A stretch of 64,000 nucleotides of DNA from Octopus sinensis (Eukaryota), in NCBI RefSeq assembly GCF_006345805.1, contig NC_043001.1, positions 115,444,001-115,508,000 of the forward strand, given 5' to 3'. The notes beneath the pieces are model-generated. The model made no database searches, was not told where the DNA came from, and saw nothing but the letters and a program-made list of their open reading frames with translations. The translations under genes were made by a program, and so were the position numbers. Of this stretch, positions 1 through 64,000 are shown piece after piece; the first letter of the stretch is position 1, and every line of letters begins with the position of its first letter.

Positions 1-1500
1 CAATCCATGCGGAGCTGAGATTTCTGCGCTTATTGTGACAGTTCTCAAGGATCATACGATTAATTAGCAGTTGATCTTTGCATCTGTAAGAGCCTCGGCG
101 GCACCCTTTTTGTTCAATGGGGAAATATCGTTCTTCTCCATGAATACATATGTTTTCTCCGCCAGGATAGATGTTAGGATTTTATACGTGGGGGATAGAC
201 AGGTTATAGGCCGATAGTTTTTTGGAAGGTTGGTTTCGTTATTCTTTGGGAGTAGGTAAGTAATACCACTTGCTAACCATTCAGGTGTTTTCTTTGGATC
301 TCTCATAATTCCATTGAGCAGCTGAACTAGCTTACCGTGTGCGCATGGGAGCGATGCGAGCCAGAAATTCGGCACCCTATCTTTACCGGGGGATTTCCAA
401 TTATGGGCCTTCGTGAGTGCCTTTCTTAGGTCTGCTATTGTGATGTCTTCCCATGCTTGTTGTTGTAAATTTTGGTAGGATCCTTCAGTTTGTATAATCC
501 AGTCTGCATTTATGTTGTACGTCTTCTTGTCACTCCAAATCCTTTTCCAAAAGTTTTGAACTTCTTCCATGGGAGGGGGGGTCTTTAACGGTTACTTTCT
601 CCTTCCCTATTTCTCTGTAGAATTTTTTGGCATTGGATGTGAACAGCATATTTTGCTTGTAAAACTTGTTTCTCTTCTCAAATCTTCGTATTCTTTGGCT
701 TTTGCTCGGATTTTTTGTTTCAGCGTTTCTTTTATTGATATCAGTTCTTCTCTTGGTGAGGATCCAAATTTTCTCTTCATCTTTCTTCCTGTTCTGGATC
801 TTACATCATTTCCACATATTAGTTAATTTAATATTGATATTTCCCCTCTCATAAATTCAATTTCTTTTTCAATTTTACTTCTCCAGGTTTGATTTCTTCC
901 CAGGTTTGGTTTTCTTTGTTTTTTCAGGGGCATACAGCTGGTTTCAATTGCCCTAGCAGAAGCGTAAATAATTTCATTTAACTCAGTAAAATCAGGTTTT
1001 AATTCTTGTATTATTTCACTTGTTACATAGTTGCCAATTTGGATTTGTTTTTTATTTTGGTTTGTATTTGAGAGTTTATGAAGTGGTTCTCTATCATTCA
1101 TACTTGTATGTCTTACAACTTCAAGCGTATTCAGGATTTTCTGCCTCATGCTGGTGCGTTTACGTGCCTGTAACTTGGTGGTTCGGCAAAAGAGACCGAT
1201 AGAATAAGTACTAGGCTTACAAAGAATAAGTCCTGGGATCGATTTGCTCGACTAAAGGCGGTGCTCCAGCATGGCCGCAGTCAAATGACTGAAACAAGTG
1301 AAAGAGTATATATAGTTGTCACAACTAAGTGACAGCACAAAGATGTTGTCATTTGTGATAGCAAAGGCCAGGGTTAGACCCTAGTTGGGGTTAGAATCCA
1401 GTGGGGCCTTGATTTCAATCAGTATGGATCCACCATTATCTGTGGTTATTATTTCTGCTCTAACTTGTATGAGTTGTAGTGCACCTGAGCACTGTACACA

Positions 1501-1575
<75 letters not shown>

Positions 1576-2343
1576 TCTGCCATAGACTCTCTGTGTTCTT
1601 CAGCAAATGCGAGATCTTCAGTTACTGTTGTTTTATCATTTTCCTGGCTATCTTTAACAGGTACAATATAATTTCTTGTATCTTCAGGCCTTTGCGTACT
1701 TTGGTCAAATGGCAGTCTTTCAATTAAGCCTCGTGGCGGGCTATACTGTTCATCTGATTCTTCATTTCCTTTGTGTCTTATATTTATGTCATTTTCCATT
1801 GCGTGCTTGATCGCGTTTATTTCACTGTCTGTGAGTCTGTTATTTCTAAGGATATCCCTCCTCACATTTGCCAATTTGTTCTCGTCTAAATAGGGCCTAC
1901 TGTCTTGATTCCGTGTTCTCCATATACTGTAAGAGTTTGCGGTGTGTCTCTCTTGAGATGGCCTACCTAATGCATAGTAATAAGCGTATATTACTTCTTT
2001 ATACTCTTCTCGGGTCCATTTGTTCCGCTTACATTTTTCTTTCTGTGGTTTTTGTGGTGGTGAACTTGGAGGGCTCGAGTTGGGGAATTTCCCGTTCAAG
2101 TGACCATCCATGTCCGTATTCGGAGAAGAGTTTGTGCCAGTTGATGACTTTTCGATCCCAGGCTGGCTCTTCCCTGGGGGACGCGCTTCCAGATTAACCA
2201 TAGGACAAGCGATTTGGTATACTGATTTAGTTTTCCTTTTAGTTTCCAAAAACATTTTGGTGCTACGATAATGTTATCATTTTTTAGCTTTGATTGGCTC
2301 GTGGGGAGACGGCCATCATTGCCGTTACAATTATAATCGTACC
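1..2343 (-). mobile_element. R4/Dong-type (RLE) non-LTR retrotransposon, 5' half running off the window start; disrupted
   Basis: N-terminal KWTREE/NKLANVRR motifs (ORF 1449-2255) and RT-start motifs KSPGKD and NYRPITCL (ORF 64-570). Near-identical to 53626-55538. Interrupted by a 425-bp insert at 1150-1574. Confidence 0.9.
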
Positions 2344-3480
2344 ATTATAGCAGCCGTAGTCGGCTTATTATTGTTATTATCATCACCATTATTATCACTA
2401 TCATCATTATCACCACCATTACCATCATCATTATCATCATCACCATCACCATCATCATCATCATCATCAATGATATTGTTTTATGTGTAGTTACAGAAGT
2501 ATCTTATTATTGTTATTTTTGTTTTTTATCATTATCACCATCACAGTAATGTCTGTCTGTCTCGTTGGCTGGCTTGGTGGTTGGCTGGCTGGCTGTCTTC
2601 AACGCCAGAGTTCTTGCCTGTCAAATAATACTTTCATATTTGGTTAACATCTAAAGAGCCGAGGTGAGGTTTGTGTTGGCTGAACTCTGAGTGTGTGTGT
2701 AGATAGATAGATAGATTATCAGCACTATTACTATCATTATTATCATCATCACCATCATCACCATCACCATCAGTGATTTTTTTTTTAGGTGGGGTCCTAT
2801 CGGTCAAAAAAAGTTCAAATGTTTACTATTATTAGCCTTAAGAAAAATTAAGGAAGGGCTGTTCTGTATTGTTTGTGAATAGAGAAGCTGTGTTCGACCA
2901 GAGAGAATCTTAGCATCATTATTTTTTTTCCATGTGCGTTTGTGTTATTGCAATAAAAAGTGTTTGTATATTTCCTGTATGGTAATATTGTGGAGGTTGA
3001 AATTGACCCCTCTAGAGATGTTTGTATGTCCAGTTAGAAGAACAGGGGTGTTTTTGCAATAAAAAGTATATGTTTACATTTATATTTGAATATTCAGGGA
3101 GGAAGCAAAGAAAAGTCAGATTTTCATAGAAAGTTTTAGTGTTTTGAAAGTCCACAAAAAGAAAAGCGTGATGTTTTTAGAGAGAAGAAAAATAAAGGGT
3201 GTTTACTGAGGCAGTTGTGGGTATTAAAGTTTTTAAAGCTGATCGGATGTATGTTTGAAAGCTGTAGATATGTAAATTTGTAAATTTCTTAACTTATTTT
3301 GAAGAGAATTTTAAATACTCACAAGATATTGTAAATGTTCCAGTCTTTCAAAGTTTTTTTTTCCCCGTTGCTAAACTGGGTCATATTAGTGTTTCTATCG
3401 GCTACTGAATTGTCAGAGCAGTGAGGAATACGTCCAGCCGCTGTCAAGGCAGGCGCTCTCTCCTTATTATTATTATTATT

Positions 3481-4055
3481 CAGTAGTTTTATTTTTATAG
3501 CGTGCTTTCACTTCACTACCGAGCGCAGTTCTGTGTGCCTTGGGTATGTGCTGTGATTTGTTGTGATGCTCTGATGGTTATTGTATGGAAAGTGTTCTGC
3601 GTAGGATGTGTGCAGTGCCTAGTAGTGCAATTTTCTGTATGTTATATGTGTTTGTAAGTCCTGGTGTTTTGTTATGTATTTGTCTGAATATTTTTTTATC
3701 ATGCCTAATGCACCTACTATGATAGGAATTGTTTCTGTTTTCAGATTCCACATTCTAGTTACCTCTATTTCCAGGTCTTTGTATTTTGAGAGTTTCTCCA
3801 TTTCTTTTAGAGACACGTTGTCATCTGCCGGTATTGATACATCAATTAGAAAGCATTTTTTTCTTCATGATCTCTGACAACTATATCTGGTCTGTTGGCC
3901 TTAATTTCTCTATCTGTGTGTATCGACATATCCCAGAGTATGGTTGCTTTCTCGTTTTCTGTGACCTTTTCTGGTGTGTGCCTATACCATCTTTTTTCTG
4001 GTGTTATTCCAGATTGTTATTGAAATTTACAATTCTTGTAAATTTCAATAACAAT
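3481..4055 (-). mobile_element. 3' fragment of an R4/Dong-type LINE (RLE endonuclease end plus 3' UTR) ending on (TAA)n
   Basis: KLSKYKDLEIEVTRMWNLKTETIPIIVGALG. The 3' UTR matches 55707-55860. (TTA)n at 3465-3480. Confidence 0.88.
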
Positions 4056-4149
4056 CTGTTCCTCTACACGATATGACAGTCACTTTGCTTTTACTCAGAC
4101 TTTCCTCTACATGATATGGCAGTCACTTTGCCTCTTACTCGGATTCTCA

Positions 4150-4467
4150 GAAATTTTGCATGACTGTATCCGAAAATTTCTTCACACAACTTGATCAAAT
4201 ATTCAATATGAGCTATATGTAGACATGCATAAATTCTATAGGTTTAAAACCTTTCATCGGATCTCCATAAATCGAACTTTCTTCAATGCAGTTAATCTTA
4301 CAACCTCTTTTGTATCTACCCCTTTTGATGTTTGGGAATTCTCTGATGTTTTTTCGGCTGACGAGTACGAGCCATCTGTATTCACTGCATTTTTTGTAGC
4401 TTATTAAAGATGTCCTCGTACGAAACGATCGTACCGAGATTTTAATCCATTCTTGTTGCTTTTTTCC
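4150..4467 (-). mobile_element. Degenerate fragment homologous to the 5' region of the CR1-like LINE at 26550-29130
   Basis: Shares 'gctgacgagtacg' and 'taatccattcttgttgcttttttc' with 29018-29130. Confidence 0.45.
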
Positions 4468-4866
4468 TATATATATATATATATACAGAAAGATTTATTC
4501 CTAAAAAAATCAAAAAGTCTTTACGAACAAGGGAAGCAATTTATTTAATAGCAAATTCTTGTTGCTGCCCTTGCTTCTTGTTGTGTAAAGGAGTTATCAT
4601 CCTTTGCAGTTGTAGCCGTGTGAGATATTTTATAAAAAGAAAATCTCATTGCTACCGACTGAACTAAATTCTTTATTACACAAAAAATAGAAACAAGTAA
4701 CGATGCGGACGGGTGGGTGGGTTGTCGACTTTATAAAGACTTTATAAATTGAATATGCAATACAGCCATTTACATTTGACGTGTAGAAGAAGGGATATAC
4801 TCACCGTAAATTGCAGCTTGCAAATCAATCTATCAAGCCTGAGAAAATATCTTCAAACTACGATAA

Positions 4867-4897
<31 letters not shown>

Positions 4898-5367
4898 TGA
4901 ATTATATTATATTATATAGGAGGGGGCACATGACCTAGTGGCTAGAGCAGCAGACTCGCGGTCGAGGGGTCACGGGTTCGAATCTCAGACCGGGCCCTGC
5001 GTGTGTTTATGATTGAAGTACCTAAGCTCCACGCGATTCCGGCAGAAAGTAATGGCAAACGTCTGCTGACTTTTTCGCCACAACTTTCTCTCACTCTTTC
5101 CTCCTGCATCTAGCAGCTGACTGACGTCTCGTCCAGGTGGGGAACCTATACACCACTGAAACCGGGAAACCGGCCCTTCTGAGCCAGGTATGGCTTGAGA
5201 AGGAACAAACAACATAATATATTTTCTTATATTATATATATAAAACAAAACATGAGAGTGACAATTTTTGGGCATTATTTTTCTCCATTGTTGTCCATTA
5301 TATAGACGAGTAATTATCTTCGTAATTCCTATTAGCAAATGAAACACGTGTCATGGAAAATAAATAA
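4468..5367 (-). repeat. Left arm of a long inverted duplication
   Basis: Reverse complement of 7726-8650 with only scattered mismatches. ORFs 4985-5347(-) and 7746-8108(+) give almost identical peptides. Confidence 0.95.
4922..5212 (+). mobile_element. tRNA-derived SINE inside the left arm (inverted copy in the right arm at ~7880-8172)
   Basis: A-box-like TAGTGGCTAG, B-box GGTTCGAATC, tail aacaaacaac. Confidence 0.75.
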
Positions 5368-5433
5368 TGCCAAAAGCTTCCCACTTACCTGTTTTGTTAT
5401 ACAATAACTCTGAAAATAACATTTCCTTTATTC

Positions 5434-6262
5434 TGTAGCGGACTTTCTTTCTCTCTGTTATATATACATGAGTACGGACGTAGTAGATAACAGCTAGCTT
5501 TCGGCATCCCTTTTGCACCCTGTTGTGCCCACTAGTCTGGTTGGTATTGGCGCAATTTTGTCTCTTGCTCTATTACGTGCCAATGTACAACCCAACCAAT
5601 CACAGCCTTTTGATAAGGTCCCGTGATACAGTCTCTTCTAGACCTCAGTTTGCGCCGATAGAATGGTATAAATGCTAGCTTCAACACCATTTTTAGTCTT
5701 TCGGTTCTTGACCTTCTTATGCCTAACCACTGACCACAGAGCACACAGCCAGTTCCAGCGACAACACCAGCAGCCACCATGGAGAAACATCAACACTCGA
5801 CCAACAGCATAGGGCAATTTCCTTCTTCCTCGCCTCCGTCATCTTAACGTCGTCAACAACATCTCTCTCTACGTACACAGCAACCAGCAACACCCACCCA
5901 GGTTCTATTTCCTCACTGTTTGTGAATTACTTCACTATGGTTAACAGCAAGCACAACCTGCGAGAACTTGCTGTATCAAGTGACCGGCAGCAGCATAGTA
6001 GCCACAACTTCTTACACGACATGTGCCTCAACCGGCTTTGTTTCTTCGCCACAACTTCTTGTTACAGCATCTTAACTATTGTGTACCTCGACTACGAACT
6101 GGTATTTATAATCATTGTGTCTGAACATTCTACCGGTTGTGTCTCTCTTTTCCTTCTGGCACTTATACTCATTTATCCTTTTCGTATCTATTGTTGTATC
6201 GACCGTGCGATGTCTTAAAGGAGCCATTCATCGTCACCTCACCTTCGCACGGTCGTTCTACA
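5434..6262 (+). mobile_element. Solo LTR (829 bp), Gypsy-like by its 4-bp TSD
   Basis: Termini TGTAG...CTACA; ATTC duplicated at 5430-5433 and 6263-6266; internal CCAAT (~5597) and TATAAA (~5667) motifs. Confidence 0.75.
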
Positions 6263-6901
6263 ATTCTCAATTCTAATATATATTTTGACTAACAAACAGC
6301 AACAGTCATAGATACATACTGATTGTAATAATGGAATAAGTAGACGTGATTCAAGAGGAAACAACTAGGATTTACGTAACTACTTACATAATATAAATAT
6401 ATATATATATATAAACTGTTGACGCCACATATCTCAGTTGCGTAATTTCGAACACTTTGCAACCACTTCATGTCGAATATTCTCCTGAAACATATAAATT
6501 GGAAGCTGTCCGGTTTTTTTTTCCTTCCATTTTTGTTACTTTCTAGTTTTCACATAACGTCTGGGAGAAATTTTGAAAGGATTTAGAATAAATCCAAGAG
6601 AAGAAAATAGTAGAAGAGAAAACAAGGGGGCAAATGTCGGGAGGTGATAGAAAATTACGTCCAGCTAAATACGTATCGCATCCAGAAAAGACAGGAGTGA
6701 GGGGGGAGGAATGGCCTGTAGTCACGCGGGAACAACAGCCAGAGGAAAAGGGCGGCAAGTGAGAGGATAAGTGAAAGAAACAAAGGGAGAGAGGAGAAGG
6801 AAGAAAAGAAACGAAAGACAGTGAGGGGTGGCAGAAAGATAGACAGGGGACATCAAAGAAGGAGGGGGAAAGATGGAAAATAAAGAGGATTATAGAGGGG
6901 C

Positions 6902-6956
<55 letters not shown>

Positions 6957-6960
6957 AAAG
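6902..6960 (+). repeat. (AAAG)n microsatellite
   Basis: Directly visible. Confidence 0.95.
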
Positions 6961-7271
6961 AAAATAAGGGAACAGAGCGAGTTGCAGAAATTATAAATAA
7001 AAGTAAAAATTCGACAACTGAAGAAGGGTTCGACTTCTCTTGGTACTTGTCCTGTACATGTCTCTCCTGTGTTTACACATTTTTCACTTGTTGGTGATGC
7101 CCTGTTCTTATTGCATATCTTTTGGTGATTTGTCCTGTACTTATCGCTTGTAATTTTCACTCGTTATATAAATGGAGGTGTAGTCAAGTCCTATTTTATG
7201 GACTCAACCATGCTCTAAAATAGGTCGAAAGGCAAGCTACTATAAATCGGCACGAACTTTCCGGACAACCC

Positions 7272-7370
<99 letters not shown>

Positions 7371-7409
7371 ATACATACATACATACATACATACATACAT
7401 ACATACATT

Positions 7410-7725
7410 ATGGCTGCCCCCTCGTTATTGAGTATGGCCATTGCACGAAGCTTAACTGTTACTGGTGCTGTGATCGAATGTGACTTTTTAGCCCAGCTAA
7501 AGATCTACAATGTCTTGTACAAAATTGGCAACTAAAACCTTTACTGGTTATAGCCGGCTGTAGTTGTAACTGGGCTTCATGTACCTTTGCATGTCGTTTA
7601 AATCTTCCTGCCGAATTACACTCTCTTCCACATGCCTGACAGATATGATTAATATGGTGTGTTACACCACCACCAGTGGCCAGGTTGTCACTCATCTGTC
7701 TCGTTTTATGACTACGAAGATGACT
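7410..7725 (-). mobile_element. RTE-like LINE 3' fragment with C-terminal C2H2-like fingers
   Basis: CQACGRECNSAGRFKRH and CQFCTRHCRSLAGLKSH; ends in an (ATGT)n tail; cut at 7726 by the right inverted arm. Confidence 0.6.
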
Positions 7726-8199
7726 TTATTTATTTTCCATGACACGTGTTTCATTTGCTAATAGGAATTACGAAGATAATTACTCGTCTATATAATGGAC
7801 AACAATGGAGAAAAATAATGCCAAAAAATGGTCACTTTCATGTTTTGTTTTATATATATAATATAAGAAAATATATTATGTTGTTTGTTCCTTCTCAAGC
7901 GATACCTGGCTCAGAAGGGCCGGTTTCCCGGTTTCAGTGGTGTATAGGTTCCCCACCTGGACGAGACGTCAGTCAGCTGCAAGATGCAGGAGGAAAGAGT
8001 GAGAGAAAGTTGTGGCGAAAAAGTCAGCAGACGTTTGCCATTACCTTCTGCCGGAATCGCGTGGAGCTTAGGTACTTCAATCATAAACACACGCAGGGCC
8101 CGGTCTGAGATTCGAACCCGTGACCCCTCGACCGCGAGTCTGCTGCTCTAGCCACTAGGCCATGTGCCCCCTCCTATATAATATAATATAATTCACGCG

Positions 8200-8264
<65 letters not shown>

Positions 8265-8650
8265 ATCGTAGTTTGGAGATATTTTCTCAGGCTTGATAGA
8301 TTGATTTGCAAGCTGCAATTTACGGTGAGTATATCCCTTCTTCTACACGTTAAATGTAAATGGCTGTATTGCATATTCAATTTATAAAGTCTTTATAAAG
8401 TCGACAACCCACCCACCCGTCCGCATCGTTACTTGTTTCTATTTTTTGTGTAATAAAGAATTTAGTTCAGTCGGTAGCAATGAGATTTTCTTTTTATAAA
8501 ATATCTCACACGGCTACAACTGCAAAGGATGATAACTCCTTTACACAACAAGAAGCAAGGGCAGCAACAAGAATTTGCTATTAAATAAATTGCTTCCCTT
8601 GTTCGTAAAAATTTTTATTTTTTTAGGAATAAATCTTTCTGTATATATGT
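7726..8650 (+). repeat. Right arm of the long inverted duplication
   Basis: Reverse complement of 4468-5367. Confidence 0.95.
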
Positions 8651-9032
8651 ATATAGCTGAAGTTGTCTGTGTATGGCAGGTTTGGTAGCCTTCAACTAAC
8701 ACTTTCTTCTCCGAGACCCTGCGGCGCAAATTGACCAAAATTGAGAGTATGATAAAAGAAGGCTTGCTCTTCCTTCCGTAGAAGAAAAAATTCAAATCGT
8801 ACCATGTTAACACCAAAAATTATTTACATCAAAATGGTGCATTTTTTCTATGAAAATCCTCATTTGTTACAATATTTTGACTGCCGTGTCGCCTTTTTTT
8901 CGGTGTATTTCAACCAGAAAAATGTTCACTTAAAGAGAATAACAAGCTACATGATGCAGAATTTTTACTTTTCAAAAATTCCAATTCTAAAGGGTCGAAA
9001 CAAACCCGAGCAACGACGGGCGATACTGCTAG
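8638..9032 (+). mobile_element. Non-autonomous Helitron-like element
   Basis: 5' TC followed by a TA-rich start; 3' hairpin CCCG-agcaacga-CGGG (9005-9020), then CTAG (9029-9032) followed by T. Confidence 0.55.
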
Positions 9033-10146
9033 TCTATCATAAAATAAAACGTCGCTTATTACTTGTACTAGACTAAAACCAACGTTCGTGGCCCGTAGGC
9101 TATTGCTTAAAAGTTGCATGTATGTGTTTAATTATACACGGATAATACACAGAAGATTCATGGCTAAAAATAAAGCAGAATAATTTTTTCTGAATAATTA
9201 TATGATGGAGTTGTGTTCTTTTTATCTTGCTTGAAGACAACATATAGAAAACTAATTATAGTGATTTGATATCGAATGTAAAATATGTATTTCGCTCTTT
9301 CAATAAACATAACGAGAATTTCAACTTGTAGATGACTTTTGAATTGTATTTTTGCTTTATAATCCCATCCTGTAGAAACAGAAAGCTTCATTGAAATTTA
9401 ACCCAAATGAAGGATTGAAGCTGAAGCCACATTTATCCTCTGTGGCCCAATATTACGGAGAGATGACTATCAATTAACGCCCAAATCATTTTGTTTCTTT
9501 TCAAAAACAGCCAATATGTTTTTTGAAGTGCCATATGTCACCGAGAGAAAATGTTACTAGATTTTGCTCCAAATATTTATTGGTCAATTTACAAAGTCAT
9601 TAAGGAAGGAAATAGTCATGACATTGTTCATTTCCCCAATACATTACCTGGTGTTTAGCTCATCAACCATAATAAAAGGTAATGTTCAAGTCTACCTCTG
9701 TTGGGTTTGAACTCTGAACTCAAATCCTACTGGCAATGTTAGAACTTTTCTCCATCTTTCTATAATAGATATATGTAATGCTGTACATTTGATATTATGT
9801 GGACTGAACGGGCCAGTGGTATGTGTAATCATGATCTTCTAATTGAACAATCAATATTGTTATCTTTCTTTGGTGAATGATTAGAACAAGGTAACAGTAA
9901 AATTGCCTTCTCAAGTCATAGTGACCCCCTAGGGGCCAGTTTCCTAGTATAAAATAAAACAGTGAAAAGAATAAATAAGGCGGTATTACATTTACCAACC
10001 AGTTACGACCGTTTCAATAACTAGTGAATTGTTACAACGTCTGTCTCTCTGATTGTAAATCGATTAATGAACCAATCCTTCAATAATCTATCTATCCATC
10101 CACCCATCCGTCCGTTCGCCCGTCTGTCCATTCGTCCGTCCGTCGG

Positions 10147-10224
<78 letters not shown>

Positions 10225-10225
10225 C

Positions 10226-10302
<77 letters not shown>

Positions 10303-10324
10303 CCTATCTATCTATCTATCTATC
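10147..10324 (+). repeat. (TCTA)n microsatellite upstream of the Tx1 LINE
   Basis: Directly visible. Confidence 0.97.
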
Positions 10325-10374
10325 CATCTTAGAACACTATGACTGGGTGCTGAAACGACTGCTCAACCACTCAA

Positions 10375-13300
10375 ATGATCAAGATTGGTTGTGTAAATGC
10401 GCGTGGCTTGGGGTCCCCTTGGAAACAAGGGTACCTCTTAAATGACATAAAGTCACATAAGTTAGAAATCATAGCCATAAGTGAGACTAGACTCCACAAT
10501 CCGTGGGCCCTAAAGACCATGTTTGGCGGACAGTTCAACATTTATTTTTCCCCCTGTCTGCCGAGAATGGGCGGTAGTGGCACCGCGGTACTTTTTCGCA
10601 AGAGTCTGGATCTCAAAGTAAGGACAATATTCGTAGACCCGGAGGGTAGACTGGTCGTCCTGGATGTCGACGGCAGCAATGGGTGCGCTTTTCGACTCGT
10701 ATCAGTCTACGCACCGCCCTTAAGAGGTCGGGCGGATTTCTTTCAACGTCTAGAAGTATTCTTGGGAACGTCTCGTCCTTTACTCTTAGTGGGGGATTGG
10801 AATGCTACCTTGGACACGCATGTAGACTACGTGGGTAGAGATAGGAATAGACGGGGATGCAAATGCCTCAGAGACCTGCTCAGACGCTTTCAACTATCTG
10901 ACAGGTTCCGACTAGACCATCCGAATGCGCCAACGTGGGCATGGAGCAACCGCATCGGGTCGTCGAGATCGTATCTAGATAGGATACTGTGTAGGACAGT
11001 AGACAGAGATAGCATAGGATGTCCACAATTCCACACAGTCAGCTACACGGATCACAAACTTGTGACATGTACGCTAGACTTAGGTAAGACACTTAGGCAG
11101 GGTCCCGGATACTGGAAATTAAACGCGTCTTTCCCATCGAGACAGGTTTTCAGAGACCGGATTAGCACACTAGTAAAGAGGGCTTTGACGGGAACCATCA
11201 TCAACAACAAATGGTGGTTTGCCCTCAAGAGAGCAGTAAAAGCAGAAGCGATTAGGTACAGCAAAGCACTAGCCATAGATAGAAATAGAGTAGAGGGTGA
11301 GCTAGTTAAGAAGCTAGAAGAGGCAATTAGAAGCGGCATCGCATCCGACGTTTTGGCGGCGAGGTTGGCCCTCGACCAACACTTCAACGCCAAACACGAA
11401 GGATGTGCTGTCAGAGCTAGGATCCGTGCTCTAAGGAACGAAGGTGTTGGAGCCGCGAGAGAGGCCCGGGTGGCAGAGGCGCAACAGGGCAACAAAACCA
11501 CCATTCGATCACTGGTAGATGAACAGGGGCGCGAATTGCTCGAGCCAAGTAAAATGTGTGAGGCCTTTCAGCAGCATTTTGCCCGACTGTTCGGGACGAG
11601 TGGAGGGCAAGAACGTAGGGTAGACTTCAGTGCCTACCTACATAGCCTGCCACGACTCTCGACAAGAAAGGCAGGGTGCTGCGAAGGTGCCATCACGGCG
11701 GCGGAAGTGCGGGAAGCGATAGCAGAATGCTCGAGGGACAAATCACCGGGTTTGGATGGTCTACCCTACGAATTTTACTATTGTATGCCAGACTTGTTTG
11801 GAGACGTCTTGGCAGCGGTATACTGCAACTGGCAGCAAAACGGGAGCATACCCGGTTTTGTGAGTCGAGGAGCTGTAACTCTGCTGAAGAAAGATCCAAA
11901 CAAGGGAAACATTATAGATAACTTTAGGCCAATCACTCTGCTCAATGCAGACCTGAAAATTTTGACAAAGGTGTTAGCCAAGAGGTTGGCGCTTGTCATG
12001 GAGAAACTGGTCGACAACGCACAAACGTGCGCCGTGCCGGGCCGGAGCATCCATGACAACCTCCATCTGATGCGCTACATCATAGACAGGGTAGTTAACG
12101 AACCTGGCATGGGTGGGGCCTTGATCAACTTGGATCAATCGAAAGCCTTTGATAGGGTAGACCATCGATACTTGGAGGCAGTCCTGAGAGCGGCTGGTTT
12201 CGGTCCCGTCTTCCGCGGCTGGATAGCTGCCTTGTACAGAGGCATCCGTTCGGTAATTCGCGTAAATGGACATCTATCGAGACCCTTCGACATTGCACGT
12301 TCGGTCCGTCAGGGATGCCCCCTCTCGGCGCTTCTATACGTATTGACTCTTGAGCCACTACTGCGGAAGCTGGCGACTCTGAGGGGCATCCCGCGAGAAT
12401 TAGGATGCGGGACGAGCGTGTCTGCATACGCGGACGACGTCACCGTCATAGTGTCAAGCCACGAGCACATCGAGCGGGTCGGCGAGACACTGAAAGACTA
12501 CGAAGCGGTGACAGGAGCAAAAATCAACCGGGAAAAGTCAGTGGGCTTGCGGCTCGGCACCTGGAGAAGCAAGCCCATGCCGTCCACCAGTACCTCCGTC
12601 GTGGGACGCTGGACAGACGGCCCGGTTGAGTTGCTCGGGGTCTGGTTCGGTCCGGACCTCCAAATGGAGAAGAACTGGAACGAGATAACGAGTAGGGTGG
12701 TCACTCTCGCCCAGCAATGGGCCGAGAGGAAACTGTCCCTAAAAGGTCGGGCGGAGGTGGTGAACGCGTACATCGCGTCCATCATCTACTACCGCCTGAC
12801 CGTCGTACCTTGTCCCGACCCTACCATCACCAAACTAGAACGCATCCTCTTCCGCTTCTTGTGGAAAGGATGCGTCCGATGGTCAGGCGATCCATTTGCT
12901 GTCAACACCCATTAAAAGGAGGGCTGGGCATGCCGTGGTTGATGATGCGCAGACACGCGCTGAGACTGCGACATCTCCGGCTCTATGTAGACGACGGTGA
13001 ACAGGTGTGGTCGCCGTTTGTGAGGCACGCATTCCCGCAACTCGTCTCCATGACCGAACTACAGTCGTGGATCAAAAAGAGGCCGAAGAAGGGCGAATGG
13101 CACCGCGAGTGTCGCGTTGCTCTCAAGCAACTCTGCCGTCCCGGGTCGACCTTCAGTGACTTCAACACAACCAAAGCATTCTATAGGGGATTAGTGGAGG
13201 GGAGGTACGACGACGAGCTCGGGGCAACCTGGGCGTCGACGAGGAATACCTGACCCGCCTGTTTCAAACGACTTTCGGCCCGGGACCTATGGACAACTTC

Positions 13301-14190
13301 CAGAGATCCCTGGCCTGGCGGTGCTACCGAGAAGCGCTACCCGTTCGGGATAAGCTCTATAGGCATGGCTCGAGAAACACGGGGCCGACCTGCCCGAGAT
13401 GCGGGCAGAGCGACGAAACCGCTCTGCACGCAATCGTGCAGTGTCCAGCAATTTCCCACCTGTGGGCTTATGTCAAACGACTGCTGTCACGTGTGGGACG
13501 TGTCGGTTTATCAGCCGAGTCTATCGTTAATATCGTCACGCCTCCTTCCTTCAAACGGGAAGGAAGAGCTATTTTTATCATACTTGTGGCTATGGCGAAA
13601 GAATGTATCTGGTGGACGCGTCTGAAAGGATTAGAGACAAACACTTTCCTCTCTGGTCAATCTCTCATCAACTTCTTCAAGTATCACTTGAAGAAAAAAG
13701 TGAGAGTAGAGAGGCAAGTTTTGTCTAGTGAATGTTTTAAAAAAAGATGGGTGAATGTAGCAAGGATGGCACGTATGAATGACGAAGCCACCTTGACTAT
13801 GATTCTATGAACCGTAAAAATTAATACAGAGAGTTGCTTATTTGCAAAAAAAAAAAAAAAAAAGAAATATAACATGTGACTTCATTGACCGAGGTTACCG
13901 TGGTCTTTTCCGTAGGCTTTTCTTTCCACGGGTAAACCTCACCTGTCCTCCCCTTTACACTTCATATTGACATTTCTGTGATAACGATCCCTATTGATCA
14001 ATTTTTTTCCTCTCCCCCTTTTTTTTACCCCCCCTTTTTTTGTCCTCTTTCTCTCCTTTTACGATCCCTTTTGATCGACCCCCCCTTTTTTATTTTATTT
14101 TATTTTTTTTTTTTTAAACCTTCAAAAGAAAAGCTCTACCTTGTAATTTGTTCTATCTGTGTGCAGCCCTGTGTGGCTAATAAAGAAACA
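10375..14190 (+). mobile_element. Tx1/L1-clade LINE: complete ORF2 (APE, RT, zf-RVT) with two 1-bp frameshifts, plus 3' UTR; no ORF1
   Basis: APE motifs NARGL, ISET, GDWN, LDRI, TDH. RT motifs SPGLDG, FRPITLLN, DQSKAFD, RQGCPLS, YADD. Zinc finger CPRC...HAIVQC. AATAAA at 14179, then (TATC)n. Confidence 0.95.
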
Positions 14191-14424
<234 letters not shown>

Positions 14425-15008
14425 TATATTCTTGAAAAATGGAAATTTTTTCACAATTTTTCCAGGATCCTCATCTTTCAATAAACAGAAAGAAAAAAAA
14501 TCCGGGAAAAGTGTAAAATTTAAGAGAGAGGGATGAATTTTTGAAATTTTATTTTCAGGATCGAATCCCCCCACCTGCTTCATTTTTTCACTTTTTCCAG
14601 AATTTTCTCTTCTTACTTATTTTTTTATTTTCTATTTTATTATTATTATTTTTGGGGTGGAGCCAAATACGTAAAAAATACAAAGATTTGAACTCTGATA
14701 ATAATTTTTCTTTTTAATTTTAACTCGTTAACCAGCCACATGTTTCCGGGTGGCACCTCGGGCAAGAGATTTGTTTCAGTCATTTACCTGTGGCCATGCT
14801 GGAGCGCTGCCATTAGTCGAGCAAATCGACACCAGGACTTTTTTTTTGTAAGCCTATTGCTTATTCTATCGGTCTTTATTTGCTGAACCGCTAAGTACGT
14901 TATGTTATCGTAGTTTCGTTAGCTTTGGCTGCTATTTCTAGCATATGGATAGCCTGCTTGAAGGCCTGAAGGGTATATATATATATATATTTATTTTTTT
15001 TATATATG

Positions 15009-15535
<527 letters not shown>

Positions 15536-15559
15536 ATTTCGAGAGTTATCTCCGCTTAC

Positions 15560-16040
15560 TTGCCATCTCCTATTCGAAATTAAATCTACTTCCGGCAACT
15601 TAAATCTACTCCAGATACGTTGCAACCGTTTAATGCTAAACTGAGGTAAGGCATTTTAATTTCATTTCGGGCCATGTAACGCTTGAATGAACATCCTTTC
15701 ATCTTAAACTCTGTCTGGGTGTCTATAAATTAATAATACGATATTAATTATCGTAAATGTGCGTGATCCAATTATGAGATCAGGAAAAATAATGTTTTTG
15801 GTTTTCGCTATGAAACTTACAAGGGCGTGGCCGCTTTGTGGCGGGAACAGAGATGGAGGTAACACCGAGTAGGGTCTCTGTTAAGTCAGCCTGAATTGGT
15901 AGGGTTTTCTGTATATGTTTTAACAAGGGTGGATTTCTCCGCTGTGGAAACTGGATACCATTTATTTAAGAAGAGTGGTCCTGCTGCGCGCACTCGTTTA
16001 CTCGCGCAACCGCGCTAGATAGACGTGATTAGTCGATCCG
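15560..16040. promoter_or_regulatory. Possible promoter / non-coding first-exon region
   Basis: Local CpG enrichment (gcgcgcactcg, cgcgcaaccgcg), ACTTCCGG motif near 15587, plus-strand donor GAG|GTAAGG at 15646. Motifs only, no transcript evidence. Confidence 0.25.
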
Positions 16041-16069
16041 GTTAAACTAAAGCGTTACACCATTCAAAG

Positions 16070-16430
16070 AAACAAAAAAAAATATGTGTAATAGGTGTAA
16101 AACAACTTCCTCTGAACGAATATGATGAAAAAAATGCGCGCACGCGAAAGGGGAGTGGAGGAGAGGCCTCGGAAAATTCACATCGGGAATTTCCGAAAGC
16201 GTCTGAGGGGCTGACCCGGGCACCAAAACAAAAAAAAATAGTGTAATATGTGTAAAACAACTTGCTCTAAACGAATATGACCAAAAAAATGCGCACTCGC
16301 GAAAGAGGGGTGGAGGAGAGGCTTCGGAAATTTCACATCGGGAATTTCCGAAAGCGTCTGACCCGCGCACAAAAAGGCTTCGGAAATTTCACATCTTCAG
16401 TCCACGGCCTGTAAAACTACTTGTTCTAAA
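16070..16430. repeat. 155-bp diverged tandem repeat (two full units plus partial third) with a palindromic core
   Basis: tgtaaaacaactt at 16096 and 16251; GGGAATTTCC at 16185 and 16340. Confidence 0.85.
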
Positions 16431-16909
16431 CGAGTATCAAGAACACACACTCACACATGAATCATAAACTCCGTATTTTTGTACATATTTCGCAAAAAAA
16501 AAAAAAATAAATAAAGAGAAGAAATTCTGGAAAAAGTGGAATGACTGAAACAAATGAAAGAATAAATGTAACTGTGAACACACACATATATATACACACA
16601 TATATATACACACACACACACACACATTTTGCCGCTCTGTGAGTTTATTTATTGAGTTATTCATCCTATATGCGTGTGTTTGTGTGTGTGTGTATAAATA
16701 TATTTATATGTACATATGTATTTGTGTATACGCGTGTGTGTATATACAATAGAAATCTCCATTACCTACTCCCCACCCCAATCATTCCACCTGTTTAATT
16801 AATTTCATTCCTTCTCTTCTCTTTTTCTGTGAGTTTTTCTTTTAATTCTTCACCACCCGACTCCCCTTTCAGACACCATTTTTAATGTGTTTATTCTTTT
16901 CTTTATCAG

Positions 16910-17044
16910 GTGAATCCTCGAGATGAATATGGTCAAACACCGCTGCACTTGGCCTGTGATCGGGGACACTTGCACACTGTCGAAATGTTGTTGGGTCACA
17001 ATGGCATTGATGTCACTGTGGTGGACAAAGATGGAGACACACCA
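16910..17044 (+). CDS. Ankyrin-repeat exon (truncated, fused to a SINE) of the ANK-RING-death domain gene
   Basis: Polypyrimidine tract and CAG acceptor; VNPRDEYGQTPLHLACDRGHLHTVEMLLGHNGIDVTVVDKDGDTP; no native donor remains. Confidence 0.8.
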
Positions 17045-17174
17045 AATCCATTTACAAGGCTTTGGTCGGCCCGAGGCTATAGTAGAAGACACTTGCCCAA
17101 GGTGCCACGCAGTGGGACTGAACCCGGAACCATGTGGTTGGTAAGCAAGATACTTACCACACAGCCACTCCTAC
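17041..17174 (-). mobile_element. SINE family A head fragment (remainder at 17894-17897)
   Basis: Matches other family A copies (aaggctttggtcggcccgaggctatagtagaagacacttgcccaaggtgcc). Confidence 0.88.
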
Positions 17175-17882
17175 AATCTCTTGAACAAGCCTCAAATTGT
17201 GTAGGTCTTTACCTCAATGAGGCCAAAACTGAATACATAAACAAGTGCCTGTCCAACAGTGATTGCATCATCCACACTCTCAACAGTGCACCTTTAAATA
17301 TGGTTTCTGATTACAAATATCTTGGGTCATACATATCATCATCTGGAAAAGACTTTCTAACTAGAAAGGGTATGGCCTGGTCAGCCTGTAATGACATGCA
17401 TAAGATCTGGTCATCAAATCTAAGTAGAGACTTCAAACTTGAAATCTTCAAAGCCACAGTCGAACCAATTCTACTATATGGCTCAGAAACCTGGACGTTA
17501 TCAAAGAAGCTTGAGAGGCGGTTGGATGGAACCTACACTTGCTGCCTTATGAGAGCTCAAAATCTCTCGTGGAAGCGCCATCCAACCAAAATGCAAATAT
17601 ATGGGAAACTACCACCTGTGTCATCTCTTGTGAAAGGTAGGAGAGTCCAGTTTGCTGGACATTGTTGTAGAGCTGAAAAAGAAGTAATTTCTACTCTTCT
17701 CCTCTGGAAGCCATCTACTCGCAACACCAGAGGGCGCACACTCTCCTACCCTGATGTAATCTCCAGGGATACAGGCATCCAGCAACAGGACCTCCGTAAT
17801 GCTATGATGGACCGTGAAGTCTGGCGCAACATGGTAAATTCCATTGTCTCGACCACGGTCGAACAACAATGATGTTGATGAT
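17175..17882 (+). mobile_element. 5'-truncated RTE LINE with an 11-bp TSD
   Basis: YKYLGS, LLYGSETW, FAGHC and GRTLSY motifs; (TGA)-like tail; GCCACTCCTAC at 17164-17174 and 17883-17893. Confidence 0.9.
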
Positions 17883-19103
17883 GCCACTCCTACGCCTAAT
17901 TACATTTGTTTTCTTTAATGACCTAATAACTATTATCTCAGGCTGTGTGATGTTTGTTCTTTTCATGTTTTTCTTTCCTCATCCATTAATTTCTGACGGT
18001 AGTGTATGGTGTTGTGTCTCTATTGCTGAACCAGGTTAGTTAATAAATACATATTATATACACTCTCCAGTATTTTATTGATCTGTATAATATAAATATT
18101 ATCAAGGTACCAGTAAAATAATGGGGATAGATTTAATCACATGTACTGAAAAAACCCTTGTGTTTGTGGAGGAATTGTATATTGATCATGTTGATGTTGA
18201 TATTAGCGGTGTGGACAGTCCAACTGACCACCACCACTGATAATAATACCTTTAATGTTCAAATGAAACAAGGTCATTATGAGATGAACCAAAATATAAC
18301 AGACATCAGGTATATATATGTATATATATATATTAATTGTTTTAGGCATCTGACTGTGGCCATGCTGGGGCATCACCTTGAATTTTTAGTCAAATGTATC
18401 GATCCCAGTACTTTTTTATTTTAAGCATATCACTTATCCTCTCAGCCTATTTGCTGAACCTCTACATACACACACAGACACACACACACACACACGCTCA
18501 CACACACACACATACATAGGCACACACATAGACAAACACCTGTTATGAAGCTTCTTTCAGTTTTCATTTACCAAATCCACTAATAAGATTTTTTTCAGCC
18601 CTAGGTAAGAGTAGAATATACTTGCCTGAGTTTCCATGCGGAGGGATTCAACGTGGAAGAGTGTATTGTTGGGGAAAAAGCTCTTTACACTACAACCATA
18701 TATGGATGTGTGTGTCCATCTATTTCTATCTATCTATCTAACTATATATATATATATATACAGATCATCATCATCATCATACTTGCTTGGCTCAGAGAGA
18801 TTTTCTTGAGGCAGATTTTCCGCAGCTGGATGCTCTCCCTATCGCCAACCCTCTCCTCTTCTTTCCAAGGAAGCTAACATTTGCCAAGAACTAGACATGT
18901 TCCCGCAGAATGTTGGAAATAAGAGACCCTGCTTATATGACATTGGAACTCATTTACAACTATCACACACATGTCAAGACAAAAATACACTCACACACAC
19001 ATATAACACATACACACATGTATACGCACACACATCCAAGATGAATACTCATATATATATACATACACACACAAAGATGTCTGTGTGTGTCTGTGCGTAT
19101 ATA

Positions 19104-19440
19104 TCATCATCATCATCATCATCATCATTTAGCGTCCGCTTTCCATGCTAGCATGGGTTGGACGGTTCAACTGGGGTCTGGGAAGCCTGAAGGCTGCACC
19201 AGGCCCAGTCTGATCTGGCAGTGTTTCTACGGCTGGATGCCCTTCCTAACGACAACCACTCCGTGAGTGTAGTGGGTGCTTTTTACGTGCCACCTGCACA
19301 GGTGCCAGACGGGGCTGGCAAACGACCACGGACGGATGGTGCCTTTTACGTGCCACCGGCACAGGGGCCAGGCAAGGCTGGCAATGGCTACGATCGGATG
19401 GTGCTTTTTACATGCCACCGGCATGGAGGCCAGTCGGGGC
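19104..19440 (-). mobile_element. SINE/RTE-like family B with (GAT)n tail
   Basis: Shared core ggctggatgcccttcctaacg. Other copies at ~22535-22675, 25148-25350, 61465-61685, 62330-62665, 63690-63900; degenerate copies at 18770-18900 and 41506-41680. Confidence 0.75.
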
Positions 19441-19441
19441 G

Positions 19442-19680
19442 GTGATAGGAAATGAGAACCGGATTATCTATCACAATGTGAAGTACAATCAATCATGGGG
19501 AAAGTAAGGCAAATGACGACAAACAACTTCCAAAGCAGGACTTCACCTGATGAAGGTTATGCTTTCAATTTGGTGGGATTGTAAGGGTGTTGTCTTTGAC
19601 AAGCTCCTCTCTAGACAGGACCATAAATTCAGATATGTACTGTGACCAACTGGACAAATTAAATACAGCAATCTACCAGA
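19442..19680 (+). mobile_element. Degenerate mariner transposase fragment
   Basis: Hand translation GNENRIIYHNVK...KAGLHLMKVMLSIWWDCKGV...TINSDMYCDQLDKLNTAI matches the mariner catalytic-region pattern (GDEKW, LHPKKVML, WWD, TINS). Contains stops and a frameshift. Confidence 0.85.
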
Positions 19681-20995
19681 TAATTGAGTTGGTGTTGAAA
19701 ACCTCTGATTTCTTATAAATCACTGTCAATGTTTAGACCACTCTTAGTTTGGTGATTCCAACACATTTTCCATAGGTATATGAAAGCAAGTTTTATGCCT
19801 GGTGGTTCCAAAAGTATATGCGCTCTCCTTGTTAGGGATACATTAAAATTGTCAAACAAACATTATTAATGGTGTGTGTGGTGGGTATTTTTGTTCATTT
19901 TTATCCACTGTCATTGGTAAGGAATATTACTTAGTAAGGAGCATTGGGGATGAGGAATTGAGGCAAAAGGCTGATAGACCAAAAAGTTAATGATTCAGGA
20001 TTTAGAGGCTCCTCTTCTATTCATAGCTAGAATAGAGGTAGAACCATCTTGAATCTGATAGGGGAAGTAGAGTGAGATTGCTATAGTTACTGTAGAATTT
20101 TAAAATTTGGTTAGTATATTAATGGGAATTAAAAAGAAAAACATTTTTTTAGTGGATGTTGATTCTTGAAACAAAGGTTGTATGTAGTCCTTGGAGCAGG
20201 AGAATCAGAACTTTCCTCCAATTGATGGATAGTTCTTTTTTCTCTTTAAGTTGAGGTGAAAATGGGAATTGTTGAAAATGAAATCTCGACATAAGTAAAT
20301 GGACACTAGATACAATCAGTGCAAAGTGATACTAAGTCACTGTGTTGGAACGCCAGTGCAATATATTGTGATGGTTTCTGGATTCAGTTCCTATTTTGCT
20401 TCTAAGTTTATCGCCATGTTATTCCAACGTTTCAGCTGGCTAACTCAAGAATTATGGGATTGCTCTTACTCATATATGTATGGATATATACATACATACA
20501 CATATATATATATATATGCAGATATATATATATATATCTGTGTGTGTGTGTCTATGCCTAGGAATATGTATATATTTATACACACACACATTTATATACA
20601 TATAAAGTAAGAAAGTATAAGATGAATATATTTCTTTCACCAGTTACATCGTTTCACAGAAATTTTTGTGTATGATAAATCCTTTTACATATCTGCATTA
20701 GTGTATAGGTTATAAATCATACAGTGCCATCGTACAATTTACAAAGTAAAACAGGTATAAATGACTAGCACCTCAGTTCATAGAATATCATGTTTACATC
20801 CATTCTTCAATGCAATATACATATACAAGAACAAAATTTTATTTTCAAAATATTAATGTATGGAAGACAATAATTTACAAAACAGTTTTTTATAGAAGAG
20901 AGAAGGAGATTTAGTAAGATATCAAAAAGGAAGCAGTAAATATACATACATGCATATATACTTATATATATATATACTTATACATATGTATGTAT

Positions 20996-21511
20996 GTATA
21001 TTAAAAATTGGGGTGGTTTATGGGATTACCCTTGGTTTCTCATTCATAAAGGGTTTAGCTTTGTACCGTCTCATAAGACCCCAAAACCTCTTCAAAATAT
21101 GGAAGGGTAAAAGCCTTGGATTTACGTTTTCTGCAAACGATCCTTTTCAGCTCCCTGGCAAGAGATTATCCCAGTGACCATGTGGTTCCTGTTAAATAGC
21201 TCACCATTGAATCGTTTCCACATATTCACTGAAACCATGGGTCTCCCATAAATATGAAAGAATTTGACCTCGGATACTCCAGCAATAACATCCCCACGTC
21301 ATCCAACGAACTATACACCCGTATGCAGCTGGAAAAGCTATTGGACGTGATTAGGCGTATGAGGTGAAGGGCTTTTCCACCCTCCATATTTGGAAGAGGT
21401 CTTAGGCCAACAGGTTTTGGGGTCTAATGATACGCCATGAAGCTAAATCCTTTTTGGACCGGAAACCAAGGGTAATCCCGGAAACTGGCCTTCCCCAGTT
21501 TTAAAATATAC
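20996..21511. mobile_element. MITE-like element with long imperfect terminal inverted repeats
   Basis: 20996-21115 pairs with 21370-21511 (e.g. gggattacccttggtttc / gaaaccaagggtaatccc; agaccccaaaacct / aggttttggggtct). Confidence 0.75.
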
Positions 21512-22202
21512 ACTGCTCTACATCTTAGAGTGTGCTTCTTCTCTGGATTTATCTTTTCTATAAACAAAACATATATATACATAGATATGTCATTATTCAG
21601 TTTATTTGAAGGTATATTATTTTTCACTTTATATCAACATCCGCTGGACAGCTAATTTCCACAACTGTGCACAGTTTCTCTATGTATGTCTGCACGCACA
21701 CACACACACACACACACGTTGTGATATAATTGTCACTTAGTCTACCTCAGGAATTTCACGGTTTTTTGAGTTTTACTACAAATGGGGGATTGGGAAATGG
21801 AGCATTGACCCATTTTGCATTGGACCCTTGTGGGTTGGATACTGTATAATTGGATGTGTTGCATCATCCGGTGCGGATGCATCTCATCTGGTGTCTTGTT
21901 TTACAGAAGAAACCTCACTAAATATTCTCGGTTTCGCTTGGCATGTTGTTGCCAGGAGGTTGATGGCTATAATGCTATAATCCAAGAACCAACTGACAAC
22001 AACAACATACCAAGCGACACCGAGAACTCTCCCACCCGCAAGGAATCGATGCAACATGGGTCAAAAGCAATCGTTGTGATGAATAAATTTTCTCGTGAAC
22101 TTCATTTTACATATTCCTCATTCAACATATATATTTATATATCCAACAGTAATGTATATAAATCTCTCTCTCTCCCTATATATATATATATATATATATA
22201 TA

Positions 22203-22370
22203 TTAAGGCGGCGAGCTGGCAGAAACGTTAGCATGCTGGGCAAAATGCGTAGCTGTATTTCGCCTGCCGTTACGTTCTGAGTTCAAATTACACCGAGGTC
22301 GACTTTGCCTTTCATCCTTTCGGGGTCGATAAATTAAGTACTAGTTACGCACTGGGGTCGACGTTATCCG
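22203..22370 (+). mobile_element. tRNA-derived SINE with a Meta/Sauria-like core (another copy at ~32915-33040, minus strand)
   Basis: B-box-like gagttcaaat; core gcctttcatcctttcggggtcgataaattaagtac. Confidence 0.65.
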
Positions 22371-22422
22371 TTTGTCTGTCCTTATTTGTCCCCTCTGTGG
22401 TAGTCCCTTGTGGGTGGTAAAG

Positions 22423-22462
<40 letters not shown>

Positions 22463-23034
22463 GAGTGTGTCTCTGTGTATGTGTGTGTGCACGTGCATTA
22501 ATTTCAAGGTGGTGGACACTAACCACCTCAACAGTTTTATGAACCTCATAAGGAAGGGCATCCAGCCGTAGAAACACTGCCAGATTTGACTGGGCCTGAT
22601 GAAGCCTTCTGGCTTCACAGACCCCAGTAGAACCGTCCAACCCATGCTAGCATGGAAAACGGACGCTAAACGATAAACGAACGAACGATATTAATTATAG
22701 CAACATCAAAAGTATACTTTAGAAATTTTAATTCTTCTTTACTAGTCTTCATCTGTTAATCATGTGTTCACTCGTGTTCAGCTCCCCTAAAACTTACAAT
22801 AGTTAGGAATAAAGGTAGATTAAGCTGAAACAATCTCTTTAGGACATCTTAATCCTGTCTAGAACACATTCTCATAGCAACATCTAGAGGATCTTACGAA
22901 GGTTGATTTTACGGACAAACATCAAATGTACATGATCAGTTTGATCAAGTATACAGTAGAAGACAATAATGACACATTGATATCCATCCTGATTTTCATG
23001 TAAATTTTCATTTTCTATTTTTACTTCCACATAG

Positions 23035-23244
23035 CGTTCAGTTCAGTTGGATATTAAGAACAAAAAGAAAATGACACCATTCCTTGAAGCCGTTTCCCTG
23101 GGTTACCTCGGAATGACACACAAGCTAATAGCCCTGGGTGCAAGCATAAATGCTGTTGATGGTGAAGGTAACAGCTGTTTGCACATTACCGTTAGAACAG
23201 AAGTGTTTAATTCCGAGGATGCACCCTTGGATTTACTAAACGAA
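23035..23244 (+). CDS. Ankyrin-repeat exon
   Basis: TAG acceptor (alternative AGs at 23041 and 23046), GTAAGT donor at 23245, phase 0 at both ends; RSVQLDIKNKKKMTPFLEAV...GNSCLHITV...LLNE. Confidence 0.88.
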
Positions 23245-24879
23245 GTAAGTTTTAAAATTTTTTGTGTATATACATGCGTGCGTGTCTCTGTGTGTGTGTC
23301 TGTGTGTGTGAGTGTGTGTGTGTCTGGGTGTCTGTGTGAATTTGTGTATTTGCGAGTCTTTGTGTGAGTGTGAGAGAGAGACAGGCAGACAGACAAGCTT
23401 TGCTTGTCATGTATCAATTCTCACCTATCAACCCCATCCTCCATTACCATTCCGTGATCCAGTCTCCCCCTATGACCCGAGTGATATTATGTAACAAACA
23501 ATATTCCATCTCCTTTCACTCTGAAACATGTCGTCTCACCACGGTCGAGAGGTGACCCATCTCGGTTGTTGGCCATATAAACACAGCCATCACAATGTGA
23601 CGGAGAAGTGGTCTATTTAATAGAGGAGATATTATTTTCAAATAACAATGATGCAGGATAGAAGAGATGTCTGAGCTTTATAGTGCTGGTGCCATGGTAA
23701 ATACATCCAGTCCATTCTATGAAGAATTCTGAGTGAAACTGCTCTCTATCCTACTTCTTGTACACGACATGAATCCACTGACTTCTTGTGGACATGTCAT
23801 AAGAATGTTCAATGTTAGGACACTAGAGAATGAATACAATAAAGCATGGTCCTTAGTGAGATTTCCTGTATTTAAGTTCTGTACTTAGGCACACACACAC
23901 TCATGTACACATACACACACACACTCACACACACACTCACACAGACAAACACACACAAGTAATGATTTTGAGTTTGAGTATATATCTTGTAAAATGCTGT
24001 TTAAAGCCCGTTCACTGTATTCAGCTATCTGATGTCAGCAACAGTATGGACTTCAATACTACTGGACTTTTTGCTGTCATCTCATAAATAAAGCAATTTT
24101 TTTATAATTCTTATATTTTTCAAAATTAAGATAAACAAAGTACTTTTTTCTGTTAATCTAAAATCTGTTAATCATTTTCTACAATGCTCTTCCATCTTTC
24201 TGGTAGACTTGCAAGTTGCCTCTTCCAAAATTCACTTGACCGTGATTAAAAATACTCTTCCATTACTCTTCTGACTTGTCACTAATACCTGCTTCCTTTA
24301 CTTTACCGTCATCATTCAAAGATGCTTCTTGCTTAATTATGGAAACATTATTGATATGTTTGGTTATGTTTGTGTGGTATTGACTTTGTTATGTTATAGG
24401 TGTTTTTGTTTCTGATATAACTTATGTTCTTTCTTCTCATGTTGTGTTATATTATATATACAATACTCTTTCTTATGGCCACATGGTCGCCTTTATCAAG
24501 CCAATATATAGATAGGTTCTTGATGGTTTGTTCTTCCTATATTTGATTTTTCTATTGAATATATTGTGATATTTGTGATTGACAAGTAAATATTTACTCA
24601 TTAATTATCAATAAGCTTGATGTTAATCAATATGGTTTGTCCTGCTCAATATAATGACAATATATTTAGAGGGTGTCTCAGTGTTGAAAATAAAGTAAAA
24701 ACATGAAAATGGGAAATGGACTCAATTAAAGATTATGTAGGAACTCAATACTTTGTAATTGCTTTAATTGGTGGATAAACAACCTATGAGTAAATTTAGA
24801 TGAACTTTTGTGTAATTAGGGGCATTTGTTTTGAATATTTGTGTAATATTGTCATCATTTTATATTTCATTATTTGTAG

Positions 24880-25055
24880 TGCTGCACCGCCCTTAATCTG
24901 AAAATGGAGAAAAGGCTCTCTGGCATGGTGGTAGCTAGATATCTCGCCAGCCAGGGAGCTGACTTTCACCATAAAAACAACAACAATAACACACCATTGG
25001 ACCTCATTAAGGACCCAAATTTGAGAAAAAAATTAGAAACATTTTCACCACCACA
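24880..25055 (+). CDS. Last ankyrin exon
   Basis: TAG acceptor, GTAAGT donor, phase 0 to 2; CCTALNLKMEKRLSGMVVARYLASQGADFHHKNNNNNTPLDLIKDPNLRKKLETFSPP. Confidence 0.88.
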
Positions 25056-26549
25056 GTAAGTATTTCCTGGCAATGGAACAGATAAACCAGTACATTTTCT
25101 ATTTTGTATATAATCATGTTTATATGTTTATTTCGTTTTAATTCTACATCATCATCATCATCATCATCATTTAGCATCCGTTTTCCATGCTAGCATGGGT
25201 TGGACGGTTTAACTGGGGTCTGTGAAGCTGGAAGGCTTCATCAGGCCCAGTTAGATTTGGCAGTGTTTCTTCGGCTGGATGCCCTTCCTAACGCCAACCA
25301 CTCCGCGAGTGTAGTGGGTGTTTTTTACGTGCCACCTGCACAGGTGCCAGACAGAGCTGGCACAACGGCCACTGTCGCTAGTGTTTTTGTCAAAGGCCGC
25401 ACAAAAAACAATATGCAGTTGTTAGGAGATCAAAGAAAGAACATGATTTTGATTACATTCACATGATTCGTAGTGTTGCCAGTTATACTTCACAGTCCAC
25501 CCCAACCTACCCCTCTTCGTTCCCTATTTTAAAGATTTGTGATCAATAGGAAAATATAGATCTAAATAATGAAGTGAATGAATTCCATTTTGAAACTGTT
25601 ACTTAGGATTAAGTGGAATTTATCTGTCTACCAACATCTTTTTCTCACTCTTCTAAGTCCGAATCAGTCAATATTACGAATGATTTCATAGAAAAATAAC
25701 CTACAAACACTCACCAATAGTGTATATATTATATTTCTGCAAATACTGATGGAACATCGCCACATATCTTCATAGAAAAAAAAACTGCCAGGAAACGTAT
25801 ATTATTCAAGTAACACATATACCATTACTAGGTGTTTTAGTCGCCTTTCACTCCCGTATTTTATAAGATTTGGCAATTTCTTTGCCATACATCTCTCTGT
25901 ATTAGCTACTTAAGAAGCAGACACATTTCCCCCTCAGTGAATATACAAAACTTTCTTTGTCTGTTGAAATTCAAATATTACTCTTTTACTTGTTTCAGTC
26001 ATTTGACTGCGGCCATGCTGGAGCACTGCCTTAAGTCGAAAAATTCGACCCCAGATCTTATTCTCTGTAAGCCTAGTATTTATTTGCCGAAACGCTAGAT
26101 TACGTGAATGTAAACACAACAACATAGGTTGTGAAGCGATGGTGGAGGGACAAACACAGACAGACAAATATACACACAAACACACACACACATATATATA
26201 TATATATATGTGATGGGCTTCTTTCAGTTTCCCTCTACCAAATCCACTCAAAAAGCATTAGTCAGTCCGAAGCTATAATAGAAGTCACTTGCCCAAAGTG
26301 CCACGCAGTGGGACTGAACCCAGAACCATGTGGTTGGTAAGCAAGCTACTTACCACACATCTACTCCTGCGCCTATTGTTCATAGATATTGATTTTTGGA
26401 CTGTATAAATATTGATCTGTTTTCTTCAATTGACAAGCCTCAGAAGATTTTCTCTACTTTTACAAATGATCATTTATGTGAATGTTTTAATAATAATATA
26501 ATGTCTACAGAGCGCAGCTGAAGTTACTGGAAAGGGGCAAAATAGGGGA

Positions 26550-29130
26550 CAGAAAACTGCAATTAGTCAAAGAAAGGCAGCAATGGAAGCTAGAAGTAGA
26601 TGCACGATACATATAATAAAACAACCCGAAAGGAGGGAAACAGTTAAAGAGTTATATCAAAGAAAGAAGACATTGGTACACCAGGAAGAGTGTTAGGGAA
26701 TTTCAGGAAATATGGAAGTTTTGAAGAATGCAGTGTCCTGATAGCTAACAAGAGATATCAGTTTATTTCATGCTTCATGTTTTGAAGGAACATATTTGGA
26801 GCGAACAATTTGTCAAAAACTGGTCGATCAATGATTCCTTTAAATACAGCAATGAAATTGCGTCAGGTGTAGCAGATTCAGTGGGTTTTTCAATGTAGTT
26901 TTATATGTATAAGAAGTAACAGGATACCAAGAATAGTTCCATGCAGATCTTCAGAGGTGATTGTATAGGGTGTAGAATGTTATCTTAGTTCTGTAACAAC
27001 TTCCTCTCACCTGAGAATGAAGGAACTGACACAGTTATAAAATTAGAACTCATGCCCATTGCAGACAGCTTCACCGTATTTCTTTTGTGTGGTATAGAAT
27101 TAAAAGTTTGAAGTAGGGATAGATAACATCTGCCCATGAGACCCTATTTTTGATTTAGATGATGTCTTCAAGAGGTTCCATGTGTGGCCCAAAGTAACTA
27201 AATTTAGAGGTAAATACAAATTATGAGAGATGAATCAAGTTTTGAGAGTTTCAAATGTTCCAGGAATTTCTTTCTGACTAAGGACTGACTGGATGGTAAT
27301 TAGCCATTGATGGTGAGACTGACTGGATGGTAATTAGCATTTGATGAATGGTCACCCCTTTTAAACAGGGGGATTAAAGTAGCAACGTTCTTCTGATTCA
27401 GAGTAACAGTTAGTAAAGCTGAATTGGAATAGGCTAAAAAACCTGGTGTAGTAGACAGAGGATGCCAATTTGGGATAAATAATACCATCAAAACATAATT
27501 GAACAAATGCTTTAAGAGTTGTTGCAGGAGTAAATTCAAAAGATGTGATGGAATTTAGTCTCCATAGCAGTGAAGATCATACATTTAGATTTTCAATGGT
27601 AAAAATACCAGCATTGCATTAAACAGTTGGCTCTTTACAATCTGACTTGAGGATTGACTTTGAAGAGATTGAAGTCTCCGGTTTTCTATATAAGAACTTC
27701 CGGAATCTATCCAGGTTTTTCTCTCTGTGTTGGTCCGAATCAAGTGCAGCCATTTTAATCACCTTTTTCGTGTGGTTGGATGCTCTGTTGTATATTTTAA
27801 AACTCTCTCTTCTATGTAATCTGTATTCCCATTCAACAGTTTGTTGATCTTTCCTCACAAAGTGGACTGCTGCTACGGTCTGTCATATTCCGCTTTTGAG
27901 CACTTGAACATATTTATGTGGCACTCCGATGCTTTGCATATGACTCACATCGGATTAAACATTTGCTGTGAGATCTCTTCAGAATCGTAAACGTGGGGTC
28001 AGTCAGAAGACTGCAACTCAGTACAACAGGTGTTCTGGTCAGCATTGTTCCAGTAAAAGCAAGCAGTTTGGAAGATGATGGTAGTTTTTTCTTTCTTTCC
28101 ATTAAAAGTATATTGACAAGGTTAGAGAATGATTAGAGCGAGTTAAATGTATCTTGGTAGGGTGGCTGATAATTTCAGAAGCAATGGTCTATAGCAGATC
28201 CAAAGTTTTGTTATCTCTTGTGGGAGAGATGACTACATGGGACTAGTTTGAATCCAACACAAAACGAAAGAAGTTGTTTTTAGGGGACAGTGAAAGTCAT
28301 CCCAGTCAATCCTTCAGTAATTGAAGCCACATTTCTCTTAATGTATTTTCCTCTAATGATAGCCTTTGACCCCTCTATCCCTTCCCTTGTTCTCTTTAGA
28401 TTCTTATATCTGCTTTAGCTCCGTCGGATTGGCAATTAGTAGCTGTATAATGGTCAAAAATAATGTTCTCCTTTATAATTCTTAGATTCCTGCAAATTCT
28501 AAGCCAGACTGTCTGTCTCCACAGAAAGAGACTTTTCTGTGTAGGTGGGTACCTGCGACCCCTTCCCTCTCAGTTATCCCAGTATGCTCTATGTGGGCGG
28601 TTTTTCTTTTTTTTCTTCTTCTTCTTTTTTTTTCTTTTCTTTGCTCCACAAAATTCCTTCAGCCTTTATAATTCTAACATAGCAGTTTTGTGAAATGAAC
28701 AGAGGTGTGACAAGTATCTTATCATATAGCAGGAAATTATACCCACCTCATTGTGGATTAATCATGGATAGATTCATCGTCTGTGAGTATGAAATATCTC
28801 CTCATATCTCTGGAAATTTGCACTTACATTATGGATTGATTCACCTTCTCTGTGAAGCTAATAAGCTTTTTAAAACCTGTTATAAGACTGTGCATCATCA
28901 TTAGAGAACTTTGGAAGTCCGCTTACAACCTAAATTTGCTTTTTATAGAACTATCTCCGATACTTCATGAGTGTAGCCTCACCCACTAGGATGCTTGGAG
29001 AACTCATATGTGTTTTAGCTGATGAGTACGGGACACTTGTATTTGCTGCAATATTTGCAGCTTTTAATAAAGCTTGTCTTTGTATGAAACAATTTTACTA
29101 AAAAACTAATCCATTCTTGTTGCTTTTTTC
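26550..29130 (-). mobile_element. Highly degenerate CR1-like LINE
   Basis: Residual motifs PTRDNKTLDL (APE end), IPLFKRGDHSSNANYHPVSLT and TFNSIPHKR (RT). Confidence 0.7.
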
Positions 29131-29320
29131 TCGTTTATAATCACCCCACATTATTGTATGGTTAATACCATATAGTTTTCTGGTGCATCTAAGTTAAGTA
29201 CCGCATTCAAGTGAATTCATTAGAACTGACTTGAATCTTAATTGCTTTTACTGTATATATCTATATATATATATATATACATACATACATTCATACATAT
29301 ATACATACATACATATATAT

Positions 29321-29556
29321 CACCTTGACCGACCAGTCCGTCGGGCATCCATTTGACACCGCTGGTCAGAGCACGCTGTCCACTCCTCTCTGGATCGCAC
29401 CTTCCTCATCCACGTGATCCCAATTGCCCTCCTGAAATCGTAACTCCACCGACGTGGAGGCCTTCGGGTGGTCGTTTCCACTCGCGCGGGCACCACTTGA
29501 CGACTGCACGGGTCCACCAATTATCGGTGAGCCGGGTGACGTGCCCAGCCCATTTA
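29321..29556 (-). mobile_element. RTE LINE 3' fragment
   Basis: KWAGHVTRLTDNWWTRAV and RPPRRWSYDFRRAIG motifs, flanked by microsatellites. Confidence 0.75.
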
Positions 29557-29559
29557 AAC

Positions 29560-29594
<35 letters not shown>

Positions 29595-29752
29595 TGTATG
29601 TGTGTATGTATGTATTGTATGTATGTATGTATGTAGTATGTATGTATGTATATAAGTGAATTATATTTCTGGAATATATGTTGTTTACTTTGCGTAAATC
29701 AGTTTTTGTGATGTATCAATGTCATGACATATACTTATTAATATTTGTGTCC

Positions 29753-29798
<46 letters not shown>

Positions 29799-29971
29799 CT
29801 GTGTGTGTGTGCGGGTGTCTGTGTGTGCATTTATATACATACAAATTCGCCCATATATAATTGTTTAATTGTGGTGTCTCATAAGATTCTCTACTGTAAA
29901 TACGCACACAATGTAATATTTGTTATAAATGACTGTTATTAATGGGATGTGTTCATGTTTTTGTTCCTCAG

Positions 29972-30114
29972 ATGTGTGTTTTGTGAAGACGTAGTGGCCA
30001 CAGAGACGTTCTTTCCATGTAAACATCTTTCGCTGTGTAAGAAATGCTGTCTCCCAAAGATACCTAAACAATGCCTCAAGTGTGGACGGAATATAACGAG
30101 CAAAAATAGTTTGG
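29972..30114 (+). CDS. RING-finger exon (C3HC4, IAP/Mind bomb type)
   Basis: CAG acceptor, GTAAGA donor, phase 2 to 1; C-x2-C-x11-C-x-H-x3-C-x2-C-x8-C-x2-C (CVFC...PCKH...CKKC...CLKC). Confidence 0.9.
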
Positions 30115-30908
30115 GTAAGAATACTCTATGATCTGTCTATTTGTCTCATGGGCTTTATGGTGTGGAATATTATATTTCATGTTGTTGTGTAGATCCAGTT
30201 CTGCCTTAATCAAGCACACTTTTGATAAAAGATGTTCCAGGTGTCTTTTCTCTGTCATATTATGTCTCTCACTACTCTCACTAAATATTGTTCTTGACCA
30301 ATTAGAAGACTTGTCACACTTCAAGATGACTACTTTCTGCAACATAAAAATAATGAAGAATAGTGAATTATAAATGGTGACTAAATATCAATAAATCACC
30401 AAGGTTCTGTCAGTAAATATTGACATTTTGTGTGTAATTAGAGTGATTGATGATTTATCAATATCTTCGGAAACTGATAATTAAAAACAACTGCATTTAT
30501 ATGAATATCAGAGTGAGCCTTTATAAAATAGGAGACTCAATAAGAAAATCTCAACTGAGGGTTTAGGGACCAACATTAGAGAGGGGACATCAAAAGGGTG
30601 GGAAACTTTGATTGATGTATAGATTAGTATTCCCGAGTATCAGTTCTTCTGAACTGTTTCAAATATTTTCACAGCAATAATGTGTGGATGACAAGTTTTA
30701 TGTCGTTAATGAGGTTCTGTGTGAATGTAGTGTGTTAATTTAGGACACGAGATATCACTTCCTGTTAGACCTGATGTCACTTTCTGTTCGACCTGCTTTA
30801 TTCAGGAGGATGAATGACATTGAAATATCTTCAGATATTTCCCCACATCTGATTACATTCTGGAGAACTGTGATGTGGGCAATTAAAATTAAAGATTACT
30901 AGTAGTAA

Positions 30909-30944
<36 letters not shown>

Positions 30945-31368
30945 TTGAAGTGGTGCGTCGTGTTTGAGGCTGGGACTTCGATGCTCAACTTGGTTGACAC
31001 TGGATTTAAGCAGAAGATGAGACGAATGTTGATTAGAGATGTCTTGTCATAGATCTGGCACAAACATAAGAAAACCCAAACGAAGCTAAGAGACAATCGG
31101 TTATTAGGGGATAATTAAATGAGATAATTTCAGAATTGTTAGAATTGTTGGATGACTTAAGAGACAGAGAAGGGTTGTTAAGTGAAGTCTATTCTGTTGT
31201 GGACTTAAATAGTGAACCATTACTTGGCCCCACTGTAGAAAGCATACAAATGTTCTCCAAAAGCATGTTGTCATCAGTGATGACACGAATGTCTCACAAT
31301 AATAAAATATCGATTATTAGAAAGGATAAAGAAATTTTACTAAAACCACTTTGAAATGTATTTTTCAG

Positions 31369-31419
31369 TTGGTCCAAATTCGTCAAAGATGGAAGTCCAG
31401 ATGGTGGCAGGACCAGTTG
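31369..31419 (+). CDS. 51-nt linker exon
   Basis: TTTTTCAG acceptor, GTGAGT donor, phase 1 at both ends; VGPNSSKMEVQMVAGPV. Confidence 0.7.
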
Positions 31420-32113
31420 GTGAGTATGAAATAACTGTACCTAATTATGTTATCCCATAAGAGGCATAGGGTTGGTTTCCCAGTTTCTCTAGCGTATACA
31501 TTCCTCCCTGAACAGGACACTAGTTCGCTGTAAAATTACTTATTTTTGCCAGCTGAGTGGGCAGAAGTGTTTTGCTCAAGAAGGCAACGTATTGCCTGGT
31601 GAAGGAATCAAAACCCCAATCTTACAATCATGAGTCAAATACCCTAACCATTAAGCCCTTCGCTTCCACTTGCTATGACCAATTCATTTCCATAAAACAC
31701 AAGCGGTGGAAAAATTTATAGAAATCAATGTACCTAACTGATTCCTATAAATTTTCCACTCCCTGAGCTGTTTTGTTTGTCAGAAGGACTGAGAACAGGG
31801 CCCATCTCTAATTTCCATTTGAAATGTTAGCTGCAAAAGGAGTCGATGAAATATATCGCTGAAATTTCATAAAATCTTTGTTGCCATGGATGGAAAAATG
31901 GATAAATTAGAAAACGCAATAGAGTTAATATTGTCTTTTGGAACCAAGAACTAAGATATGTTGTTGTGTAGGGGTAAACAGGTGAACAGAAACTAGAAAA
32001 ATGTTGACCAAAATCATAATGGTTACCAATTGACCATTGCTGATAGGAATGTCTCTCAATAATGTAAAAAATTGCGTTTTTTGAAAGTTTAACTGTAAAG
32101 TAATTCTATTAAA

Positions 32114-32520
32114 GAGTGTCTGTGTGATAAGTAGCTTGCTTACCAACCACATGGTTCCGGGTTCATTCCCACTGCGTGGCACCTTGGACAAGTGTCTTCT
32201 ACTATAGCCTCGGGCCGACCAAAGCCTTCAGAGTGGATTTGGTAGACGGAAACAGAAAGAAGCCCATCGTATATATGTATATATAGATATATATATGTAT
32301 GTGTGTATATATGTTTGTGTGTCTGTGTTTGTCACTCCAACATCGCTTGACAACCGATGCTGGTATGTTTATGTCCCCATAACTTAGCGGTTCGGCAAAA
32401 GAGACCGATAGAGTAAGTACTAGGCTTTCAACGAATAAGTCCTGGGGTCGATTTGCTTGACTAAAGGCGGTGCTCCAGCATGGCAACGATCAAATGACTG
32501 AAACAAGTAAAAGAGTAAAA
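32114..32520 (+). mobile_element. SINE family A, near full length
   Basis: Complete head, core, microsatellite and tail. Confidence 0.88.
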
Positions 32521-34399
32521 TAGTAAAGATATTACTGAAGTTTCATAAAATCAAGGTTAACATGATTGGTAAAATGGATTTATTAGAAGACACAACAGAG
32601 TTGATATTGTCTTTTGGAACAGGGGAGGAAAGTATGTTGTTGATGGTGTGTAAACAGGTGAGTTGATGAGAAAGTTTTTATTTCTTTCTCTCCCAAGTCC
32701 TGGGCACTGTTTCCCGATAGGTTATTGTTGTTGTTGTTGCCTAGTGAGATATTTGTCGCAACATGTTGCTTCTCGCTGGGGTATCTACCAAGAACATCTC
32801 TGATCTGAATACATATTGGGGTCATAAAACAACAAAAAATATATTATAAACTCGGTATAAGAATATTGATTTTAAAGTTTTGACACAAGGCCAGAGAGCT
32901 CGATGTAGGGGGTATTTCAATTTAATCACCCCCAGTGCTCAACTGCTGCTTATTTTATCCGCCCTTAAAGGATGAAAGCAAAGTCAACCAAGGCAGGAAA
33001 TGCCTCTAATCATTTGGGACAATGTGCTAACAATTCTGCCAGTTCACCGCTTTAATATGTATAAGAAAACTGATTTGAGACGTTAGCTTAATGCCGGCCA
33101 GTTTGGGGCAGTGGGTAAGGTGATTACGTCCACACCAGTACTCAGTGCTTTTATCTCTGAAATGTAACCTTATTTTGTCATAGCATCATCTTCTGCCCTC
33201 ATCTAAGATTTTACATTGTGCTACCCTCTATGGATTTCTATTGTTTTCTTGGGTATAGGACCATATCCCTACAATTTGGGATTATTGACATCCAACGTCC
33301 AGTAATGTTCAGATGTTATTGTTCTGCTTTCATTCCGTATCAAACAGTATGTTGTGAAACATATTTCTTTATATATGCGACACTAATTAAATTTATTTCA
33401 TAAAGCATGATAATGACCTTTTTTAATTAGTTAATCTTAATTAGCATAAGGGACAAATGGCATAGTAGTGTTGATGGTGTGGGATGTCAGTAGAGTTACA
33501 TGTTCCTTGTAATGTTCTTCTTATATTGGCATCTGAAAGACAGTCTCTGTCATTTAATGGTGTAACTTTTGTGTTCTCAAATTTACTTGTGACTGGGTTT
33601 TCAAATCATAGACGTCCACCACATTGATAGAGGAAACATCAAATGAGTGGGTAAATTTTGACTGCTGTATAAAATAGGGTCAACAGAGATACCCTATTTT
33701 CTTGAAAACCTGTTCAGGTATATCATTTCAGTTATTTTCACTGTAATAATATATGGATGAACAGTTTCTTATAAGTTGTTAATGAGGTGATGTCTTTTAG
33801 AACACCTGATATCACTTTCCGTTCTACCTGTGTAAAACTATTCATTGCTCACCATTTAAAAAAAAAACTTTTTCGGGAGTTTTCAAATATTTCACTTGAC
33901 ATCCTGTTAAACTGTGATGCAGATAGTTAAAATTAATGATTACCAGCAGCAACGTTTAACAAAGAGAGGAGTTTATGTTTATCCTACTTGAAGTTGTCTG
34001 TCGTGTCTGTGGTTAGATCTTTGATGACCAACTTCCCTGACTTTACAATTAAGCAGAAGATAAGACGAATGTTGGTTAGTGAAATCTAGAAGTGAGACAA
34101 CAATGATATGTCATAGATTGGACACAGATAGAAGAAAAGAAAGACAGAACTAAGGGGAAACAGTTTTATCAAGTGATAATTAAATGAAATAACAGTAACA
34201 TTGTTAGATTATGTATGATGTCTTAATAGATAGTGGAGATTTAGAACGGTCAGTCAATTTCGTTGTGGACGTAGATACTGAGTTATTACATGGGTTCACT
34301 GTAGAGAGTATAAAAATCTTGACCAAACCCACAGTGTCACCTGTTGTGACAGAATGTGGCAGAATTACTATGAAACAAATAAAAGAGTAAAGAATAAAA

Positions 34400-35060
34400 G
34401 AGAGAAGACAGGAATCCCTGAATGTGTGGAACTTGCATTTTGAATCTGGGATGCGATACAAGATACAAAGAAGAACAAAAGCGATTTGAATGTTGTATGG
34501 CTTGATCAGGTTAATGCTTATCGTTCTGTACTACATGAATTGTTGATGAAAACAACGGACGTCTTTTATATACGAGAAAAGATTAAGAATCTAATGAAGA
34601 GTTGCTGTAATAATTTCAAAATGCGCTTCAGGACAGAATATTTCACAACAGACTCGCATCGTCTTGAGACTGGAATTGCCGTGGGTTGCACAATATCAGT
34701 CATTTTGTTTGTACTTGTTATGGAAATGTTTATTAGATCAGCAGATTGATCAGAAGAAATAACTTGAGTGAAGTCCCCTAAGACGACATTATGGATGACA
34801 TAACAACACAACAACAGAGCAAAAGGATATGAAAATAGTTCTGAATAGACTGTATTAATTAATTAGTTGGTCAAGAATAGGGTTGAAGGCAAATAAATGT
34901 TGCCGTCATTTGCCAAAGCTCAGCAGAAATAAGTGAAATTCAAAGTAGCAGAAGAAAGCATGTCAAAGGTTAAAGAGAAACTGTTTATGGTGATGGTACA
35001 CTACCTCATTGTCCCACAAGAGTAGAGGCATCGAGATAATAGCACAAAAAGAAGACATCT
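34400..35060 (+). mobile_element. Degenerate HERO-like RLE LINE RT fragment
   Basis: NVVWLDQVNAYRSV and GIAVGCTISVILFVLVME, homologous to 38380-38682. Confidence 0.75.
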
Positions 35061-35651
35061 TATAAGCAATAGATAAGCCAAAACTTTTGGGGAATAAAGG
35101 ATTTTAAAGAACTTCTTTATTAAGGAGTCTTAAAATATTTCCTGAATCAGATGATGTTCTTGTGAACTGGGATGTGCGGAGTTACGATTCAAGATTACCA
35201 ACATCAACTCTTAACAAAGATGTCAGGTGTATGTTTATCCTACGTGAATTTGTCTGCCGTGTATTTGTGGTTAGGTCTTTGGAAACCACCTTGTTTGACA
35301 TTAGAATTAAGTAGAAGATGAGAAAAATGTTGGTGAGTGAAGTCATGTCACAGGTTTGGTACAGATATAAGATGGGAAATAGAGAACTGTGAGAAAACTA
35401 GTCTTATCAAATGATAATTAAATGTGATAAATGCAACGGTGTTAGATTATGTCGGATGTCTTGATAGAGAGACGTAGTTTAAGAAGTTTAATCTATTTTG
35501 TTGTGGACCAAAATATTGAGCTATTACATAGATTAAAAAGGTTGACCAAAATCATAGTGGTCACCAGTTGACCATTGATGATAAGCATGCCTCAAGAATA
35601 AAGATTAAGAAATTTAGTATAAATTATAAATTTTGGAAATATTTATTTCAG

Positions 35652-35723
35652 GGAGTCCAGAGCTGAAGGAGAAGGATCTTCTGAGAGTGGCTAAGACGTT
35701 AGGAAGAGATTGGTGGCAAGTAG
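35652..35723 (+). CDS. 72-nt exon: start of a death-domain-like fold
   Basis: CAG acceptor, GTGAGT donor, phase 1 at both ends; GSPELKEKDLLRVAKTLGRDWWQV. Confidence 0.85.
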
Positions 35724-36362
35724 GTGAGTATAAAATTACACTACCTAATTGATTTCTATAAATTTTACATTCACCTGAGCTATTTCATTTGTCAGGATGA
35801 AAGAGAACAGGTTATATTCCTAATTTCCAGTGGAATGGTTAGCTGCAAAATAAATTCTATTAATGATATTACTGGTATTTCATAAAGTATCCACTGAGGT
35901 TGGTAATTATGGATACACAAGTAAATACAAGTAGCATTTAATATTGGAAGAAAGAAGAAAAATATATTAGGGGTAAACAGCTGAGTTAATGACAACATTT
36001 TTGGTTCGTCTTTACTCCATCAAAAGACCATGAGTTAGGGTCTTCTTGAAGCCATTAGGGATTGGGTTATTGTGTTTGAAAGTGATAATTGCAATTATTA
36101 CACACATGTGAGTGAGAACACTTTGAGATATTTTTGGTATCTAACATGTGTCAGATACTGCGAGCGCTGCTTCTGATTGGTCAATCCATGGTGATGACCC
36201 GAGGTTACGGTGACAGCGCTGCTTCTGATTGGTCAATTCATGGTGATGACCCGAGGTCACGGTGACGGCACTACTTTTGTCATTCATAAGTTACAACTAA
36301 ACGTGAAGAATTTAGTTATTGGGTTAATAAAATATGGTCGTTTATTCGTGTGTAATAAATAA

Positions 36363-36506
36363 AATATCAAACTCATTCCCTGTGGATACCGTATTTATTA
36401 CAACGAGTGGCTTGTACACGTATCTAACTCGCTTTCGCTCGTTAGATACATTTACAAGCCACTCGTTGTAATAAATACGGTATCCATAGGGAACTCGTTT
36501 GGTATT
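36363..36506. repeat. ~144-bp near-perfect palindrome, probably a palindromic non-autonomous DNA element
   Basis: ccctgtggataccgtatttattacaacgagtggcttgta pairs with tacaagccactcgttgtaataaatacggtatccataggg (1 mismatch); adjacent 50-bp tandem duplication at ~36163-36270. Confidence 0.9.
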
Positions 36507-36559
36507 CTCTCTTTTATATTGCCATATTGAAATGACTTTACCACATGACATATGTTGGT

Positions 36560-37240
36560 AAATGCTTCAGTAAAAACAGACTTAGTATAGGGGTGACACA
36601 GTCAAATCATATCATATTCCCCACATCCAAAAAGAGAGAATGACTTTAAGGAAATTTGCCAGAAAATGAATATTCACAAGTGAAGCCAGACCATGGCTGG
36701 TCTCTCTCTCACTGAGACATAAGAATAACTGAATGGGTTCAGGAGAATTGATTGAATCTGGAGTAGATTAAAAAAGGATTGAATTTGTCTTAGAATAATC
36801 GACTGTTGGTCTATCATTATTCATTTGATTTTCAGTGTCATTTTGGGAACTTTGCAAGGTGATTGATTTCACAGAGAGACATTACTTTCATGACCCTTTG
36901 AATATCAGATCTGAAATCTGCCAGATTAAGACAGATATATGGGATTCTTCTAAAGGGTCTTTGGAGTAATGTTACTCAATAGGATTTATAGTTCAGAGAT
37001 TTGGGAGTCTCTCCAGGTTGAGCCACTTCTTCACATCTCTAGTACCTAGGACATGTGATCAGAATGTCGCAGGATTGAATTACAAGACAGGTTCTTCCAG
37101 CCAAACAAATGGAGTAGGAGACCCAGGGGTAGACCAAGCACTAAATAGTTAGATGATATCCAGAGACTTAGTTGTTGATGCTTGGGAATCCAACCAAAAT
37201 ATGTAATGATGGTTAGAACTGATAGGTCCCTATGGAAGAA
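36560..37240 (+). mobile_element. Degenerate RTE LINE 3' fragment
   Basis: ESLQVEPLL...YLGHVIRM...RRPRGRPST motifs with stops. Confidence 0.6.
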
Positions 37241-37642
37241 ATGCCAGGGGACTCTATCCCCACAACTCTCCCAGAAATATTGAGCAGAGGAAATGAATGG
37301 ATCAAATGGTTTGCCTGTTGGTACCCTATGTTGATTCTTTAGGTTCTCATACACTTTTGCCTTCACAAACGCATCTGCCATCGGTTTACCTTAAAAGATT
37401 CTCAAGTGTAAATTTCAATTGTATTTTTGAAATCACTTTTAATTTAACCACTTTGTTATTTTTCTCATCATCCCTAGAAATAGAAAACAATGTCTTATAT
37501 TTTTCTTGTTTCTTAGCTATTTTTTTATATTTCTCTCTTGAAATAGTTTCTTTGTTATGTTTATAACAACACACATCTTTTATATTATTGTTAATATTGT
37601 CAATGTTGTTGCATTTATTTCTTATTGTTGTGTCTTTTGCAG

Positions 37643-37842
37643 CTATGTTTTTAGAAGTTAATACAACTGAACTGAAAATTGATGATGAATCTATTGACGC
37701 TGTAAAACAAGGCTACCTGATGCTTTACGAATGCTTCAAAAATTGCGACCCAGAAACACGGACACACGCAACATTAAGTGCAGCTCTTGAAGAAGCTGAA
37801 TGTTTCGCTGCGATGGAATGTCTGTCATTAGACGCAAAGTGA
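37643..37842 (+). CDS. Terminal exon: rest of the death-domain-like fold and stop codon
   Basis: TTTTGCAG acceptor, phase 1; AMFLEVNTTELKIDDESIDAVKQGYLMLYECFKNCDPETRTHATLSAALEEAECFAAMECLSLDAK*. Confidence 0.85.
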
Positions 37843-38084
37843 ATTTCTGTGTAACTGTTGTTGTTTAGCCTCAGATTAACCTTGACCAAACAGAGATTTA
37901 TGATCAAACGCATTCCAGCCAGGACCATCATGCCTATTTCCAAAGAGAACACACAACCACATTGTCCAATATGGCCTTCTGTATAGTGGTATCGTGTGAA
38001 TTTAGCTACTAATTCTAGCAGGTATATCAACCACATAGTGATCCCTTCACTGGTTTGGCTCCTTTGTTAAAAATTCACATTTAA

Positions 38085-38090
38085 AATAAA
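38085..38090 (+). terminator. Candidate polyadenylation signal
   Basis: AATAAA 243 bp after the stop codon. Confidence 0.4.
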
Positions 38091-38299
38091 GACAAACTTT
38101 GAAATGTTCATTTATAGTTGTTGCTGTTGTTTTATACCTAATCCCCTGTCTAAACAACCCCATTGTTATATAGACAGCTTTAATATCTTCTGCTATATTG
38201 ATAGTTATCTACCTTCATTTTTAGCTGAGAGTAGAATGCCTGGTATATATATATATATTGATGTCTTTTCCCTTTATATATCTTATAGAGATAGTATTT

Positions 38300-40800
38300 G
38301 AAAAGCAGGAATCCCCGGAATCCCTGGGTGCATAGAACACGCATTTTCCATCTGGGAAGCCATCACCTGTGCAAAACAAATGAAGAAAAACCTGTATATT
38401 GTTTGGCTAGATCTTGCCAATGCTTATGGATCTGTTCTGCACGCAATAATAAAAACAGCGATGGACTTCTTTTGGATTCCTAAAGATGTTCAACGAATGC
38501 TCATGTCGTACTACGACAACCTGAGGATGAGATTTACAGCAGGAAAGTTCACAACGGAGTGGCAACGGCTTGAAATAGGTATTGCAGCCGGATGCACGAT
38601 ATCAGTCATCTTATTCGTGCTAGTCATGGAAATGCTACTCAGATCTACAAACTGTGAAAAGGTGTTACTAAGACACCATTAAGGGCTTTTATGGACGATG
38701 TAACTATATTATCGGAAAGTAGAGAAGCAGCGGAGGGAACGTTAGAGCGGTTGGACGAACTGATAGGATGGGCATGGATGAAATTCAAAGCCAAAAAATC
38801 TCGAAGCGTGGCTTTCGTGAAAGGAAGGCAAGAAGTGAAATTTAGGATAGGAGGTGAAGACATACCAACGGTTAAAGAACAACCAGTAAAGAGTCTTGGC
38901 AGATGGTATAGAGATTTACTAAATGATAAGAAGCAAGGAAAAGAAACGCACGAGTTAGTAGAAGAAGGATTAAAGGCAATTGACAAAACAACGCTGCCGG
39001 GAAAATTCAAATGTTGGATACTGCAATTTTGACTGTACCAAGAATAATGTGGCCATTGCAAATGTACGAAATAGCCTCAAGTAGAGTAGAAAGGATGGAA
39101 CAAAGATGCAGTGTATTTATCAGAAAATGGCTTGTTCTGCCGAAACCACTGAATACAACTGCACTATATGGAAAACCCGTGCTGCAACTACCAATAAAAT
39201 CATTCGCCGAAGAATATAAGGCAGGAAAGGCAAGAACACTAATGATGCTAAGGTATTCAAAAGATCAGAGCATCCGGGAAAACCCTTCAAAGGTACGAAG
39301 AGGGAGGAAATGGAAGGCGGAAGAGGCAGTAAACAGGGCGATCGGAAAACTAAGGCACGCAGATATAGTCAGAGCGACGCAAGAAGCTAGAACCGGCCTA
39401 GAGTCGCAAAATTTCAGGCCATTTTGCAAGAGCAGTGTAAAAGAGATGAAAGAGGCAGTGGTATACGAAGTGAGAAGAAAGGAGGAAGAAGAAAGGCAAA
39501 ATGTACATTTGGTGCAATGCAGTCAACAGGGACAGTGCCTGAGATGGGAGGAATATGTGATCAGCCGCAGAATATTATGGAAGGAACTTTGGGCTTGGGA
39601 ACAAGCAAAAACATCCTTCCTGATCAAGTCTACCTTCGATGTTCTACCCTCACCAGCGAACTTAGTCCGGTGGAACATAAAAACAACCGATGAGTGTAGA
39701 TGCGGAGAGAAAGCGACGGTTAGACATGTTCTGTCAAGTTGCAGACTAGCACTTGAAAGATATACATGGCGGCATAATTAAGTCCTCGGCGTCATAAGCG
39801 CAGCACTCAAGGAGAAGATCGAGAGGTACAATAGGGGAGAATACCCAAAAGTAGAAAAGCGCAGGAAAGTATACTTCCACAAGGTGGGAAAAGGTTATAA
39901 AACCAGGCCTACAAGTAAAGTATACGAGATAGACGAAAGATGGGAGGTGGCCACGGACTTGGAAAGACAAGTAGTATTTCCACTAATAAAAACAACAAAA
40001 AGACCGGATTTAGTTCTTTGGAACAGAGACCGGAGAATGGGAATTTTACCTTGGGAAGAGAACATAGGCAATGCAGAGAAACGAAAGGAGAAGAGGTATG
40101 AAAAGCTAATCGAAGAATGCAGAGAACAGGGATGGAATGTCGAATATTATCACCTGGCAGTGGGGGCTAGAGGCTTCATTGAAAAGAAAATGACAACGCT
40201 TTTCAAAAGAAGATTTGTTTTTTCTAGCCCCGAGCTGCGTAAACTAATAAGGAGAGTACAGGAGGCTGTCGAAAAAGCTAGCTTCTATATATGGCTGAAG
40301 CGGGAAGACCGAAAATGGCTTGAAAGTCATAAACATGCCGGCGTGAAATAACATCATTAGGTGAGACAAGCTGACTGACAGGTGACGGTCGTTTAGAAAG
40401 AGCGCGGGCTAAAACTACGCGGCTTCACTAGTCAGTTAAAGTGAGACAGTGTCAGGTGACAACTTGCTGGAACTGCCCGCTGGAACCTGCCGGCAGGTAT
40501 TTAGAGCGTAAAATTTGACAAGTCAGTCAGTCACTGGGTGACGCTCACTGACGATACATCGAAGAGGCCAGGGAACAGAAGAAAGAAGACATGCACCCAA
40601 CACCAGAACTGAAGACACCTCCGAAACGGGGGCCCCGCCACGTCAAAACGGTAGAGGAGTAGGAGCCGAAACTGGACGTGGTACCTCCTGATGATGTCTT
40701 GAGCTAACTGGATCCTATAAAGGAGCTGTTGTGGTAGCAGACCACGAAGCACGGTTGTGATTCATATCCCTTAGTAGGTTGAATCCAAAAGCCCTAACTT
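38300..40800 (+). mobile_element. 5'-truncated HERO-like RLE LINE (RT, zinc knuckle, RLE endonuclease, 3' UTR); frameshifted
   Basis: GIPGIPGCIEH, WLDLANAYGS, GCTISVILF, MDD, CRCG...HVLSSC, RPDLVLW...PWEE, AVGARGF; ORF ends at 40351. The 3' boundary is approximate. Confidence 0.85.
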
Positions 40801-40811
40801 ACTTTGTGCAT

Positions 40812-41505
40812 ATATATGTCACAAAGTGAGTGATCTTGGTATAGTTGGAAAATTAGGAGAATGGCTTCATGGCTTTCTGAAGGATAGAAGTCAGGTGGTA
40901 GTTGCCAATGTGGCCACCTCCAATGACATGCAAATAGTGAGTGGTATTCCGCAAAACAATGTTTTAGGACCAATGCTGTTCATAATGGCCCTCTCAGACA
41001 TGCCCTCAGCCACGCAGACAGCCACGATCACAAGTTTTGCAGATGATACAAAAGTTTCACAGGCAATACAGAACCCTGAAGACGCTATGAACCTGCAATT
41101 TGAGCTGGATGAAATATCCAAGTGGGCCGAAAAGAATAGCATGCAGTTCATAGCTGAAAAGTTTCAATTTTGTGCTATCAGTATGCAAAACTAAATGCAG
41201 CACCCAATACATACACTGGACCTGGAGGGATTGCAATCCCAGAGGCACAATCAGTGCGAGACCTGGCCATTTACATGAGTAATGATCCAACCTTTCATGT
41301 GCATGTTGCTAAATTGGCAATGAAATGTAGGCAGCTGACCGGATGGATTCTTAGAAATTTTAGAATAAGAGACCAGGAAACCATGATGGTCCTCTAGAGG
41401 ACACTTGTCCTAAACCACATTGACTATTGCTCTCAGCTATGGTCACCAACCAGTGCCAAATTAATCGCAGAACTTGAGGCAATCCAACGAAGCTACACGA
41501 AGCTA
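40812..41505 (+). mobile_element. CR1-type LINE RT fragment
   Basis: GIPQNNVLGPMLF and FADDTK; paralogous to 45437-46100. Confidence 0.85.
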
Positions 41506-41964
41506 ACATCATCCTCATTGTCATCATCATCTAACATTCATGTTCCTTTCTGGCTTGGGCTGGACCGCATCCAAGGACTGCACTGCGCTCAAATGTCTGT
41601 TTTGGTCTCCTTTTTCTGGTTAGATTCCCTTCCTAACATCAACCAATTTACAACATGGGCTCGGTGCCTTTTATCATACTACCCGACTTTTGAGGCTGCC
41701 ATCTCAATCTTCTTCAACCCCCTCCCCTTCCGATTATACGGGCTTCAAACAGGATATCCACATGCTAGAAAGAGCAGCCAAATCACATCCAAACTGTATT
41801 TTGGCTCATATGTACAGACTCTGAACCGAATGCCTATGGATTATTCCAACACAAATGTGACTCTCGATTTTGCTTCCGTTTAACTTAAAGAAAGTATGGT
41901 TTTTTAAATAAAATTTTTGATATATAGTGTACTTGCTGATAATATTGGAATTCTTTTAGAAAAA

Positions 41965-42613
41965 GTTCTAACGGGAAGGAAGAGCTATTTTTATCATACT
42001 TGTGGCTATGGCGAAAGAATGTATCTGGTGGACGCGTCTGAAAGGATTAGAGACAAACACTTTCCTCTCTGGTCAATCTCTCATCAACTTCTTCAAGTAC
42101 CACTTAAAAAGGAAAGTGAGAGTAGAGAGGCAAGTTTTGTCTAGTGAATGTTTTAAAAAAAGATGGGTGAATGTAGCAAGGATGGCACGTATGAATGACG
42201 AAGCCACCTTGACTATGATTCTATGAACCATAAAAATTAATACAGAGAGTTGCTTATTTGCAAAAAAAAATAAAAGAAAGAAATATAACATGTGACTTCA
42301 TTGACCGAGGTTACCGTGGTCTTTTCTGTAGGCTTTTCTTTCCACGGGTAAACCTCACCTGTCCTCCCCTTTACACTTCATATTGACATTTCTGTGATTA
42401 CGATCCCTATTGATCAACTTTTTTTCCTCTCCCCTTTCCTTTTTTTCCCCCTCTCCCCCCTTTTTTTAAAAAATCCTCCCCTTTTTTGTCCTCTTTCTTT
42501 CCTTTTACGATCCCTTTTGATCGAAAACCAACCCCCTTTTTTACCCCCAAAAGAAAACTCTACCTTGTAATTTGTTCTGTCTGTGTGCAGCCCTTTGTGG
42601 CTAATAAAGAAAC

Positions 42614-42614
<1 letters not shown>
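41965..42614 (+). mobile_element. Tx1 3' fragment followed by (TATC)n (42615-42873)
   Basis: Near-identical to 13555-14190. Confidence 0.92.
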
Positions 42615-42694
<80 letters not shown>

Positions 42695-42719
42695 AACCTA
42701 CATACCTACCAATCTATCC

Positions 42720-42759
<40 letters not shown>

Positions 42760-42761
42760 GT

Positions 42762-42842
<81 letters not shown>

Positions 42843-42873
42843 AACCTACCTACCTACCTACCTACCAATCTAT

Positions 42874-44269
42874 CTACCATCACCAAACTACAACGCATTC
42901 TCTTTCGCTTCTTGTGGAAAGGATGCGTCCCGATGGTCAGGCGATCCATTTGCTGTCAACACCCGTTAAAAGGCGGGCTGGGCATGCCATGGTTGATGAT
43001 GCGCAGACACGCGCTGAGACTGCGACACCTCAGGCACTTCGTAGAAGACGGTGAACAGGTGTGGTCGCCGTTTGTGAGGCACGCTTTCCCACAGCTCGTC
43101 TCCATGACCGAACTGCAGTCGTGGATCAAAAAGAGGCCGAGGAAGGGCGAATGGCACCGCGAGTGTCGTGTTGCTTTCAAGCAACTCTGCCATCCTGGGT
43201 CGACCTTGAGTGACTTCATCACAACCAAAGCATTCTATAGGGGATTAGTGGAAGGGAGGTACGACGACGAGCTCGGGGCGAACCTGGACGTCGACGAGGA
43301 GTACCTGACCCGCCTATTCGGGACGACTTTCGGGCCAGGGCCCATGGACAACTTCCAGAGATCCCTGGCCTGGCAGTGCTACCGAGAAGCGCTACCCATT
43401 CGGGATAAGCTCTACAGACACGGCTCGAGAAACACGGGGCCGACCTGCCCGAGATGCGGTCAGAGCGACGAAACCGTGGGCTTATATCGAACAACTGCTG
43501 TCACGTGTGGGACGAGTCGGTTTATCAGCTGAGTCTATCGTCAATATTGTCATGCCCCTTTCCTTCAAACGGGAAGGATGAGCTATTTTCATCATCCTTG
43601 TGGCTATGGCGAAAGAATGTATCTGGTGGATGCGTCTGAAAGGATTGGAGACAAACACTTTCCTCTCTGGTCAATCTCTCATCAACTTCTTCAAGTACCA
43701 CTTGAAAAGGAAAGTGAGAGTAGAGAGGCAAGTTTTGTCTAGCGAATGTTTTAAAAAAAGATGGGTGAATGTAGCAAGGATGGCACGTATGAATGACGAA
43801 GCCACCTTGAGCATAATCCTATGAACCAAGAAATTGAAAACAGAGGATTACCCACTTGCAAACAAATGTGGTAACATATAACAATATTGACCAAAATTAC
43901 CGTGGTCTTTTTCGTAGGCTTTTCTTCCCACGGATAAACCTTACTTGCTTTCCCCTTTACACCATATATCATAACACTGTAATAGACGATCCCTATTGAT
44001 CGTTTTTTTTTCCTCTTCCCCTTTTTTCTTCTTTTTTCATTTCTCTTTTCTTTTGTTCCTTTTCCTTTTCTTCTTTTTTTCTTAATTTTTTATTTTTTAT
44101 GTTTTATTTTGTTCTTTTCTTCCCTTTTACGATCCCTCTTGATCGAAAACCTACGCCACCCCTTTTTTTTGTTTCTTTTGCTTTTTGTTTTTTTCATCCC
44201 CCAAAAGAAAAGCTCTACCTTGTAACTTGTCCCGTCTGTGTGCAGCCCTGTGTGGCCAATAAAGAAACT
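42874..44269 (+). mobile_element. 5'-truncated Tx1 copy between TATC repeats
   Basis: Aligns to the full copy from 12821 onward; ~40-bp deletion in the zinc finger near 43475; ends AATAAAGAAAC then TTATCTATC. Confidence 0.92.
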
Positions 44270-44279
44270 TATCTATCAA

Positions 44280-44880
44280 TCTATCGTGAATATTGTTCCA
44301 CCACCTTCCTTTAAATGGGAAGGGAAAACGGTTTTCGTTACGCTGATGGCTATGGCGAAAGAATGTGTGTGGTGGACGCGTTTGAAAGGACTGCAAACAA
44401 ACACCTTCCTCTCTGGTCAGTCTCTCGTCAACTTTTTCAAGTACCACTTGAAAAGGAGGATGAGAATAGAGAGGAAGTCTTTGTCGAACGAATGTTTTAA
44501 TAAAAAGTGGGTAAAAGTGGCAAAAATGGTCAGTATGAAAGACGACACTATTTTAAGCATAAATCTGTAACCAAAAGAGACAACGAGAAGTAAGGCGACT
44601 TACTCATGTGTTCTTTTTCGAATTGTCTGAGGTGACCTTGGTCTCTTTTGTAGGTTTTTCTTTCCAAGGCTACACCTAAACTGTGAACCTTATATATATA
44701 TATATGTATATATATTGCTTTTTTATACACCACACAACCCACAGATCTCTATTGATCAAACGTGTTTTTTTTTTGTTTTTTTTCTGTGCCCCACCCATCC
44801 CACCTCGAAAAGAAAAAATTCTACATTGTATTTCGTCCATTTTTATTCTGTGTTTAGCCCTGTGTGGCTACAATAAAAAG

Positions 44881-44881
<1 letters not shown>
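44280..44881 (+). mobile_element. More diverged Tx1 3' fragment followed by (TATC)n (44882-45325)
   Basis: MAKECVWWTRLKGLQTNTFLSGQSLVNFF; ends CAATAAAAAG then TTATCTATC. Confidence 0.9.
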
Positions 44882-44975
<94 letters not shown>

Positions 44976-45000
44976 CCTATCTATCTATCTATCTATCTAC

Positions 45001-45062
<62 letters not shown>

Positions 45063-45189
45063 GTCTATCTACCTACTTACCTACCTACCTACCTACCTAC
45101 CTCTCAATCTATCTATCTATCTATCTATATATCTATTTATCTATCAATCAACATACCTACCTACCAATCTATCTATCTATCTATCTATG

Positions 45190-45226
<37 letters not shown>

Positions 45227-45247
45227 CTCTATCTCTCTATCTATCTC

Positions 45248-45324
<77 letters not shown>

Positions 45325-45325
45325 A

Positions 45326-46413
45326 CATCTTAGAACACTATGACTGGGTGCTGAAACGACTGCTCAACCACTCAAATGTGGAAGTGATATATCTCGACTT
45401 TGCCAAGGCCTTTGATAAAGTTTTATCATGGAACGATATGTCACAAAGTGCGTGATCTTGGCATAGTTGAAAAATTGTGAGAATGGCTTCATGACTTTCT
45501 GAAGGATAGAAGTCAGGTGGTAGTAACCAATGGGTCCATATCCTATGATACGCAAATAGGGACCGGTGTTCCGCAAGGCTCTTTTTTGGGACCACTTCTG
45601 CTCATAATGGCCCTCTCAGATATGCCTTCAGCCACAGGGCGCCACGATCACAAGTTATGCAGATGATACAAAAGTTTCACAGGTAATACAGAACCCTGAA
45701 GTCGCCATTCACCTGCAATATGAGCTGGATGAAATACATAAGTGGTCCAAAAAGAATAGCATGCAGTTCAATGCTGAAAAGTTTCAAGCTTTGCGCCATC
45801 AGCATGCAAAACTAAATGCAATAACCAATACATACACTGGACCTGGAGGGATTGCAATCCCAGAGGCACAATCAGTGCGAGACCTGGGTATTTACATGAG
45901 TGAAAATGAAACCTTTCATGTGGAGGCGGCTGACCGGATGGATTCTTAGAAATTTTAGAACAAGAGACCAGGAAACCATGATGGTCCTCTAGAGGACACT
46001 TGTCCTAAGCCAATTTGACAATTGCTCTCAGCTATGGTCACCAACAAGTGTCAAATTAATCGCAGAACTTGAGGCAATCCAATGAAGCTACACAAAGAAG
46101 ATAGCCTCTAGCAGCATATAACCTATTGGGAAAGACTCAAGAGATTAAGACTCTATTCCTTAGATCGTAGGCGAGAAAGAACTGCCATAATATACATGTG
46201 GAAGATCCTGGGAGGACTTGTCCCAAACTTTGGCATCGAAAGTTACACAAACACTAGAACTGGGCGTCACTGCATAGTGTCAATGACTCCAAAATTGCTA
46301 TCAAGATGTAGAAAAATACTGCAGTAGCCTGAGCTTTAGAGATCCACAGCTCTTCAGTATCCTCCCGAAGGACCTGAGACACCTGCATGGGGTGGATGCA
46401 GGTGTCTTCAAAA

Positions 46414-46415
<2 letters not shown>
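45326..46415 (+). mobile_element. CR1-type LINE RT fragment
   Basis: [42 protein letters not shown]. Confidence 0.88.
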
Positions 46416-46451
<36 letters not shown>

Positions 46452-46482
46452 GTTATTATTGTTATCATCATCATCATCATCA

Positions 46483-46525
<43 letters not shown>
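46416..46525. repeat. Compound (ATT)n/(ATC)n microsatellite
   Basis: Directly visible; abuts the 3' end of R4 element 1. Confidence 0.95.
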
Positions 46526-46527
<2 letters not shown>

Positions 46528-49500
46528 GTTTGTCTATTGCTTTGTCTGTACAAGTTGGCCCCAAGTCTCACCCAGGGACCTCAAGAGACAACAGGTTGGA
46601 AGTTCACGTTGTTGTTATGCTTAGTGTGCCATATATTTGGGTTTTTTTTGTGTTGTACTAGTGAATGTCTAATAAATAAATTAAAAAAAGAAAAAAAGTT
46701 TGTTTTAAACCTTGGGATTACATAGAGAGTATTTTGCGTAGGATATGAGCAGTTCCCATGAGCACTATCCTTTGAATTTCTGCCATTTGGGGGTTTCCTG
46801 GTATCTGAGTTAGGTAGCAATCGGCCCCTTTCGCTATCATTCCCAGGGCACCTATGACAACAGGTATTGTTTTAGTCTTCAGATTCCACATTTTGCTGAT
46901 TTCTATTTGAAGATCTTTATATTTGCTCAGTTTTTGGTAGGTCTTGACAGATACGTTTATATCGATTGGGACAGTCATATCAATGAGGAGGCATGTTCTT
47001 TGTCTGAAGTCTTTCAATATGATGTCTGGCCTATTTGCATCTATCTTTCTGTCAGTTTGAATGGGGAAGTTCCAGAGGAGTGAAATGTGGTCATTTTCAT
47101 GCACTGGGGGTTGTTTGTGTTCCCACCAGTTTTTTTCATGGGGCAAATCCAGTTTTTTGCAAATTACCCAGTGAATATATTGTGCAGCTTTATCATGCCT
47201 GTTGAGAAACTCTGTAGGCGCTAGAAGACTGCACTTGGAGACAACATGATCAATGGTCTCATTTTGTTGTTGACATACACGACATGTTGGGCTACTGCCG
47301 TTCTTTAATACGTTGGCCTGGTAGTTTCTTGTTGGTAGGCATTGATCTTGAGCTGCTATGATAAATCCCTGTTTCAGATTTTAAGCCAGAGGCCATTAGC
47401 CATTGATGGGCCAGGTTTTGTCAACATCGGGATTATTCGCTCTCTTTGGGTATTTGCCATAGAGAGGTTTTTCTTGCCATTTATCATTCAGAATATCTAA
47501 GGCCGCAGTTTTAGTACGGGTTTTCATGCGCTTAGCTTTTTCTGTGCTTGTTTCTTGTATGTCTATCTCTAATTCCGAAATTTGTTGTATTCGGAATTGA
47601 CTTAGATATATTCCTTTGCCTGTTTTGTTACTGAGTATGATGCTTTCTTGTTTTCATATTTTGAGACAAGTTTTAACATCCAGTCCTCATAGATTTTCAG
47701 GTAGGCGTCTAGGCCAATTGTAGCAATCTTCATTGTTATTGCCAGTTGTTAAAGACCACGGCCTCCCTCTTTTCTTGGCAGATAAAGTCGTTCTGTATCT
47801 GCCTTAGGGTGGTGCATTCTATACATTGTCAACAGTTTTCGTATTTTTCTGTCGAGCTGAAATATTTCAGTAATTGACAAGTTAACGATATTGAAACTGT
47901 AAGTCACGACTGGTATGGCTAATGCATTGATCGCTTCGATCCTGTTTCTTGCATTCAGCTCTGTCTTGAGTATTGCTCTCACTCTTCGATAACATTCTCT
48001 CCTGATCCTTTCCTTCATCTCTGAATGCCTTATTCCGTTCCCTTCAATTGCCCCTACTTACTTGTAGCTCTCCGCTGGGTCTAGTTCTTTTATGACATTC
48101 TGCTGGTCAAGGTTAACGTTAGATGTTTCTGTCATTTTTCCTTTGATAAAGGTAACTTTTGCACATTTATCGAGACCGAATTGCATTCTGATGTCGTCAC
48201 TGAATTGTTTGACTATCGCTAGTAAGCCCTTGGGTTGTTGGTAATTTTTTGCAAAAAGCTTTAGATCATCCAAGTAAATGAGATGATTTATATTTTTATC
48301 AAACATTTTATATCCGTACTGCGCGTCATTGAGCAGTTTTGAGAGAGGTATTAAGGCTAAACAAAAGAGGTGTGGTGACAGTGAGTCACCCTGGAAAATG
48401 CCACATGAAATTTTTACATCACCAGCATTTAGGGATTCATTGTCACTGTTCAGAGTTAGTGTGGTTCTCCATGTTCTCATACTTACAGTCAAAACGTTTC
48501 GCAGAGTAGGTGCTATCTTATACATTTCCAGGCATTTCCTAATCCAGCAATGTGGTAGGCTATCAAAAGCCTTTTTATAGTCTATCCAGGCTATTGATAA
48601 GTTTTTGTGTCGTTTGTGACAATCTTCTAAGATCATCTTATTGATGAGTAGTTGGTCTTTACAGCCGTAGGATCCACGTTTATATCCTTTCTGTTCATTA
48701 GGGAATATGCTGCTGTCTGTTAAAAAACTATAAATATATTCCGTCAGGACAGATGTTAGCGTTTTATACATAGTTGTTAAGCAGGTTATGGGTCTATAGT
48801 TTTTTGGTTCATTTGTTTCTTCACTTTTTGGAAGCAGGAATGTTAATCCATTAACTAGCCAAGCAGGCATCCTACTAGGGTGTTGCAAAACATCATTGTA
48901 CAGTTCTGTTAGCAGTTCATGGCTCTCTGGGAAGGCATTCAGCCAGAAGTTAGGAATTTTATCCTTTCCTGGAGACTTCCATTTGCTTGACCTCCTGAGA
49001 GCAGATCTTATATCTTCTACCTTGACACCCTCCCACTTTTGCTCTTCTAAGGGGTCCAGTTCTGTCGATATTCTGTCAATCCAGGGTGTCTTTTCGTTGT
49101 GTGTGTTTTCTTCTGCCCAAATTTTATTCCAAAATCCCTGCACTTCTTCTTTTGATGGTACAGACCTTACAGTAAACGCTGTTTTCCTATCTTCCTGTAA
49201 AAATTCTTGGGGTTATTTTTGAACATGTTGTTGTCCTTGAAAAATCTAACACGTTTTTCATACCTCGCTATGCGGGCAGCTTTGGCAGATACCTTTTGTT
49301 TGATGGTTTCTATGGTGGCATCAATATCAAGTATAGTTTTCATATTGTATTTTTTCATTAATTTGGGGCTTTTTGTAGGTTTGGTAGTCTTGTGAACCTT
49401 AAGGTTTTTCAAATATTCAATGTCAGATCTAAATAGTTGAATTTGTTGTTGCAAACGCTCTTGCCAAGAAGGCTTTTTGTGGGAATGTTGCCGTTTTCTA

Positions 49501-50520
49501 ATCTTTACACCACATAGGATCGTTGAGATTTTCGCTGATGCATACAGAACGACTTTATATGTGTTTGTAAGTCCTGGTGTTTTTGATATGTATTTGGTGG
49601 TTGAAATTTGTGATATCAACCTCATTAGCTGAAATTATAACCTTAAGTGCAAGCCGGATTTTACCAATTATTTTCATGTTTTGGTTAGAGTTGCAGATTT
49701 TAGGGAGTGTATCACGTTCATCCATGCTAGTCTCTTTAATTTTCAGCCATTCAATCATGATTTGAGTTTTGTTTAGCTCATGTAGTTCTGTTGGGTCAAT
49801 ATTTGTGTGACTTTCTTTATCTATTTGATGTTCATCTGTCTTAGTGTTTATGATTGGTTCAGAGAATATTTCACTTTGCCTATCACTTATACTAACTCTT
49901 TCAATCCTTACTTCGTTTTTATCAGCCCTGGGCTGGTCTATAATTATTTCCTCTGTATTATCTTCTCTAGCTGCAGCTTCGTTCATTTTATCCGATATTG
50001 CTTGTCTAACTTGATCAATCTCTACTCCAGTCAGTATTTTGTTTAATAATGTTTCTTCTGACGTTGGCAAGTTTGTTACTGTCTATGTAGGGTCTTACTT
50101 CAGGGTGTTTCTGTCTCCAGTTTAAGTATGTTTGTACAGTGTTAGATTTATCTGTGGGGAAATATATGGCATGGTTGAAGGCCGCAAGAACTTCTTTATT
50201 ATCTTCCCTAGACCATTTTTCCTTCTTTTTCTTTTGATTATTTGGTGACGAGCATGGAAGGCCATCTGTTGGAATATTCCGGTTGTGGGGTACGTCCAGC
50301 TCCTGTGTGTTGGGAAGATTTGATCCAGTAGCTGATTTTTCAATCAGAATTTGGTTCAATTTTCGGGTACGTGGTCTTTTGCAATCCGCGCGACGACCAA
50401 TGCGGTTTGTAGTTTGTTTTGTTTACATTGAAGCATGACGAGCTTCCACTCTTACATTAGGAGATGGATCTGTCAGTTTAGGGTTCTCTACATGTAAGCA
50501 TTGCGCGTAGCGCAGCTTGT
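46526..50520 (-). mobile_element. R4/Dong-type LINE, array member 1 (fragmented ORF; 5' end approximate, possibly up to ~50760)
   Basis: KWSREDNKEV/NKLANVRR, RT (IDYKKAFD, GIFQGDSLSP, YLDDLKL), CRVC...HVVS knuckle, RPDII...IDMTVP...KYKDL RLE. Confidence 0.92.
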
Positions 50521-51580
50521 TAAGGCTAGCAGATCTGTATTCGTCTGTATTTTTTTTGTTGATAGTTTTATCTCCAAACATTTTTTCCTTCTCTTCCTTT
50601 TTTCCTCTCTCTTTCTTTCTTTTTCCTTCTTTCCCTTTTTCCTTCCTTCTTTTCCCTTCCTCTTTTAAACTTTTAAAATGCTCACTCTGCTTGTATTAGT
50701 TCGAAATAATGAGAATAAAATACGGAGAAAAAAGAAAGAAAAAGGGATCTGTCAGTTATTATTGTTATTACTATCACCATCATCACCATTACCATCATCA
50801 TCAACATCACCATCACCATCATCATCATCATCAATGATATTGTTTTATGTGTAGTGACAGCAGTATCTTATTATTGTTATTTTTGTTCCTATCTTTTTCA
50901 CCATCATCACCACTACTGCCATTGTGTGGGAAAGTAGTTGGTTAAAGAGGTCATGTTCTATGGGTCTATAAATAGATTCAGCAGATGATGGAGAGATAGC
51001 CGAATAGACAAAGGACAGTAATGGTCAGTAAAGGTCAAACCTGTCTACATTCTTTTCCTTTCTCTTTTCTTCTTTTCCACATACATAAGTATAACAAAAC
51101 ATACATATTATTTGATGTTCACATCGATGATTTTTTAAATTTCTGAATTCAATGTAATGTATATATTTTTTAAATTTCTGAATTCAGTTGTATGTATATA
51201 TTAGCAGGTGCTTACTTCCATAATTTTTTATCGTGCATCTAATTGTGTTGTTACAATAAAAGGCAATTTAAAAAGCAATTTTACACATTCTTATAGTCAT
51301 GAGAGACGACTAAATGTTTACACAAAATTGGAGATATTTATGTTTCTAATTTGTCTTGTTAGGTGTTCCTTTGTATGAGCTGTAGATATGTAAGTTCCTT
51401 AACATATTCTGAGGGAAATTCAAATTACTCACAGAAAAGAGTAGATCTTCCAGTTTTCTACAGTTGTTTTTTAAGTTGTCCTGCTGGGTTAGCTGTTGCC
51501 ACATCAGAGCATCGAAAAAATACGTCCATCCTCTGTCACGTCCAGCCGCCTTCTCCTCGTCACGTCCAGCCACCTTTTCC

Positions 51581-51634
<54 letters not shown>

Positions 51635-51635
<1 letters not shown>

Positions 51636-54600
51636 TTTTTTTTTCTTCTTTCAAATTTGCTTCCATTTCTTGTCGAGTGTCTTCCTGACTCCTAGGGCAA
51701 AGAAACTCATAGTATACATTGGTAGGCCATTAAACCAAACTCAGTAGTTCGTTCATTTTTTTTTTCTTTTTAAAGTTAAATTAAAATACATGAGCAGCAA
51801 CAGTTCTCACATCGACAATGCTCTTCTCAATACGTGTGATGTACCAGTTAAGACAATCTTTTGCACTTCTTGCATGGATCGTAAGCCAGGGATCATTCTC
51901 ATATAATTTTCGGTTCCCTTCTTGATCATTCCTAGTGCTCCTACGATCACTGGTATTGTAACCGCCTTGAGATGCCACATTTTCTCAATTTCAATGAGTA
52001 GGTCTTTATATTTTCTGAGCTTGTCAAACTCTTTCGCTGAGATATTATGATCACAGGGGATGCTCATGTCGATCAATATCTGGTTTATTGGCCTTGATGG
52101 TTCGGTCTGTATGTACTGGAAAGTCCCACAGAATCGTTACATTTTCTCCTTCAGTTACAGCCTCAGGGTGGTGATTATACCACTTGTCGGCAGTTTTGAT
52201 ATTGTAATGCCGACTTATTAGCCAGTGGAGATATTGGCCAACTCTGTCATGTCTTAATTTATACTCCACTGGTGCTAAGACTTTACATCCAGAGATTAGG
52301 TGGTCCACTGTTTCAATCATGTCGTTGCAGAATCGGCATTTTGGGTCTGCTCCATTTTTCATCACATTGGCCTGGTAGTTCCGGGTTAATAGGCTTTGAT
52401 CTTGAGCAGCCAGAATGAAACCTTCGCTCTCTGCTTTTAGCCCTGAGCTCCGTAGCCACTGATGGGTTTGCTTCTGGTCAACATCAGCTTGTTTGCTGCG
52501 GGTCACATATTTGCCGTGCAGAGGTTTCTCCTCTCACCTATCAGCCAGTTGCTCGTGCGCTTCTTTCATTGCCATCATTTTCACCTTCTTTGCAACAATA
52601 GTTGCCGTACTTCCCTCGGGTTGTTCAGTTTGGGTATCCTGCACGAGATCAATAGCAAATTCTTTGCTTTCCTTTATGATAGAATGAAGCTTCTTTCGTC
52701 TCTCGTGATTTTCCACGAGCTTTAGCATCCAGTCATTCGATATTTCGAGATATTTGGCCAGTCCAATTGTGGTTGTTTTGTAAGCTAGTTCAAATTGGAT
52801 CAGGCCTCGACCTCCTTGGGCTCTGGGAAGGTAAAGGCGATCTACGTCTGCCTTTGGGTGGTGCATCCTATTACAACTCAGCAGCTTGCGTATTTTTCTA
52901 TCTTTACTTCACTCATATTCCAGTTCAACACATTGTAGCTATAAGTAACAACTGGAACTGCTAAGGAATTTATAGCTAACACCTTGTTACGTGCATTTAG
53001 TTCAGATTTCAGGACTGCACAAACTCTCCTATAACATTCCTTCCTGATCTTCTCTTTCATGCTTGCATGCTGAATACCAGAGCCTTCATTTATCCCTAAA
53101 TATTTGTATGTTTGTTCTTGCTCAAGCTCTCTTATGACTGTGTCAACATCTAACACGACTGAATTTGTGGTCTTCACTTTCCCTTTCTGGAAAGTGGCCT
53201 TGGCACACTTCTCAAGTCCAAACTCCATCCCGATGTCATCGCTGAATGCTTTCACGGTGCGCAATAGGCCTTCAAGTTCATTATTGTCTTTACCATAAAG
53301 TTTTAAGTCATCCATATAAAATAGATGGCTTATTTTTTTATTGGCAATTTTATATCCATACCCTGTTCTGTTTAATTCACTTGTAAGGGGTATTAGGGCT
53401 ATGCAGAATATTAAAGGTGAAAGTGAGTCACCTTGAAAAATTCCACAGTTGATGTTTATATTTTCTGAGGCGAGTATTCCATTAGAGTGGTATAATTGGA
53501 GATTCGTATTCCACAACGACATATTGTGCTACAGGAAGTTTGAAATCACAGGGGAAATTTTGAAGATGTCCAGCGATCTCAAGATCCATCGATGCGGTAT
53601 ACTGTCGAAGGCCTTTTTGTAGTCAATCCATGCGGTGCTGAGATTTCTGCGCTTGTTGTGACAGTTCTCAAGGATCATACGATTGATTAGCAGTTGATCT
53701 TTGCATCTGTAAGAGCCTCGGCGGCACCCTTTTTGTTCAATGGGGAAAATATCGTTCTTCTCCATGAATGCATATGTTTTCTCCGCCAGGATAGATGTTA
53801 GGATTTTATACGTGGTGGATAGACAGGTTATAGGCCGATAGTTTTTTGGAAGGTGGTTTCGTTATTCTTTGGGAGTAGGTAAGTAATGCCACTTGCTAAC
53901 CATTCAGGTGTTTTCTTTGGGTCTCTCATAATTCCATTGAGCAGCTGAACTAGCTTACCGTGTGCGCATGGGAGCGATGCGAGCCAGAAATTCGGCACCC
54001 TATCTTTACCGGGGGATTTCCAATTATGGGTCTTCATGAGTGCCTTTCTTAGGTCTGCTATTGTGATGTCTTCTCATGCTTGTTGTTGTAAATTTTGGTA
54101 GGATCCTTCAGTTTGTATAATCCAGTCTGCATTTATGTTGTACGTCTTCTTGTCACTCCAAATCCTTTTCCAAAAGTTTTGAACTTCTTCCATGGAGGGG
54201 GGGGGGTCTTAACGGTTACTTTCTCCTTCCCTATTTCTCTGTAGAATTTTTTGGCATTGGATGTGAACAGCATATTTTGCTTGTAAAACTTGTTTCTCTT
54301 CTCAAATCTTCGTATTCTCTGGGCTTTTGCTTGGACTTTTTGTTTCAGCGTTTCTTTTATTGATATCAGTTCTTCTCTTGGTGAGGATCCAAATTTTCTC
54401 TTCATCTTTCTTCCTGTTCTGGATCTTACATCATTTCCACATATTAGTTCATTTAATATTGATATTTCCCCTCTCATAAATTCAATCTCTTTTTCAATTT
54501 TACTTCTCCAGGTTGATTTCTTCCCAGGTTTTGTTTTCTTTGTTTTTTCGGGGGCATACAGCTGGTTTCAATTGCCCTAGCAGAAGCGTAAATAATTTCA

Positions 54601-55538
54601 TTTAACTCAGTAAAATCAGGTTTAATTCTCGTATTATTTCATTTGTTACATAGTTGCCAATTTGGATTTGTTTTTATTTTGGTTTGTATTTGAGAGTTTA
54701 TGAAGTGGTTCTCTATCATTCATACTTGTATGTCTTACAACTTCAAGCGTATTCAGGATTTTCTGCCTCATTTCTGCCATAGACTCTCTGTGTTCTTCAG
54801 CAAATGCGAGATCTTCAGTTACTGTTGTTTTTTCGTTTTCCTGGCTATCTTTAACAGGTACAATAGAATTTCTTGTATCTTCAGGCCTTTGCGTACTTTG
54901 GTCAGATGGCAGTCTTTCAATTAAGCCTCGTGATGGGCTATACTGTTCATCTGATTCTTCATTTCCTTTGTGTCTTATATTTATGTCATTTTCCGTTGCG
55001 TGCTTGATCGCACTTATTTCACTGTCTGTGAGTCTGTTATTTCTAAGGATATCCCTCCTCACATTTGCTAATTTGTTCTCGTCCAAATAGGGCCTACTGT
55101 CTTGATTCCGTGTTCTCCATATACTGTAAGAGTTTGCGGTGTGTCTCTCTTGAGATGGCCTACCTAATGCATAGTAATAAGCGTATATTACTTCTTTATA
55201 CTCTTCTCGGGTCCATTTGTTCCGCTTACATTTTTCTTTTGTGGTGGTTGTGGTGGTGAACTTGGAGGGCTCGAGTTGGGGGATTTCCGTTCAAGTGACC
55301 ATCCATGTCCGTATTCGGAGAAGAGTTTGTGCCAGTTGATGACTTTTCGATCCCAGGCTGGCTCTTCCCTGGGGGACGCGCTTCCAGATTAACCATAGGA
55401 CAAGCGATTTGGTATACTGATTTAGTTTTCCTTTTAGTTTCCAAAAACATTTTGGTGCTACGATAATGTTATCATTTTTTAGCTTTGATTGGCTCGTGGG
55501 GAGACGGCCATCATTGCCGTTACAATTATAATCGTACC
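51635..55538 (-). mobile_element. R4/Dong-type LINE, array member 2; near full length, frameshifted, with (TAA)n on both sides
   Basis: RT (YMDDLKL), CRFC...HLISGC, KPDI...IDMSIP RLE; (TTA)n at 51581-51634 and 55539-55706. Confidence 0.93.
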
Positions 55539-55559
55539 ATTATTATTATTATATTATTA

Positions 55560-55639
<80 letters not shown>

Positions 55640-55670
55640 TATTTTATTATTATTATTATTATTATTATTA

Positions 55671-55706
<36 letters not shown>

Positions 55707-55710
<4 letters not shown>

Positions 55711-58700
55711 TTGTTTTATTTTTATAGCGTGCTTTCACTTCACTACCGAGCAAAGCTCTGTGTGCCTTGGGTATGTGCTGTGATTTGTTGTGATGCTCTG
55801 CTAGTTATTTTATGGAAAGTGTTCTGCGTAGGATGTGTGCAGTGCCTAGTAGTGCAATACAGGTTTTGTATTTTGAAAGTTTCTCTATTTCTTTTAAAGG
55901 CACGTTGTCATCTGCCGGTATTGATACATCAATTAGAAGGCATTTTTTTCTTCATGATCTCTGAAAACTATATCTGGCCTGTTGGCCTTAATTTCTCTAT
56001 CTGTGTGTATCGGCATATCCCAGAGTATGGTTGCTTTCTCGTTTTCTGTGACCTTTTCTGGTGTGTGCCTATACCATCTTTTTTCTGTTGTTATTCCATA
56101 ATGTTGGCATAGTTTCCAATGTATGTAGGTTCCAACTCTGTCATGTTTGTGAATATATTCCTTCTTAGCCAGGACTGGGCAGCTAGAGATAATATGATTT
56201 ATTGTTTCTTGTCCATCTCCACATATTCTGCAGTTACTTGTTATACTTCTTTTCATTACATGTTTTTGGTAATTTCTGGTGGGGAGGCTTTGATCTTGTG
56301 CTGCAATTAAAAATCCCTCTGTCTCTGCTTTGAGTCCTGAGCTTCTCAACCATTGCTGGGATTTTCCTTTGTCTATTTCTTTTGCGTTTAGTTTAGTCCA
56401 GTATTTAACATGAAGGGGCTTTTCTTGCCATCGTGTTATCATGGTTCGTTGCTGTTCTATTTTTAGTTTGGATTTCATTTGTTTTATAGCTTTTGTTGTT
56501 TCTTCATCTTCTTCTTCTTCTTCTTCTTCTTCATATTTATTAGGTGGTATGATTTCTTATTTGTATTTGTCAGCTTCCTTAAATACTGAGAACAGTTTTT
56601 TGTTTTGCTCGTGTTTTGCCGCTATTTGTATCAGTTTTCCTTCCTTCTGAAGTAGATATTTTTGCAGTCCTATGGTGGTTATTTTATAGTAGTTTTCCAG
56701 CTGTATAAGGCCTCTACCACCTTCTATACGTTGTATATATAGTCTTTCTATGTCAGATTTTGGGTGATGCATCCTAGATCCTGTCATTATTTTTCCTGTT
56801 TTCCTATCTATTTTGGTCAGTTCATTTAGTGTCCAGTTAGGGATATTGTAGCTGTAACTTATAACTGGGACAGCTAAAGTGTTAATACCTATTATCTTGT
56901 TTTTAGCATTGAGCTCTGTTTTCAGTATTGATCTAACTCGTCTATAATATTCTTTTTTATTTTCTCTTTCATTTGTGTGTGTTGTGTCTTATCTAGTTCA
57001 TGGATTCCTAAGTATTTGTAAGTTTGGCTTTGGTCTAATTCTTTTATTTCATAGGTTTTATCTAGTGTGATGTTGCTTCTCTTAACTGGTTTTCCTCTTT
57101 TCATGGTTACTTTGGCGCATTTTTCTAATCCAAATTTCATATATATTTCTTTGGTAAATCCATGAACTGTCTTTAATAGTGTTTCCAGCTGTTTGTCATT
57201 TGTAGCGTATAGTTTTAGGTCATCCATATATAAAAGGTGGCTGATCTTTTTGCCGTAACATTTATATCCGCCTCCAGTTCTATCTAGCATATCCGATAGA
57301 GGTGACAGTGCCAAGCAGAAAAGGAGTGGAGAAAGCGTGTCTCCCTGGAATATTCCTCTTCTAATGGGGATGGCTTTGGTTTTCATGAGTCCCTCTTTTG
57401 TTTGGAGCTGTAGCACTGTTTGCCATTTATTCATAGTGTTCTTTGTATTTTATAATTGTTGGTGCTATTTTGTTAATGGCTAGTGTTTCGAGGATCCATG
57501 TGTGGGGGATGCTATCAAACGCCTTTTTGTAGTCGATCCAGACCATACTGAGGCCTTTCTTCCTTCTGTGGCTCTTTTCAGTTATGGCTCTATTAATCAT
57601 TAGTTGATCTTTACAGCCATATGAGCCTTTGCGGCATCCTTTCTGCTCTTCTGGAAACAGGTTGTTTTCGTCCAGGTGCTTGTTCAACCTATGCGATATC
57701 ACTGCAGTAAATGCCTTGTACATTGTAGGGAGACAGGTTATTGGTCTGTAGTTTTCTGTTTTGCTGTCTCATTTGATTTGGGAATTAAGATGGTCTTCCC
57801 CTTCGTGAGCCATTCAGGTATTGTCTCTGGCACTGCTAGTATGTTGTTAAAATTTTCAGCCAGCTTCTTTGCATTCCTGTTAGATATTTCAACCAGAAGT
57901 TGGGGATCTTGCCATGCCCTTCCAATTGCTTAGTCTTTGCAGTGCCTGGGTGACCTCTTCAGTTGTTATGGGGGTCCAAAGTTGCTCAGATGCTGAGTTT
58001 GTTGTTTTGATACTCCTTGTTTTGGGGTTGTTCGTTCGCCGACCATATTTCTCTCCGGAATTCTTCCACTTCCTCTGCCGTTGGTGCTGCAGTGATTTCT
58101 ATTTTATTTTTGCCAAGTTCTTGGTAGAACTTTTTGGGGTTGGAGTTGAACTTTTTGTTTTGTTCAAAGAAGCGCTGGCGTTTCTCGTACCGGCGGATCC
58201 TTTGTGCTTTGGCAAGGATATGTGGCTTCAGCTTTTCTTTTATCTCAGGTAAATCTTTTTCTGTGATGATATATTTGCGGAGTATTTTTGTTTTCCTTTT
58301 GTTGCTCAGTAGCGTTGATTTTCTACTGATTTCATTAAGAATCGACAGATATTTTCTCATTTTTTGTATTTTGTTTTGGATGTTATTTATCCACAGGGTT
58401 TGTTTGGGTGGTGGTACTCCTGTTTGGATGGGTTTGAGTGAGTATCCAGCTTCTTTTGTGGCTGCAGTGACTGCTACGTATACTAAGTCATTTAGCTCAG
58501 TGATATCGTTTTTTGTTTCAGTGGCTATTAGTTTCGTGACGGCTAGGTTTATGCTGTTAAATAATTGGTGTTGTTTCTTTTTTTTTTATTTTTAGGAGGT
58601 ACGGTCGGTGGTTCATTTTGAGCTCTGTGGTTTTCAGTTCTTTTTTATTTACTTTTTATATTATCATAATCATTAGGCTCCCCTTCGTTGTTTCAGGTTT

Positions 58701-59681
58701 TAGATTTGTGTCGATTTCTTTCTTATTTATGTTTGTTTGCCGTGTTTTGGCTTGCTGTTTGTCGTGTATTATTATGCATCCTTACGGTCTGGGTTTGTTG
58801 TTTTTTGTTTATATCGTGTTTGTGGAATGTTACGTTTGTCTTCGTGTTTTACTGTTTCAGTGTTTATATTATTGGGTATTGTTGTGTTGCTTCTATCTAC
58901 ATTTTCCTGGTGTATTTTTTCTTTTAGATGTTCTATTTCTATTTCTGATATTTTTTTGCGTTGAGAATGTATCTTCGTACGTTAGCTAGTTTATTAGGGT
59001 TCATTGCTGTATCCAAGTTTATATTTATGTTATTTTCCTTCCATATTTTATATGTATGTGTTGTTGTATTTTCGTTCTTTGGGTAGAGCACTTCTGTGAA
59101 GTATGCGTGTAGGATAGAAATGTATTCATCACGTGTCCATTTATGTCTTTTGGGTTTTATTTGCGGGACATGAGGAACAACGTCCGGCCCATTATTTTGA
59201 CAGTCGTCATTTTCGTAGGGTACCGGTCCGTTCATTTCTGTTGCCACATTGTTTTGCACGTGTTGTTTTTCGTACATTTTATGTTGTAAGTTTAGAGTAC
59301 GTACCTCCCGATTGTTATTCTTGGGTTGAATAATATCGGTGGTATTTAATTTCTTCGTAGTTCCTTTGTACATGGTGTTTGGTGTCGGGGATGATCTGGT
59401 GTTGATGGATCGTAAAGTTGCACGCATGTTTACATGTGTTGTGTTAGAGGTTGAGATGATATCGAGTCAAAATACATCATTTCGTTTCGAAAATAGTAAT
59501 AAATTTTAATGAGTATTACTTACGCGGATACAGTCCAATCCTTTGTTAGTAAATCTTTTGCTCCATACGATGTCCTTGTTTTCGATGTTTGTGGATAGAT
59601 TTCGGAGCTCTGTTTTATCGTTCTTACATCTTAAACGTCCCCCGGTGTCTTAAATGTCCCCCGGTATCGTATTATTTCTCC
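55707..59681 (-). mobile_element. R4/Dong-type LINE, array member 3; near full length, with (TAA)n on both sides
   Basis: KWTRDEY, YMDDLKL, CRIC...HIISSC, RPDIV; ~140-bp deletion in the RLE C-terminus near 55860; (TTA)n from 59682. Confidence 0.93.
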
Positions 59682-59724
<43 letters not shown>

Positions 59725-59769
59725 TATTATCATCATCATCATCATCATCATTCCAGTCATCACCGTTAC

Positions 59770-60116
59770 TATTATTAGTTTTGTCCATTTAAAAACGGGT
59801 TTCAGTTTATCAATAAAATTCTTTTCTCTAACTTTTCTCTCGATTTCTCTTCGTTGTGTAGACCACATGTTGTCAGTGTTCGGTTAAAGGGATCTTCTGG
59901 CCGACATCAGGATTCTCTATTATACTGGTGGAGCACACGTGAACGTTCCGCTAGTGCATTCCAAGTCTGGCCAATGTATATCTCTTCAGAATTATGGCAT
60001 TTGATGCAGTAAATTAAATTTCTGCTTTTGCAGTTCATATTTACATTTGCAAATATTCTTCCGTTTATTTTTGTTCCTATTATGACCGATATGTTGAACT
60101 GACAGTCCCACATAGA
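59770..60116 (-). mobile_element. Penelope-like element GIY-YIG endonuclease fragment, cut by the gap
   Basis: NCKSRNLIYCIKC...EIYIGQT...LAER and RKVREKNFIDKLKP. Confidence 0.8.
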
Positions 60117-60216
60117 NNNNNNNNNNNNNNNNNNNNNNNNNNNNNNNNNNNNNNNNNNNNNNNNNNNNNNNNNNNNNNNNNNNNNNNNNNNNNNNNNNNN
60201 NNNNNNNNNNNNNNNN
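60117..60216. other. Assembly gap (100 N)
   Basis: Directly visible. Confidence 1.
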
Positions 60217-60308
60217 TAATAGATACTGAGGATGAATTCATCAACTGAATTAGTCAATATGGTGCCCCAGCATGGCCCATAATCAAGATTGATGGAAACA
60301 AGATAGAT

Positions 60309-60890
60309 CTTATTAGGGCATGCAGGGCTTATACTAAACACAGTGGGATACTATACGATGTAGAATTTATTCTTTCAAAATCGATCAATAGGGATTGAAA
60401 ATGTTTCATGAGACATAACAGAAAGAGATGCAAGGTCATAATTTAGCAATAGTGAAATTTGCAAAAAGAGGGAAGAAAATAGAAAAAGAGAAAAATAACA
60501 CGACTAGGGTTACCATGGAAAAGAAAAGCCTATGAAAAGAACACTGTAACCTCAGAACAAAAATAAGCATGGAGAGCAAAACACCCTTTCCTTTTGAGTT
60601 TTTATAGGTTCATGCTCAAAGGGGTCCATCCATTCCATGCGTACCATCTTTGCTACATTCACCCACCTTTTATTAAACTTCTCATTAGTCAAAACTTCCC
60701 TCTCTACTCTCATCTTCCTTTTCAAGTAGTACTTAAAAAAGTTGATGACAGGTTGGCCAGAGAGAAAAGTATTTGTGTCCAAACCTTTCAAACCATTCCA
60801 CCATACACACTCTTTCATCATAGCCACCTTCATGGTTAAAGGAAGGTGATGGGGCAATATTTATGATAGACTCAGTTGACAACTGAACTC
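60309..60890 (-). mobile_element. Old, diverged Tx1 3' fragment
   Basis: KECVWWNGLKGLDTNTFLSGQPVINFF; on the minus strand the 3' end reads GCCCTAATAAG then ATCTATCT. Confidence 0.8.
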
Positions 60891-61415
60891 ATCCCACATA
60901 TGACTGCATAAAGTTATTATATTCTCAAAGTGTTTTTAGTCTTAAAAGATATAAGCAAATTATGTACTTAACTTTATCATTGATAGGCATGTGTATGTGT
61001 GTGTTTATTTATACCATATTTTCCGGCATATAAAACTCACATTTTGTCTAAAAATTCCCTCAAAAATTGTCCTGTCCTTATATGCTGAATGTCAGGCTTC
61101 AGGTAGACTTGATTAGTATTATTAATGATGGACAATACTGGGAACAGTGGAGGTCAGTGGTGATATTTGGTAGTGTTAAGGTAATTATTATAACTTACCC
61201 TACCAAAAGATGTCAGTCCAAATTTTCTGTGATTCCTATATATGAATGTATGAGATATTTAGTTTCTGTTAGCTGTAATTTCTTTCTTGTAGATTAGGCC
61301 TACAAAATTGGAGTGTTGTCGTATATGCCCCCAAATACTGTGTTTATAGTATATGTGTGTGTTTGTGTGTATATAAAATATGTGTATATAGAAATATGTA
61401 TATATATATATATAT

Positions 61416-61461
<46 letters not shown>

Positions 61462-61864
61462 ATATATGTCTGGCACCTGTGCGCGGTGGCATTGGCACGT
61501 AAAAAGCACCCACTAACTCACGGAGCCAACGGTTGGCGTAGGAAGGGCATCCAGCCGTAGAAAACATGCCAGATTTGACTGGGCCTGATGAAGCCTTTGG
61601 CTTCACAGACCCCAGTAGAACCGTCCAACCCATGCTAGCATGGAAAACGGACGCTAAATGATGTGATGATGATGATGATGATATATATATATAAATACAA
61701 AATGGAGCAAGAACGCAAAACATCCAGCAAATCGAACCTAGGGCTTATTCTTTGCAAGCCTAGTATTTATCATATCGGTCTCTTTTGGTGAACCGCTAAG
61801 TTACAGGGATGTAAACACACTAGCATCGGTTGTGAAGCGATGTTGGGGGACAAAGACAGATACA

Positions 61865-61901
<37 letters not shown>

Positions 61902-62952
61902 GATGGGTTTCTTCCAGTTTCCACTCACAAGGCTTTGGTTGGCCCAAGGCTATAGTAGAAGACATTTGCCCAAGGTGCCACACTGTGGGACTGAACCCAG
62001 GACTATGTGGTTTGTAAGCAAGCTACTTACCACACAGCTACTCCTGCACCTATTGTTATATTTGAGGATGATCTTTATTTTCTTTCTTTTCTTTTTTTGC
62101 CAAATAAACTCATACACTATTCTTATTCTTCACTTCAGGTTTATTATTGTTCTTTAGCATACCTGCAAAAACACATGTAAGATCTGACAGGCTGATTATT
62201 AATTATGTAACTAGTCAATATTATTCTACTGGAAAGTAACATTATGTTCTTGCGAGGGATGTTTTCCTTTTATTAATACACTACTAAACCTCCGAGTTAT
62301 CATGAAAAGCATTAACCAGAAATGCCCCCCAACTGAGTCCCGCACTGATGGTATGTAAAAAGCACCATCCAAACGTGCTTGAAGCCAGTGCCCCCAACTG
62401 GGTCCCATGCCGGTGGTAGGTAAAAAGCACCATCCGAATCGTGATCGATGCCAGTGCTATCTGACTGACTCCCAGCTGGTGGCACATAAAAAGCACCCAC
62501 TACACTCTTGGAGTGGTTAGCATTAGGAAGGGCATCCAGATGAAGAAATCTTGCTAGATCAGATTGGTGCCTGGTACAGCCTACTGGCTTGCCAGTCCTC
62601 AATCAAACTGTCCAACTCATGCCAGCATGGAAAACAGACATTAAACGATGATGATGATGATGATTGTGTTGTCACTTGCTATTTATTTACTGTGATACTT
62701 GTTCACAACCTTTCTTCTTAACCTGTTACACCATAAAATATCTTCCAATGTGTTTTAGCTGATTTTGTTTTGTATTCTGCAGAATAAAAGAAATCTTTTT
62801 TTACATGTTATATTTGTACCATATTATTGTTTTTTCTTTGTTTTTCTTTTTATACATGGACTAGAGTTAAATAGCTTTGTTTTATTATATTTAAAATGTT
62901 CTGTCATTTAGTGAATAATGTTTGATTTATTTTGTAATAATTTGTCTTTTAG

Positions 62953-63258
62953 ATGACAATGGGAATCTTTACCCAAGTTTTGAAACACCAAATGCCATAA
63001 AGGATAAAAAATTCACATTGAAATGCAATGTTGGTTCTAGTTCAAGATTTTGGTTTACTGGAAATGGAACAATTATTGCTAAATACTATGGAATAAATAA
63101 CGAAAATTATCCTAAATATTTTGGTAGCCGTCAAGAAACTAGTTGCCAAGAGAAAATCTGCACATTGAGTATAACCAGCATTAGTTTAGATGAAGACAAC
63201 ATGAGCATTATTTGCAGTACTGGTCTCCATACAAGCATGTTCAATATTACAGTATTTG
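62953..63258 (+). CDS. Immunoglobulin-like domain exon of an unidentified gene
   Basis: TTTTAG acceptor, GTATGT donor, phase 1 at both ends (306 nt); FTLKC...RFWF...CTLSI...DNMSIIC pattern. Confidence 0.75.
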
Positions 63259-63329
63259 GTATGTAATTATTTTTTTCTATTTATTGTGTGATTTTATTCT
63301 CTACATTATTTACATTGTACAGATATGTA

Positions 63330-63460
63330 TTCTCATCTTGTTTGTTACCACGTTTCGGCTGATTTACTCCCCAACCCTCATCAGGTGTCCTGGTGGAATT
63401 TTGAACCCAACCCTGGGTTCTCATTCCTAAGGTATTTTTGTTAATGTTATTACTGTTATT
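63330..63460 (-). mobile_element. Penelope-like terminal repeat remnant with a degenerate hammerhead-like motif
   Basis: Minus strand reads GGACAC-CTGATGA-GGGTTG...CAGCC-GAAACGT. Confidence 0.5.
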
Positions 63461-64000
63461 ATTATTATTTATTCAAGACACTAACTGGAATTGAACTTGG
63501 AATTTTGGGGTTAGTAGTTTACTCTTAACCACTACACTGGATGCCCACGTGGAATAGGAGAGAGAAGAGAAGGTAGTTAAGATATGTTGGAGTCCCATCA
63601 GGTTACAAATAAATTTAAGTTGGTTGTAAAGTGGTGAGAAAGAAATACAAAGATGACACAACTCAGATACATAGATGTGTATATGTATACATCATCATCA
63701 TCATCATCAATATCATTTAATGTCCATTTTCCATGCTGGTATGGTGTGGATGGTTTAATAAGAGTTGCAAGCCAGAAGACTGCAAGTCCTACTGTATGTT
63801 TTGATATGGTTTTATGGCTGGATGCTCTTCCTAATGTCAACCACTTTACTGTACCAGGTGTTCTTTATGTGGCAACGGCAGTTGTGAGGTCACCAAATAA
63901 CTTGCAAGACATAACTCCGTAAATGAGTGGGGAGTAGTATTGAGGGAGGTGGCTTTGTGCCAGATGATGAAAGGTTAGAGTATGAAGAGAGGGACAGAAA

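What the first reader, a model, noticed from the sequence alone, without database searches (positions are those of the whole stretch)
16910..17893. Ankyrin exon fused in frame to a SINE and an RTE LINE, with a possible SINE-supplied rescue donor
Seen: the exon stops after GDTP, where ACCA (17041-17044) is shared with the SINE family A sequence (ctACCAaatcc), suggesting a microhomology deletion of the exon end and native donor. An RTE piece then sits in the SINE with an 11-bp TSD. The whole stretch is one stop-free 320-codon frame. The SINE carries TTG|GTAAGC at 17141 in phase 0, matching the phase-0 acceptor at 23035; splicing there adds 32 SINE-derived residues and keeps the RING and death domain in frame. 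Inference: two possible products (rescued ligase, or ANK-RT-tail chimera), or else a pseudogenised allele.
Basis: partly seen in the sequence, partly recalled or inferred. Interest (0 to 1): 0.7.

Follow-up and report, generated by a model that had tools for sequence, protein, structure and literature searches.

The report
SINE splice donor replaces deleted exon end
In one octopus ankyrin-RING gene copy, a 0.9-kb deletion removed the end of an exon and its splice signal, and a fragment of a common mobile element now supplies the replacement signal used by the public gene models; this is a clean but ordinary example of mobile-element exonization.

Summary
The window is Octopus sinensis chromosome CM016863.1.

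- **Deletion:** An ankyrin exon (16910-17044) breaks off after GDTP. Six paralogous loci from two species continue with 20 more exon bases, a GTAAGT donor and about 0.87 kb of intron. All of this is missing here.
- **SINE fragment:** In its place sits a 138-nt head fragment of an abundant SINE. It lies antisense to the gene and is 3'-truncated. It is joined through ACCA microhomology on the left and CCT(A) on the right.
- **LINE insertion:** A 708-nt 5'-truncated LINE tail with an exact 11-bp target duplication later landed in the SINE.
- **Splice donor:** The antisense SINE carries TTG|GTAAGC at 17141. This is the only GTRAG site in 1.2 kb.
- **Gene models:** All three RefSeq isoforms of the gene (MIB2-like X1-X3) can be rebuilt exactly from 17132-17140 joined to 23035. 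The predicted junction is therefore already annotated, but the coding sequence starts at an ATG inside the SINE, not in the ankyrin exon.

The 320-codon frame is mostly the LINE's own reading frame and is about a 1-in-9 coincidence. RNA evidence was not available.

The parts
16910..17044 (+). Truncated ankyrin-repeat exon. It holds 45 codons and has an intact acceptor, TTTATTCTTTTCTTTATCAG|gtg. Paralogs have 155 nt.
   Evidence: Pfam Ank E=2.8e-9. tblastn of paralogs reaches 17044 and no further.
17041..17044 (.). ACCA microhomology shared by the exon and the SINE at the left breakpoint.
   Evidence: Paralog alignment and SINE-copy alignment.
17041..17174 (-). SINE head fragment, larger part. 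Its sense strand is the minus strand. An A-box-like TGGCTGTGTGG and a B-box-like GGTTCAGTCCC lie on the minus strand. The fragment lacks the 3' two thirds of the family.
   Evidence: 84-95% identity to other copies.
17132..17140 (+). ATGTGGTTG, the first coding segment (MWL) of RefSeq isoforms X1-X3. It is entirely antisense-SINE sequence.
17141..17146 (+). SINE-derived 5' splice site GTAAGC (context ttg|GTAAGC), phase 0.
17175..17882 (+). 5'-truncated LINE fragment. It carries the C-terminal 232 codons of the reverse-transcriptase reading frame, with stop TGA at 17870-17872 and a short TGATGTTGATGAT tail.
   Evidence: Homologs carry RVT_1, the closest at 76% identity.
17164..17174 (.). Left copy of the 11-bp target-site duplication GCCACTCCTAC (SINE sequence).
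17883..17893 (.). Right copy of the 11-bp target-site duplication.
17883..17898 (-). Remaining 5' end of the SINE head. CCT(A) at 17895-17898 is shared with the resumed intron sequence.
17895..18760 (+). Intron sequence where homology to the paralogs resumes. It lies 893-900 nt downstream of the left breakpoint in five paralogs and 735 nt downstream in L002.
17996..18034 (+). Relic of a 37-nt mini-exon that encodes ..YxVVSLLLNQ in paralogs. Here it is 39 nt, its acceptor cAG has become cTG at 17993-17995, and its donor GTTAGT at 18035 is intact. The gene models skip it.
23035..23244 (+). Next coding exon (ankyrin repeat), phase 0 at both ends. It is the acceptor partner of the SINE donor.
24880..25055 (+). 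Coding exon.
29972..30114 (+). RING-finger exon (zf-C3HC4_3, 25.8 bits against a cut-off of 27). The cysteines and histidine are intact.
31369..31419 (+). Alternative coding exon, present in X1 and X2.
35652..35723 (+). Alternative coding exon that starts the death-like domain, present in X1 and X2.
37643..37842 (+). Last coding exon, covering the rest of the death-like domain and the stop. X2 uses an alternative acceptor at 37655.

Best explanation
This is a lineage-specific copy of the large octopus ankyrin-RING-death-like gene family that RefSeq calls 'MIB2-like'.

**Ancestral structure.** It was a 155-nt ankyrin exon, a GTAAGT donor, a roughly 0.98-kb intron, a 37-nt mini-exon, an intron, and then the exon at 23035.

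**History (shown and inferred).**
1. A SINE inserted antisense into the first of these introns (inferred).
2. A deletion of about 0.9 kb plus roughly 270 nt of SINE tail joined exon codon 45 to the middle of the SINE at a 4-nt ACCA microhomology. The outcome is shown; the two-step order is inferred. The deletion removed 20 nt of exon and the native donor.
3. A 5'-truncated LINE tail then inserted 34 nt downstream of the future donor, making an 11-bp target duplication (shown).

**Splicing now.** The antisense strand of the SINE head carries a near-consensus 5' splice site in its family consensus. Here it lies 96 nt after the breakpoint, in phase 0. It now serves as the donor to the 23035 exon. 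The mini-exon is bypassed, and its acceptor has decayed. The junction is shown in the RefSeq models; RNA support is inferred.

**Products.** The annotated proteins start at an ATG inside the SINE. They keep about one and a half ankyrin repeats, the RING and the death-like domain. If transcription starts upstream, the same splice would also keep the 45 ankyrin codons in frame and add 32 SINE-derived residues. The LINE and the mini-exon relic are then simply intronic.
For: - **Breakpoints.** Six paralogous loci (L002-L007, including one from O. vulgaris) align up to 17044 and again from 17895. Between these points they carry 735-900 nt that are absent here, and none has a SINE there.
- **Native exon end.** Paralog DNA shows ...ACACCA CTGCATGAGGCAGTTCAGCG|GTAAGT, followed by the mini-exon G CGA AAC TAT ... 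AAC CAG|GTTAGT.
- **SINE orientation and truncation.**
  - Full copies are about 400-420 nt, with a variable (TACTCTTT)n repeat at the far end.
  - A-box-like and B-box-like motifs sit at positions 12 and 55 of the minus strand only.
  - The window copy stops at position 138.
- **LINE.** The 11-bp target duplication is exact. The fragment is homologous to proteins with RVT_1.
- **Gene models.** P0044, P0006 and P0005 (XP_029636546.2, XP_029636547.2, XP_036358898.1) are reproduced exactly from 17132-17140 + 23035-23244 + 24880-25055 + downstream exons, all with GT-AG introns. The recorded gene range starts at window 17132.
- **Donor quality.** ttg|GTAAGC is comparable to the gene's other donors and is the only GTRAG in 16910-18100.
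- **Indirect support for transcript evidence.** Paralog models whose proteins do not reach the ankyrin exon start at an ATG in or just before the 23035-type exon (MTPLLEAV..., MLSKGSVQ...). This suggests, but does not prove, that the MWL exon rests on transcript evidence.
Against: - No RNA data could be inspected. The 9-nt first coding segment could be an ab initio completion by the annotation pipeline.
- The annotated coding sequence does not include the ankyrin exon.
- No upstream ankyrin exons exist within 16.9 kb. The 5' part of the gene may therefore be dead.
- dN/dS against paralogs is about 0.68, and the exons are no better conserved than the introns. Purifying selection on this copy is not evident.
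- No clear O. vulgaris or O. bimaculoides ortholog was found.
- The two-step order (insertion, then deletion) cannot be told apart from a one-step event.
- ARAGORN and Rfam do not recognise a tRNA in the SINE head.
Confidence: 0.6

Rival explanations
1. One-step origin. A double-strand break in the exon or intron was repaired by capturing a SINE cDNA. This would be endonuclease-independent retrotransposition, or filler-DNA end joining. The exon's 3' end ...ACCA primed on an internal UGGU of the SINE RNA. The other end joined at CCT(A). The event deleted 0.9 kb and installed the replacement donor at the same time.
For: - There is microhomology at both junctions: ACCA on the left and CCT(A) on the right.
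- The SINE lacks its 3' tail and has a near-complete 5' end.
- No target duplication of the SINE is visible.
- The target deletion coincides exactly with both ends of the insert.
- None of the six paralogs shows an intermediate state with a full SINE at that site.
Against: - Such events are rare compared with ordinary insertions and deletions (established knowledge from human L1/Alu studies).
- SINEs are dense in these introns. There are 12 hits in the window plus three loci, so a later deletion ending inside a SINE is unremarkable.
- The right-hand microhomology depends on where the family's true 5' end lies, which is uncertain.
Confidence: 0.3
2. The locus is a decaying, 5'-truncated duplicate (pseudogene). 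The SINE-to-23035 junction is splicing noise or an annotation completion, and no functional protein is made.
For: - No N-terminal ankyrin exons are found upstream.
- The exon is truncated and the mini-exon acceptor is destroyed.
- dN/dS is about 0.68, with exon divergence close to intron divergence.
- The RING and Death matches are below Pfam's cut-offs.
- No ortholog is annotated in sister species.
Against: - All downstream exons keep open frames and canonical splice sites. Three alternative isoforms are modelled.
- The RING cysteines are intact.
- The 3' half is 92-98% identical to another annotated family member, L008. The family as a whole evolves fast, so a high dN/dS is not diagnostic.
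Confidence: 0.3
3. Read-through product. The donor is ignored, and a chimeric ankyrin-SINE-LINE-tail protein of at least 320 residues is translated from 16910-17872.
For: The frame is open for 320 codons.
Against: - 232 of the 320 codons are the LINE's own intact reading-frame tail.
- The in-frame join is about a 1-in-9 coincidence.
- The fragment lacks the RT core; Pfam finds no RVT_1 in it.
- A strong donor lies upstream of the LINE.
- No gene model contains it.
Confidence: 0.03
4. Assembly artefact. The exon-SINE join results from a mis-join or collapse through a repeat.
For: The region is repeat-rich, many paralogs sit on unplaced scaffolds, and an N gap exists at 60117-60216.
Against: - Both flanks are collinear parts of one paralog unit with similar divergence from the other copies.
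- The breakpoints show base-precise microhomology. The SINE is truncated internally rather than bridged.
- The LINE insertion has a perfect target duplication.
- There is no N near the site.
Confidence: 0.03

Closest known systems
Exonization of antisense SINEs, with Alu exonization in primates as the type example (own knowledge)
   Same: - A splice site that is latent in the antisense consensus of an abundant SINE is used by a host gene.
- SINE-derived bases enter the mRNA and the coding sequence.
- 6 of 9 aligned copies of this family keep GGTAAGC.
   Different: - The SINE does not create a new cassette exon. It replaces the deleted native donor of an existing exon and, in the models, also supplies the start codon.
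- The host is a cephalopod and the SINE family is unrelated to Alu.
Microhomology-mediated deletions, and retrotransposon-associated or endonuclease-independent insertions with target deletion, as described for human L1/Alu (own knowledge)
   Same: - There is a 4-nt microhomology at the breakpoint.
- About 0.9 kb of target is lost.
- The element has no 3' tail and no visible target duplication.
   Different: - The order of events is unresolved here.
- No sister-species empty or intermediate site was available.
Octopus tRNA-derived SINEs (OK, OR1 and OR2; Ohshima and Okada 1994, cited in PMC4824008) and octopus RTE LINEs (RTE-2_OV, PMC9115989)
   Same: - The SINE is abundant and has A-box-like and B-box-like motifs with a short-repeat 3' tail.
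- The LINE fragment has its stop codon 10 nt from its 3' end and a simple-repeat tail instead of poly(A), as RTE elements do.
   Different: - Neither element was matched to a named family.
- Rfam and ARAGORN see no tRNA.
- The LINE's clade was not placed phylogenetically.
MIB1/MIB2 E3 ubiquitin ligases
   Same: Ankyrin repeats are followed by a C-terminal RING of the zf-C3HC4_3 type.
   Different: - No MIB/HERC2 or ZZ domains were detected.
- A death-like domain follows the RING.
- The gene belongs to an octopus family with more than 80 protein clusters in the search, not to the conserved MIB orthologs.

Membership tests
SINE-derived splice-site exonization | The splice site lies inside sequence homologous to a SINE family. 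| tested here: met
   GTAAGC at 17141-17146 lies within the 138-nt SINE head, which is 84-95% identical to other copies.
SINE-derived splice-site exonization | SINE sequence is included in a mature transcript or coding sequence. | tested here: inconclusive
   All three RefSeq proteins start with MWL, encoded by 17132-17140, and are rebuilt exactly. The RNA evidence behind the models could not be inspected.
Microhomology-mediated deletion | Sequence present in relatives is absent here, with short shared bases at the junction. | tested here: met
   735-900 nt are present in six paralogs and absent here. ACCA is shared at 17041-17044.
Endonuclease-independent (break-repair) retroelement insertion | 3' truncation, no target duplication, a target deletion and junction microhomology, all arising in a single event. 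| tested here: inconclusive
   All four structural signs are present. The same structure arises from an insertion followed by a deletion. No intermediate locus was found.
tRNA-derived SINE | Internal Pol III A and B boxes at tRNA-like spacing. | tested here: met
   TGGCTGTGTGG at position 12 and GGTTCAGTCCC at position 55 of the minus strand, with none on the plus strand. The B box departs from GGTTCRANNCC at two positions.
tRNA-derived SINE | The head is recognisable as a tRNA. | tested here: not met
   ARAGORN found no tRNA in the window. Rfam found no tRNA match at E<=10 in this copy or in a full copy.
tRNA-derived SINE | Many dispersed copies with a defined 5' end and a short-repeat 3' tail. 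| tested here: met
   12 hits in the window plus three loci, and 9 more in three further loci. The (TACTCTTT)n repeat varies at the far end.
RTE-clade LINE | Homology to a LINE reverse transcriptase. | tested here: met
   309 homologs at E<=1e-10. The longer ones carry PF00078 directly upstream of the aligned part.
RTE-clade LINE | A very short 3' UTR ending in simple repeats, without poly(A). | tested here: met
   The stop is at 17870-17872 and the element ends at 17882 with the tail TGATGTTGATGAT.
RTE-clade LINE | Phylogenetic placement of the reverse transcriptase within the RTE clade, and a single reading frame with an N-terminal AP endonuclease. | not testable with these tools
   The fragment lacks the 5' part. 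The homologs carry no names, and no reference RTE sequences were at hand.
MIB1/MIB2 orthologs | MIB/HERC2 and ZZ domains N-terminal to the ankyrin repeats. | tested here: not met
   Pfam finds only Ank-type and zf-C3HC4_3 matches in P0044, P0009 and P0001.
Octopus ankyrin-RING-death family | Ankyrin repeats, a C3HC4 RING and a death domain in that order. | tested here: inconclusive
   Ank_4 passes its cut-off. The RING scores 25.8 bits against a cut-off of 27. Death scores 17.1 against 22.6, E=0.006, over profile positions 3-80 of 86. Several family members have PF00531 on record.

The most novel reading that the evidence does not exclude
A single break-repair event captured a SINE cDNA. In one step it destroyed the native donor and installed a working replacement. 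The resulting gene makes a functional ankyrin-SINE-RING-death ligase whose second ankyrin repeat is replaced by 32 SINE-encoded residues. That would be a self-healing exon, and a way for antisense SINE heads to diversify a fast-evolving, possibly immune-type, gene family in octopus.
Probability: 0.12. Interest if true: 0.5.

Novelty: new member of a known kind. Interest (0 to 1): 0.3.

Why it matters
- It is a base-precise, datable example of how a mobile element can compensate for the loss of a splice donor in a cephalopod genome, where SINEs are very abundant and often embedded in transcripts (PMC9115989).
- The antisense consensus of this SINE family carries a ready-made 5' splice site. Every antisense intronic copy is therefore a latent donor. 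A genome-wide count of such usage could explain part of the odd N-termini in octopus gene models.
- For annotation, the MWL start of three RefSeq proteins is SINE sequence and probably marks an incomplete or remodelled 5' end.
- The case does not change any general principle.

Tried and rejected
- **tRNA origin.** ARAGORN and Rfam at E<=10 gave no tRNA match for the SINE head. Orientation therefore rests on box motifs, the sharp end and the repeat tail.
- **Upstream exons.** tblastn with about 50 family proteins and blastn with paralog loci found none in 1-16900. Paralog homology stops at 16541.
- **Sister-species ortholog.** Both family searches gave no O. vulgaris or O. bimaculoides protein above 88% identity, so no empty or intermediate site could be fetched.
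- **Intermediate state in paralogs.** Six loci (L002-L007) lack a SINE at the site. L008 does not reach the region.
- **Failed look-ups.** P0006, P0019, P0004 and P0175 were not on record.
- **Transcript-derived proteins.** No run-assembly (Logan) protein matched this gene closely.
- **LINE clade.** The homologs are unnamed metagenome ORFs. Pfam sees no RVT_1 in the fragment itself. The supplements of PMC9115989 hold only truncated transcriptome files.
- **Other copies of the LINE.** None were found in the window or the loci.
- **Insertion-mediated deletion by ordinary target-primed insertion.** I first considered this and then rejected it. The exon-side end of the SINE is its 3' side, and it lacks the tail.
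Full report
**Source and gene.** The window is Octopus sinensis chromosome CM016863.1 (GCA_006345805.1). Window position x corresponds to about record position x + 115,444,000. A query made of the ankyrin exon and the next two exons found dozens of Octopus proteins named MIB1/MIB2-like and similar. Two of them were 100% identical over the last two exons only (P0005, P0006). Their cluster also holds isoform X1 (P0044). All three isoforms begin MWLRSVQLDIKNKKK.

**Checking the observation.**
- The exon opens after AG at 16908-16909 and encodes 45 residues of ankyrin repeat, up to GDTP at 17044 (Pfam Ank E=2.8e-9).
- From 16910 to 17869 there is no stop, and TGA follows at 17870-17872.
- GCCACTCCTAC stands at 17164-17174 and at 17883-17893.
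- TTG|GTAAGC lies at 17138-17146 in phase 0. It is the only GTRAG between 16910 and 18100.
- The exon at 23035 starts in phase 0 after cacatAG.

**What the paralogs show.** I fetched six paralogous loci: L002-L006 from O. sinensis and L007 from O. vulgaris.
- All six align to the window up to exactly 17044 and again from exactly 17895.
- Between these points they hold 735 nt (L002) or 893-900 nt (the other five).
- None has a SINE in that interval.
- The native exon runs 20 nt further (CTGCATGAGGCAGTTCAGCG) to a GTAAGT donor in phase 2.
- About 0.98 kb downstream lies a 37-nt mini-exon (G CGA AAC TAT GAA TTG GTG TCT CTA TTG CTG AAC CAG|GTTAGT). It restores phase 0 before the exon homologous to 23035.

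The 19 residues missing between GDTP and RSVQ were therefore encoded by 20 nt of exon plus the mini-exon. The window still has the mini-exon as a relic at 17996-18034. It has a 2-nt insertion, and its acceptor has changed from cAG to cTG.

**The SINE.** The 138 nt at 17041-17174 plus 17894-17897 match a family with 12 hits in the window and three loci, and 9 more in three further loci, at 78-95% identity.
- Aligning copies with their flanks shows a unit of about 400-420 nt. On the window's plus strand it continues to the left of ACCAAATCC with ...GGGCTTCTTTCAGTTTCCGTCT, an internal microsatellite, and about 200 nt more.
- That far end carries a variable number of TACTCTTT repeats.
- The opposite end (...CCACTCCTGCGCCT) is sharp.
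- On the minus strand, TGGCTGTGTGG at position 12 and GGTTCAGTCCC at position 55 resemble Pol III A and B boxes. Nothing similar is on the plus strand.

I therefore read the minus strand as the SINE's sense strand. It follows that the copy here is antisense to the gene, keeps only its 5' 138 nt, and is truncated on its 3' side at the exon junction.

ARAGORN and Rfam do not call a tRNA. A tRNA origin is thus an inference from the box motifs and from the literature on octopus SINEs (Ohshima and Okada 1994, cited in PMC4824008).

**Junctions.** On the left, ACCA (17041-17044) is shared by exon and SINE. Base 17040 fits only the exon and base 17045 only the SINE. On the right, CCT, and probably CCTA (17895-17898), is shared by the SINE's 5' end and the resumed intron. 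No target duplication of the SINE is visible.

**The LINE.** 17175-17882 encodes 232 residues on the plus strand, ending 10 nt before the element's end, which is a TGATGTTGATGAT tail.
- It has 309 homologs at E<=1e-10, up to 76% identical over its full length. The longer ones carry RVT_1 immediately upstream of the aligned part.
- It is thus a 5'-truncated LINE 3' end with a perfect 11-bp target duplication made of SINE sequence, so it arrived after the SINE.
- The short 3' UTR and simple-repeat tail fit the RTE clade, which is active in octopus (PMC9115989). I could not place it phylogenetically.
- No other copy is in the window or the loci.

**The splice.**
- Joining 17132-17140, 23035-23244, 24880-25055, 29972-30114, 31369-31419, 35652-35723 and 37643-37842 gives P0044 exactly.
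- Using the alternative acceptor 37655 gives P0006, and skipping two exons gives P0005. All introns are GT-AG.
- The recorded gene range starts at window 17132.
- The donor ttg|GTAAGC compares well with the gene's other donors.
- In-frame ATGs in the exon are at 16985 and 17132. Because the models start at 17132, their transcript evidence probably begins downstream of 16985. That is what junction-spanning reads alone would give (inference).
- Paralog models whose proteins do not reach the ankyrin exon start at an ATG in or just before the 23035-type exon. This suggests the MWL segment is evidence-based, but I could not see the RNA data.

**How it most likely arose and works.**
- Shown: the exon end, donor and about 0.87 kb of intron are gone, an antisense 3'-truncated SINE head fills the gap, a LINE came later, and the SINE donor is the annotated donor.
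- Inferred: the SINE first inserted whole into the intron, and a microhomology-mediated deletion then removed everything between the exon's ACCA and the SINE's ACCA.
- The alternative is a single break-repair event that captured SINE cDNA. It fits the same structure, with microhomology at both ends, no tail, no duplication and a target deletion. It cannot be excluded without an intermediate locus.
- Ordinary target-primed insertion with a deletion is excluded, because the exon-side end is the SINE's 3' side and lacks the tail.

**Is the product functional?** This is unresolved.
- For function: the downstream frames, splice sites and RING cysteines are intact, and three isoforms are modelled.
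- Against function:
  - There are no N-terminal ankyrin exons within 16.9 kb.
  - dN/dS against L002 and L003 is about 0.68.
  - The exons diverge as much as the introns.
  - The RING (25.8 against 27 bits) and Death (17.1 against 22.6 bits, E=0.006) scores are below Pfam's cut-offs, although several family members have PF00531 on record.
- If the ankyrin exon is included, the helices of the second repeat are replaced by 32 SINE-encoded residues.

**The 320-codon frame.** 232 of the codons are the LINE's own reading frame. The join needs the junction to fall in the SINE frame that stays open through to the LINE junction (1 of 3) and the LINE frame to coincide (1 of 3). I give the chimeric protein about 3%.

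**Comparison and novelty.**
- Mechanistically this is SINE exonization of the antisense-Alu type, in the special form of donor replacement after a deletion.
- The deletion is of the microhomology type known from break repair and retroelement-associated rearrangements.
- The gene is not a true MIB ortholog, since no MIB/HERC2 or ZZ domains were found. It belongs to a large octopus ankyrin-RING-death-like expansion with more than 80 protein clusters.
- It is a new member of a known kind. The junction is already in RefSeq, though its SINE origin appears not to be noted.

Noticed in passing
window 4505-5372 and 7721-8624: Large inverted repeat. Two adjoining arm pairs (506 nt and 395 nt) are 98% complementary around a spacer of about 2.3 kb. 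It could be a recent inverted duplication or a foldback-type element.
   Followed up: partly
window 10354-12912 (+), flanked by arrays at 10028-10442 and 13936-14533: An 853-codon open LINE reading frame with Exo_endo_phos and RVT_1 domains. It is embedded between long (TCTA-type, 'LSIY') microsatellite arrays. Similar arrays with LINE fragments lie at 42414-43529 and 44680-45452.
   Followed up: partly
window 60117-60216: A run of 100 N (assembly gap).
   Followed up: yes
window 22689-26777 versus L002; 29590-38299 versus L008; 16541-17044 versus L004-L007: The gene is a mosaic of paralog affinities. The middle exons are closest to L002 (94%). The RING-to-death half is closest to LOC115227419 on L008 (92-98%). 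The ankyrin exon flank is about 91% to four other loci. This suggests recombination or gene conversion within the family.
   Followed up: partly
window 29971-30093 versus protein P0004: The C-terminus of the RefSeq paralog P0004 matches this RING exon at 83% identity but in a different reading frame. The likely cause is a frameshifted model or a disabled RING in that paralog.
   Followed up: no
SINE copies at window 15399, 26237, 32243, 61914 and in L002, L003: 6 of 9 aligned copies keep GGTAAGC on the antisense strand. Antisense intronic copies of this family are therefore latent 5' splice sites genome-wide.
   Followed up: partly
window 67-2273 (-) and 53532-55468 (-); also 56560-58585 (-): Two copies of one reverse-transcriptase-bearing element family lie at opposite ends of the window, and a third related RT element lies nearby. 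All are on the minus strand.
   Followed up: no
window 16040-16457: Two tandem copies of a roughly 230-nt unit match L003 5669-5915. Homology to all paralogs upstream of the ankyrin exon ends at 16541.
   Followed up: no
L007 24381-26546 (O. vulgaris OX597817.1): The intact exon-donor-intron-mini-exon arrangement (893-nt interval) is conserved in an O. vulgaris paralog. The ancestral structure therefore predates the split of the two species.
   Followed up: yes
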